Translations under genes and position numbers: made by a program
Source of the DNA: Azolla caroliniana
Taxonomy: Eukaryota; Plantae; Polypodiophyta
DNA length: 64,000 bases
Assembly: GCA_043228905.1 (NCBI GenBank)
Contig: JBHGNT010000015.1
Location: 17,918,001 to 17,982,000 of the forward strand
Direction of reading: 5' to 3'
Part shown: in pieces, positions 1 to 64,000 of the stretch
How positions within the stretch are numbered: position 1 is the first letter of the stretch
Layout of the letters: each line of letters starts with the position of its first letter
The notes under the pieces: generated by a model
The model's input: only the letters and a program-made list of their open reading frames with translations
What the model was told of the DNA's origin: nothing
Databases searched by the model: none

Positions 1-12
1 ATCACGCACCTG

Positions 13-1794
13 TTGCGTAAGCTGGGGTTTGCTGTCTCTAAGTCGGACTCTTCGTTATTCATCCGGCAAGGCTCTAACGGTCCGGTATGTATACTCTTGT
101 ATGTGGATGATTTAGTCATCACCGGACCGGGTCTTCCCGAAATCAACCGCGTCAAGTCCCAGTTGTCGGACGCATTCGAAATGAAGGACCTGGGGGACCT
201 TCATTATTTTCTTGAGATCGAAGTGATCCGGACCCCCGACGACATATTGCTCTCACAACGACATTACGTGTTGAATATGCTGTATAAGTTCGGCATGACA
301 GATTGCCGACCTGTCTCCACACCCCTGGACCGGAACCAGAAGCTCCGTCCCAACTCTAGACCGGCCTGCAATGAGAAACGGTTCCGACAGGTTGTCGGAA
401 GCCTGATCTACTTAACCATCACCCGACCCGACATCAGCTATCCGGTCGGCATGGTAAGTCAGTTCATGCAGAAGCCAACCATGGAGCACCTTCAGTGTGC
501 GCAACGAATATTACAGTATGTCAGCGGCACTAAGGACCGGGGACTGCTATACCGGCGAGGTATACCCGAAGAGCTTGTCGGTTACACCGATGCTGACTGG
601 GCTGGCGATGCGTCTGATCGCCGCTCCACTTCCGGCTACATGTTCTCCATAGGTAGCGCGACCGTTGCGTGGAGCAGCAAGAAGCAGCCCACAGTGGCTT
701 TGTCAAGCACTAAGGCTGAGTACCGGGCCGCTACCGTAGCCACTTGTGAAGCCATCTGGCTTCGGCGACTGTTGCGAGACTTGCGGATCGAGGTACCGAC
801 CCCGATCCCGATTTACTGCGATAACATGAGCAGCCTGCAGCTCGCCAGGAACCCTGTGTTCCATGCTCGCACAAAGCACATCGAGGTGCACTACCACTTT
901 GTGCGTGAGCGGGTCCTGAGCGGTGAAGTTGACCTACGGTATGTTCATACGGATCGGCAAGTTGCCGACATCTTCACCAAGCCGCTCGGATCGGACAAGT
1001 TGGAGCACTTTACTGACATGCTTGGTATTCAGCATCTCGACGTGCCGCACTTGAGGGGGAGAAGCAAGGGCAAAGTCTCTACCGAAACTGGCAAAGACAA
1101 AAAACCTGTTGAACCCGTCGGTAAGAGGAGAGCCGGAAGAAGAGGAGACAAGAAGATGAAGGAAGCCGAGTCGACGAAGGAAGTCGACACATCTGAACAG
1201 GTCGGAGCAAGCGGTTGTGAAGAAGAGTTGTGCACTCAGGAAGAGAAGTGCATGCTGTGCGGAGGTCATCACGACGGTACTGACCATGATGCGGAGTCGA
1301 ATGAAGAATTCGATTTCGGTACACCGGCTGAAGAAGCCGAGGGAAGCATGGAGAAGGCCAAGACTCGGAAGTGGTCCGATGTGGTGAGAGGCCTGAAGCC
1401 GGAAGTTGAATTGGAGTGTACCGATTCGGACAAGAGCTGGAACGAGTCGGAGACAGCTGACTCGGATCAATAGATGGACCCGGATGAGTCGGATCGACTG
1501 AAGGCCAAGGGGACACGGGCACAGCGGAAGTTGATGCCATCATGGGAGAACCGACGGATCGGCAAGCGCCGGAGTCACAGCAACGTGAGTGCTGAGATGG
1601 GCCTATTGAGCAGACATGCTGACCGAGAGGGTCGAGGCGCGCAGAACCGAGAGGGTCGCGGCAAACGGGACCGGACCGGACGAGGAGCGCGAGCAAGGCG
1701 TAGTGACGTCAGGAGAAGTCGGTTGGAAGAACTGACTGCCACAGAGGTCGACACTACGACCCCACCTCAGGTTGAGCTTGAGGGGGAGTGTTGA
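13..1794 (+). pseudogene. pol: Copia pol 3' part: RT/RNase H plus about 245 aa of charged C-terminal extension, with one in-frame TAG at 1471-1473
   Basis: ORFs 13..1473 and 1474..1794 are contiguous and in frame. The homologous codon in element D is CAG. Confidence 0.85.
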
Positions 1795-2215
1795 GCGACA
1801 AGCTCAACCGGAGCCGGATCGGCTGAATAAGCCGGAGCCGGTAAGCGAGACGGATCGGGCGAAACGGATCGGTATGACGGTGAGCAACCGAACCGGCAAG
1901 CAGTGGAGGCCGGGTGCAATCCGTAACCGGAAGTCCAATCGGAAGCCTAGTATAGGATAGACTACTAGGTAGCTATAGTCTCGTAGTAAGTGTCAGATGA
2001 TCGTGTGAGCACTGAAGTACATGGTACTTCTGTCAGTCCCAAGAGGACTTGTATAAATAGTGCTACTTAGCACAGTGTGTAGACAGAGTCTTGATATAAT
2101 TTTGAAATTGTGTTCTGCTCTCTCTGTCTCTGTCTCTCTCTCTCGCTCTCTTTGTCTCTCGCTCTCTCTGTGTGTTGTTCTCTGTTTTATGCTTCCGCAA
2201 ACACTTACGTTTACA
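1789..2215 (+). repeat. 3' LTR of copia A
   Basis: Starts TGTTGAG after the PPT and ends TTTACA. It contains TATAAATA near 2052 and a CT microsatellite, and is homologous to the D LTRs. Confidence 0.88.
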
Positions 2216-2866
2216 GACGCCCTCAAGGCCGAAATAGAACAACTTAAAGTAGAAAACACCGACCTTAAAAAACAACTTAAGGACATCGAGGTATCTCGAG
2301 AAGACGGTGAAATATCCTCTATAGAGGATATAAAGGACGAAATTAAAAAAGTTAAAGAGGAAGTTAATAATAACATAGAGTTAGCTAAAACGGGTTTGGT
2401 AGATGTGGTTAAAAGAAACATTAAAAAAGAAATAAAAGATGAAAATATTGTTAATACCACCCTTGAAGAAGAGAAAATGCGTCAGGCCCGATGCTTAAAT
2501 GTACGTGTCACTGGGCTCTAGGAAGGTGCATCCCCAAATGAGGACGCACAAACACTTGGGAAAATGTTAGGGTACACAAAGGCCCTACCTATCACCAAAG
2601 CATGGAGGGCCGGGCATGACACAACTAGGAAGAGAGCCTTAGTCCTTCAATTTAAAGACTTAGACTCTAGAATCACTTTCTTTAAGAAGAGACCAATCCT
2701 TCGAGGAATGGATGGGGACCCCATCTATCTCGATGAAGACCTCATTAAGATGCAAATTGAGCATCACAAGAGTTGTATGCCACGAGTTATGCAAGCTCGT
2801 AAAGAAGGCCATCGCGCCTTTTACCGAGACAGGCGAGTGATCATAAATGATCGCACAACTAATTGA
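2216..2866 (+). pseudogene. LINE ORF1 (coiled coil, RRM-like region and CTD; L1-ORF1p/Transposase_22-like), with an in-frame TAG at 2519-2521
   Basis: Heptad-rich LKAEIEQLKVENTDLKKQLKD, NVRVTGL, RALVLQF and IYLDEDL motifs. ORFs 2060..2521 and 2564..2866 share a frame. Confidence 0.75.
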
Positions 2867-2902
2867 CGGCGTGTGGCCCATGTGACAGAAAATGCACTTA
2901 GG

Positions 2903-5900
2903 ATGACCCTATGGAATTGTAATGGTGCACTCTAGGCACACCCCGGCCGCCTAGAGGAGATACTAAAGGTATCTGATATACTTTTCTTGGTAGAAACACA
3001 TCAAAGCCCAAATAGAGGACTCCCACGGGTCGAAGGATTCCGTTGGGAGTCCGCTTTTAGACAAACCTCACGTCGACACACTACTAGGGGATCTGGAGGT
3101 GTCGCGATACTATTTCGTAGAGAGCTACATAATAGGATAGAAATAATGACGATAGACCCAGAAGCTCGTTTTATGTGGGTGAAAGTCTCCACAAGCAAAG
3201 ACCATGTAGTATTTTTCGCCATTTGTTACTTTCCCGCAAAAGGATCCCGTTATAATATTGGTGTCTTGACGAGATTAGTCGATGAAGGAATGCCACATGG
3301 GCCTTCTCGATACGAATCCCTATCGGATGACATAATCCGATATTCTTCCCAAGGAGAAGTATTTCTTGTAGGAGACTTCAATGCGAGAACCCAATCCCGA
3401 CAATGCACAGTATTTCAGATGAATAGAAACCTAGAAATGGTAAATGTTGATCCTTTAGACATAGGCACCACACGTAGATCAAAGGATCAAGGTGCGGACG
3501 CCACGAGCTTTGGCCATCATCTGCTCGAACTTGGCAGTCGGCACCAGATGGTCATATATAATGGTTTAGCTAAGTGGCCGGGCTCGGAAGAGCTCACATG
3601 TTTCCCACATGGAGGAGGGGAAAGCACAGTTGACTATCTAATAGGGCGCCCTGAAGCTACCCACATGATTAACTCCTTCCGAGTGGCCCCATGCCCTATT
3701 GGCGCAGACCATAGTTTCTTATACTTTGAGCTAAAATGTGATATCTCTAAGGTCACCAAGTCTAGTCAACCATGCCATCACACCACAATACATTTCACAC
3801 ATGAGCTCTCTGACATATACTCTCAACATGTTCAGGCCCATCTCCCCTCCCTTGATCCCTCCCTACCGTTAAAAAGCCTTAGTACAAAACTCACACACAT
3901 CCTTCACTCCGCAGCAGCTAGCAGTTTCCCATATACAAAACACTCAAATCAAGGTAGATCAGGATCAATGCCACAAAATAAATGGTATGAAGAGGATTGT
4001 AGGGACCTACATAGACAACTTACAGTATCGCAACTCAATGGTAGTATTACCTCCATACAAGCTCGCAACGAAATGCGTAAGATGACACGTCGTAAGAGAC
4101 GAGCGTGGGAGGCATCCCAATACTGGGAACTCTACCATATGCTCATGAGTAGCGATTGCGCCATGGCATGGAAGAGACTACGGGAGCGAAGACCACAAAC
4201 ACCCATCGAAGATCCCGAAACTTGGCACACATATACAGAGAGACTTTACCAAATCCCAAACCAACCACCCTTTCCAATGCCTTCCACACCCCGGCCTACC
4301 ACGGGGACACTTTTCACGACCTCTAGGGTCATGAAGGTCATAAAGAAATTACAACATAGGAAGTCCATGGACCACACAGGATTGCGAGTAGAACACATTA
4401 TATATGCGAGAGAGTGCCTAGCTCCCTTGCTAAATCTAATCTTCAATCGTGCCCTTGCGGAGGGTTTTCCACCACAGTGGACTATGAATACAATGGCCCC
4501 CATACATAAAGGGGGGGACCCCATGGACCCAAATACATATAGGACCATTATGATAGGCCATACCCTTGCTAAGTTATATGGTGTAGTAATGGAAGCAGAG
4601 CTTAGCGACTACATGGAGACCCTAAACCTTCGTGCACTTGAACAAGCTGGCTTTAGACGAGCCTTCTCCACTATTGATCATATCTTCACACTTAGATGCC
4701 TAATTGACCAAACTAAGGCTCGCAAGAAGAAATTATATTGTTGTTTTGTGGACTTCCGCAAAGCCTTTGGCACAGGCCCTAGAGAGCGGTTGTTTGATAG
4801 ACTTAAAAGCTTGAGGATACCAGATGATATGGTATGGTCCATCTACGCACTATATGAACAAGTGTCCGGGTGTGTCCGATGCCCAGGTGGCCTATCCAAT
4901 CGTTTCACTAGCACTATTGGTGTAAAACAAGGTTGCCCCCTATCACCGACGCTTTTTGGGATCTACATTGATGAGATCACAGATTTTATTGCTCGTGAGG
5001 GAGGCACCGGAGTGGTCCTTGGGGATACGCAGGTTCGTATCTTGCTCTATGCGGATGACATAGTTTTGCTCTCTGAATCCGAACACGACCTATAGAGGCA
5101 CCTTAATGCCTTAGATGACTTTTGTGTACAACGAGGATTGGTAGTGAATCTAGGGAAAACGAAAGTCCTTATCTTCCACACATCGGCCCAAGTTAGAGCT
5201 AAGTGTCACCTAACTATCTCCCATAGCCCAGTCGAGGTGGTTGGATCGTATGTCTATCTCGGAGTCACTTTTAGTGCCCGCTCAGGTAAATTTTCGATGA
5301 CACAGGCAACAAAGGATAGACTCACGAGAGGACATGCATCCCTCTCACTCCTAGAGAGACAATGCCACCAAGCACACTTTCAAGAGCCACGGACTAAAGG
5401 GTGGCTCTTTGACTCATTAGTGACCCCCTCCCTCATGTATGCATCAACGGTTTGGGCTTCAGGATTACCATCCTTCATGTGGACGCAATTAGAGAGACCA
5501 TTGGTGATGATGCTATCACGCCAACTCCGAAGCAAATCGACTGTACCACATGACATTATTAGGGCCGAGTTCACGTTACCCCCAATGCTAGTAGAGGCAC
5601 TTTTTCAACTTGTAGTCTTCATTGATAGGATACATAGCCAACCACATGATAGAATATCTCATCAAGCCTTTAAGGCCTCTCGATCATTGTATGAGTCCGG
5701 CTATACTAGCTCATGGTATGGCATGATGGTGAGTTGGCTTCTTGCGAATGGTCTAGACATTAATAACCTACCTCCCCTTAGGTACAACCACACGAGTGAT
5801 AACACCTTAATCTCTCATGAGAACCGCAATAAAGTAATACGCCAAGAAATATGGCAAATTTACACTCGGTGTAAATGGATCACCCCACTAGAGCCACTCC

Positions 5901-6604
5901 CATCTAAAATGTCGTACTATAAGAAACACTTCATACACTTCTCTGAGTTAGGTTTTATCACGCGGCCAAAATATCTAGATGTATTCTTACCACATGCACT
6001 AAGGGTTGCCATTGGACAACTTAGAATATCGTCTCACCAACTTGAGATTGAAAATGGCCGTACTAGTGGAGTCCCTAGGGGGGAAAGGATATGTAGGTTA
6101 TGTCACATAGAGATAGAGGATGAGTACCACTTTACATGCAAGTGTCCAACCTATGCCGAGATAAGGGCAAAATACCAAGACATACTTGGTCCGTCTCCCA
6201 CCCTCCCCAAACTATTAGATACTCTAGATATAAAGAAATTAGGCAAATACATTCTAGAGCTAAAACAACACAGAGAGAATAAGTTACAAAATGTTGACAA
6301 TAATGTTGCTAATGATCACGAACATGTAACAAATGAAGTTTTTCAGGAACCTGAGGAGACAACGAATGCCGACACACTTGCACCACTCGGCCTTTCCATT
6401 GATGAGGCAGAAAACCAGAGAAGAACCAGACGTCCTCGGGTGCCGGGTTTCAAAGCAACTCAACGTGATGTGGAAGCAATATTGAAAATAAGGGAACGTG
6501 AGCTACACCGCCTAGAAGCCATGGCTAGGGCACTCTCTACATTGGAACCCACATCAAGACCCTTTGACCCCCCACTTCTTTTCGAGAGGCTTGGGTGGAA
6601 ATAA
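2903..6604 (+). pseudogene. LINE ORF2 (APE-RT-zinc finger) with two premature TAG stops (2933-2935 and 5093-5095)
   Basis: WNCNG, LVETH, GDFNAR, VDY and DH endonuclease motifs. QAGFR, FVDFRKAF, GVKQGCPLSP and YADD RT motifs. C-terminal LRISSHQLEIENGR...CRLC...EDEYHFTCKC. All in one frame. Confidence 0.92.
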
Positions 6605-6844
6605 AATTAGGCTTAGTGTATAGTCACTTTCGAGTATACTACATATTGTACACTACTAGAACTCTTTTAGTTTAAGTTCTATTTTTTTACTTAATTTTAT
6701 TTTAGTTATGATGACTGGATAAATACTCTATTGTTGTAAACCAATTGTCTCATGGGCCAAATTTGGCCTTAGAAGACGTTAATACATCTTTCTGTCTTTC
6801 TTTCTTTCTCTAGTTTCTTCTCTCTTGAGCAATAAATAAATAAA

Positions 6845-8860
6845 TCCTATAAGCTATCCTCATACTCTTTATTGTCACCACTCACAAATATAATCTAATG
6901 ATAATACAACGCAAAGCAATGAATATATTACGTGATGGGATCCCAAAACTTGTTGGATATTGTGTACTACATTAGCCATAAGTTTTGGAATTCTTGCACA
7001 TACTTTAGGGTAACATGCATTTTAGTGTGGAGTATTAAGTATGAAAGATTATTTCAATCTATTGACTTCGCATCGAGAATCTCTTGCCATCTTATTGGAA
7101 CCACTTCTAGTTTATGCATCACTAGAATATAATTTGTTGAAATAAAATTAAGTAAATAAATAAAATCCCTTGACATCTTGTAGGAGTGACTTCTAGCTTA
7201 TGCATTGCTACAATATCGAATTTTTAAGTTAAGCTTATCTATCATTCCCCTCATCAAAGGTTTAAGGCCCTACCATTATTGCAACTACAATGCTCCCACA
7301 CAAAATAGGCTCTCTGTCATCGACAATGTTACAAGGGATCAATGTCGTTACATAGTTCAATATGTCCGTTGTTGATTTATAGCTATTACCTGTTGAATAA
7401 AATTAGATGTCCTTTTTGGCTTTACTGTGCAATAATCTCCTTGTTATCTCACAAAGAATAGTCGTGTATGAAAACCAATACTCGTATAGCCAAGGACCAT
7501 TACTGATATTTTGAGGACATGCAATAAAAGTTAAATTAAGAGATGTTAATCACAATTGAGTTTCTTACAATTTGCACAAGGGGAAACTTGAGAACATTGG
7601 AGTGTCTCGTCTTTCACTTTTGTGAAAGCTGAATTGTTTGCTCCAAATAACCCCTTTCATTCTAGCTTCCACTAAATATTCACCATCTACATAAAGCAAT
7701 CGTCTAATATGTATAACCGAGGATTGCCATAGAGTGAATGTTCTAGCAACATAAATCAAGGATTTCTTGGAATTGCTAATATACACCCAAGATTGGCCTC
7801 ACAATATGCCCTCATTTATTCAACATGGTTCCAAATCACACATATTTCAATAATAATATTACAAATATAAAACATCATATATTTAAGTCCATTATGTCTC
7901 TTCCTATCATGTCATGTGTACATTTTCAACTCTCCCTCTCCCTCTCTAATGCATAACATATATTCTAATGCATAACATATATCTACAAGCTATCCTTACA
8001 CTCTTGATTGTCACAAATATAATGTGATGGTTAGATAGCACAAAGCAATGATATTACAAATTGGAAACCCCAACCTTGTTGGATATTTACTCCATCAATC
8101 ACAAGTTTTGAAATGTTGGTACATTCTTCAATGCAGAATGCATGTTGGTGTGGAATATGGATTATAACAATAATTTTTGGTAAATATGACAAGAATATTG
8201 TGAATCTCTTGCCATCTTATTGGAACCACATCGAGTTCATACATCACCAAAATATCTATTCAAATAAAGATATATTTCTAGAATCTTTTGCCATATTATA
8301 GGAGCAACTTCTAGCTCATACATTGTCACAATATCCATTTCTTAAGTTAAAATGATCTATCATTCCCCTCATGAAAGGTTGAAGGCCCTACCATTATTGC
8401 TACAACACTCCCACTTAAATAATTGCTCTTTCATTGTCATTGTTGCTTGGGATCAATGCTATTCTATAATCTCAATATGTCGTTATTTGGAAATACATTT
8501 TTTAGTTATTAATCACTGAATCAATTTAAATATTACTATTGGCTTTATCATGTGACACTCTCATCGATATCTTAGACGTTGCCACAAAAGAAAAGTTGTA
8601 TATTAAAAAAAGTACTCAAATAACCAAGGATAACATGAATTTATCGATTGATTAAAATTTTATTCCGAGTCTTAACATTTCCATAGTTTAGGAAAGTTAA
8701 TATTGACACGGATCAATTGAAATTGTGTTCTTCACATAAATTACCATAATAATCATGATGTTTATCTCACAAAAAACAATCATGTATGAAAACTAGTAAT
8801 TGTATAACCAAGGACCATTACTGATATCTTGAGGACATGCAATGAAAGTAAAACTAGGAG
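6845..8860. repeat. Old diverged tandem duplication of an AT-rich unit (about 6845-7545 versus about 7983-8860)
   Basis: Collinear shared blocks, e.g. ATCTATCATTCCCCTCAT.AAAGGTT.AAGGCCCTACCATTATTGC and CCAAGGACCATTACTGATAT.TTGAGGACATGCAAT, occur in both units. Confidence 0.75.
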
Positions 8861-8894
8861 AGGGGGATCACTTGCCGCAAACATCAGCATGTTC

Positions 8895-9402
8895 TGAAAA
8901 GAGTTACGCGTGGAAGCTTGTAGAAAGACAACTAACTAAGCCGGACAACCCAATATGACAATTAGGTAATCACAGATGTTGGTGATGTAGACAAAGAGGG
9001 AGATTCAGTTAGCATGCAACAAAAACAAGTTCTATTCCAAATATAATACTTAGTACATGCAATGTGCTCATAGAACACTTTATATACAAGCCTCTAACAT
9101 TAGGTTGACACAAGTACTAAATGTTCACTTATGAGCTCTAACATCTACTCAACCTATAATATTCCTATTACTAAGTTAGGAATATAGCTCCTAACGGCCA
9201 TATGGCCATTTCAGACGATGGCCTTATGACCTTGTTTGCCCTTGGGCCCTTACGACCTTCAGTCGATTCGGCTTCTTGTTGAGCTTGCCTTCTCAACACT
9301 CCCCCTCAAGCTGAAGTTGAGGGTTCTCTTTGTCTACATCGCTAGTTTGTCGATCCAGCTCCTCTTACCAGCTCTCCTCATGGCTTGTGTACCTCGATCC
9401 GT
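8895..9402 (-). mobile_element. Copia element E (A/D family): 3' LTR (about 8895-9298), PPT and short 3' internal piece
   Basis: The reverse complement reads AGCTTGAGGGGGAG|TGTTGAGAAGGCAAGCTCAAC, the same PPT and LTR start as A and D. Confidence 0.8.
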
Positions 9403-9825
9403 TGTCGTGAAGATCCGTTCGTCATTATGTGCGGATCGTGAGGTGGAACCACCGGGATCCTGGACTGAAAGGATTTGAAGTTTGCACTAGTTTAACGAGA
9501 AAGTACTTAAGATAGATTGAAAGAGAGAGAAATTGAGATAAGATAGAACGCTTGACTTTAGATTGAGAGAGATTAAGATTGAACTCTTGACTTTAGATAT
9601 GAAGAACAAGATTGATACATCAATTGGATAACAAATTTCTTACTTTTAATTTCTTGATTAATACATTGCTCCTACTTGCTTGATTCCTCCACTCTTTTAT
9701 AGATGCCCCCATGCATATGGTGCATGTGAGGGTGCAAGACATGCACGGAATGCATGAAATACATGCAATGCATGCTTGCCATGTCATCATCTAAGCTCTC
9801 ATGTATGAGAATTACATGTAAAAGT
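9403..9825 (-). repeat. 3' LTR of B (truncated)
   Basis: Begins TGTCGTGAAGATCC on the + strand. Highly similar to 25279-25457 and 41771-41965. Confidence 0.78.
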
Positions 9826-9919
9826 ATAGTGATAAAAAATATATCCTTAAAGAAATGATTTGGTTTAATGGTAGGTATATTGTTTTTTATCTTGGAGGTG
9901 CAAGGGTCAAGTCTTGCTT

Positions 9920-12431
9920 ATGTGGCATTATCGTTGGCACTTGTCACCACATATGGTAAGAACCATCTTCTTGCGAACTTTCTTGTTGTACTGTGTTGAT
10001 TGTCAAGGCTGCTGTTGTAGACCAATACCCAATCTCCTTCTTCGATCTTCTTGGGACGCAGTCAATGCGTCTTGTCAAACCGAATTTTGTTCTTCACTCG
10101 GGCTGCCTCCATCATCTTTCGCACTTTTTCTAGATCTTCAAGTCTTCTTTCAAGTTGCCTTATCCATGCCGCTAATAAATCTTCTCGGCTCATCTCGTTC
10201 TCCCATGGTATCGCTACCCATGAGGCGATTGTGCTTTCGATGGGCATTACCGGCTTTTGTCCATACATAAGCTCCGTTGGCATATACCTTGGTGTGTCGT
10301 TCTGTCAGCCCACAAGGCATAAGGCAATAGTCATGGCCAATTCCCGACTCGACTGTTGCATGCTCGTACGATGGCTTTGACGATAGGTCCATGCCCTTGC
10401 TCGATCTTCCCATTTGCTTCTGGATTGTAGGCATTCATGAGGGAGAGCTTCACGCCTAGTCGTTCGAAAAGCTCTGTTGCTTTGTGTGCATCCAACTCCC
10501 CTCGGTCGGCGACTATCTTTCCCACACATCTGTATCGGCAGACAACCTCTTCGAGTAGAAATTTGCAAACAACAGATGTCGTCTTATTTGTCAAGGCCCA
10601 TCCTTCCACTTGATTTGTCAAGTCTTCTCTTGCCAAACCTAAGTACTTCATTTGTCCCACTCCCATTGGCATTGAGACCAGATCCACCATCCATTTGAAG
10701 TGTATGGTGAGTGGGTATGTTGGTCGTAGCTGATCACGATGACGTATATTCGAATGTACTTCGTATCTACAATCACATAAATCGACTTCCCTTCGGTATA
10801 GTCGGCCTTTCTTAGTGCTGGAGCTTTAAGAAGTTCTTCAATCTTTGCATCGCGTTTGTGTGCTCTTCTTGCCATTCGAACTTCATTTTTTTCTTTAGAA
10901 ATCCATATAAAGGCTTGACAACATGGGCATAGTGCAGAATCTAGATGTGATAAAACGCGCATGCTCCAAGGAACCTTCGAACCTCCGTTTGGTTTACGCA
11001 TTCTTCTTTCATATCCTGGATCGTGTTCACCTTGGATGGCGAAGGCTTCTGGCCGTATGCTCTGCACAAGTGACTTACCACCAAGATCTCTGGTTGCCCA
11101 AATGCAGATTTTTCTCCCGAAAATGTCAAATTCACATCTTCGAGCCTTTGGAGCACCTTCTCACAATCTTTCATATGATCCACGACGAACATTCTACACC
11201 CTTCCTTATCTTTCGATTCATCTTTCTCCTCATCCAAACATCCTTTTATCGGAATATCATCCAAGAACGGCATCGTGATGTCCGGGATGCAATCCTTCAA
11301 GACCTTGTTCATGGCATTCACCATATGAGCCACTGAGTTCATTGCATCTTGAGGTAAGGTACACATCCGCACGAGGCCGATCGGAGTCCTCATGGTTGTA
11401 ATGCCACGACTATCGATCGCCAACTAGAATTGGTCATGTCCAGAGTAGAGATCGCCAATGGAGTAGATGGACCACCCCACAAACGCTTCGGCAAATTCGT
11501 CCACGCTTCGACCGATTCCAGCATTCCGAATTGTCACCTTGCTGACGGGTTGAAGATCTTGGATGAAACGCAATGATCCATTCTTCTTCAGCACCGTGAA
11601 CCACCTATTAGAATAAGGAGCATTTGACGATTCCGAAATTCCCATATTCACCTTCTCCTTTAAGAGCTCGATCAACTTCGGTGGGTGTGCTCTCGGAACC
11701 GGTATCAGTTTCAAATTCCAAGGTACGTGCGGCACCGTGAAGATCACCATCGGCTCTATCGTCCTTGGATCAACACATCCGATTTCTTGTGGGAAAAATG
11801 CGAAAGCCTTCCCATGTCTCTCAATCATGTCGTGAAACATTCGCTCTTCTTCAGGGAGGAGGAAATCCTCCCTTCCAACTCGTAGCTTTCCCTTCGTCTC
11901 TTCGATGAAGACATGACATATTGCCTTCGGATCCCTTAAGCTTGGATCATTAGCGACTTCCTTCATTTTTTGCCAGCTATCTTCAGGTAGCGGAACCGCA
12001 ACTGGCTTGATCTTCTTATCCACCGTTTTATATTTTGTGTTGATGTCAGCTTCCTTCATCAAGATGCTTCGATGAAATTCATCGATGATAACGTACATGT
12101 TGATGGAGTTAACCGAAATCACGAGTCGATCGTGAAGATAAGTCAAGTCCACGACGTCCTCGATTTCACCGATGGTGTCGTTAAATGAGGCCTCTTCCAT
12201 AATATGAGTCACAGACTCTTCTTCTTCTATTATGTTTTTTTCTTTCAGCATCTTCTCGAAGTCTTGTATCCGACGCTTGTGCTTCTTGTCAGGTAATACT
12301 AGTTTACATGCGCCACTAGGTGTGACGCATGTTGCTTCTCCTTGCAATCCACGCGCTCTACCTTTTTGTGGGAACTTGTGATTGCTCGGACTATTTGTGC
12401 CCCATGCTTCAATAGTCCGCTCTAAAAATTC
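9920..12431 (-). pseudogene. pol: B pol (RT, RNase H, integrase), disrupted, with an internal deletion near 10765
   Basis: TVPHVPWNL, YSNRWF, QDLQP and MPFLDDIPIKG RT motifs. VRRFLG. Integrase WMVDL, VADRGEL, YNPEANG, ELMYGQ and a degenerate GPY motif. Confidence 0.88.
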
Positions 12432-13411
12432 GAGGATTCGCCTCCAAATCTATCTCGATTTCTTTCATGATTAGCTCGCACCGTTAGGAATTGAACAGAT
12501 CTTTGATTGTCAAGAATCTTGATTCGTGCAAAGGTTGCTCCATTATCGAACACCTTGGTCTTCATCCGGGATGATGTGATATACGGTTGACCTAGGATGA
12601 TAGGATGCGAACTTGATTCTTGTACAAAGAAGTGTTGATCCATCTCCACATCCCCGATCGTGACTTTAACATTTGGACAAGATCCGAACAAGTCTTTTGT
12701 CGCCTTTGTTGCCGCTCGAATCTTCCATCTGTGGTTTGTATTAATTGGTCATCTTCTTTTTTTGTAGAAGTCGGTCGACATGAGGTTGATCTCCGAGCCA
12801 TGGTCGATCAAGGCTACCACAGTCTCTTTCTTCTCCCCGATCTTCACCGGCGTCTCCGTTGTCGCTCGTGCCCAATGAGGTCGAGTATAGTGGTTGTCCA
12901 GCATATCTTCATCGACTTCGTCTCTTGCCATCATTATGGCATTTGTTTTTGCTTTTTGTGGCTTCTCTTCTTCCTCGTCCGATTGTTGCCTCTTTCTTTT
13001 TACAAGGTCCACGATTGTGTCATGGAACTCCTTCTTCGTAATGCCAAGCAATTCTCTCAAGGACAAAGTCATGTGGCTATCAAGAACGCATTCCTCGAGA
13101 ATCTTCTTTAGGTCTGTCGTCTGCTCTATGTCCGACCTTAGCTTATAGGTAGGCATAGTTCTTGTCTTCCGAGCGGGGTCTTCAACACCAACCTTCACGG
13201 GTCAAACCGTTTTTTTGACTCGTTTGCTTGACTCTTCTTTCCAGCTTGAGTCTCCATCCTCTGTTTGTAAAGCTAGAGTTGCTTCTGCATCTTCTTTCTT
13301 CTTTGTGCTCCTTGTTTCATTTCTTTTTGATGGGCTATCTTGCCCTTCCATTCTTTTTCTCTTTTCATCCACAAACACTTCATGGTTGTCACACATCACT
13401 TTCGTGAGTAT

Positions 13412-13655
13412 GGTTGAAAGAGAGATATAAGAATATGAATTAAGATTGAAAGAGAGATATAAGAAACTTGTGAATCCCACAAGTATAGATTATTAGATTT
13501 ATTAATATTTAGAATCCTAATTACAATTTATCATAGATTGGAAGCGAGAGATATGGAAACCTTTGTGAATCCCACGAATATAATTTATTAATTATAGGTG
13601 TTTTAGGAAATATATCCAATTTCCCAAATATTTCACACACACCCCCTTACATTGT
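13412..13655 (-). mobile_element. Probable short copia-type LTR plus PPT remnant
   Basis: The reverse complement shows purine tract TAAGGGGGTG then TGTGAAATATTTGGG, and the far end reads TCTTTCAAC. It interrupts the B reading frame. Confidence 0.45.
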
Positions 13656-13663
13656 GCTCCCCA

Positions 13664-14094
13664 TCCTTATGTAGTGATCAAGGAGTCTTAGTAATCCATG
13701 CTTTTCCTCTAACTATAGACTCCATGCTTTTCCTATATGATAGACTATATGCTTTATCTAAAGTGATCATGCTTTTTTCTAACTTGTGCGTTTTTTATCG
13801 ACTATAGCGTTCATGCACGCTAGATGTGCATGCGTAGTTTTTTCTTTTAGCATGCGTTTTCTTTTAACTAAAGTTTATCCTAAGTGAACTAACCTTTCTA
13901 TGTGGAACATCTACCTTTTAACACTAATGAAATGCTAGTGCAATGGTAAGACATTACATTATTAATATGGAGGTGCAAGGTTTAAATCTTGCCCTATGCA
14001 TGTAATTCTTATTTTGATATTTTCTTCTTTTTTCTTCATATTTATTCAATCGGTTATTTTATATTATTTTCACGTAGTGTACGAAATACACTAT
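13664..14094 (+). mobile_element. Candidate non-autonomous Helitron-like insertion
   Basis: Starts A|TCCTTATGTAGTG. Ends with hairpin CGTA-GTG-TACG followed by a degenerate CTAT instead of CTRR. No TSD. Interrupts B gag. Confidence 0.35.
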
Positions 14095-14939
14095 GACAAC
14101 ACAATCCCTTCTCATGTGGTCCATGCTATCGCACCACACGCATCTAAAGGGTTCTTTTCCTTTGGGACCCCGATGATTCATGTTGGCTAGCGTGACCATC
14201 TCGAACTTCTTCGCTAGCTCTTTGATAATGTCGTCATCAATCTTCTTTTCTTCTGGGCTGCTTTGTTTGGGCGGCTCAACAACTTTCGGTTGTCTTGTTT
14301 TCTCCGCGACAGTCGATCCCACCAAGTCGGTGTCATCAATCCACTGACGATGCTTGTCGAGCCTATTGCATGCTCGCTTCACTACAACCCAGTCCACCAC
14401 AAGCCCGTTCGCTTGGGTATCATCTTCGAGGAGAGTACCTAGTTCTCGTCTATCCTTTATATCCATAGCCTTTAGGAAGTAAAAAGTTTTATCCTCCTCA
14501 AGTAGCACTTGGTCTGTAGCGGGGAGACGACGAAACATTTGGTCAAATTCGTCGTGCACCCTTGATGCACTCATCTTCTTATTTTTCTTCTCTATCCACT
14601 TCATCGAGGCATGTCGAGTCAACCTTGACAAATCTTCCGTTGCGACCTCTGCTAATATCGCTTTCTTGAATTCGGACCATGTTGTCTTGCCTTCTTGAAG
14701 CTCGATGACGCGTCTTTGGATGTTATTGGCGACCACTCTCTTGAAACTCGTGATTTGACGTGCTTCAGACACATTGCTCTGATTCATTTCCCTTCTGTAT
14801 GCATCAAAGAACTTCGTAATGTTCCTTCCGTCAAATTGACCCTCGAGCTCAACGACACGGTCGACAGCCTTCTCCACGCTCCCATCGTTGCGCGCTATGC
14901 ACCAATTGCGCTAAGGGATGGTTTTCTTCACGACATTCG

Positions 14940-17072
14940 CCCCCACCTAACCGCGCATCCACCGGTATGCGCCAAAATTGTGCTCTGGTTGGAGAAAACC
15001 GGTCCGAGTTTCGGTTCTTCGTCCATCAAATCGTCCTCCGTTTCGGACTGTTCGTCATCGCTGCCCAGGCCTCTTAGATCCGGTTCGCCGTCGTGGCGCT
15101 TTTTGAACACTTTGATCCGCTTCCCCGCCAACGGTATCGCCATCCTCGTACCGTCGAGTTCCGCCAGGTGATACGTCCTATTGTTGTTGGCGCTCGTTAC
15201 CACGTAAGGCCCGAACCACCGCTTTGCAAACTTCCGTGTTGCCCGGTGCTGGTTGTCGAGGCTGCTATCGTAGATTAGCACCCAGTCGCCTTCCTCGATT
15301 TTCTTTGGCCGGAGCCGGTGCGTTCGGTCAAACCGGGCTTTGTTCCTCATCCTCGCCGTCCGAAGTCTCTCCGCGGCTCGTTCCACGTCCTCTGGCCTCC
15401 GCTCGAGCTGCCGTATACGCGCCGCTAGCAGTTCTTCCCGGCTCATCTCGTCTCTCCAGTCCACTATCGCCCAAGAGGAGATCGTCTGTTCCATCGGCAT
15501 GATCGGCTTCTGCCCGAAATGAGCTTTGTCGGCATGAACCCGATTACCGAACTGTGTGTTGTCCTGTCCGCCCACAAGGCATAAGGTAACAGTCGTGGCC
15601 AGTTCCCGACCTGGCCCCCGAATGGCCGGACTAACGCTTTGACGATCGGTCCGTGTCCACACTCCACCTTCCAGTTCGCCTCCGGATTGTACGTTGTGGT
15701 GAGCGAGAGCTTGACCCCTAACCGGTCGAACAACTCCTCGGCCTCTTCGGCGTCCAACTCCCCGCGGTCAGCCACGATCTTCCCGACGCACCCGTACTGG
15801 CATATCACGTCCTCGATCAGGAACCGACACACGGCCGTGGTCATTTTGTTCTGCAGGGCTCGGCCTTCTACTTGGTTCATCAGGTCCTCCCGGGCCAGCA
15901 CCAGATATCGCATCTGCCCTATGCCCATTGGCATCGTCACCAAATCTACCATCCATTTGAAATGGATGGCCGGAGGGTAAGTAGGGTGAAGCTCTTCTTG
16001 ATGTCGGACTATGGAGTGCATCTGACAGCTCTCACAAGTTGTCACAAACCGATGCACGTCCCGGTACAGTCCCGGCCACCAGTACTTCTCCTTTAGTTTC
16101 TCAAACGTGGCCCACGTTCCACGGTGTCCAGCCCAGGGGCTGTCGTGGTAGGCCTTCAGTAACTCCTCCTGTTCCTCCTTCATCGCCACTACTCGGAGCG
16201 GGATGCCGTTTCTCTTCTTCGGGTGCAGTAAACCACCGGTTCGAGTACGGGGCACTCGACGGTTCGAGGATGCCCATATTGACTTTCTGTCTTAATAGCT
16301 CCATCAGCTCCGGGATGTGAGCTCTGGGTACCGGAATTGGTTTGAGATTCCACGGCACATGCGGTACCGTGAATATTACCATCGGCTTCACGACCGTGGA
16401 GTCTACGCACCCGATCTCTCCCGGTGAGAATGCGAAGGCTTTCCCGTGCCTTCCGAGCATTCTCCGAAACTGGTCTTCTTCCGCCGGCAGTAGGAACCCG
16501 CCCCCACCGATTTTGAGCTCCCGTAGCGTTCTGTCGGTGAAGGCGTGTCCTATGCAAGCCGGATCTCGTAAACTGGGGTCCGACGCGACCCCCTTGATTC
16601 GCAACTCGCTGCCCTCCGGTAAGGGTGCCGCGACTGGCCTTACCTTCCGGTCCACAATCTTGTTCTTCGCGTTAACCCGGGCCATCCGATCTGACTCGAG
16701 CCCTCGACTGAAGTCCACGATGACTTCGTACATCTCTTCTGAACAAACCGGTATCGTCCGGTCCTCTTTAAGGCCCTCTCCGACCACCTCTCGCAGTATT
16801 CCCAAGGTATCGTCGAAGGAGACCGCCTCCACGGCTCCGTTGATTTCCTCGCTGGGCCCGAGAACTCCGCACGCCCGAAGTCGCTCTTCCACCCTTGTCT
16901 TTTCTCGGCCTACGACGCCGACTATCGTACACCCTCCGTTGTCGGAGAAACAAAACTTCCTACTTATGGTACAAGGTTTCTTCGGTTTCGCCTCTATCGT
17001 ACATTCGTGGGGTTTTCCCGGACTGTCCGGACTATCGCGGCCCCACGCCTTGACAGCCCTCTCTAAAAATCC
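14940..17072 (-). pseudogene. pol: C pol: RT N-terminus fused by deletion (about 16225) to integrase
   Basis: TVPHVPWNLKPIP...YSNRWFT joined to PKKRNGIPLRVV. Integrase H-H-C-C (HDSPWAGH...CESC), VADRGEL and WFGPY. Confidence 0.88.
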
Positions 17073-17683
17073 TCTCGGTTCTCGCCACCGAGGGACTCGT
17101 AGTTTCGCTCGTGGTTCGGTCGCACCGTCAGGAACTGGACCGAATGACGCCCGTCCTGACTCTTGACCCTCGCGTAAGCCGACCCGTTGTCCAGCACCTT
17201 GGTCTCCATTCGCGCTGCCGTAATGTACGGTTCTCCCAGTATGACTGGGTGCGAGGACGTCTCCTGCACAAAGAAGTGCTGGTCTATCTCGACGTCGCCG
17301 ATCTTGACTCGCACGTTTGGGCAGGCCCCGTGTAGTTCCTCGGTGGCGCGCGTCGCCGCCCGTATATTCCACCCATGCTTGGTGTTGATCGGCCATTTCC
17401 CCTTCTTGTAGAAGTCCATGGACATCAGGTTTATTTCCGAACCGTGGTCCAACAGCGCCACCACCGGTTCCTGAACATCTCTGATCTTTACCGGGGTTTC
17501 TGTGGTCGCTCGGGCCCAGTGTGGCCTCGAATAGCGGCTCTCCGCCCACTCGTCTTCCAGCGCCATGTCCTCTATGTGCACTGTCCACACCTCCATCGGC
17601 CTTTCCGGTTCTGCCTCCATCGACAGCCTCTTCCTCTTCACCAAGTCTACGATGGAGTCGTGGAACTCCTTCTTGGCAATTCT

Positions 17684-20600
17684 AGACGGAAAAATCGACA
17701 CTTTCCAAACTCCACCTCTCGGCCACAACCAAGGAAACACACGAATCGTTGTTGCAGAAAATGGGAAATGCAAAAGTAAATAAGTGGACACACGATTTAT
17801 CGTGGAAAATCCTGTACGGGAAAAACCACGGGAGTACAAGACTCCGAACCAAAACTATACACAGAGAAATATACAATGGCGAGCTGCAAGGCGACGACCT
17901 TGAGCTCGCTGTCCTCGCCACAGGCGGCGGAATTACACAGAGGCGTCGACCTCTTCCTCTCTCACGCTCTATCTCTCTCACGGCTGCTCTCTCTCTCTCT
18001 CACGGCTGCTCTCTCTCTTCACTCCTCTTGAGTGGAAAAACAGAAAAATGAGTAGCAACATTAAAACTGTTTGCCCTAAGTCATATTTATACACATATGA
18101 CTTTAGGGCTATTTACAACTATAGCCTCAAGGGCCCTTGGCAAACATATTCACAGATATGTCCCCGCATCCGGATCTCTCTCCGGGTACATTCGTCATCC
18201 GGCTCCGAAGCCGGGGTCTTCATCATCCGGTTCCGAAACCGCAACCGGGCTTGTCGTCATTCATCTCCGACATCCGACCATCCCATCTGAAAGGGACCGT
18301 AAACCCAACAAACTCCCCCTTCACTTCGGCATGGGATGTCTCTCCAATCCGATCCTCTTTCGGCATGCTTCCAGCTTGTCGGGTGTGAGCACCTTGGTCA
18401 GCATATCCGACCCGTTCTCGTCCGTGTGGATCTTCGTCAGCACGAACTCCTTGTCTTCTATCCTTTCCCGGATCCAGTGATATCTTCGCTGGATGTGCTT
18501 CGTCCGGGAGTGATAGGCCGCGTTCTTCGCAAGGTGGATTGCACTCTGACTGTCGCAGTAGAGTCGGTACTCCTCCTGCCGGATACCGAGCTCTCTAATG
18601 AAGTCCTTCATCCATATTATTTCCTTGCCGGCTTCAACAGCCGCCATGTACTCTGCCTCCGTGGTTGACAACGCAACCGTCTTCTGCAGCCTCGACTGCC
18701 ATGAAACAGCTCCCCCTGCATACGTCATCACATACCCTGATGTGGACCGGCTGGTATCTGCATCAGCCGACATATCCGAATCGGTAAAGCCGTCGAGTTC
18801 GGGCTTACCGGAACCGAATCGGAGGCACACGTTTGCCGTGCCCTTCAGGTATCGGAGTATCCACTTGGCCGCGTTCCAATGCTCTTTGCCGGGATTGCTC
18901 ATGTACCGGCTCACCACTCCGACTGCGTATCCAATGTCCGGTCTTGTACACACCATTGCGTACATCAAGCTTCCGACGACAGAGGCATATGGCACTTTCA
19001 TCATGTCCTCCTTCTCAGCCTTTGTCTTGGGGCTTTGCTTGCTGGACAGCTTGCAGTTTGCCGGGAGGGTCGATCCGACCGGTCTTGCTTCCGACATGTT
19101 GAACCGTTTTAGCACCTTTGTCACGTACTTCTCCTGTGACAGCCACAACTGCTTCTTGCTCCGGTCACGGATGATGTGCATCCCTAGTATTTGTCTCGCC
19201 GGACCCAAGTCCTTCACTGAGAAGGTTCGGTGAAGAGCCTTCTTCAGCATCCGTATCTTGACCTGGTCCCGTCCGACGATCAACATGTCGTCCACGTACA
19301 GGAGGAGTATTAGAAAGTCTCCTCCTTCGAACTTCTTCACAAACACGCAGTGGTCGGACTGCGTTTTGAGGTACCCTTCGTCGATCATGAAAGAGTCGAA
19401 CTTCCGGTACCATTGCCGGGGAGCCTGCTTCAGACCGTAAAGGCTCTTCTTCAACCGGCATACCAGGTGCTCCTTCCCTTTCTTCTCGAATCCTTCCGGA
19501 TGCTGCATGTAGATCTCTTCTTCGAGGTCACCGTGAAGGAATGCCGTCTTCACGTCCATCTGTTCTACCTCGAGGTCCATGCTTGCCGCTATGCTCAGCA
19601 CCGTCCGGATGGAGGTCATCTTTACTACCGGGGCAAATATCTCGTCGAAGTCGACGCCCTTCTTCTGCTGAAACCCCTTCACCACGATCCTGGCTTTGTA
19701 TCTCGGGGGGTTTCCGGCATCTCCCGGTTTCAGCTTGAACACCCACTTGTTTCGAAGTGCCCGCTTTCCTTTCGGCAACTCCACAAGTTCATATGTGTGG
19801 TTCTCATGCAGGGAATCCATCTCGTCCTGCATGGCACTCAACCACCTGCGGCTCTGGGTGTCATGCTTTGCTTCTTCAAAGCTCTCCGGCTCCCCCTCGT
19901 CGGTTAGCAGCACGTGCTCTGGTTCCGGAAATCTCCGGGGGGCCCTTCTCTCTCTTAGAGGATATCTCCGTTCCGGAGCTTCGGTAACCGGCTCCTGCGT
20001 TTCTTCTTCATCCGAATCCATTTCGGGATCGGGGCCGGTTCCGGTATCATTTTCATCTTCCTCGGCCGGTTCTGTTTCTTCACCGTCTTCGGCCGGATCT
20101 TCGAGTGTTAACCGGTCCCTTGCCGGTTGGGACTGCTCCTCGTAGAGTTTATCCTCACCGGTCGACTTGGAGCTCTTCATCTTCTTCTCCGACTCCCAGT
20201 CGGCGAGTGTCTTGTTCTCCATGAAGATGATATCACGACTCCGGAATATCTTCTTGTCGACCGGGTCCCATACTCGGTAGCCGAACTCGTCATCGCCGTA
20301 ACCGAGGAATATGCATGGCCGGGTCTTTGGATCTAGCTTTCCTCTCCGGTCCTTTGCCACATGCACGTATGCGAGACACCCGAACACCTTCAGATGCCGG
20401 TAGGATACTTCCCTACCGGTCCACACTCTCTGCGGCGTGTCTCCGTCCAAAGGTACTGAGGGTGATCTGTTTATCACGTATGTCGCCGTCGACATCGCCT
20501 CAGCCCAAAACCCTTTGGGTAATTCCGCATGCGCCAGCATACTCCGGACCCTCTCCATTATGGTCCGGTTCATCCTCTCGGCCAGCCCGTTCAGTTCCGG

Positions 20601-23051
20601 CGTCTTCGGCACAGTAAACTAGAGCCGCATTCCCTTCGAGCGACAGTACTCCGCGAACTGCCCCCGGTATTCCCCTCCGTTATCCGCTCGTATCGCTTTC
20701 AGCTTCTTGCCGGATTCCCTTTCCACTCTCGCGTGGAGTTCTTTGAAGACGCACAACACTTGGTCCTTTGTCTTCAGCGGTGCCGTCCACAGTTTTCGGC
20801 TATGATCATCTATGAATGTTACGAAGTACTGGGCTCCGCCATGTGACGTCGTTTCTACCTGACACACGTCAGTGTGCACCAACTCCAATGGTGCGCTACG
20901 TCTCGTCGGTGGCCTTGAGTGGAAGGAGGTTCGGTTCTGCTTACCGACCAGGCAATCGGTGCACTTCTCCAGGTGCACATGCTTCACTGGAATAAGGTTG
21001 TCTTCTGCAAGCCTCTTCATCCCCTTCTCACTCATGTGACACAGTCTCTTGTGCCACAGCTCACCGGCAGTGTCGGCTGCCACGTTCAACTCTTCCGGAC
21101 GCAACCAGGCATTCATAAGGTACAGTGTGTTGACTTTCCGGGCCCGAGTCACTATCAGGCTCCCCTTGCTGAACTTCATTACGCCGTTCCGGATGCTACC
21201 TGTGTAGCCTTCATCGTCTAGCCTCCCGGCCGAAATCAGGTTCAATCGAACCTCCGGAACGTGTCGGACATCCTTCAGCAGCATTTTGCATCCGGTCGAG
21301 GTTGTCAACGACACGTCTCCTATGCCGGCAATCCGGCACGTACCTTCATTTCCCATCCGAACACAGCCATGCTCACCGGCTGTGTAGGATGAGAAGTATC
21401 TTCTCTCCGGGGTCAGGTGGAACGATGCTCCGGAATCGACCACCCAGGTCGTCTCATCGCCGGCAATGTTTAGTTCACCTTCTTCGGTGATGAGCATGAT
21501 TTCTTCCTCACTTGCCGCGAGTGCCGTCGTTCCTTTCCGGTCCTGCCCTCGCCGATCCGGACCTCTCCGGTCCGTGGCTCCTCGGTATGCACCGTTTCTC
21601 TCCGGTGACTTCTTCGAATCGGTGTCGTCGGCTCCGTTGTCCTTTCGGTAATGCCGACAATTCTTCCGGAAGTGTCCCGGCTTCCCACAGTGGAAGCATG
21701 TGGGTCTTCCTCTTGACTGCGACCGGGTCCCTGACTTCTCCCGTCTTTGCGGACTCCGGTTCCATTGTCTTCCCCGTTCCGATTCTGTAAGCAGCGCCTT
21801 CGAGTCGGAGGCCGGTTCTTTATCTCTCCGATGCGCTTCTTCGTTCAAAATACTTGTCTTTACCGTTTGTAGGGACAAGTTATCTTCCGTGCAGGAGGTG
21901 CTGAGAGTCACCACCAAGTTCTCCCAGCTTTCCGGCAATGTACACATCAGAATGATGGCTTGCATTGCATCCTCCAGCGGGAACTTGATCGCCGCAAGCT
22001 GGTTCACGAATCCCATGAACGTGCTTACGTGTTCCACCATACTCTCGCCGTCCCGGTACTTGAGGTTCACTATCTTCCTCATCAGGGAGGTCCGGTTCAA
22101 CGCATTCTTCCTCTCGTAGAGGCCCGACAGCTTCCGCCACATCTCATATGCGTTGATGTCATTCGCCACATGTTGTAGAACGCTCACGTCGACGTATTGC
22201 CGAATGGTTGCAACGGCTTTCTGGTTCAGAAGCCTCCATTCCGACTCAAGTACCCCCTTCGGTATTTCCGACCTGTCAATCGGTTCGTACAGGTCCCGAA
22301 CAATCAGAAGATCCTCCATCTTGATCTTCCAGTCGGCGTAATTCTGCGCATTCAGCACCATCGTCCCCGGCTGCCCGTTGCCGCCGCCTTCCATTTTCTG
22401 CAGCAGCCCGCTCTGATACCAAATTGACGGAAAAATCGACACTTTCCAAACTCCACCTCTCGGCCACAACCAAGGAAACACACGAATCGTTGTTGCAGAA
22501 AATGGGAAATGCAAAAGTAAATAAGTGGACACACGATTTATCGTGGAAAACCCTGTACGGGAAAAACCATGGGAGTACAAGACTCCGAACCAAAACTATG
22601 CACAGAGAAATATACAATGGCGAGCTGCAAGGCGACGACCTTGAGCTCGCTGTCCTCGCCACAGGCGGCGGAATTACACAGAGGCGTCGACCTCTTCCTC
22701 TCTCACGCTCTATCTCTCTCACGGCTGCTCTCTCTCTCTCTCACGGCTGCTCTCTCTCTTCACTCCTCTTGAGTGGAAAAACAGAAAAATGAGTAGCAAC
22801 ATTAAAACTGTTTGCCCTAAGTCATATTTATACACATATGACTTTAGGGCTATTTACAACTATAGCCTCAAGGGCCCTTGGCAAACATATTCACAGATAT
22901 GTCCCCGCATCCGGATCTCTCTCCGGGTACATTCGTCATCCGGCTCCGAAGCCGGGGTCTTCATCATCCGGTTCCGAAACCGCAACCGGGCTTGTCGTCA
23001 TTCATCTCCGACATCCGACCATCCCATCCGAAAGGGACCGTAAACCCAACA
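17684..23051 (-). mobile_element. Full-length Tnt1-like Ty1/copia element F
   Basis: 627-bp LTRs at 17684-18310 and 22425-23051 with about 5 differences by eye. TSD ATTCT. PBS-Met TGGTATCAGAGC at 22410-22421. PPT GAAGGGGGAG. Confidence 0.96.
18321..22394 (-). pseudogene. gag-pol: F gag-pol polyprotein with a single premature stop (20619-20621)
   Basis: CCHC knuckle, DSGAS protease, LWHKRLCH, integrase VHTD/RADNGGEY/NGLAER, RT YVDD, RNase H FTDSD. Confidence 0.94.
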
Positions 23052-24584
23052 ATTCTGAGCACCTCCCGCAACGACAGTTCCACCTTGCTGTCGAGGATTC
23101 GTTCTTCCAGGACCTTTCGTAGGTCCGTGGTTCTTTCGATCTCCGTGCCCAAACGGTATCCGCCCTTCTTGTGGTTATCCCGAGCACTGGACTCACTGGC
23201 CTCATTCCGTTTCGGCCCGAATCGGGTTTCGTATCTTTGTGAGGGTCTAGCCCCTCCGGTTTTACCTACCCGTTTGTCTTCAACTAGAGCCTCGTAGTTC
23301 GGGCAAGCTGCTTCGATGAAACCCGTCTTTTCTTCGACCGGGTCACTCCACCCGGTTACCCCTGGACCCGCTTTTCCGCGCGGTCCGCCTCGTCTTTCTT
23401 TAGTCGGGCACCGACAAGGCCTTCCAGCACCGTCGGCCAGAACCCGGCTTTGCTCTCCTTCCGGGCCTCGCTGCCTCCGACCCGAATACCGGCTGACGCT
23501 GAGTAGTGGACGGTCTCCGCGTGCCAGGCCGCCGCCTTTTCCATCAGCCTTTTCATTCCTCCTCGCCCGTCGTTCCGGTTCAGGGCCCTCCAGGTATTGC
23601 TGGCATGCACCCGACCTTCCCATAGGTACACTACCCTGCTTCTCAAAGCCTGCATAAAGTCCCCGCAGTCTTTTCGGACGTGGCCGACCTCGTCGCACCA
23701 CATGCACCTATTTCCTTCCGGAGGCCGTCGGTGACGAGCCTGATCGCCGCCTTCCCTCCGAGCCTGGGCGATCTGGAGTTCCTTTACCGCCCGTGTCAAC
23801 TCCTCCAAAGCTGTCCCCCCGGACGAGCCTCTGACCTCGCCGGTCGAAGCCGAACCAGTTTCGAGCCACTCCCGGGTCTCTTCCCGTCACGCCTGCGGTA
23901 TCGGTTCGAGATTCCTTGCTGCGACAGGACCCGCCCCGATCGCCCCTGTATCAGCCCACTCCCACTGTTTGTCAAAACATCCGCAGACTCTTTTTACTAC
24001 GGCCCAGTCGGCCGTCAGCCCGTCTTCGGTTTCCAGTAAGGAGCCCACTTGCTCCCAATCCCGTGCATCAACCGATTTGACAAACAGTAGGACACGACTT
24101 GTGTCCAGAACGGTCCGATCGAGCACCGAAAGGCGCGCAAAGCGATCCTCAAACTCCCGGAGGAGTGCCGACGCATTTCTTCCTTTGTCGGGGGACTCCA
24201 CCCACTCCATGAAGCCCCGCTTCGAAAGTCGAAGCGCGTCATCCAGCCCGTATTTCTCCAGGAGCCCTCCTTCGAACTCCTCCCAGGTCCGGCTCTCCGC
24301 CCGGACCTCGAGCACCTCCGCATGGATGCCCGGCATCGCCACTCGAGGGAATCCGGCAAGACGCCTCTCTTCCGGAATATCCCTCATCAACATCTCCGCC
24401 CGGTAGGATGCCAAATAACTCGTGGCATCCTTTCCACTGAACCGGCCGATCATACCGACGATCGCCTCAATAGCCCTGTCAAGGGCGCCGGTGCCCTCGC
24501 GCGCGCTCATTATCCGGTCCACGATCGAAGCCATGGCCTCTGCAAGATCCGACCCCCTCATCTTCTGCTCCTCTGCCGCCTGTT

Positions 24585-24601
24585 TCACGTCGGGTTCACC
24601 A
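24585..24601 (-). other. Primer-binding site complementary to the 3' end of tRNA-Trp (element C)
   Basis: TGGTGAACCCGACGTGA lies 4 nt after the LTR. From recall, plant tRNA-Trp ends TCACGTCGGGTTCA-CCA. J has the same site with one mismatch at 58610-58626. Confidence 0.82.
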
Positions 24602-24605
24602 AATA

Positions 24606-25253
24606 TGCCGCGTTGTTACGCGCGTGCGTGGAGAAAAGAGGCGGGACCACCGGGGTCTTGAACCGAAGAGCAGGTGGTAGGAGGGGAAAGAGAAAGAGAG
24701 AGACAACTGGTTACGTATGAGCAAAGAAACACAGGGACACGGCCCGTCAACGCAGAAGACGCGAATGGACACAAAGACAGAGAAACACGAATGTTTGTAT
24801 ATTAACAAATGACACAAACAACAGAGCACACGAGCGGTTACAACCGAACAGGCCGGCGAACAGATGTCGATGCCTGCTCGTCTGCGCACGAAAGGGGATA
24901 GGATTGAGGTGCTGCCGGAAGCACACGGGCGTTCCTCGAAGCAGCGCGAGCCTCTCGAAAACCTGCAGAGAAGAGCAATAGAGAACAATAGAGGAGAAGC
25001 GTTCGGTTACGGTCCGACAGCACTTCGTCCTCCTCAATGCGCGATCCCCTCTCCCCCGCGTCTCCCTCTCTTTTATAGCTTCAGGAAGGGAGCCGTCTCC
25101 CTCATTTACTTCCTACCTACCGAATCTAACTACCCCCGCATATGCCTATGTACCTAATTCCCTATTATATACATTAAAGGGCGCACACGCGTCAAGAGCC
25201 GGTTCACGCGCGCTATGCACCGATTGCGCTAAGGGATGATTTTCTTCACGACA
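24606..25253 (-). repeat. 5' LTR of C
   Basis: TGTCGTGAAG...CGCGGCA on the minus strand. Its first ~47 nt (U3 end) match the remnant at 14889-14935. Confidence 0.88.
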
Positions 25254-25723
25254 ACGTCGGGTTCACCCCTTAATTATGTGACCATGAAAATCCGTCACTA
25301 TGTGCGGATCGTGAGGCGGAACCACCGGGGTCCTGGACCGGAAGGATTTGAAGTTTGCACTAGTTTAGCGAGAAAGTATTTAAGATAGATTGAAAGAGAG
25401 AGAGATTGAGATAAGATAGAACGCTTGACTTTAGATTGAGAGAGATTAAGATTGAATTGCTCATGCACAAAGTGATAATGCATTTTGTTGAGTGGCAAGC
25501 TCAACCGGATCTGCATCGGCTGAATAAGCCTGAGTCGGATCGGCATCCGGAAGGATGAGTCGGATCGGTGAGCCGGTGAGCTAGGGAGCCGGTTAGCCAG
25601 ATCTAGCAGTAACTGGAAGCCTAGTAACAACCTAGACTACTAGGTAGTTAATGTCTCGTAGTTAGTGTCAGACGCTCGTGTGAGTATTGAAGTACACCGT
25701 ACTTCTGTCAGTCCTCTTAGGAC

Positions 25724-26293
25724 CATAGTTCCTAATATTTGCATACGTCCAATTTACTGGACGTACGCAAACATTTGCAAACGTACGCGTATGATATGCA
25801 ATATTCGTTTGACTTTTTTTTTTCCTTTATAAATTTTTTTATATTTATAATTCTTTGTGAATAGAATAGAAGTGACGTTTGACACACACACTCTCTCTCT
25901 CACACACACACGAGAACTGACAGATCTTCTCTCTTTACAAAATCTAGATATCTAATATACATATTACACACTCCCTCACACAGACAAAACCCATAGCTCC
26001 TCTCTCTCTCTCTCTCTCTCTAGAGTCTAGATATACACTCAACCACTGTCTCCTCACACATGCAAAACAAGGCTTCTCTCTCTAGACCACACACACTCTC
26101 TCTTTGTCTCTCTTTCTCTTTGTCTCTCTCCCTCACACACACACACACACACACACACACTATTTTCACCATATGTATATATCTGTGTACTGTGTATGGA
26201 TTTCAATCATACTTGGAGCCTTTTCACGTATGAGTATGATATGAATATTGGCGTTTGAGTATGACACAAATGGGACGTATGGCTAGAACTATG
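25724..26293. mobile_element. hAT-type non-autonomous DNA transposon (MITE), 570 bp
   Basis: 8-bp TSD CTTAGGAC (25716-25723 and 26294-26301). TIR CATAGTTC/GAACTATG. Subterminal CATACGTCC/GGACGTA motifs. Absent from the 3' LTR of D. Confidence 0.9.
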
Positions 26294-26417
26294 CTTAGGA
26301 CTTGTATAAATAGTGTTGTTGAGCACGTTGTATGTACAGAGAATTTTACAGAGTTGTTGATAATAGATTTAAGTTGTTCTGCTCTTTCTTTGTCTCTCCT
26401 ACGTACCTTCTGTGTGT

Positions 26418-26460
<43 letters not shown>

Positions 26461-28022
26461 GTTATCCGTCTAAGTTGGTTGTCTAACACTTCCACACCTT
26501 CGTTTTTTCATGGTATCAAAGCACGAGGGTTGAGAACCTTTGCAGCCAACATCAACGTCTGGAGACAAACCCGAAGACCCGGTAAGAACAGAAAGAGAAG
26601 TGATGGACAGAGGAATGGCTAGCTCGCTCTCAGTGGAGAAGCTCGACAGATCCAACTACGCATCTTGGTCATACAAGATGCACCAGTACCTACTTGGGCA
26701 TGGTTACTAGAGCTATGTCAACGGAGCTAACGACACAACACTTGATGTGGCACACAAGGACTTCCCAGTGTGGGAACAAGTGGCAAGCAAAGTGATGTAC
26801 TGCTTTGCGTCCAGTGTCGGAGACTAGCTGTTGAGCCATGTCCGAGATGCCAAGACGCCAAAAGAAGCTTGGGGAAACCTGAAGAAGGTTTTCGCGGCAA
26901 GCATTATGGCTCGGAAGCTACAACTCCGACAGGAGTTGAGCAATGTCCGACAGAAGGACATGTCGATAGCGGATTACACGATCCGAATCAAAGAGATCTG
27001 TGACTCACTTGCCTCTACCAATGTCACTATAGAGGAAGATGAGATGGTGCAGATCTATCTTGGGGGCCTAGCGTCTAAGTTCAGAGCGTTTTGAACGGCG
27101 GTATGTACAAGGGAGAATACGCCGTCATTTTTCGACTTACAGTCGATGCTCCTTGTAGAAGAGAACCACGCCGGTGCGTCAACAAGTGCACCCACCGATA
27201 GTCGAATGCTGTATACGGAGGCGGATTGGCCCTGTGAGCGTGGTGGACGAGGCGGGTCGGCTCACAATGGTAGCGGCTGGCAAGAGTAGGAACGAAGGTA
27301 CAGAGAACATGTCGACAACAATTCCGGCCCTCCACAAGCAGGGGGAGTCAAGGCGGGGCCGGAGGCCGGCAAGCAAAGGTCGACACGGAATGCTGGTACT
27401 GTGGTAAAAAGGGCCACAGAGAAAGTGAGTGCTGGAAGAAGCGCACCGATTCGGACAGATGCGAATACGGCAAGGCCGGCAGAGAGAACCGGCAATACTC
27501 GCACTACGCAGAAGGATCGGGAGGATCCAAAACCGGAAAAGCTAGTAAAGGGCCAGCCTTGGTGATGAAACACGAGGCTAACTCGATGAAGAAGACCACT
27601 TCCAAATCGGAGGAAGTGTGGTACGTTGATTCCGGTGCGTTGAATCACATTTCGAGCCACAGAGAGTGGTTCTCTTTCTTGGAGAAACCGGAACAACTGG
27701 GAGTCGTCGAAACCGGAGACGATACTCCTCACCCAATCGTGCATGTTAGAGAAGTCCCTTTGGGCCACTTTGAACAGAGAGGGAAGCTGATGAACGTATT
27801 ACACATTCCGACTATCACGAAGAACCTGGTGTCAGTCGGTCAGATCGTTGGCCAAGGGATGCAGGTGCGGTTTACGCACCTTGGGTGCTTCATCGAGGAA
27901 GAGGGCCAGATTATTGCGTAAGGGCGGAGAGATGGGAGGATGTTCATCCTCGACACCAATGACGTCGGCACCGCTTTGTTCGCCAAAGGACAGAATATTG
28001 AATCGGATATTGATCTCTAGCA

Positions 28023-31000
28023 TGTTGGGATTACGATCCCTTCGGATGGGATGGTCGGATGTCGGAGATGAATGCCGACGAGCCCGGTTTCGGTTTCGGA
28101 ACCGGATGATGAAGACCCCGGCTTCGGAGCCGGATGACGAATGTACCCGGAGAGAGATCCGGATGCAGCGACATATCCGTGAATACGTTTGCTAAGGGCC
28201 CCTGAGGCTATAGTTGTAAATAGCCCCAAAGTCATATATGTATAAATATGACTTAGGGCAAACAGTTTTATTGCTGCTGATCATTTTTCTGTTTTTCCAC
28301 TCAAGAGGAGTGAAGAGGGAGCAGCCGTGAGAGAGAGAGAGAGAGAAAGAGCGTGAGAGAGGAAGAGGACGACGCCTCTTTGTATTTCCACCTCCTGTGG
28401 CGAGGACAGCGAGCTCAAGGTCGTCGCCTTGCAGCTCGCCATTGTATACTTCTCTGTATAGTGTTGGTTTGGAGTCTGGTACTCCCGTGGTTTTTCCCGT
28501 CTAGGGTTTTCCACGTTAATCCCTGTGTGTTCGCGTTTTGTTTCTCTTTGTGGTTCCTATTTTCTGCTCCATTGATTCGCGCTTACTCGGTTGTGGCCGA
28601 GTGGTGAAGGTGAATCGAAGCGTCGATTCCCAACAAACTGGTATCAGAGCGAACTGCTGCAGAAAATGGAAGGCGGCGGCAGCGGGCAGCCGGGGATGAT
28701 GGTGCTGAATGCGCAGAATTACGCTGACTGGAAGATCAAGATGGAGGATCTTCTGATTGTTCGGGACCTGTACGAACCGATTGACAGGTCGGAAATACCG
28801 AAGGGGGTACTTGAGTCGGAATGGAGGCTTCTGAACTGGAAAGCCGTTGCAACCATTCGGCAATACGTCGACGTGAGCGTTCTACAACATGTGGCGAACG
28901 ACACCAACGCATATGAGATGTGGCGGAAGCTGTCGGGCCTCTATGAGAGGAAGAATGCGTTGAACCGGACCTCCCTGATGAGGAAGATAGTGAATCTCAA
29001 GTACCGGGACGGCGAGAGTATGGTGGAACACGTAAGCACGTTCATGGGATTCGTGAATCAGCTTGCGGCGATCAAGTTCCCGTTGGAGGATGCAATGCAA
29101 GCCATCATCCTGATGTGTACATTGCCGGAAAGCTGGGAGAACTTGGTGGTGACTCTCAGCACCTCCTGCACAGAAGATAACATGTCCTTACAAACGGTAA
29201 AGACAAGTATTTTGAACGAAGAAGCGCCTCGGAGAGATAAAGAACCGGCCTCCGACCCGAAGGCGCTGCTTACCGAATCGGATCGGGGAAGACAATGGAA
29301 CCGGAGTCCGCAAAGACGGGAGAAGTCGGGGACTCGGTCGCAGTCAAGAGGAAGGCCCACATGCTTCCACTGTGGGAAGCCGGGGCACTTCCGAAAGAAT
29401 TGTCGGCATTACCGAAAAGACAACGGAGCTGACGACACCGATTCGAAGAAGTCACCGGAGAGAAACGGTGCATACCGGGGAGCCACGGACCGGAGAGGTT
29501 CGGATCGGCGAGGGCAGGACCGGAAAGGAACAACGGCACTCGCGGCAAGTGAGGAAGAAATCATGCTCATCACCGAAGAAGGTGAACTAAACATTGCCGG
29601 CGATGAGACGACCTGGGTGGTCGATTCCGGAGCATCGTTCCACCTGACCCCGGAGAGAAGATACTTCTCATCCTACACAGCCGGTGAGCATGGCTGTGTT
29701 CGGATGGGAAATGAAGGTACATGCCGGATTGCCGGCATAGGAGACGTGTGGTTGACAACCCCGACCGGATGCAAAATGCTGCTGAAGGATGTCCGACACG
29801 TTCCGAAGGTTCGATTGAACCTGATTTCGGCCGGGAGGCTAGACGATGAAGGCTACACAGGTAGCATCCGGAACGGCGTAATGAAGTTCAGCAAGGGGAG
29901 CCTGATAGTGGCTCGGGCCCGGAAAGACAACACACTGTACCTGATGAATGCCCGGTTATGTCCGGAAGAGCTGAACGTGGCAGCCGACACTGCCGGTGAG
30001 CTGTGGCACAAGAGACTGTGTCACATGAGTGAGAAGGGGATGAAGAGGCTTGCAGAAGACAACCTTATTCCAGTGAAGCATGTGCACCTGGAGAAGTGCA
30101 CCGATTGCCTGGCCGGTAAGCAGAACCGAACCTCCTTCCACTCAAGGCCACCGACGAGACGTAGCGCACCATTGGAGTTGGTGCACACTGATGTGTGTCA
30201 GGTAGAAACGAAGTCACATGGCGGAGCCCAGTACTTCGTAACATTCATTGATGATCACAGCCGGAAGCTGTGGACGGCACCGCTGAAGACAAAGGACCAA
30301 GTGTTGTGCGTCTTCAAAGAACTCCACGCGAGAGTGGAAAGGGAATCCGGCAAGAAGCTGAAAGCGATACGAGCGGATAACGGAGGGGAATACCGGGGGC
30401 AGTTCCAGGAGTACTGTCGCTCGAAGGGAATCCGGCTCGAGTTTACTGTGCCGAAGACGCCGGAACTAAACGGGCTGGCCGAGAGGATGAACCGGACCAT
30501 AATGGAGAGGGTCCGGAGTATGCTGGCGCATGCGAAATTACCCAAGGGGTTTTGGGCTGAGGCAATGTCGACGACGACATACGTGATAAACAGATCACCC
30601 TCAGTACCTTTGGACGGAGACACGCCGCAGAAAGTGTGGACCGGTAAGGAAGTGTCCTACCGGCATCTGAAGGTGTTCGGGTGTCTCGCATACGTGCATG
30701 TGGCAAAGGACCGGAGAGGAAAGCTAGATCCAAAGACCCGGCCATGCATATTCCTCGGTTACAGCGACGACGAGTTCGGCTACCGAGTATGGGACCCGGT
30801 CGACAAGAAGATATTCAGGAGTCGAGACATCATCTTCATGGAGGACAAGACACTCGCCGACTGGGAGTCGGAGAAGAAGATGAAGAGCTCCAAGTCGACC
30901 GGTGAGGATCAACTCTACGAGGAGCAGTCCCGACCGGCAAGGGACCGGTTAGCACTCGAGGATCCGGCCGAAGACGGTGAAGAAACAGAACCGGCCGAAG

Positions 31001-33362
31001 ATGATGAAAATGATACCGGAACCGGCCCCGATCCCGAAATGGATTCGGATGAAGAAGAATCGGAAGAACCGGTTACCGAAGCTCCGGAACAGAGATATCC
31101 TCTAAGAGAGAGAAGGGCCCCCCGGAGATTTCCGGAACCAGAGCACGTGCTGCTAACCGACGAGGGGGAGCCGGAGAGCTTTGAAGAAGCAAAGCACGAC
31201 ACCCAGAGCCGCAGGTGGTTGAGTGCCATGCAGGACGAGATGGATTCCCTGCATGAGAACCACACATATGAACTTGTGGAGTTGCTGAAAGGAAAGCGGG
31301 CACTTCGAAACAAGTGGGTGTTCAAGCTGAAACCGGGAGATGCCGGAAACCCCCCGAGATACAAAGCCAGGATCGTGGTGAAGGGGTTTCAGCAGAAGAA
31401 GGGCGTCGACTTCGACGAAATATTTGCCCCGGTAGTGAAGATGACCTCCATCCGGACGGTGCTGAGCATAGCGGCAAGCATGGACCTCGAGGTAGAACAG
31501 ATGGACGTGAAGACGACATTCCTTCACGGCGACCTCGATGAAGAGATCTACATGCAGCAACCGGAAGGATTCGAGAAGAAAGGGAAGGAGCACCTTGTGT
31601 GCCGGTTGAAGAAGAGCCTTTACGGACTGAAGCAGGCTCCCCGGCAATGGTACCGGAAGTTCGACTCCTTCATGACCGACGAAGGGTACCTCAAAACGCA
31701 GTCCGACCACTGCGTGTTTGTGAAGAAGTTCGAAGGAGGAGACTTTCTAATACTCCTCCTGTACGTGGACGACATGTTGATCGTCGGACGGGACCAGGTC
31801 AAGATACGGATGCTGAAGAAGGCTCTTCACCGAACCTTCTCAATGAAGGACTTGGGTCCGGTGAGGCAAATACTAGGGATGCACATCATCCGGGACCGGA
31901 AGAAGAAGCAGTTGTGGTTGTCACAGGAGAAGTACGTGACGAAGGTGCTTCACCGGTTCAACATGTCGGAAGCAAGACCGGTCGGATCGACCCTCCCGGC
32001 AAACTGCAAGCTGTCCAGCAAGCAAAGCCCCAAGACAAAGGCTGAGAAGGAGGACATGATGAAAGTACCATATGCCTCTGCCGTCGGGAGCTTGATGTAC
32101 GCGATGGTGTGTACCCGACCGGACATAGGATATGCAGTCGGAGTGGTGAGCCGGTACATGAGCAATCCCGGCAAAGACCATTGGAACGCGGCCAAGTGGA
32201 TACTCCGATACCTGAAAGGCACGGCAAACGTGTGCCTCTGATTCGGCTCCGGTAAGCCCGAACTCGACGGCTTCACCGATTCGGATATGTCGGCTGATGT
32301 AGATACCAGCCGGTCCACATCAGGGTATGTGATGACGTATGCAGGGGGAGCTGTTTCATGGCAGTCGAGGCTGCAGAAGACGGTTGCGCTGTCAACCACG
32401 GAGGCGGAGTACATGGCGGCTGTTGAAGCCGGCAAGGAAATAATATGGATGAATGACTTCATTAGAGAGCTCGGTATCCGGCAGGAGGAGTACCGACTCT
32501 ACTGCGACAGTCAGAGTGCAATCCACCTTGCGAAGAACGCGGCCTATCACTCCCGGACGAAGCACATCCAGCGAAGATATCACTGGATCCGGGAAAGGAT
32601 AGAAGACAAGGAGTTCGTGCTGACAAAGATCCACACGGACGAGAACGGGTCGGATATGCTGACCAAGGTCCTCACACCCGACAAGCTGGAAGCATGCCGG
32701 AAGAGGATCGGATTGGAAAGACATCCCATGCCGAAGTGAAGGGGGAGTTTGTTGGGATTACGATCCCTTCGGATGGGATGGTCGGATGTCGGAGATGAAT
32801 GCCGACGAGCCCGGTTTCGGTTTCGGAACCGGATGATGAAGACCCCGGCTTCGGAGCCGGATGACGAATGTACCCGGAGAGAGATCCGGATGCAGCGACA
32901 TATCCGTGAATACGTTTGCTAAGGGCCCCTGAGGCTATAGTTGTAAATAGCCCCAAAGTCATATATGTATAAATATGACTTAGGGTAAAGAGTTTTATTG
33001 CTGCTGATCATTTTTCTGTTTTTCCACTCAAGAGGAGTGAAGAGGGAGCAGCCGTGAGAGAGAGAGAGAGAGAAAGAGCGTGAGAGAGGAAGAGGACGAC
33101 GCCTCTTTGTATTTCCGCCTCCTGTGGCGAGGACAACGAGCTCAAGGTCGTCGCCTTGCAGCTCGCCATTGTATACTTCTCTGTATAGTGTTGGTTTGGA
33201 GTCTTGTACTCCCGTGGTTTTTCCCGTCTAGGGTTTTCCACGTTAATCCCTGTGTGTTTGCGTTTTGTTTCTCTTTGTGGTTCCTATTTTCTGCTCCATT
33301 GATTCGCGCTTACTCGGTTGTGGCCGAGTGGTGAAGGTGAATCGAAGCGTCGATTCCCAACA
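28023..33362 (+). mobile_element. Full-length Tnt1-like Ty1/copia element G
   Basis: 613-bp LTRs at 28023-28635 and 32750-33362 (TGTTGGG...CCCAACA, about 6 differences by eye). TSD TAGCA. PBS-Met at 28639-28650. Confidence 0.97.
28666..32739 (+). pseudogene. gag-pol: G gag-pol polyprotein with a single premature TGA (32239-32241, CGA in F and K)
   Basis: Nearly identical to F and K. All copia domains present in the order gag-PR-IN-RT-RH. Confidence 0.95.
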
Positions 33363-36300
33363 TAGCACAAGCGGATCGGCCACATCAATTACCAGAGGCT
33401 TCAAGACCTGCAAACGAAACAAGTTGTTTTCGGTTTGCCGAAGTTCAGTGGTTGAAAGGTTCAAATATGTGAAGCGTGCCAACTCGGGAAGCAACACCGG
33501 CTTCCATTCCCCACCGAATGAAACCGTAGCTATAACAAGGTCAACCTTATTCATTAATATGTATAGGGACAGACACAGAATGTTAGTCTTGGCGGGAGTC
33601 GATACTTCGTCTCCTTCATTGACGACTACATCCGACACACATGGATCTACCTCATTGAGTGGAAGAGCGAAGTCTTCGAGTGTTTCCGGAACCTGCAAAG
33701 CCTGGTTGAACGGGAAATGGAGAGGAAGATCAAGTGCCTGCGATCAGATGGCGGAAAAGAATATTTTTTGGTCAATTCAACAGTTATCTACAACAGAACG
33801 GAATTCGGAGAGAATTCAGCTGCAGGTACACACCGGAGCAAAACAGTGTGGCCGAAAGGAAGAACCAGTCGATTATCGACGCGGTAAGGGCAATGCAGGA
33901 GTAGAAGAGCATGCCCCATTTCTACTGGGCTAAGGCAGTCTGGACGGCCATCTATATCCAAAACCGGATCAGTGACACGGTGTCCGCGCATGAGCTGTAC
34001 TTCGGGTGCAAGCCGAATTTGAGAGACCTTCGGATATTCGATAGCATTGCATATGTGTATGTGCCGGATAAGAAGCGGAGGAAGTTGGATGCAAAGTCAG
34101 AGAAATGCATCGTGGTCAGTTACTCACATGAGCAAAAGGGGTATAAGTGTTATAACCCCCGGACAAAGCAGGTCCGAGTTAGCCGGGATGTTGAGTTTGA
34201 TGAGACGGCATCATGGTATGCCTTATCGGCTCCGACTTCCGACCCCGACCCGATACCGAAGGATGAGACTAGTGAACCTGAACCGGTCCAGTTAGAAGAC
34301 AAAGGGTTTGAGACTCTAGATGTGAGTCCGGAATCGTTTCGGTTGAGCAGGCCGAACGAGCGATTGGGTCAGACAGACCAGTTGAAAGATGAACCGGTGA
34401 GTAGTGGAGACTCTGCTGTGCTCCCCCTGTGCAAGGAACCGAGGAGACGGTTCACGGGCAAGGAAAAGGGGAAGAGGAAGATGTCGGAGCACAAGACCAA
34501 CAATGGTGTGTCGGATCAAAGCGGATCCAACTCCAAAAAAGAAGAAGGTGGATCTTCGGCAACGAAGACCGAACCGGCCAAGAAGGGCCTCAAACCGGGT
34601 AATGATAAGTTACGCCGGTCTTCCCACCAGAAGAACCCCATGAAGCGGTACGGGTACAATGAGTACATGGTGCATCACTATGCGTACATAACCAAGGTGG
34701 CGGAAGTGTGTGAGCCGGAGAGTGATGCAGAAGCGGAAAAGGAGGCAAATTGGCGTGCCGCTATGGAGGAAGAAATGTGGGCACTTGATGCCAACGACAC
34801 ATGGGACCTAGTTAACCCTCCCCGACATTGTAAACCGATCGGATGTAAGTGGGTGTACAAGGTAAAGTACAATACTGATGGTTCGGTTAACCGGTACAAG
34901 GCCCGGTTAGTGGCGAAGGGATACGCGCAAACCCACGGAATCGACTACGACGAGACCTTCGCTCCGGTTGCGAAGATGACGATGGTTCGTGTGGTGCTAG
35001 TGGTTGATGCGGCAAGGGGGTGGCATCTTCACCAGATGGATGTGAAGAATGCATTTCTTCAAGGCGATCTTGAAGAAGAGGTCTTTATGACCCAACCCCC
35101 TGGTTTCCAAACGGAGATGAACAAGTCGGCGGTATGCCTACTGAAGAAGTCACTTTATGGCATGAAGCAAGCCCCCTGAGCTTGGAATGCGAAGATCACG
35201 CACCGGTTGTGTAAGATGGGGTTTGCGGCCTCCAAGTCCGACTCTTCGTTGTTCATCGGGCAAGGTCCAGATGATCCGGTTTGCATCTTGTTGTATGTTG
35301 ATGATCTAGTCATCACCGAACCCGGACTCAATGAAATCAACCGAGTCAAGTCTGAGCTATCAGACGCATTTGAGATGAAGGACCTGGGGGACCTTCACTA
35401 TTTCCTTGGGATCGAGGTGATCCGAACGCCCAACGGCATATTGCTCTCACAAAGACACTATGTGTTGAATATGTTGTACAAGTTCAACATGACGGAATGC
35501 CGACTGATCTCCACACCCCTGGACCGGAACCAGAAGCTCTATCTCGACTCCGGACCGACCTGCGATGAGAAGTGGTTCCGACAAATCGTCAGAAGATTTA
35601 TATATTTGACAATAACCCGACCCGACATCAGTTATCCGGTCGGCATGATCAGCCAATATATGCAAAAGCCGACCGTGGAGCATCTTCTGTGTGCGCATCG
35701 AATTTTGCGATATGTGAGAGGCACGAAGGAATGGGGACTGTTATACCGGCATGGTATAACCGAAGAGCTAGTCGGCTACACCGATGCCGACTGGGCCGGC
35801 GATGCATCGGATCGCGATCCACCTCCGGCTATATGTTTTCCTTTGGTAGCGCGGTTGTTGCGTGAAGCAGCAAAAAGCAGCCAACAGTGGCCCTTTCGAG
35901 CACTGAGGTTGAATACCAGGGCGCTACTGTTGCCACCTGTGAAGCCATTTGGCTTCGGCAACTGCTACAAGACTTGCGGATCAAGGTGCCGACCCCGATC
36001 CTGATCTACTGCGACAACATAAGCAACATGTAGCTCACTAAGAACCCCGTATTCCATGCTCGCACAAAGCACATAGAAGTGCAATACCACTTCGTGTGTG
36101 AGGGTGTCCTGAGCGGTGAAGTCGAACTTCGGTATGTTCATACAGATCAGCAAGTTGCCGATATCTTCACCAAACCGCTCGGATCGGACAAGTTGCAACA
36201 CTTCACCGAAATGCGTGGTGTTCAACATCTCGACATGCCACACTTGAGGGGGAGAACAGGCAAAGACACCAGAACGGGGAAAGGCAAAGAAACTGTCGAT

Positions 36301-36407
36301 TGTGCTGGTGAGGGAAGAACCGACAAAGGGAGAGACAAGAAGAAGAAAGGAGCCGAGTCGACAAAGGAAGTTGACACATCCGAACAAGTTGGAACAAGTG
36401 GCAGCGG

Positions 36408-37115
36408 TGTCGTGAAGATTTCCGGCTACAGTGAAAAAAACGGGAGGGACAAATAAAATGGGGTTGTGCAACGTTGCACATGCACTTGTAAATTTGTAAA
36501 TTTGTGTAAGAAGAATAAGTAAAAAAAATGTAATGGGAAGGGTAATAATCTAAGGTGCTAAAGGTGCACCACGAAGTTCGTAGAGGCATAAATGTGACGT
36601 GCACTTTGTAGAGTACGAGGTGAGTAATGGGCATAGTAGTATGTGTGAGGAGTGGGAGCTAAGGCCCCATCAATCCCTCCTCCTAGAATCTAAGCAAATA
36701 TCCCCATTGAATAAAGGGGATATTTAGTCTCTCCTTTTCTTGTAACGACTTTCTCTCCTTATGTTATAAAAGGAGAGGAAGGGGCACCATTGAAGGGGTT
36801 GGCTATTTTGAGTGAGAAGAGGTATACCACTTAGGTTGAGGCTTTCTATTTGGTTTAGGGGTTCTTCATCTCTTTCTTTACTTATCGGATTACATTCTAC
36901 TTATGTTTTGAGTCCGGCCCACGCGGTCGCGGTTGTAATCGCATTGCGGCTTTCACGCCCATAATATACATAACTTCATAAATCTTGTCTCTTTCTTATT
37001 TCTCTATCGTGTTAATCTCTTCCACTTTGCTCATACCCGTCTTCCCATCTACTCCCTAGTCCGAGGCCCCCGTGGTCCCGCCTTATTCTACACGCACGCG
37101 CGGAAATACGCGACA
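36408..37115 (+). mobile_element. Solo LTR of the Trp-primed gypsy lineage (708 bp)
   Basis: TGTCGTGAAG...CGCGACA. Flanks GCGG/ACGG. U5 motif CCCCGTGGTCCCGCC shared with C and J LTRs. Confidence 0.88.
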
Positions 37116-37750
37116 ACGGCGGGAGAGTCAAGAAGGACAGAGCCGACTGGAAGAAGAAGGCTAAGACCCAGACATGGTCTGATGTGGTGAAGGGCCTGGA
37201 ACCGGAAGACGAATCAGGAGCAACCGATTCGGACAAGAGCTAGAACGAATCGGAGACAGCCGATTCGGTTCAACAGACGGATTTGGAGACAGCCAATCCG
37301 ACCTCAAGTTGAGCTTGAGGGGGAGTGTTGAGCGGCAAGCTCAACCGGATGCGGATCGGCTGAATAAGCCTGAGCCGGATTGACATCCAGAAGGATGAGC
37401 CAGATTGGTGAGCCGGTGAGCTGGGGAGCCGGTTAGCCGGATCCAGCAGTAACCGGAAGCCTAGTAGTAGCCTAGACTACTAGGTAGTTAATGTCTCGTA
37501 GTTAGTGTCAGACGCTCATGTGAGCATTGAAGTACACCGTACTTCTGTCAGTCCTCTTAGGACTTGTATAAATAGTGTTGTTGAGCACATTGTATGTACA
37601 GAGAATTTTACAGAGTTGTTGATAATAGATTTAAGTTGTTCTGTTCTTTCTCTGTCTCTCCTGCGTACCTTCTGTGTGCTAATCTCTCTCTCTCTTTGTT
37701 GCTATCCAGCTAAGATGGTTGTCTAACGCTTCCACACCTTCGTTTTTTCA

Positions 37751-37945
37751 CATTTGTATGTGCTTGGTGCGAGCATGGGAGATGGGGTTCTTCGCCAGCT
37801 ACATACTGTTGATGTTGTCATAGTAGATTGGGATCATATCGGCAATCTCCACCTATAGATCCCACAACAGTCGTTTGAGCCATATGGCTTCGCATGTTGC
37901 TACAACTGCTACTATATTCGGCCTCAGTGCTCGACAATTGCTATT
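37751..37945 (-). pseudogene. Copia E RNase H fragment, continuing at 25458-25485 across the D insertion
   Basis: The minus strand reads STEAEY..ATCEAIWLKRLL...LAKNPISHARTKHIQ, then MHYHFVHEQ on the other side of D. Confidence 0.85.
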
Positions 37946-37969
37946 AGTGTCTGATTCAGACCGTCACGT

Positions 37970-38750
37970 TGTCGTGAAGATTTTCGTCCATCGGCGGAAA
38001 CCGGGGTGGAAAGGGCAAGTCGATGGTGTGCAACATGTGCACACGTGTACTAGGAAATGGTGTATAGAAATAAGAGGGGAAAATTTGTCCCAAATTGTAA
38101 GGTCCCTCGCTCCTTGGGCTATAAAAGGAAGGGAGGGGTCACTTATGAAGGGTTGCCCATTTTGAGTTAGGAGGGTATACCACTTAGGTCGAAGGTGTAT
38201 TAGTTCTTCTTCTTCTTACTTTAGAGTTCTTTGATGTCTTCTTCTTCGTGTCTGTTTTAGGGTTTTAGCCCGGTGAAGAGCTTGTATGTTCTCTGGGGGT
38301 TTACTTCTACTCGGCCTCCTGTGCAAGACCCCGCTCGGCGCAACGAGCCCGAGAGCTCCCCGACGGCGGCTTGGTGGCAGGCTGTTGTTGTGACCTAGCC
38401 TACCTCAGTCCGGCTCGGAGCCGGAGTTGTATCTTTCTCTTGTATATACATACATACATACATATATATATATATAGTGAAGTTCTATGCATTTGTGTCT
38501 TTGTCGGTGTCTTTAGAGTTCCTTCTTTCTGGTTTCTGTACATAGGATGCGTGTGCCTAGTAAGTGTTGTGTGCGCACCCTTTTCCCCCTCCCATACGGT
38601 TGCTCCCTGTACGTATCCGGAAACGCTCTGGTTGGTGTCTTGGTCGGTCGCGGGAAGAAGTGAGGCTCGACCTTCCATACTCCGTCTCTCTCTCGTATGA
38701 GACCCCCGTGGTCCCGCCCCTTCTACACGCACGCGCTTAACAACGCGACA
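37970..38750 (+). mobile_element. Solo LTR of the Trp-primed gypsy lineage (781 bp)
   Basis: TGTCGTGAAG...CGCGACA with a perfect 4-bp TSD ACGT (37966-37969 and 38751-38754). Confidence 0.92.
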
Positions 38751-38754
38751 ACGT

Positions 38755-39728
38755 TATTACTTCGGGTCAGACCATGTGAAGATCGGTCGAACCCTATTCT
38801 CTTAGGGACTATACTCTAATCTGACTATTGTTAATCTATCATTGTGATCCCTATAACATGCCACCATTCCTACCACAATCTTTCGTGAAGGCTACTTAGT
38901 GATTGAGTATCCAACCTATGCTCCTAGGGATTATGAACACAAATTTGGCGACCACATGGTTCTGCACTAAGCAGTGAACGAAGGAGGAAGGATTTCGTCG
39001 AGATAGATTGACGACACAGAAAGTGAACGAGTCAAGAGAGCACGGAGGAGGAACTTCGACAAGCGGTGGAGGAATCCAATGTGACAATAGCGAAGCTCTA
39101 GACGGTTTCAACCACAAAAATCGAAGAACTCGAATGCTAGCTTCGAGAGGCCACACCTTAGGCACCCCTTGTTACCATTACAGCCAACGCCCCAAACCCA
39201 GAACCTCAACTCATCCTCACACAGGCCAATGCCCCTCTCATAATCACGATGCAGAACGACGTCCTCCGCCAAGAAACACCCCTCACACCACCATGGCACC
39301 GCCCCCGCCCGATAACCTCGTAGAAGAATTGGAAGCATAGACGGCGATTGCAGAGAAGGCCAAACAATGGCAACAGGAGGCCCTAGTCGAATTCGACCAA
39401 CTCTGCGAAACCCTCTAGCAATCGAAGAAAAGAGAAATCAAACTACAAAAGCAGCTTGAAATGACTTTAAAAGTGAAGACAAAGAAATACAACCAAGAGC
39501 TTTGCGCACAAGAGGAGCAGGTGGCAGAAGCCCTTTGGGCAAAAGAGGAACAAGCGGCAAAAGCCCTTCGGGAAAAAGAAGAGCATGCAACAACGACCAT
39601 TCGGGCACATGCGGACCAAGTGGCAAAAGTCATTCAGGGAAAGGAAGAGGAATTTAAACAAATGCTTAAAGCTACGAAAGATGACCTTAACCAAGACCTC
39701 CGAGAGGAATAGGCTCAGTACAAGAAAT
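38755..39728 (+). mobile_element. Probable 5' fragment of another LTR element (tRNA-Arg-like PBS followed by a broken coiled-coil ORF)
   Basis: TGGCGACCACA at 38946-38956 follows ...GAACAC. The downstream E/K/Q-rich reading frame at about 39290-39720 has TAG stops. Confidence 0.45.
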
Positions 39729-41770
39729 TGTAGTAGTGTTATGTACACATAACGTAGGTGAGGGTAGGTCACTAATGTTAAAAAGGGGACTAATGTGATT
39801 GTATAGAAGGAATGATAGGTGCATGCACTATCATGATTTGGACAACCAATAAATGGAGAGCCTTTTAAAAAGGCCATCATTCAAGGGGCCCAGGAAGAGG
39901 TATAAATATGAGGCTTAGCTACCCTCATAAGGACATTACGTTGGAAGGCTATTGTCTTAGACACCAAATGGTGCGGGCAAGGCTTTCGTCTCAATGATTG
40001 TGTTATCTCTCCCAAGGTATTAGTCATCCTAATATCCAGCGGTATGGGACGTCGGTGATAGGTTGGCTATGTCTAGATCATAGCTCGGGGGTGGTCAGGT
40101 GGAGCAAGTTCTTCTATCCAATCTATTTTCTTTTTACTTTATTTTGGTCTATTGATTAGTAATAGACTCTTAACAGTGGTATCAGAGCATTTACTAACAA
40201 TTGTTTTTTGTTGTTTTGATGTTTTTTGCGTGTGAGCGATGGGGATCTGACAAGGTTCATCATGCTCTTCTCAGGATCAAAACAACATTCTAAACCAGGT
40301 ATTCTTCTTTCTCTATCTCTCTTCCTTTCTATGATGCATTATTCTTGGTCACATGGAAATTGTATTACGTTTTCTTTTCTTTTCTTTCTTCTTTCTACGA
40401 TGATATGATTTACAATCTTATTGTGCATCGGGTCAAGTGTGTTTGCATTAATCGCATGTGCTCAACTCATGGCCATTTTGCATATTGCGATGTATATCCC
40501 ACTCTCCCCTCTCTTGAGCCGTCTCTTACAATAATAATTATTCTTTTGCATCAGGTCAAGCGTGTTTGCCATAATCGCACACACTCACCTCATGGCCCTT
40601 TTGCATATGATGTTGAGTATGCCACTCTTCCCTTTATTGAGCCATCACATGGCCAATTCTATGGGATGTTGTGGCCTTGACGAGGTATATATCGTTTACC
40701 TATGCCACTCTACTCTCTATTGAGCCATTACTTGGCTGATTCTATGGGATGTGGTGGTCGTGAGGAGGTACATGTCGACTACCCTAGGGTTTCTTACCTT
40801 ATGGCATGTTTAATGTTTCATACATCTAATGGATTATTATTCAAATTATTTTCTAATTACACAAATTGTATTTTCACTTTCTGATGATTTTCTTGTAATT
40901 GTCATTTACCCACCCACAATTAACTCCCTTTCGTACCCTTATTTTAAGTTCATCTACACTATTTACGTACATTTAATGGTGTAATGATTCATGTAGACTA
41001 TTTTTTCATATTGAGTGGGCATCATACCTCTTTTTGAACATTTTTTCCAAAGTGTTCTCTAGGTTTAACTCATGTAATCGAGCCTTAGAACTCGATTAAA
41101 AACACATGAGTTCCCCCATTGATGTTTTACTCATAAATTTGAGTACTACATCTTTGCACACAACACCACCACCATTTGTATCAATTTGTGGCTTATGTCA
41201 CAATTGTGCAAATTACAACCACCATATTGGGATGTATATGTGCATACCTCGCACCATCCATTTATTTGTGACTTTTCTTTTAGTAGGTAGCACATGAGTT
41301 TTTTTACCCTTGTTTTCGTCACTACTTGACTCTTGTGGGTGGTGCCCTATTTTATCGTTTTTGTCATAAAATTTGCTTGTTACTCGCAAGACTAGAATAT
41401 TACTTGCGAGTGCACTTGTTTTTTCACATAATACACTTTCTTGACCATATCAATACATGTTGGGTTGGCGTTTTAATATAAGGCTAACTAGGAAATTACG
41501 TTGATGCTAGAATCATGGTTGAGCCTCGGGGAACCGCGATGATTATTCAAGATAGAGATCCGAGAAAGACATCTTAGCTATGTTTTCCCCCATGGTTTTT
41601 AAAACACCATAGTGTTACCATAGTTATTGGATCTCTAATCACATCTCATATGTCTATAGGGTAAAGACGTGAGATGCTTTCTTGGATAAAGTTCTTGAAA
41701 TCAAAATTTCAAGCATTCATTTTGCTTGTGTATTTTCTAAAACTCCTTATTTATATTGCGTACACAACGC

Positions 41771-41965
41771 TGTCGTGAAAATCCATCACTATGTGTGGAT
41801 CGTGAGGTGGAACCGTCGGGGTTTTGGACCGGAAGGATTTGAAGTTTGTACTAGGTTTAGCAAGAAAGTATTTAAGATAGATTGAGATTAAGATTAAACA
41901 CTAAACCTTAGATTTGAGAGACAAGATACATCAACAATAGGATAACAAGTTTCTTATTTTTCCCA
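41771..41965 (-). repeat. Truncated LTR fragment of the B subfamily inside the H leader
   Basis: Collinear with the start of the 9403 LTR. Left flank ACGC. Confidence 0.8.
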
Positions 41966-42145
41966 AATTTTTCATTCACATAACTTGACATTTAGTTGTC
42001 CGTTTCAAATGTAGTAAAGTACATTCGGAAGCTCTTAAAGATCTCCATCTTCCCGTACCAAGATATTAAGCTAATCTAAAATAGTATCTTCACTATTATT
42101 GTTTCATGTCTTGTGTGAAGAACCACACTCGATTTTGTACATTCC

Positions 42146-44440
42146 ATGCAATTTTCACACCATTGCCGAAAATCTTCACGACACCGCTTGCATCATGAAA
42201 CAAGTTTTGAACACTGTTGGAGCGATATCTCCGATCGAGATCTCTCAACTCCAATCGGCTTTCGCAAACAAGTTGAGATCATTATTGAGCAAGTGCTCAC
42301 TACTACCTTGAATCAATTGGCCGAAATGAGGCAAGCCAATATGGCTTTGGAAAAGAAATTCCAAGAATTGACTATTGATTCCAAGAAAGAAGGTGAACCT
42401 TCTTTCATAGTCATGCCATTCAAGGGAGATAAGAAAGAAAGAACCAAGGAGGCCATTAGCACTTGGCTTGGTCGTTGGGAGTCTCACGTTGAGCTCCATC
42501 CTAAGCCCGATGCTGTAAAAATTGGTTATATCGGTCGTGACTTAGGTGGTCGAGTTGCTGCTTGGTGGCACGGCCTACGGACTACAAAGAACTTACCCAC
42601 AACTTGGGAAGGTTTCGCTGATGTTTTTAAGAAACAATTCTTGCATCCACCTTCTCAAACCGAACAAGCGCAACACTTGCTCACGTTGTTGAGTAAGCCA
42701 TTTACCTCTCTCGAGGATTATGTGCATCGTTCTCGGACCCACATCCAAAAATCGGAACTTACGGGTGAGAAATGCTTTGTCACTTGTTTTTTTAATTGTA
42801 TTCTCAATGGGGATTACCATTGGATTGTCCATGACAAGGACCCCACAACTTTCGAGGACGTTGTCAACATTGTACTTTGGTACCATAGGACTTCTAAGAA
42901 AGACCACAATAAACCTGAGTTCGTCGAAACTCCGAATGTGAAGTCCGTTGGGAAACGTAAGCAATCTAGTGATACTCTTGACCACGACTCAAAGAAACTA
43001 AAGCTCTTCTGTGCATATTGCAAGAAGCGGGGCCACACAAAGGATACATGTCGTCGTCTTGAGAGGAAGTCAATGAACACCCTTACTCAAGAAAAATCTA
43101 CGAGCCACATAAGTGAGTGTTTTGATGTTATTGAAGGTCATACCAACCACTTAAGTTCATGTGAATGCACTTATCCTTCACATTTACTTGGACCTAATGA
43201 TTTACTCTGAGCAGTCAAGTATATCAATGGAACACACGCACATTTCTTGTTTGATTCCAGTAGTTCTCACAATTTTCTTAATGATCACTTGGTGCAGCAA
43301 ATGGAGGCGTTCAATACATACATGCAAGTGATCATATCTATCAAGTTCACATGGCAAATGGAGGCGTTCAATACATCAGTGACATTGTTTGTCAACTGCC
43401 AATTCAAATTGATACCTATATGGAGAAGCTTGACTTTCATGTTATGAAACTATAATCCGCAGATGTTATTTTAGGATACCCATGGTTTTTTAATAAAACC
43501 CTTCTTTGTCCATTGATTGGGTTAATCACTCAATCACATTTGAACTGAATAATAGTAAACATTTTATTCAATGTTCCAAACTTCAGTTCTCGTTCACTTG
43601 TGTCTTATAAATCTTTAAGTGAGTATTCTAGTTCATCAATTTATTCATGTGTAATTGATTCAACGCTTCAATTTTATTATTTTAATCTTGATCCCATGCA
43701 ATTACCAAATTATGAATGACAATTACTCAACTCTATTTTAGATGATTTTCAAGACATGTTTCCTAACGAATTTCCATTTACTTTACCACCACAACGTAAT
43801 GTGGAGTCTGGACCATTAGATTGAACTCATTCCTGTTGTTGCTCCTGTGAGCATTCCACCTTATCGACTTGGTTGATTAGAAGAGGATGAGATCGCCGAA
43901 CAAATTAAGGAATACTTGAGTATGGGCCACATTAGGTATAGTAAATCACCTTGGGGTGCACCAGTTCTTTTAGTTAAGAAGAAGGAAGGTTCATAGCGAA
44001 TGTGTATTAACTATCACAACTTGAATAAACTGACAATTAAAAATGCATATTCATTACCTCGTGGCGATGATTTGATTGATCGTTTGCATGGGACCCGATA
44101 TTTTATGAAATTTGACTTACGAACAGGTTATCATCATATTCGCATTGCCGAGGATGATATTCCTAAAACCACTTTTCGTACGCGCTATGGCCATTATGAG
44201 TTTTTAGTCATGCCTTTCGGGTTGACTAATGCTCTAGCCACATTCCACCAAGCGATGAATGACGTTTTCCAATATCAACTCGGTGATTTTGTTGTCTTCT
44301 TGCATGATATTCTCATATATAGTTGTACCTTGCAAGATCATGTTCAACATGTTCGATTTGTTTTGCAAAAGTTGTGTGACAACTCTTTCTCTGCAAAACA
44401 TTCAAAATGTGATTTTTTCCAAAAATCTATTGTGTACCTA
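42146..44440 (+). pseudogene. gag-pol: H gag-protease-RT, disrupted
   Basis: ORFs 42146..43210, 43247..43447 and 44000..44518. Confidence 0.85.
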
Positions 44441-45400
44441 GGCATTCATCTCCAATATCCTTCGGCAACCTTCAAAAGTGTGACAAATAAGTCTTCTTTT
44501 GATCCATGTCATCTTTAATTAAGCACATGTACCTTTCTCATTATTGAAGCGCTTTTTGTCAAAGGTGCATAGCTTTAGATCTTTCCAATGCTTGACTTCC
44601 TCGATGTTCTTTTAATAATTCTTATAACTCTTTATTTAGTCATATGTTCTTCCACTATTCACCATGCTCTTTAAACTTGCACATACAAAACAAACACCCA
44701 TTCAGACCTTACGTGGTTTGACCACATTGTTAAACTTCAATCTCCATAATCGATTAAAATGCCGATATTGTATGTATGGTACACTTTCTAATAACAAGTC
44801 ATCCTTATATGCTTGGTATATCTCACCACGAGTGAAGTTATCTAACAAATATAATCTTCCAATAGTGGGCATAATATCACATTGCTTTGAGAAATATATC
44901 TCCATCCACCTAACGGCATGATGCCCAATTAGACCCTTACATCCAGATTCTTTATTGTTGAACGGTACCCATGAACCCTTTACTATTCAATGTTGAATTC
45001 TCTGGGGCCTCATGTTACCAATGTTATAAGAAATTTTGAAAGCAACTCGACAACTCTTTATACTAAGTGAAAGGTAATATTTGGTATGCATTGAACTTGG
45101 CCTTGTTGTATGGTCCTTAACAAGTTGCATATGTGAAATCATAAAAGTATCTTGTTCATTGCCATTAACTGACAAATACTTATGTCGCATTCCCCTCTAG
45201 TTTGCCTTTCCAAATTTTGAAAGACAAAGATTCCCACAACATAGCTTGCTTGTATCAAATGCAATTTGATGATCTAAACACAAAAAATTATATCTTTTAA
45301 CACTCACTTGCCATGGATTCTTCGAAATTTGAGAGGCTGATTTACACAATCCTCATCATTAGATTAATCAACCCCTTCACTATTTCCAACTACTTTACTT
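44441..45400 (-). pseudogene. DDE DNA-transposase relic, Sola-like
   Basis: Manual translation gives CCGNLCL...RHKY...QDTF...CRVAFKISYNIG, YFSKQCDIMP, FNRLW, GVCFVC, EHRGSQALER and YMCLIKDDMDQKKTYLSHF. This order resembles the N-terminal half of Sola-type transposases. Confidence 0.55.
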
Positions 45401-45698
45401 TTTTGAAGATCACCTAAGTTAAAAGGCTTGGTCGAAAAAAGGGAGTTTGAACTTTGCCCAATATCACCATTGGCCTCTTCACGTTGTCGTGTTATTCTGC
45501 ATGCGAAGGAGAAACCAAGGCGGGACCGTGGGGGCCCTGAACTGGGGAATAACCGAACAGAGGGAGGAGCGACACGAAACCACGACCAAACCGCGCACAC
45601 AAATACACAGAGAACTCACAATGAAGATCGAACAACGAATAAGGCAAATATATAGTTATGATCAAGATTGCAACCGGCTAACCGGTAAGCGTCAACGT

Positions 45699-46745
45699 TG
45701 TCGTGAAGATTCCGGGCCATGGTGAGAAACCGAGGAATATCGGAAGAATCGGCGGAGTGCATCATGTGCACTTACCATTGTAAAAACGTATGAATAATAG
45801 GGGTGCCTTTATGGCGCCGAGTAGGAGTCAAGTCGGGACAGAGAATCCCATGTAAATCAGGATTTATCCCACATTGTAATGCATCCCTCTCCTTGTTGTA
45901 TAAAAGGAAGAGAGGGTCCCTTGTAGAGGGGTTGCCCCGGTATATCGTTAGATTTAGGGTTTGGTAGTGTTCTTCCTCTTCATCTTATTCTTAGGGTTTC
46001 TACTTTGGTCTTCCTCCCTATTTCGTTTAGGGTTTCATTTTGGGTTTTCTTCTTCTTTGTCTTATGGGTTGGATTCCTTCTTCTTGAGTGGAGGTTTAGT
46101 ACTTCGTCTCGTTCTTCATCTTGTGAGAGATAATGGGGGATTTAGGGTTTCGGGTTTCTTATGTGATCTAGGTTTCATAAGCTTGGGGTTTTGGGTTTAC
46201 CTTCGTCTTGGTCAAGTGGGTGTTTTGGTTTGGGGTTTCTACAACAACGGCTCTTCGGTATTCCGGTGGCGGCACTTGGAGGTTTGGTTTCCTCTCCTCG
46301 ATGGAGAGTGTTTCGCATGGCGGCTGGTTCAAGAAGGGAGGGCGAAGTGGCACATGAACACTCCATCGTCTTCGGGGCATGACCAACGATGGACGTCGCG
46401 GTCCTGGCAGCCCACTTGACTCACCTTCACCAGTCCCCCATTCTTATCTTGATGTATTAGCCGATTGTTTGTGATAGCCACCGGATTCGGGGCATGTAAT
46501 TGTCTTGTTGTAAATTCTTGTAATATATATTCATGTTGGTGTATATCGATCTTCCTTGTAACATATTTGAGTCGGGTCCATATTTGCGGTGAACCGTCTT
46601 TTTGTGAAAACCTACATTCATTGGAGCCAAAAGCCGATTCCGGACTGAAGCCTACAAAGCTTAAGGACTCCACCATCCATCTCCTAGTCCAAGACCCCCG
46701 CAGTTCCGCCTAAGATCCTACACGTACCCGCGGAATACCGCGACA
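45699..46745 (+). mobile_element. Solo LTR of the Trp-primed gypsy lineage (1047 bp), nested in the 3' LTR of J
   Basis: TGTCGTGAAG...CGCGACA with a perfect TSD ACGT (45695-45698 and 46746-46749). Confidence 0.92.
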
Positions 46746-47889
46746 ACGTGCAGACACCAAATCACACAACGCTCACGAACAACGCGAGATGGAGCCTCTG
46801 CCGGAAGCACTCGGGCTTTCCACAAAGCAGAGGTAGCCTCCCAAAACCTGTAGAGAACGATGAAAGACAAAGGAGAAGAGCTCGGTCCCAGTCTGACAGC
46901 ACTTCGTCCTCCACAACGCGATTCCCACTCAGTCCCCTTTCCTCTCTTTTTATAGCCCAAGGAGAGAGAGACATTACAGTCTGTTACATCACTTTTATTC
47001 TCTGTCCCTTTGGATAGAGATCCTCCTCGATTCCCTACCTAATGCATACGCACTACCTAGGATATTCACATCGCCGACTTGTACCTAACTATGTACAATG
47101 CATCAAAACATGTGCCCGTGTGTAAGGGCCGGGTCACGCACACTATTCACCGATTCCTCTTAGGGACGGTTTTCTCCACGACATCCGCCCCCACCTAACC
47201 GCACATCCACCGGTATGCGCCAGAATAGACCTTTGCCGGAGAAGTCCGGCCCGCGCTTATCTTTCGTTCTTCGGATCAACATCTATTTCGAACCGGTCGT
47301 CGTCACTATCCATGTCCTCTGGGTCCAGTTCGTCCTTGTGCCGCATCTTGAACGCCTTGATCCTCTTCCCGGCCAATGGCACAGCTATTCTCGTTCCGTG
47401 GAGCTCCGCGAGATGGTAGGTATTATAGATCTAAGTACTAAAGTAAGCTTAAGATAAGGATAAAGAAATGAAAGATAGAAAGGAGAAAGAGAAAGAAGGG
47501 TGCCGATCCACCCGACCACCCCCGAGCGAAGGGATCGAGACGGACTCGAGCCTCGATCGGCGTCCCATACCACCGCCGTGGCGTCGAGTCGTACCTGGTG
47601 CTGGCGCGGTCGCTACAAGAGTTGACCCACCACACGAGCAGAGTCTCGATGTACCTCACAATTCTATGACCTCACAATTCTATGTTATATCGAGCGATTA
47701 TGTCTTAGAATTGTGAGGTCAAGTTCACACTTGACCTAATGGATTGTCTCAATCCCGAGGATTAAAAGTAATCCTCCCCTTCTTTACACTCTCGTTTAAC
47801 CCTCACACCTATCCACGTGTATAGAATACTACGGTAAATTCTTACCACGGGATATTATATGGTCATGCCCGTAACATACTCCCCTTCTT

Positions 47890-50768
47890 TAAAACATTGC
47901 ACTCTTGCAATGGAAAGTTAGGGAAGTTAGTTCTAAGAGTATTTTCGCATTCCCATGTGGCATCTTTTATTGATTTATCCATCCATTTTATTTTAAATTC
48001 TCGGATTTCTTTAGTACGTAATTTTTTTGTTTTAACATGGAGAATTCATTCTGGTACATGTGGTTTAGAAGATAATTCTTCAGAAGTAACCAGAGTTTCA
48101 GTCGTAACTGTATTGTCGCCAGAACCTAGAAGTTCTTTTAGACGACTCACATGAAAGACTGGATGAATTCCGACACCATCGGGAAGAGCGAGACGATAGG
48201 CTAATGACCCAATGCGTTTGAGGACTGTAAAAGGTCCACAAAACCGTGGGGCTAACTTAGCGCACTTACTCGTAGACAATGTCTTAGAATTGTGAGGTAC
48301 ACATAAAAATACCATAATCGCTTGCATCGGTTTCAACCTCAAAAGGTTTTGAAGGATCAGGTAAAAGAAGTGAAGGAGCCTTGCAAACCAGGTCCTTGAG
48401 TTCGTTAAAGGCAAGGTCTAGTGTAGCATTCCACACAATAGGTTTTGTAGACTTACGCGTTTGACCTTTTAAAAGATCAGTAAACGGCGTCGTCAATTGG
48501 GAGTAATTACGAATCGACTTTCGCAAAAACCCCACAAAACCAAGGAATGATCGAACTTCTTGAATATTCCGAAGAGTGGGCCAAAGCTTGATTTTCTCAA
48601 TGCGAGAAGGATCAATTTCAACTCCTCGTTCGGTTATGAGATGTTCTAGATAAGTAATTGATTTCTTGAAGAACTCACATTTTGAGATCTTCGCATAAAA
48701 CTTTTTGTCACGCAATGTTTGTAAAACAAAGCGGACATGTCTAGCATGTTCTTGTAATGTACGGCTATAAACTAAAATATCATCCAAGAAAATAACGACA
48801 AATTTTCCAAGTTGTTCTCGGAAAATGTCATTCATTTCTTGTTGAAAAGTAGTCGGAGCATTGGTCAAACCAAAAGGCATAACCAAAAACTCGTAATGGC
48901 CATAGCGCGTACAAAATGCCGTTTTAGGAACATCATCCTCACTTATTCGTATTTGATGGTAGCCAGTATGGAGATCAAGTTTCGTAAAATACCGAGCTCC
49001 CTGGAGACGGTCAATTAGATCGTCAGCCCGGGGCAATGGATACGAATTCTTGATCGTCACTTTATTCAAGCGTCAGTAATTAATACACATACGCCATGTG
49101 CCCTCTTTCTTTTTAACCAAGAGAACTGGTGCACCCCATGGAGATTTACTATAACGTATCTAACCCATTCGTAAATAGTCCTTGAGTTGCTTAGATACCT
49201 CATCTTCTTCGGATCGACTTAAGCGATACGGAGGTATACTTATTGGTGCAACACCAGGTACAATATCTATACGATGGTCTATATTACGTTTAGGAGGTAA
49301 CCCATCAGGTAGTTCACTTTGAAAAACATCATGAAAATCATTTAAGATTTCATCAAGTTGTTGTTGTTCAAAATATGTTAATTGAATCGGGACATTATCG
49401 ATATTGTAAACGTGAATGTCCGGATCAAGTACACAATAAAATAACGTAGAACAAGACAACTTGGATATTGATGGACACGAGGAAACAATCGAGAGGGATT
49501 GTTTTTTTACACATTGAATAAAATGCGTACAATCGTTCAGTACAAAAGAAATGGAATGACGAACCCAATCAATAGATAAAGAAGAGTTTTTATTATAAAA
49601 CCAGGGATAACCCAGTATTACATCGGTGGTACAAAGATTCATTACATGGAAGTCTACTTCCTCTATATAAGTATCAATAGAAATTCCTAATGTATGAATC
49701 GCCCCGTTGATGTATTGTACTCTTCCATCAGCCAAGTGCACCGTGTAGGTGTGATCACTTACGGTGGGTTGGATTCCCCATATCTGAACCAAACGATCAT
49801 TCACAAAATTGTGTGAGCTTCCCGAATCAAATAAAAATTGTACGGGAGATCCATTGATATACCCGTTTGCACGTAGTAAATCATTGGGACCCAATACATA
49901 GTGAGGGAAAGAACATTGACAATTACTTAAATGATGTGTATAGACTTGAAGGACATTAGGAATCTGACCTTTATGGTCTGCAGCTTTAGCTTTGTTGTCG
50001 TGCGTTGGAGCTTTCGACATTGATCTTTTGTATGACCCTTCTTTTTGCAGAATACACAAAAAGGATGTTGTCGCTTACAATCGCGATCCAGGAATTCGTT
50101 GGGTGTCTTGCGTTTCCCAACAAATTGCGACTGCTTAGTCCCGGGCGCTTCGTTGGGTTTGTTATGGTCCTTCTTCGAAGTGCGTTGATAGCGAAGAACT
50201 ATTTCAACGGCCTCTTCGAAGGATTTTGGATCCTTATCGTGCACTATCCAGTGATAGTCCGAATTGGGGATGCCATTGACAAAACAAGCTATCAACCAAT
50301 TGTCCCCTTCTAGACCCGATTTTTGGATTTGGGTTCTAGCTTGGTGAACATAGTCTTCTAGCGAGGAAAATTTCCTGCTAGAGAGGTTCATTAAAGCTTG
50401 TGCTGCCTCGGTTCGAGAGGGAGGTTGCAGAAATTGGCCCTTAAAAACCGTGACAAAATCTGTCCAGGTATCGGGCAATTTCCCCATAGTACGGAGGCCA
50501 CGCCACCAGGCGGCGGCCTTACCCCCGAGTTCTCGGCTGACGTATGCAATCTTCGTACTATCTGGCGTGGGATAGAGCTCAAAATGAGACTCCCATCATC
50601 CCAGCCATGTGCAGATTGCTTCTTCGGTTCTTTCCTTTTTGTCTCCGGTAAATGGCTTAACGACAAATGATGGTTCACCTTGTCGCTCATCAGGTCTATT
50701 AGTCTCACGTTGTAGACTAATGACACGTGCCTCAAGAGCACTCTGAGATATGCGAGGCAATTGATCAT
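47890..50768 (-). pseudogene. gag-pol: I gag-pol (gag, PR, RT, integrase tail plus chromodomain)
   Basis: [45 protein letters not shown] and HPVFHVSRLK. Confidence 0.9.
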
Positions 50769-51382
50769 ATATGTTTTTTTAAAAGAACATATATGTCAAG
50801 GGTCCTTATTTCGTCCTCATTTACCAAAACTATGTTGGTACGTTACCTAACCTCAAGTCTCGTAATTACGATGGCATACGCCAAAGTGCAACCTAATGGT
50901 CAAGCCAAATGAGCCCTCGTTTCGTAGTAGGCTCACGTGGGCCATCACATGGTCACGTCATTACGAATGCCTCTCGTAAGAACGAGCTCATGGTGGCATC
51001 GTATCCATGTAACGAGGGAGGAATGTTGGATACGTGCGTCATTGGAGCGACCTCACTTGAAGTGGGTCAAGCCCTACGTACTCAACATCATTTTGGCTAT
51101 TGGCGTTTCTTTATGTAACGAAATCGAGGTCGTCAACGGGGTTATCAACAATAATAAAAAATGTTGAAAAAGGGATGGTGACAACACCATTCTCACAAAA
51201 ACGTGAGGACGGCCACCAACATCCTTTTCCCGACAAGGACAACTTTCGATATAATCACGTAATAACGAATATACACATATGTTTACTTATCACATATATA
51301 CGATCAAATACGTATATATGTGACCACATATGCCTATATTAAACATATCGTTATATTAAATAGCCACAAATGATGTGATCGA

Positions 51383-51646
51383 GATACGTAATCGAGGTAT
51401 ATACCTCTACGCACACGAAACATCCACAAATAAGAGATCATCGTAATACGCAATGGAGGTATTGACCTCTTACGCATACGAGACCAAACGCATATCGTTT
51501 ACAACAAATCAAGGTATTAAACTCATACGCAAACGTAACATATGTTCGTGAACGTAATACGTAATTGAGGTATTAACCTCGTACGCATACGACACTCATC
51601 ACATATTATTAATATGTCAAACGAGGTATTGACCTCGTGCACATAT
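51383..51646. repeat. Array of five hairpin repeats with core GAGGT-N4-ACCTC in the leader of element I
   Basis: Cores at 51394, 51456, 51511 (degenerate), 51567 and 51623, spaced 62, 55, 56 and 56 nt. Confidence 0.85.
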
Positions 51647-54600
51647 GTAAACGTTTTAGATAATCAATTAAAGACCACTACAACATCATTGACTTAATGA
51701 AAAAAATTACATATAAACTAAACACATGATTAGATGGGAGAAGAGAGAATAGAAAGAAAAATTATGGAAAGAGTTACCGAAGTTCTTTGTTGATCGTTGT
51801 CTGGATCAAGGCCAACCGCACAACGATCCATCAGCATCAATCAAAAGACAAATGAAAAACAAAGAAACATTAGTACAAAAATCTGATACCAAATATTATA
51901 GATCTAAGTACTAAAGTAAGCTTAAGATAAGGATAAAGAAATGAAAGATAGAAAGGAGAAAGAGAAAGAAGGGTGCCGATCCACCCGACCACCCCCGAGC
52001 GAAGGGATCGAGACGGACTCGAGCCTCGATCGGCGTCCCATACCACCGCCGTGGCGTCGAGTCGTACCTGGTGCCGGCGCGCTCGCTACAAGAGTTGACC
52101 CACCACACGAGCAGAGTCTCGATGTAGTCAAAAGATCATCAAATGAGGGTAGCTAGGCCTCTTATTTATAGCGATACCCAAGGCCCCCAGGCAAGTTCAC
52201 ACTTGACCTAATGGATTGTCTCAATCCCGAGGATTAAAAGTAATCCTCCCCTTCTTTACACTCTCGTTTAACCCTCACACTTATCCACGTGTATAGAATA
52301 CTACGGTAAATTCTTACCACGGGATATTATATGGTCATGCCCGTAACAGTAGGTGCCATTGTCATTGGCGCTTGTCAAGCATAAGGCCCGAACCACCTCT
52401 ATGTAAATTTCCGCATCACCTTGTGCTAGTTGTCGAGGCTGTTGTCGTAGACCAGAACCCAGTCACCTTCCTCGATTTTCTTCGGTCGTAGTCGGTGAGT
52501 CCGATCGAATCGCCCCTTGTTCTTTGTCCTTGCCACATGCAGCTTCGTTGTTGCTCGTTCCACATCCTTCTGTCTTTGCTCGAGCTATCGGATTCGCGCC
52601 GCTAACAACTCCTCCCGGCTCATCTTGTCTCTCTTGTCCACCGCAGCCCATGAGGAGATCATTCGCTCCATCGGCATGATTGGCTTCTGCCCGTACATCA
52701 GCTCCGCCGGCATGAACCTAGTTACCAAACAGTGTGTAGTTCGGTCCGCCCACAACACGTAAGGTAGGAGCCGCGGCCAATTCCCGACTTGGCCTTCACA
52801 TGCCAGTACCAACGCCTTTACGATTGGCCCGTGTCTGCGTATATCCCGTAGGAAGAATCGGTACGCTTTCTTCCAGATTGGGTTAGCCTCTTCCTTCATC
52901 CACCCCGCGTCCGGGGTCATCGTTTTTAGGAACCCACCAATCTAGAGCCACTCCCCGTCGTACTTGCTCTCGTCGAACTCGTTAAGCGCCGGAGTGCCCC
53001 CCTTTCTCGTCTTCACGTAAGCCATCTTCAAGAAGTCCACTCCGACTTCCTCGTCCTCTGAAACCATGATGCCCTTGTCATCAAACCTCGCTCTCGAAAG
53101 CATGTCGGCCATGGCGTTGTCCTTCCCGGAGATGTGCTGAATCTCCAGATTCAGGGACTTAATGTATGTTATCCACCTTAGCATTGCCAGGTCTAGAGTC
53201 GCGCATCCGGAAACCATACCGAGAATCGGTAGGCTGTCTGTCTCTATTATTACCTCTGTCCCGATTAGGTAGTCTTTGTCGGCCTTGACCGCCGAACCGG
53301 AATCCCAGAGTTTGCATTTAACCTGGGTGTATCCTCGTTGTCGCTCGCTAATTACTTTCGCACCGAATCGGATGGGGAACCTCATGCTGTTCTCATCCTC
53401 CTAGTTGATCACCCATCCGATTCTAGTCGGACTCGTGTCTACGGTTACATAAATCACAACATGTTTGCCGTAGACCGCTTTCAGGAGTGTCGGTACCACG
53501 GCAAGCGCTTCTTCCATTTGTTGGACCGACTCCGCATGCTCCCCGCTCCACTCGAACTTGCGCCCTTTCTTCAACAACCCGTAGAGCAGCTCCGCGATAT
53601 GGGCGTAATGCAGGATCCAAATGTGGTAGAACTCGCAAGCTCCCAAGAACCTCCGGACTTCTGTAACCGACTTGCAGTCTTCCTTCATCGCGGAGATAGC
53701 CTCCACCTTAGCCGGAGACGGTTTCCGGCCATAAGGCCCACACAGGTGTCCGAAGACCATGATTTCCGACTGTCCGAAAGCCGATTTCTCCATAGAGAAG
53801 GTGAGCCGCGTGCCTTCCAGCTTCTGTAGCACCTTCTCGCAGTCTCCGATGTGGTCCGAGACGAATTTCCGACACCCATCCAATCCGACCATTTCGTCCT
53901 TATCCTCCACCAGACATCCCTTTATCGGAATGTTATCCAAAAACGGCATGGTGATGTCTGGGATGCAGTCCCTTAGCACCTTATTCATCACATTCACCAT
54001 GTGTGCTACCGAGTTTGTCCCCCCTTGCGGAAGGGTACACATCCGCACTAGGCCAAGAGGAGTCCGCATTGTCGTAATATCCATGCTCTATACGACTAGT
54101 TGGAATTGGTTGTACCCCGAGTACAGATCCCCAACTGAGTAAATCAACCTTCCGGCGAAAGCCTCCGTGAACTCGTCAATGGTCGGTCCGATTCCTACGT
54201 TCTGAATGGTCACCCTGTTGACCGGCTACAGGTCCTGAATAAAGTGCAACGTGCCGTTCTTCTTTGGCACGGTAAACCACCGATTCGAGTATGGGGCACT
54301 CGACAGTTCGAGGATGCCCATCTCCACCTTCTGCTTCAACAGTTCCATTAGCTTCGGGATGTGAGCTCTGGGTACTGGAATCGGTTTGAGATTCCACGGC
54401 ACATGCGGTACCGTGAAGATAACCATCAGCTCAACGACCGCCGGGTCGGGTCTACGCACCCAATCTCTTCCGGCAAGAATGTGAAGGCCTTCCTGTGCCT
54501 CCCGAGCATTCTCCGAAACCGTTCCTCCTCCGCCGGTAATAGAAAACCACCCCCACCAACCTTGAGCTCCCGTAGCGTTATGTTGGTGAACAAGTGTCCT

Positions 54601-56610
54601 ATGCCGGCAGGATCTCGTAAACTTGGGTCCGACGCGACCCCTTTCATCCGTAACTCGCTGCCCTCCGACAAGGGTGTCGGGACTGGTCTCACCTTCCGGT
54701 CCACGGTCTTGTACCTTGTATCCACATGGGCCATCCGATCCGACTCGACCCCTTTCCCGAAGTCAGTGATGACTTCGTACATCCGTTCTGAACTAACCAG
54801 AATCGTCTTGTCTTCACTAAGGCCTTCTTCGAGCACGTTCCTCAGATCTCCCAAGGTGTCATCGAAAGAGACTGCCTCCACGGCGTTGCCTATCACTTCG
54901 TCGGGGCCTAGGACTCCGCATGCCCTAAGATGTTCCTTCACCCGTTTCTTCTCCCGGCCGCTAATGCCGGTTATTGTACAACCTCCGTTGTCAGAGAACC
55001 AAAATTTCCTGTCAATAGTAAAGCGTTCCCTTCCTATAGTACACTTGTGGGGGTTTTCCGGGGTGTCCAGACTATCGCGGCCCCATGCCTTGATAGACCT
55101 CTCTAAAAACCCCCTCGACCTTCGCCGCCGAGGGTCTCACAATTGCGCTCGTGGTTCGGTCGCACCGTTAGAAATTGGACGGAGTTCCGCCCATCTTGGC
55201 TCTTCACTCGAGCGTACGCCGAACCGTTATCCAGCACCTTCGTCTCCATGCGTGTTGTCGTAATGTACGGTTGTCCGAGTATCACCGAATGTGAGGATGT
55301 CTCTTGCACGAAGAAGTGTTGGTCAATCTCGACATCACCGATTTTCACCCGTACATTTGGGTAGGCCCCGTGTAGCTCCTCCATGGCGCGCGTCGCCACT
55401 CGTATTTTCCACCTGTGCTTGGTGTTGATCGGCCACTTGCCCTTCTTGTAGAAGTCCATAGACATCAGGTTGATCTCCAAACCGTGGTCTACTAGACATC
55501 TCCGATCTGAACCAGGGTCTCCGTAGTGGCTCTTTCCTAGTGCAGCTTCAAATAGTGGCTTTCCGCCAACTCGTCTTCCAGGGCCATATCTTCTAGGTGT
55601 GTCGTTCGCACCTCCACCGGCTTCTCTGGCTTCACCAAGTCCACAATGGAGTCATGCAATTCTTTCTTGGCGATCCCAAGCACTTCCCTCAGCGACAGCT
55701 CCACCTTTTTTAAGATTGCTTAAAGTGTGCGGCACTTCATCGAGGGTTGTTTGGGGTGGACTCAAGTTTAGATCTTATTTGTATGTCTAAACATAAGTAG
55801 TGATATAGTTTTAGAAGAATAGAAAAGTGAGGGCGTGGGTGGGGGTTAGGGGAGTGTAGCTTGTTGAAATTATCAAAAGTATTTAAACCTAATCAAAGTT
55901 TTTAGAATATATTAAAGATCATTGGGATAACTTAAGTTATTAGACAACAATAACGTACTATTAAAACACCAATATAGAGTATTATTAAAACGGGACCACA
56001 CGCTTAGATGAACGAGAGTTGTTTAAACACACGCTTAAGCAAACACTTAAAAGAAAGATTATTATAAAAAATAAGAATAAAAATAAAAATAGAAAAGAGA
56101 GATTGAGATTAAAAAATGATTATGGTTAAGAAGGGATTATGATTAAGGGGGAAGGGGTTGCTAAACAAAGTACTTAAACGAATGTTTAAACAAATATTTA
56201 GATAAGAAAACACTTGGGCAGACACTTAACGCAAGGTTAGGATTAAAAGAGAAGGGAGGGATTATGGTTAAAGAAAAGGGGTCATGGTTGAGAAGAGAAT
56301 GATTATGATTAAGAGAGGAGAGTACTTAAACAAATGTTTAAACAAAAAGTTAAACCTAAAAATGATTGAACAAGTACTTAAAAAAAAGGGGTTAAACAAG
56401 TACGTAATAAAAATGTTTATTAAACAAGTACTTAATAGAAAATGATTAAATAAATGCTTAAAAACTTAAGACAAAAAAAAATTTGATAAAAAAGTGATTA
56501 AACAAGTACTTAATAAAAATTTATTAAATAAGTACTTAAGAACTTAAGACAAAAAATTAGATAAGAGCAACACATAGAAGGAAAGAAAGTTTTACTATCA
56601 TAAGGCAACG

Positions 56611-56656
56611 ATCGGCAAATGCATTTCGCCTCGATGGAGGCTCTTCAGTGCCCGAT
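56611..56656 (-). ncRNA. Minimal type-I hammerhead ribozyme
   Basis: Minus strand: AUCGGGCA CUGAAGA GCCUC-CAUC-GAGGC GAAA UGCA U U UGCCGAU. It has the conserved core boxes, a 5-bp stem II, a 7-bp stem I with one bulge, and a palindromic AUGCAU stem III. Confidence 0.85.
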
Positions 56657-56693
56657 GTACAAATGATGAAAACTAAGCCTACTAGGTTGCTCT

Positions 56694-56700
56694 TTTTATA
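56694..56700 (-). promoter_or_regulatory. TATA box upstream of the hammerhead
   Basis: CCCTATAAAAAG on the minus strand, about 40 nt upstream of stem I. Confidence 0.5.
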
Positions 56701-58787
56701 GGGAGAGGGAGGAGAGTCCTTTGTATGTGGGACATACAAAAGTGTGTACAAAGGGAAGGTAAAAGAGTGTACACAAGACTTTAGGTGGGGGTTAAGAGGG
56801 GTGAGAGTACATAAAACATTAGGTGGGGGGAAAGGATGCGTGTACTAGGTGGTTTCTTAGTTTTTTACCATTTAGCCAACACGTGAGAGGGGGTGTAAGG
56901 GAATTGTATTGTGGTTGTCCTAGAAGGGGTTTAAGTTTGTTTCTCACGAGCGCTCCGATTTGGAGTTTTTTGATACAAGGGGAGTATCGAAGCTTAAAAA
57001 CAATGGGTGGAGGTTTTTTGTTGTTGGGTTGGTTAGAGAGTAGTTGGTTTCGTATGGAGTAGGGGACGGTCGAAAAACACTTGAGTAGGAACTTCGATGG
57101 GTAGCCCCTAGCTCTTAGGCGGTCGTAGAAGGACCTTCTACAGGTCCGTCATTCTTTCTATCTCGATACTCAACCGGTAACCGGCTTTCTTTGTTGTATC
57201 TGGTGTGCCGGAAGTACCGGCGTCATTCTGCTTCGGCCCAAACCGGGTCTCATACCGTTGCGAGGGTTTGGCCCCTCCGGCCTTCCCCGCATGTATGTCT
57301 TCTACCAGAACCTCGTAGTTCTGGCACGCAGCTTCCACGAAGCTGGACTTTTCCTCAACCGGATCGCTCCACCCGGTGACCTCCCGGACCCGTCTTTCCG
57401 CGCGGTCTGCTTCCTCCTTCCTCAACCGCACACCGGTGAGGCCTTCTAGCACCAACGGCCAAAACCCAAAGTCCTTCGTCTTCCGGCCTTCGTCACTCCC
57501 AACCCGGATTCCTGCCGACGCCAAGTAGTGGATGGTCTCCACATGGCGTGCTGCCACATCTTCCATCAGCCTTTTCATTCCTCCTCGTCCGATATTCAAC
57601 TCCAAGGCTCTCTAGGTCTCGCTAGCGTGCACCCACCCATTCGACAGGTACACCATGTTAGCCCTTATCACTTCTGCGAAGTCCACGCAGTCCTTCCGAA
57701 TGTGACCGACCGCGTCACACAACAAGCACCAATGCCCACCCGGAGGCCTCCGGTCGTGAAATTGCTCGTCGTCGTCCCTCCTTGCTTGTGCAATTTGTAG
57801 GTCTCATACCATTTGCGTCAGCTCTTCGAGAGCCACTCCTCCGGACGGGCCTTTGACCACGTTGGTCGATGTCGAGCCTGTCTCAAACCAATCCCGGGTT
57901 TCCTCCCTTCGTGTCGGTAGGGGTCCCTCGAGCTTTCTTGCTGCAATAAATCCCGCGCCCGATGAGCCCTTGTCGCCCCCACTCACGTCGTTTGTCGAAA
58001 CGGCCGTAGACTCTTTTCACCACGGTCCAGTTAGTCGTCAGGCCGTCATTTGTCTCCAGCAGGAGACCCACTTACTCCCGATCCCGCACGTCCACAGCCT
58101 TTACGAACAACAAAACCCGGCTCGTATCTAGTATGGTCATGTCCAGTGCCGAGAGCCATACAAAGCGTTCCTCAAACTCCCGGAGGAGCACCAACACGTT
58201 TCTCCCCTTTTCGGGTGTCTCCACCCACTCCATGAAATCCTGCTTCGACAGCCGAAGCACGTCATCAAGCCCGTACTTCTCAAAGAGCCAACCTTCGAAT
58301 TCTTCCCAGGTCCGGCACTCAGCCCGCACCTCGAGCACCTCCGCGTGGATGCCCGTCATTGCCACCCGAGGGAATCCGGCCAGCCGCCTGTCCTCCGGAA
58401 TGTCCCTCATTACCATTTCGGCTCAGTAGGCCTCTAGATAGCTCACGGTGTCCTTCCCACCGAACCGGCCTATCGCACCAACAATTGCTTCGATGGCCCT
58501 GTCGAGGGCGTTTGTGCCCTCACACGCACTCACTATCCAATCAATGGCAGAAGCCATGGCTTCGGCAAGTTCCGATCCCCTCATCTTTCGATTCCTCTGC
58601 CGCCTTGTTTCACGTCGGTTTCACCAAATAATGTCGTGTTATTCTGCATGCGCAGGAGAAACCAAGGCGGGACCGCGGGGGGGCTGAACCGGGGAATAAC
58701 TTAACAGAGGGAGGAGCGACACAAAACCACGGTAGAGCCACGCACACAAATACACAGAGAACTCACAACAAAGATCGAACAACGAAT

Positions 58788-61700
58788 TGTTGGGATTACG
58801 GTCCCTTCGGATGGGATGGTCGGATGTCGGAGACGAATGCCGACGAGCCCGGTTTTCGGTTTCGGAACCGGATGATGAAGACCCCGGCTTCGGAGCCGGA
58901 TGACGAATGTACCCGGAGAGAGATCCGGATGCAGGGACATATCCGTGAATATGTTTGCTAAGGGCCCCTGAGGCTATAGTTGTAAATAGCCCCAAAGTCA
59001 TATATGTATAAATATGACTTAGGGCAAACAGTTTTAGTGTTGCTGATCATTTTTCTGTTTTTCCACTCAAGAGGAGTGAAGAGGGAGCAGCCGTGAGAGA
59101 GAGAGAGAGATAGAGCGTGAGAGAGGAAGAGGACGACGCCTCTGTGTATTTCCGCCGCCTGTGGCGAGGACAGCGAGCTCAAGGTCGTCGCCTTGCAGCT
59201 CGCCATTGTATACTTCTCTGTATAGTGTTGGTTTGGAGTCCTGTACTCCCGTGGTTTTTTCCCGTCTAGGGTTTTCCACGTTAATCCCTGTGTGTTCGCG
59301 TTTTGTTTCTCCGTGTGGTTCCTATTTTCTGCTCCATTGATTCGTGCTTACTCGGTTGTGGCCGAGCGGTGAAGGTGAATCGAGTCGTCGATTCCCAACA
59401 AACTGGTATCAGAGCGGGTTGCTGCAGAAAATGGAAGGCGGCGGCAGCGGGCAGCCGGGGATGATGGTGCTGACTGCGCAGAATTACGCCGACTGGAAGA
59501 TCAAGATGGAGGATCTTCTGATTGTTCGGGACCTGTACAAATCGATTGACAGGTCGGAAATACCGAAAGGGGTACTTGAGTCGGAATGGAGGCTTCTGAA
59601 CCGGAAAGCCGTTGCAACCATTCGGCAATACGTCGACGTGAGCGTTCTACAACATGTGGCGAACGACACCAACGCATATGAGATGTGGCGGAAGCTGTCG
59701 GGCCTCTATGAGAGGAAGAATGCGTTGAACCGGACCTCCCTGATGAGGAAGATAGTGAATCTCAAGTACCGGGACGGCGAGAGTATGGTGGAACACGTAA
59801 GCACGTTCATGGGATTCGTGAATCAGCTTGCGGCGATCAAGTTCCCGTTGGAGGATGCAATGCAAGCCATCATCCTGATGTGTACATTGCCGGAAAGCTG
59901 GGAGAACTTGGTGGTGACTCTCCGCACCTCCTGCACCGAAGATAACTTGTCCTTACAAACGGTAAAGACAAGTATTTTGAACGAAGAAGCGCGTCGGAGA
60001 GATAAAGAACCGGCCTCCGACTCGAAGGCGCTGCTTACCGAATCGGATCGGGGAAGGCACTACCGAAAAGACAACGGAGCCGACGACACCGATTCGAAGA
60101 AGTCACCGGAGAGAAACGGTGCATACCGGGGAGCCACGGACCGGAGAGGTTCGGATCGGCGAGGGCAGGACCGGAAAGGAACGACGGCACTCGCGGAGAG
60201 TGAGGAAGAAATCATGCTCATCACCGAAGAAGGTGAACTAAACATTGCCGACAATGAGACGACCTGGGTGGTCGATTCCGGAGCATCGTTCCACCTGACC
60301 CCGGAGAGAAGATACTTCTCATCCTACACAGCCGGTGAGCATGGCTGTGTTCGGATGGGAAATGAAGGTACGTGCCGGATTGCCGGCATCGGAGACGTGT
60401 GGTTGACAACCCCGACCGGATGCAAAATGTTGCTGAAGGATGTCCGACACGTTCCGGAGGTTCGATTGAACCTGATTTCGGCCGGGAGGCTAGACGATGA
60501 AGGCTACACAGGTAGCATCCGGAACGGCGTAATGAAGTTCAGCAAGGGGAGCCTGATAGTGGCTCGGGCCCGGAAAGACAACACATTGTACCTGATGAAT
60601 GCCCGGTTGTGTCCGGAAGAGTTGAACGTGGCAGCCGACACTGCCGGTGAGCTGTGGCACAAGAGACTGTGCCACATGAGTGAGAAGGGGATGAAGAGGC
60701 TTGCAGAAGACAACCTTATCCCAGTGAAGCATGTGCACCTGGAGAAGTGCACCGATTGCCTGGCCGGTAAGCAGAACCGAACCTCCTTCCACTCAAGGCC
60801 ACCGACGAGACGTAGCGCACCATTGGAGTTGGTGCACACTGATGTGTGTCAGGTAGAAACGAAGTCACATGGCGGAGCCCAGTACTTCGTAACATTCATC
60901 GATGATCATAGCCGAAAACTGTGGACGGCACCGCTGAAGACAAAGGACCAAGTGTTGTCCGTCTTCAAAGAACTCCACGCGAGAGTGGAAAGGGAATCCG
61001 GCAAGAAGCTGAAAGCGATACGAGCGGATAACGGAGGGGAATACCGGGGGCAGTTCGCGGAGTACTGTCGCTCGAAGGGAATCCGGCTCGAGTTTACTGT
61101 GCCGAAGACGCCGGAACTGAACGGGCTGGCCGAGAGGATGAACCGGACCATAATGGAGAGGGTCCGGAGTATGCTGGCGCATGCGGAATTACCCAAGGGG
61201 TTTTGGGCTGAGGCGATGTCGACGGCGACATACGTGATAAACAGATCACCCTCAGTACCTTTGGACGGAGACACGCCGCAGAGAGTGTGGACCGGTAGGG
61301 AAGTATCCTACCGGCATCTGAAGGTGTTCGGGTGTCTCGCATACGTGCATGTGGCAAAGGACCGGAGAGGAAAGCTAGATCCAAAGACCCAGCCATGCAT
61401 ATTCCTCGGTTACGGCGACGATGAGTTCGGCTACCGAGTATGGGACCCGGTCGACAAGAAGATATTCAGGAGTCGAGACATCATCTTCATGGAGGACAAG
61501 ACACTCGCCGACTGGGAGTCGGAGAAGAAGATGAAGAGCTCCAAGTCGACTGGTGAGAATCAACTCTACGAGGAGCAGTCCCGACCGGCAAGGGACCGGT
61601 TAGCACTCGAGGATCCGGCCGAAGACGGTGAAGAAACAGAACCGGCCGAAGAAGATGAAAATGATACCGGAACCGGCCCCGATCCCGAAATGGATTCGGA

Positions 61701-64000
61701 TGAAGAAGAAGAATCGGAAGAACCGGTTACCGAAGCTCCCGAACGGAGATATCCTCTAAGAGAGAGGAGGGCCCCCCGGAGATTTCCGGATCCAGAGCAC
61801 GTGCTGCTAACCGACGAGGGGGAGCCGGAGAGCTTTGAAGAAGCAAAGCACGACACCCAGAGCCGCAGGTGGTTGAGTGCCATGCAGGACGAGATGGATT
61901 CCCTGCATGAGAACCACACATATGAACTTGTGGAGTTGCCGAAAGGAAAGCGGGCACTTCGAAACAAGTGGGTGTTCAAGCTGAAACTGGGAGAAGCCGG
62001 AAACCCCCCGAGATACAAAGCCAGGATCGTGGTGAAGGGGTTTCAGCAGAAGAAGGGCATCGACTTCGACGAGATATTTGCCCCGGTAGTGAAGATGACC
62101 TCCATCCGAACGGTGTTGAGCATAGCGGCAAGCATGGACCTCGAGGTAGAACAGATGGACGTGAAGACGGCATTCCTTCACGGTGACCTCGAAGAAGAGA
62201 TCTACATGCAGCAACCGGAAGGATTCGAGAAGAAAGGGAAGGAGCACCTGGTATGCCGGTTGAAGAAGAGCCTCTACGGACTGAAGCAGGCCCCCCGGCA
62301 ATGGTACCGGAAATTCGACTCCTTCATGACCGACGAAGGGTACCTCAAAACGCAGTCCGACCACTGCGTGTTTGTGAAGAAGTTCGAAGGAGGAGACTTC
62401 CTAATACTCCTCCTGTACGTGGACGACATGTTGATCGTCGGACGGGACCAGGTCAAGATACGGATGCTGAAGAAGGCTCTTCACCGAACCTTCTCAATGA
62501 AGGACTTGGGTCCGGCGAGGCAAATACTAGGGATGCACATCATCCGGGACCGGAAGAAGAAGCAGTTGTGGCTGTCACAGGAGAAGTACGTGACAAAGGT
62601 GCTTAAACGGTTCAACATGTCGGAAGCAAGACCGGTCGGATCGACCCTCCCGGCAAACTGCAAGCTGTCCAGCAAGCAAAGTCCCAAGACAAAGGCTGAA
62701 AAGGAGGATGATGAAAGTGCCGTATGCCTCAGCCGTCGGGAGCTTGATGTACGCCATGGTGTGTACGAGACCGGACATCGGATATGCAGTCGGAGTGGTG
62801 AGTCGGTACATGAGCAATCCCGGCAAAGAGCATTGGAACGCGGCCAAGTGGATACTCCGATACCTGAAAGGCACAAACGTGTGCCTCCGATTCGGCTCCG
62901 GTAAGCCCGAACTCGACGGCTTCACCGATTCGGATATGTCGGCTGATGCAGATACCAGCCGGTCCACATCAGGGTATGTGATGACGTATGCAGGGGGAGC
63001 CGTTTCGTGGCAGTCGAGGCTGCAGAAGACGGTTGCATTGTCAACCACGGAGGCGGAGTACATGGCAGCTGTTGAAGCCGGCAAGGAAATAATATGGATG
63101 AAGGACTTCATTAGAGAGCTCGGGATCCGGCAGGAGGAGTACCGACTCTACTGCGATAGTCAGAGCGCCATCCACCTTGCAAAGAACGCGGCCTATCACT
63201 CCCGGACGAAGCACATCCAGCGAAGATATCACTGGATCCGGGAAAGGATAGAAGACAAGGAATTTGTGCTGACAAAGATCCACACGGACGAGAACGGGTC
63301 GGATATGCTGACCAAGGTCCTCACACCCGACAAGCTGGAAGCATGCCGGAAGAGGATCGGATTGGAAAGACATCCCATGCCGAAGTGAAGGGGGAGTTTG
63401 TTGGGATTACGGTCCCTTCGGATGGGATGGTCGGATGTCGGAGACGAATGCCGACGAGCCCGGTTTTCGGTTTCGGAACCGGATGATGAAGACCCCGGCT
63501 TCGGAGCCGGATGACGAATGTACCCGGAGAGAGATCCGGATGCAGGGACATATCCGTGAATATGTTTGCTAAGGGCCCCTGAGGCTATAGTTGTAAATAG
63601 CCCCAAAGTCATATATGTATAAATATGACTTAGGGCAAACAGTTTTAGTGTTGCTGATCATTTTTCTGTTTTTCCACTCAAGAGGAGTGAAGAGGGAGCA
63701 GCCGTGAGAGAGAGAGAGAGATAGAGCGTGAGAGAGGAAGAGGACGACGCCTCTGTGTATTTCCGCCGCCTGTGGCGAGGACAGCGAGCTCAAGGTCGTC
63801 GCCTTGCAGCTCGCCATTGTATACTTCTCTGTATAGTGTTGGTTTGGAGTCCTGTACTCCCGTGGTTTTTTCCCGTCTAGGGTTTTCCACGTTAATCCCT
63901 GTGTGTTCGCGTTTTGTTTCTCCGTGTGGTTCCTATTTTCTGCTCCATTGATTCGTGCTTACTCGGTTGTGGCCGAGCGGTGAAGGTGAATCGAGTCGTC
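58788..64000 (+). mobile_element. Tnt1-like Ty1/copia element K; its 3' LTR runs 11 bp past the window end
   Basis: 5' LTR at 58788-59400 and 3' LTR from 63399, with no differences seen by eye. PBS-Met at 59404-59415. PPT at about 63387-63396. Confidence 0.96.
59431..63388 (+). pseudogene. gag-pol: K gag-pol with a 114-bp in-frame deletion of the Zn knuckle and a 2-bp frameshift near 62709
   Basis: Direct comparison with F and G: TESDRGR|HYRK junction, and GAGGA(CA)TGATG. Confidence 0.92.

Follow-up and report, generated by a model that had tools for sequence, protein, structure and literature searches.

The insert that interrupts a gypsy-like gag region in the window, the 64-kb stretch of DNA analysed here, is very probably a dead copy, truncated at its 5' end, of an autonomous Penelope-like element (PLE) that lacks an endonuclease and carries a conserved hammerhead ribozyme. 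It occupies positions 55708..57130 on the minus strand and comprises the final ~1.42 kb of a unit of ~5.15 kb. The element type itself is already known, as endonuclease-less PLEs with hammerheads have been reported for Selaginella, and the insert thus represents no new kind of system. A first-pass annotation had proposed a non-autonomous, PLE- or retrozyme-like family; the insertion of a PLE retroelement held up, whereas the non-autonomous and retrozyme-like part gave way to a truncated copy of an autonomous two-ORF element.

Alignment of the insert against two sister copies of the host element in the same window yielded its boundaries and a target loss of ~22 bp; the 5' junction can be shifted by 1 nt (T 57130) and the 3' junction by up to 2 nt (A 55707-55706). 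The insert replaces 22 nt of the gypsy-like gag, and uninterrupted contigs of the host family from public runs connect 55707 to 57129/57130 with 21-25 other letters between. Neither the sister copies nor these contigs revealed a target-site duplication (TSD), in agreement with the annotation, which had described a break in gag without TSD and with about 22 bp of target lost. The host is a degenerate LTR retrotransposon on the minus strand. Its 5' part upstream of the insertion (57131..58590) comprises the gag region and is collinear with 23100-24567; one sister copy gives a weak DUF4100 match in this region. Downstream of the insertion (52358..55707), the rest of gag is followed by reverse transcriptase (RT) and RNase H remnants with matches to RVT_1 and RT_RNaseH, collinear with 15200-17680 and 9950-13066. 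Within the window, blastn found neither terminal direct repeats of the insert nor a second copy of it, and no second hammerhead was detected by pattern or by the family covariance model. Three other readings of the insert ends were rejected. The stretch 57129-57105 weakly resembles the 22 nt that were 'lost', which could be read as a 5-bp duplication (AGGGG/AGGTG), but this reading fails because the stretch codes for part of the element's RT. A solo LTR and a Helitron are likewise at odds with the RT coding sequence at that end, and the TG..CA ends of the former and the TC..CTRR ends of the latter are absent.

The 3' end of the insert is formed by a conserved terminal segment (55706..55798, minus strand) with two small hairpins, GUUUAGA..UCUAAAC and AAGUG-CCG-CACUU, and a final A6 run (55711-55706). 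This segment is 80-83% identical to the tails of two related loci (L001 and L004), in which the remaining 3' UTR is unalignable to that of the insert. We propose that the copy arose when the free 3'-OH of a DNA break in the gypsy-like gag primed reverse transcription. Priming would have used the 0-2 nt of A/T microhomology seen at the junctions, and synthesis may have stopped, or its product been joined, after 1.42 kb. Such a break-primed and prematurely ended synthesis would account for the missing TSD, the 22-24 nt target loss and the 5' truncation. The absence of a TSD, the 22-nt deletion and the short microhomology also fit non-homologous end joining, by which a fragment of cDNA or DNA would have been ligated into the break as captured filler, instead of being reverse transcribed on site by the element's RT. 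We consider this improbable, as the insert ends in the family's own 3' terminus, with the same A6 run as in a tandem locus of the family (L003), which is predicted by 3'-end priming but not by random capture.

The upstream end of the insert links it to its parent element. The annotation had called the insert ORF-less, and the plain ORF list indeed contains no ORF of more than 79 aa; the insert nevertheless opens with 103 in-frame codons of an RT gene (57130-56822), from F475 to T577 of a 577-aa protein, which together with the stop codon TAA (56821-56819) make up the 3' end of ORF2 (56819..57130, minus strand). In BLASTP, 101 of these 103 residues (98%) are identical to protein P0001 (E=2e-70), in agreement with tblastn. 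At the nucleotide level, the insert matches a metagenome contig (L002:3826-5171) with 98.4% identity over 1353 nt. This contig contains two large ORFs including the whole 577-aa RT, whose motifs read ADKN, FDVVSLYPS, GTAMGS and YIDD. The full unit of ~5.15 kb consists of ORF1 (~650 aa), ORF2 (the RT, 577 aa) and a 3' UTR of ~1.1 kb. Within this UTR, a conserved block with the TATA box precedes the type I hammerhead, which is located ~160 nt past the stop codon of the RT; AT-rich repeats come next, and the conserved end carries the hairpins and a short run of A. Pfam revealed no GIY-YIG or other endonuclease domain in ORF2, which stops ~100 aa beyond the thumb. The suggested search for an autonomous PLE with RT plus GIY-YIG would therefore fail as phrased, since the partner found has the RT and no GIY-YIG.

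For the RT, 655 homologues were found; named among them are proteins from Selaginella, Cryptomeria, Ginkgo and Closterium. A Selaginella protein of 580 aa matches the RT over the full length with 41% identity. Among the matches listed, most homologues are ~550-650 aa long, carry PF28514/PF26215/RVT_1 and have no recorded endonuclease domain. In the Atlas, the nearest clusters occur most often in Rotifera, and the neighbours carry DUF8422, HTH_animal and RVT_1; searches of the local Pfam library and of PDB sequences returned no matches for the RT. Judging from the ADKN and RT motifs and from the homologues, we tentatively assign the parent RT to the PLEs.

The family is multi-copy, with an exact unitig (56483-56832) reaching a depth of 1650 in run X1, and it occurs under at least three organism labels in public runs. 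Contigs of one public run tentatively labelled RNA cover 56585-57130; they give neither RNA ends nor strand. Units can be arranged head-to-tail: L004 contains two hammerheads spaced by 5139 nt, in L003 the unit ends overlap and the tail abuts the next unit (unit length 5147 nt), and L017 is also tandem. Unlike these, the window copy is a solitary fragment. In four public runs, loose ends past 57130 encode GYMELRKK, the residues immediately preceding F475. The plain ORF list would be compatible with a family of PLE-derived or retrozyme-like elements that are gene-less, non-autonomous and dependent on the machinery of an autonomous element. For the window copy, however, this reading is already contradicted: the insert opens within the RT reading frame and matches the autonomous copy at 98% identity throughout, other genomic copies in the four runs extend upstream into RT codons, and there is a single hammerhead, of type I and not type III, without terminal direct repeats. 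We thus regard such a family as very unlikely.

The hammerhead lies on the minus strand at 56656-56611, exactly at the coordinates and with the sequence first reported, AUCGGGCA-CUGAAGA-GCCUC(CAUC)GAGGC-GAAA-UGCA-U-U-UGCCGAU. The 5' strand of helix I (56656-56649) is followed by the CUGAAGA box (56648-56642), helix II with 5 bp and the loop CAUC (56641-56628), the GAAA box (56627-56624), the palindrome AUGCAU as helix III (56624-56619), U17 (56618) and the 3' strand of helix I (56617-56611); cleavage is predicted between 56618 and 56617. Helix I contains a bulged G or else comprises just four contiguous proximal pairs. The core can be read directly as C3-U4-G5-A6-N7-G8-A9, G12-A13-A14, an A15.1-U16.1 pair and an H17 that is not G (here U17). 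A hammerhead descriptor gave one match in the window compared to 0.003-0.007 per simulated 64-kb sequence. This rate makes a chance match unlikely for one window but not over many windows, and conservation in related loci therefore constitutes the decisive evidence. The Rfam models proposed as a check were run on the window, on a 2.1-kb region and on ten related loci, and recovered no hammerhead at the gathering score or, apart from one alignment to Hammerhead_3, in E-value mode; that alignment, from a 111-nt search, reached 15.1 bits against a threshold of 48.5 (E=0.67). This miss probably reflects the very short helix III. In folding energy, the motif does not stand out from shuffled sequences (z = -0.38), and comparable minimal PLE hammerheads have been reported to cleave poorly in vitro (PMC4209133).

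Conservation was assessed in two sets of loci. Loci L001-L008 were retrieved with a pattern that fixes the core and helix III, and conservation at those positions is given by construction; a further 13 loci were chosen by RT similarity alone. In 12 of the 13 protein-selected loci, a hammerhead is present on the RT strand, where it follows the RT or lies in an upstream repeat, and in these (L010-L021) the downstream motifs lie 300-1100 nt past the RT stop. The only Selaginella locus examined (L009) has none within 4 kb. The core features are identical in all family copies and in the protein-selected copies. Helix cells are paired in 97% of cases compared to 32-39% in slid controls, six of eleven helix pairs show compensatory changes on both sides, and the observed covariation score was reached by none of 500 shuffles. 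Helix III remains a palindrome in five different spellings (AUGCAU, ACAUGU, ACUAGU, ACGCGU and AUCGAU). The 10.1-11.1 pair is G-C in 11 of 12 sequences and G-U in the remaining one. Both the G10.1-C11.1 pair and a palindromic 15.2-16.2 segment with loop 3, given by Cervera and De la Pena (2014) for PLE-type hammerheads, are thus present; the unpaired nucleotide between A9 and G10.1 from the same description is absent in the window lineage and most plant lineages and occurs in L017-L019 and L005. Core, covariation and the five palindromes bear out the original assignment to type I hammerheads with a palindromic stem III of the PLE kind. The cleavage-site triplet AUU had been suspected to have decayed from AUC, but U17 is found in every lineage, six of them identified by protein similarity alone, and is the normal state of the family, with AUU or GUU as triplets; the surrounding palindrome extends over 10 nt (AAA-NNNN-UUU). 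By these sequence comparisons, the motif is a genuine, conserved part of the element family and not a chance occurrence. That it is a chance match without RNA function, kept only as part of a DNA promoter, is highly unlikely and already contradicted by the covariation: the Rfam scores far under threshold, the unremarkable folding energy and the equal conservation of the upstream TATA block would fit, but the two-sided compensation and the five palindromes extend across elements with RTs 40-49% identical to the query, most of them protein-chosen, conservation stops exactly where helix I ends, and the descriptor rate per simulated window is low.

The TATA box previously placed upstream of the motif was recovered as TATAAAA (56700-56694, minus strand) within a conserved block of ~100 nt, 38-44 nt before helix I and 52 nt before C3. 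In nine lineages with RTs ~40-49% identical to P0001, a TATA box precedes the ribozyme C3 by 38-53 nt. The AT-rich degenerate tandem repeats downstream (56321..56556, minus strand; period ~26, ~8 copies, and also period 78) are poorly kept between lineages. From the TATA spacing alone, we infer a transcription start near 56667-56670. In the head-to-tail arrangement, the tail of an upstream partial copy would serve as a pseudo-LTR, from whose TATA box transcription would begin at a point between a few and ~20 nt ahead of helix I. The ribozyme would thereby come to lie at the extreme 5' end of the element RNA and again in its 3' UTR. As helix III is a mere 6-nt palindrome, a single motif cannot close it. 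Two motifs, located on two RNAs or representing the 5' and 3' copies of one RNA, would pair via the palindrome and cut after U17. The analysis itself establishes the sequence, its conservation, the covariation and the genomic arrangement.

One might extend this scheme further, although we give the extension little credence. The promoter-proximal hammerhead and the 10-nt palindrome could form a combined cap-removing and RNA-pairing module that joins either two genomic RNAs or the 5' and 3' ribozymes of a single transcript longer than one unit. Cleavage at both sites would then free an RNA of unit length, with 5'-OH and cyclic-phosphate termini, to be circularised by the plant tRNA ligase, and plant endonuclease-less PLEs might replicate via circular RNA like retrozymes and patch internal breaks genome-wide, not only telomeres.

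Endonuclease-less PLEs are said to be largely restricted to chromosome ends. Our analysis shows that hammerhead-bearing elements of this type are abundant in a non-seed plant other than Selaginella and have been active recently, and that one copy inserted into another transposon and bears the hallmarks of a break-primed insertion. The fixed short distance between TATA box and ribozyme, the universal U17 and the retention of the helix III palindrome across five spellings are three points that we did not find stated in PMC4209133 or PMC8557442, and they make the ideas of dimer formation and 5' processing directly testable in a plant.

Among known systems, hammerheads have been reported near the 3' ends of endonuclease-less PLEs, with type I hammerheads in the pseudo-LTRs of the Selaginella PLEs (PMC4209133, PMC8557442). 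The closest likeness is to the endonuclease-deficient PLEs of the Coprina/Athena type and of Selaginella moellendorffii (PMC8557442, PMC4209133), which share an RT of ~580 aa with a DKG-like motif and without GIY-YIG, an upstream ORF1, head-to-tail copies acting as pseudo-LTRs, the type I hammerhead near the 3' end and 5' truncation. In contrast to these, the host here is a different non-seed plant and the window copy sits inside a gypsy gag instead of telomeric repeats. Athena and Coprina also have short reverse-complement telomeric repeats at their 3' ends, which are absent from the 3' end of the window copy (CUUAAAAAA in the gypsy gag); CCCTAAA-like units follow only the tails of L004. Helix III is a bare palindrome as in animal PLE hammerheads, whereas the Selaginella motifs were described with typical helices. 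In animals, PLEs and satellite transcripts (Schistosoma, newt, Drosophila virilis Penelope) carry type I hammerheads known as minimal or 'canonical metazoan'. These resemble the motif in their open helix I and G10.1-C11.1 pair, in a helix III of 1-2 bp with a palindromic loop, implying action as a dimer, and in a position within the pseudo-LTR downstream of the element promoter. The window lineage differs from the animal minimal motifs in lacking the unpaired nucleotide between A9 and G10.1, in its 5-bp helix II and in the universal U17. In plant LTR retrozymes, two direct LTRs of ~350 bp contain type III hammerheads; a 4-bp TSD, a PBS and a PPT are present, and coding sequence is absent. The element resembles them as a retroelement-borne hammerhead in a plant genome for which circular RNA products are conceivable, but none of the retrozyme features looked for was found, as the window copy has one hammerhead of type I, no terminal repeats, no TSD and an RT tail. 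Finally, endonuclease-independent LINE-1 insertions at DNA breaks show the same absence of a TSD, target deletion, junction microhomology and 5' truncation; their RT belongs to a different clade, and lack of the endonuclease, the normal state of the element described here, marks an exceptional pathway there.

On the minus strand, the insert (55708-57130) carries a hammerhead motif at 56656-56611, and its letters, re-read directly from the window sequence, are exactly those reported in the first-pass annotation. The 5' strand of helix I (AUCGGGCA) is followed by the core CUGAAGA, helix II with its loop (GCCUC(CAUC)GAGGC), the second core box GAAA, a helix III/loop of UGCA closed by A15.1 and U16.1, U17 (56618) and the 3' strand of helix I (UGCCGAU). 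A TATA box (TATAAAA) lies at 56700-56694 on the same strand. The comparison with Rfam that had been proposed for this motif did not support it: the whole window gave no match at gathering score, an E-value search of the 2.1-kb region yielded no hammerhead, and a 111-nt query retrieved only Hammerhead_3, at 15.1 bits against a threshold of 48.5. Moreover, the motif does not surpass shuffled sequences in folding energy. A covariance model built from 12 distinct family hammerheads finds exactly one site in the window. A custom descriptor (core, short helix III, no fewer than 4 bp in each of helices I and II) matched the window once, compared to 0.003-0.007 matches per simulated 64-kb sequence. 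Such a chance match is rare for a single window, yet expected many times over across a scan of many windows. Thus, the motif alone proves nothing and conservation must decide.

To this end, metagenome contigs were scanned with a pattern in which the core and helix III were fixed while helix II and loop 2 were free. The eight loci obtained (L001-L008) carry a bias wherever the pattern was fixed, but do vary at the free positions. Among them, N7 is A or G, loop 2 reads CAUC, CUUC or CAUU, one helix II pair changes to U-G, two helix I pairs change to G-U, and the fifth pair of helix I is C-G, U-A or U-G. Conservation of the 3' UTR block ends exactly where helix I ends. A stronger test employed 13 loci fetched solely by protein identity to the reverse transcriptase (RT) encoded on L002. 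Here, the expected conservation of core and pairings was borne out: 12 of the 13 carry a same-strand hammerhead, 300-1100 nt past the RT stop codon or in an upstream repeat, 11 being recovered by the descriptor and one (L012) as a weakened copy. The only exception is the Selaginella locus L009, in which neither descriptor nor covariance model found a hammerhead within 4 kb. Over 12 distinct sequences, 97% of the pairing cells are paired (32-39% with slid partners), changes occur on both sides in 6 of 11 pairs, and the covariation score was reached by 0 of 500 shuffles. Five spellings of helix III occur (AUGCAU, ACAUGU, ACUAGU, ACGCGU, AUCGAU), each a perfect 6-nt palindrome, a property not required by the descriptor used on the protein-chosen loci. 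Judged by this sequence conservation, we consider the hammerhead motif real. As U17 is present in every lineage, AUU or GUU is the normal triplet of the family and not, as had been suggested, a decayed AUC.

Several further observations concern individual copies. In L012 (3540-3588), which belongs to the L011 lineage, C11.1 is replaced by U and a single pair in helix I is lost, while the RT locus is otherwise intact, exemplifying a weakened ribozyme. L005:140-189, on a metagenome contig from JGI, is an unrelated hammerhead: helix I differs and one nucleotide is added ahead of helix II, which has 6 bp, but AUGCAU-U is shared, and the flanking sequence does not resemble that of the plant family. 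Helix I may extend further distally (window 56570-56672, minus strand), through putative pairing of ACUUGUA with UACAAGU in L001 and L004 and of AUCAU with AUGAU in the window lineage. If present, this extension would account for the conserved AAGUAAAAC block right after the ribozyme.

The insert had been described as ORF-less and as part of a non-autonomous or retrozyme-like family; while the motif itself proved sound, this reading is wrong in part. Window 57130-55778 is 98.4% identical to L002, which continues upstream of the point matching 57130 with two large ORFs, the second encoding a 577-aa RT (motifs ADKN, FDVVSLYPS, GTAMGS and YIDD). The first 312 nt of the insert encode RT residues 475-577 in frame (101/103 identical, E=2e-70), with the stop codon at 56821-56819. 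The insert is therefore the 5'-truncated 3' end of an autonomous, protein-coding element. Public sequencing data agree with this assignment at the sequence level: copies matching up to 57130 continue identically in all four runs, and this continuation (minus strand) encodes GYMELRKK, the residues immediately preceding F475. An exact unitig spanning TATA box and ribozyme (56483-56832) has a word depth of 1650 in one run (X1) and ~360 in the run of a second organism label, and a third label holds diverged copies, which together indicate a multi-copy family common to related species. The window copy lacks both ORFs and is probably a fossil, with a ribozyme and a TATA block that still equal the high-depth family sequence.

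On both sides of the insert lies a degenerate gypsy-like element (minus strand, from ~58.6 to 52.3 kb). Two sister copies elsewhere in the window, at 24.6-15.2 kb and 13.4-9.9 kb, are collinear with it, the former itself split by a copia element. When the junctions are aligned, the insert takes the place of 22 nt of host sequence between ..AAGGTCCT and AAGGTGG... In the public runs, contigs of uninterrupted host-family copies link 55707 to 57129/57130 with 21-25 other letters in between, which independently confirms this replacement. Neither the sister-copy alignment nor these contigs revealed a target-site duplication at the junctions, and the proposed insertion without duplication and with ~22 bp of target loss is upheld by both. 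No more than 1 nt at one junction (T 57130) and 2 nt at the other (A 55707-55706) are attributable to either side. The copia insertion (17681-23050, minus strand) lies ~36 bp from the homologue of this site, indicating that two independent insertions hit one ~40-bp stretch of gag, each in a different copy of the host element.

A search with the RT returned 655 homologues at E<=1e-5. Among the matches listed, most span ~550-650 aa, and those with a named source come from Selaginella moellendorffii, Cryptomeria, Ginkgo and Closterium; their precomputed families (PF28514, PF26215 and RVT_1) contain no endonuclease domain. The Selaginella protein is 41% identical over the full length. In the Atlas, the nearest clusters share these families and occur most often in Rotifera; the RT had no match in a local Pfam copy or among PDB sequences, and ORF1 had no family match. 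Parent elements are arranged head to tail: 5139 nt separate the two hammerheads of L004, L017 comprises two diverged units in tandem, and in L003 one unit's tail end adjoins the next unit, the overlapping contig ends giving a length of 5147 nt per unit. As L003:1-55 and L003:5148-5202 are identical over 55 nt, this assembly closes on itself, suggesting a tandem array or a circular form. Units resembling CCCTAAA (the plant telomere repeat in reverse complement) follow the 3' ends of both L004 units (2520-2545 and 7750-7785), and none follow those of the window or L003 copies; two CCCTAAA units lie within the 3' end of the L009 RT gene (5590-5620). An autonomous element sharing the motif, a probable Penelope-like element (PLE), was found in L002, with RT and hammerhead and without the anticipated GIY-YIG domain. 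By its layout features and its homology to the Selaginella protein, the parent is assigned to the endonuclease-deficient PLEs as a probable member.

In nine lineages, a TATA box precedes C3 by 38-53 nt, its block being as conserved as the ribozyme. This spacing would place the transcription start a few to ~20 nt ahead of helix I. An RNA transcribed from the upstream pseudo-LTR would thus have the ribozyme as its first structure and contain it again in the 3' UTR. In Penelope and Chlamys, the start site likewise lies in the pseudo-LTR (PMC8557442). Since helix III cannot close within a single motif, two motifs probably pair via the palindrome. According to RNAcofold, dimer formation is favoured by 6.7 kcal/mol, with the entire 10-nt AAAUGCAUUU paired. 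U17 and U1.1 lengthen the palindrome to 10 nt (AAA-NNNN-UUU; window 56627-56616, minus strand), as seen in every plant lineage (window, L010, L011, L014, L017, L020 and L021), and in this model it could serve as an RNA dimerisation site. Cleavage is predicted just 3' of U17. As the element lacks an endonuclease, the window copy presumably arose by reverse transcription from a free 3'-OH where the gag DNA was broken. There, the plus-strand end ..CCACC(TT) would base-pair with the A residues that terminate the element RNA; the 5' side would be attached by end joining. The 3' end is constant, the A6 end of the window copy also being found in L003.

A plant LTR retrozyme is ruled out on every feature tested. 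The closest known systems to the parent element are endonuclease-deficient PLEs of the Coprina/Athena type, including those of Selaginella. These have an upstream ORF1 followed by the RT, no GIY-YIG, partial-tandem pseudo-LTRs and a hammerhead near the 3' end, and in Selaginella canonical type I hammerheads reside in the pseudo-LTRs (PMC8557442, PMC4209133). The parent element resembles them in its order of ORF1 and RT, the lack of GIY-YIG, its head-to-tail units and a hammerhead near the 3' end. The ribozyme is also like those of animal PLEs in its bare palindromic helix III, and the insertion signature of the window copy parallels endonuclease-independent LINE-1 insertions. This kind of system is already known, and the window copy is another member of it.
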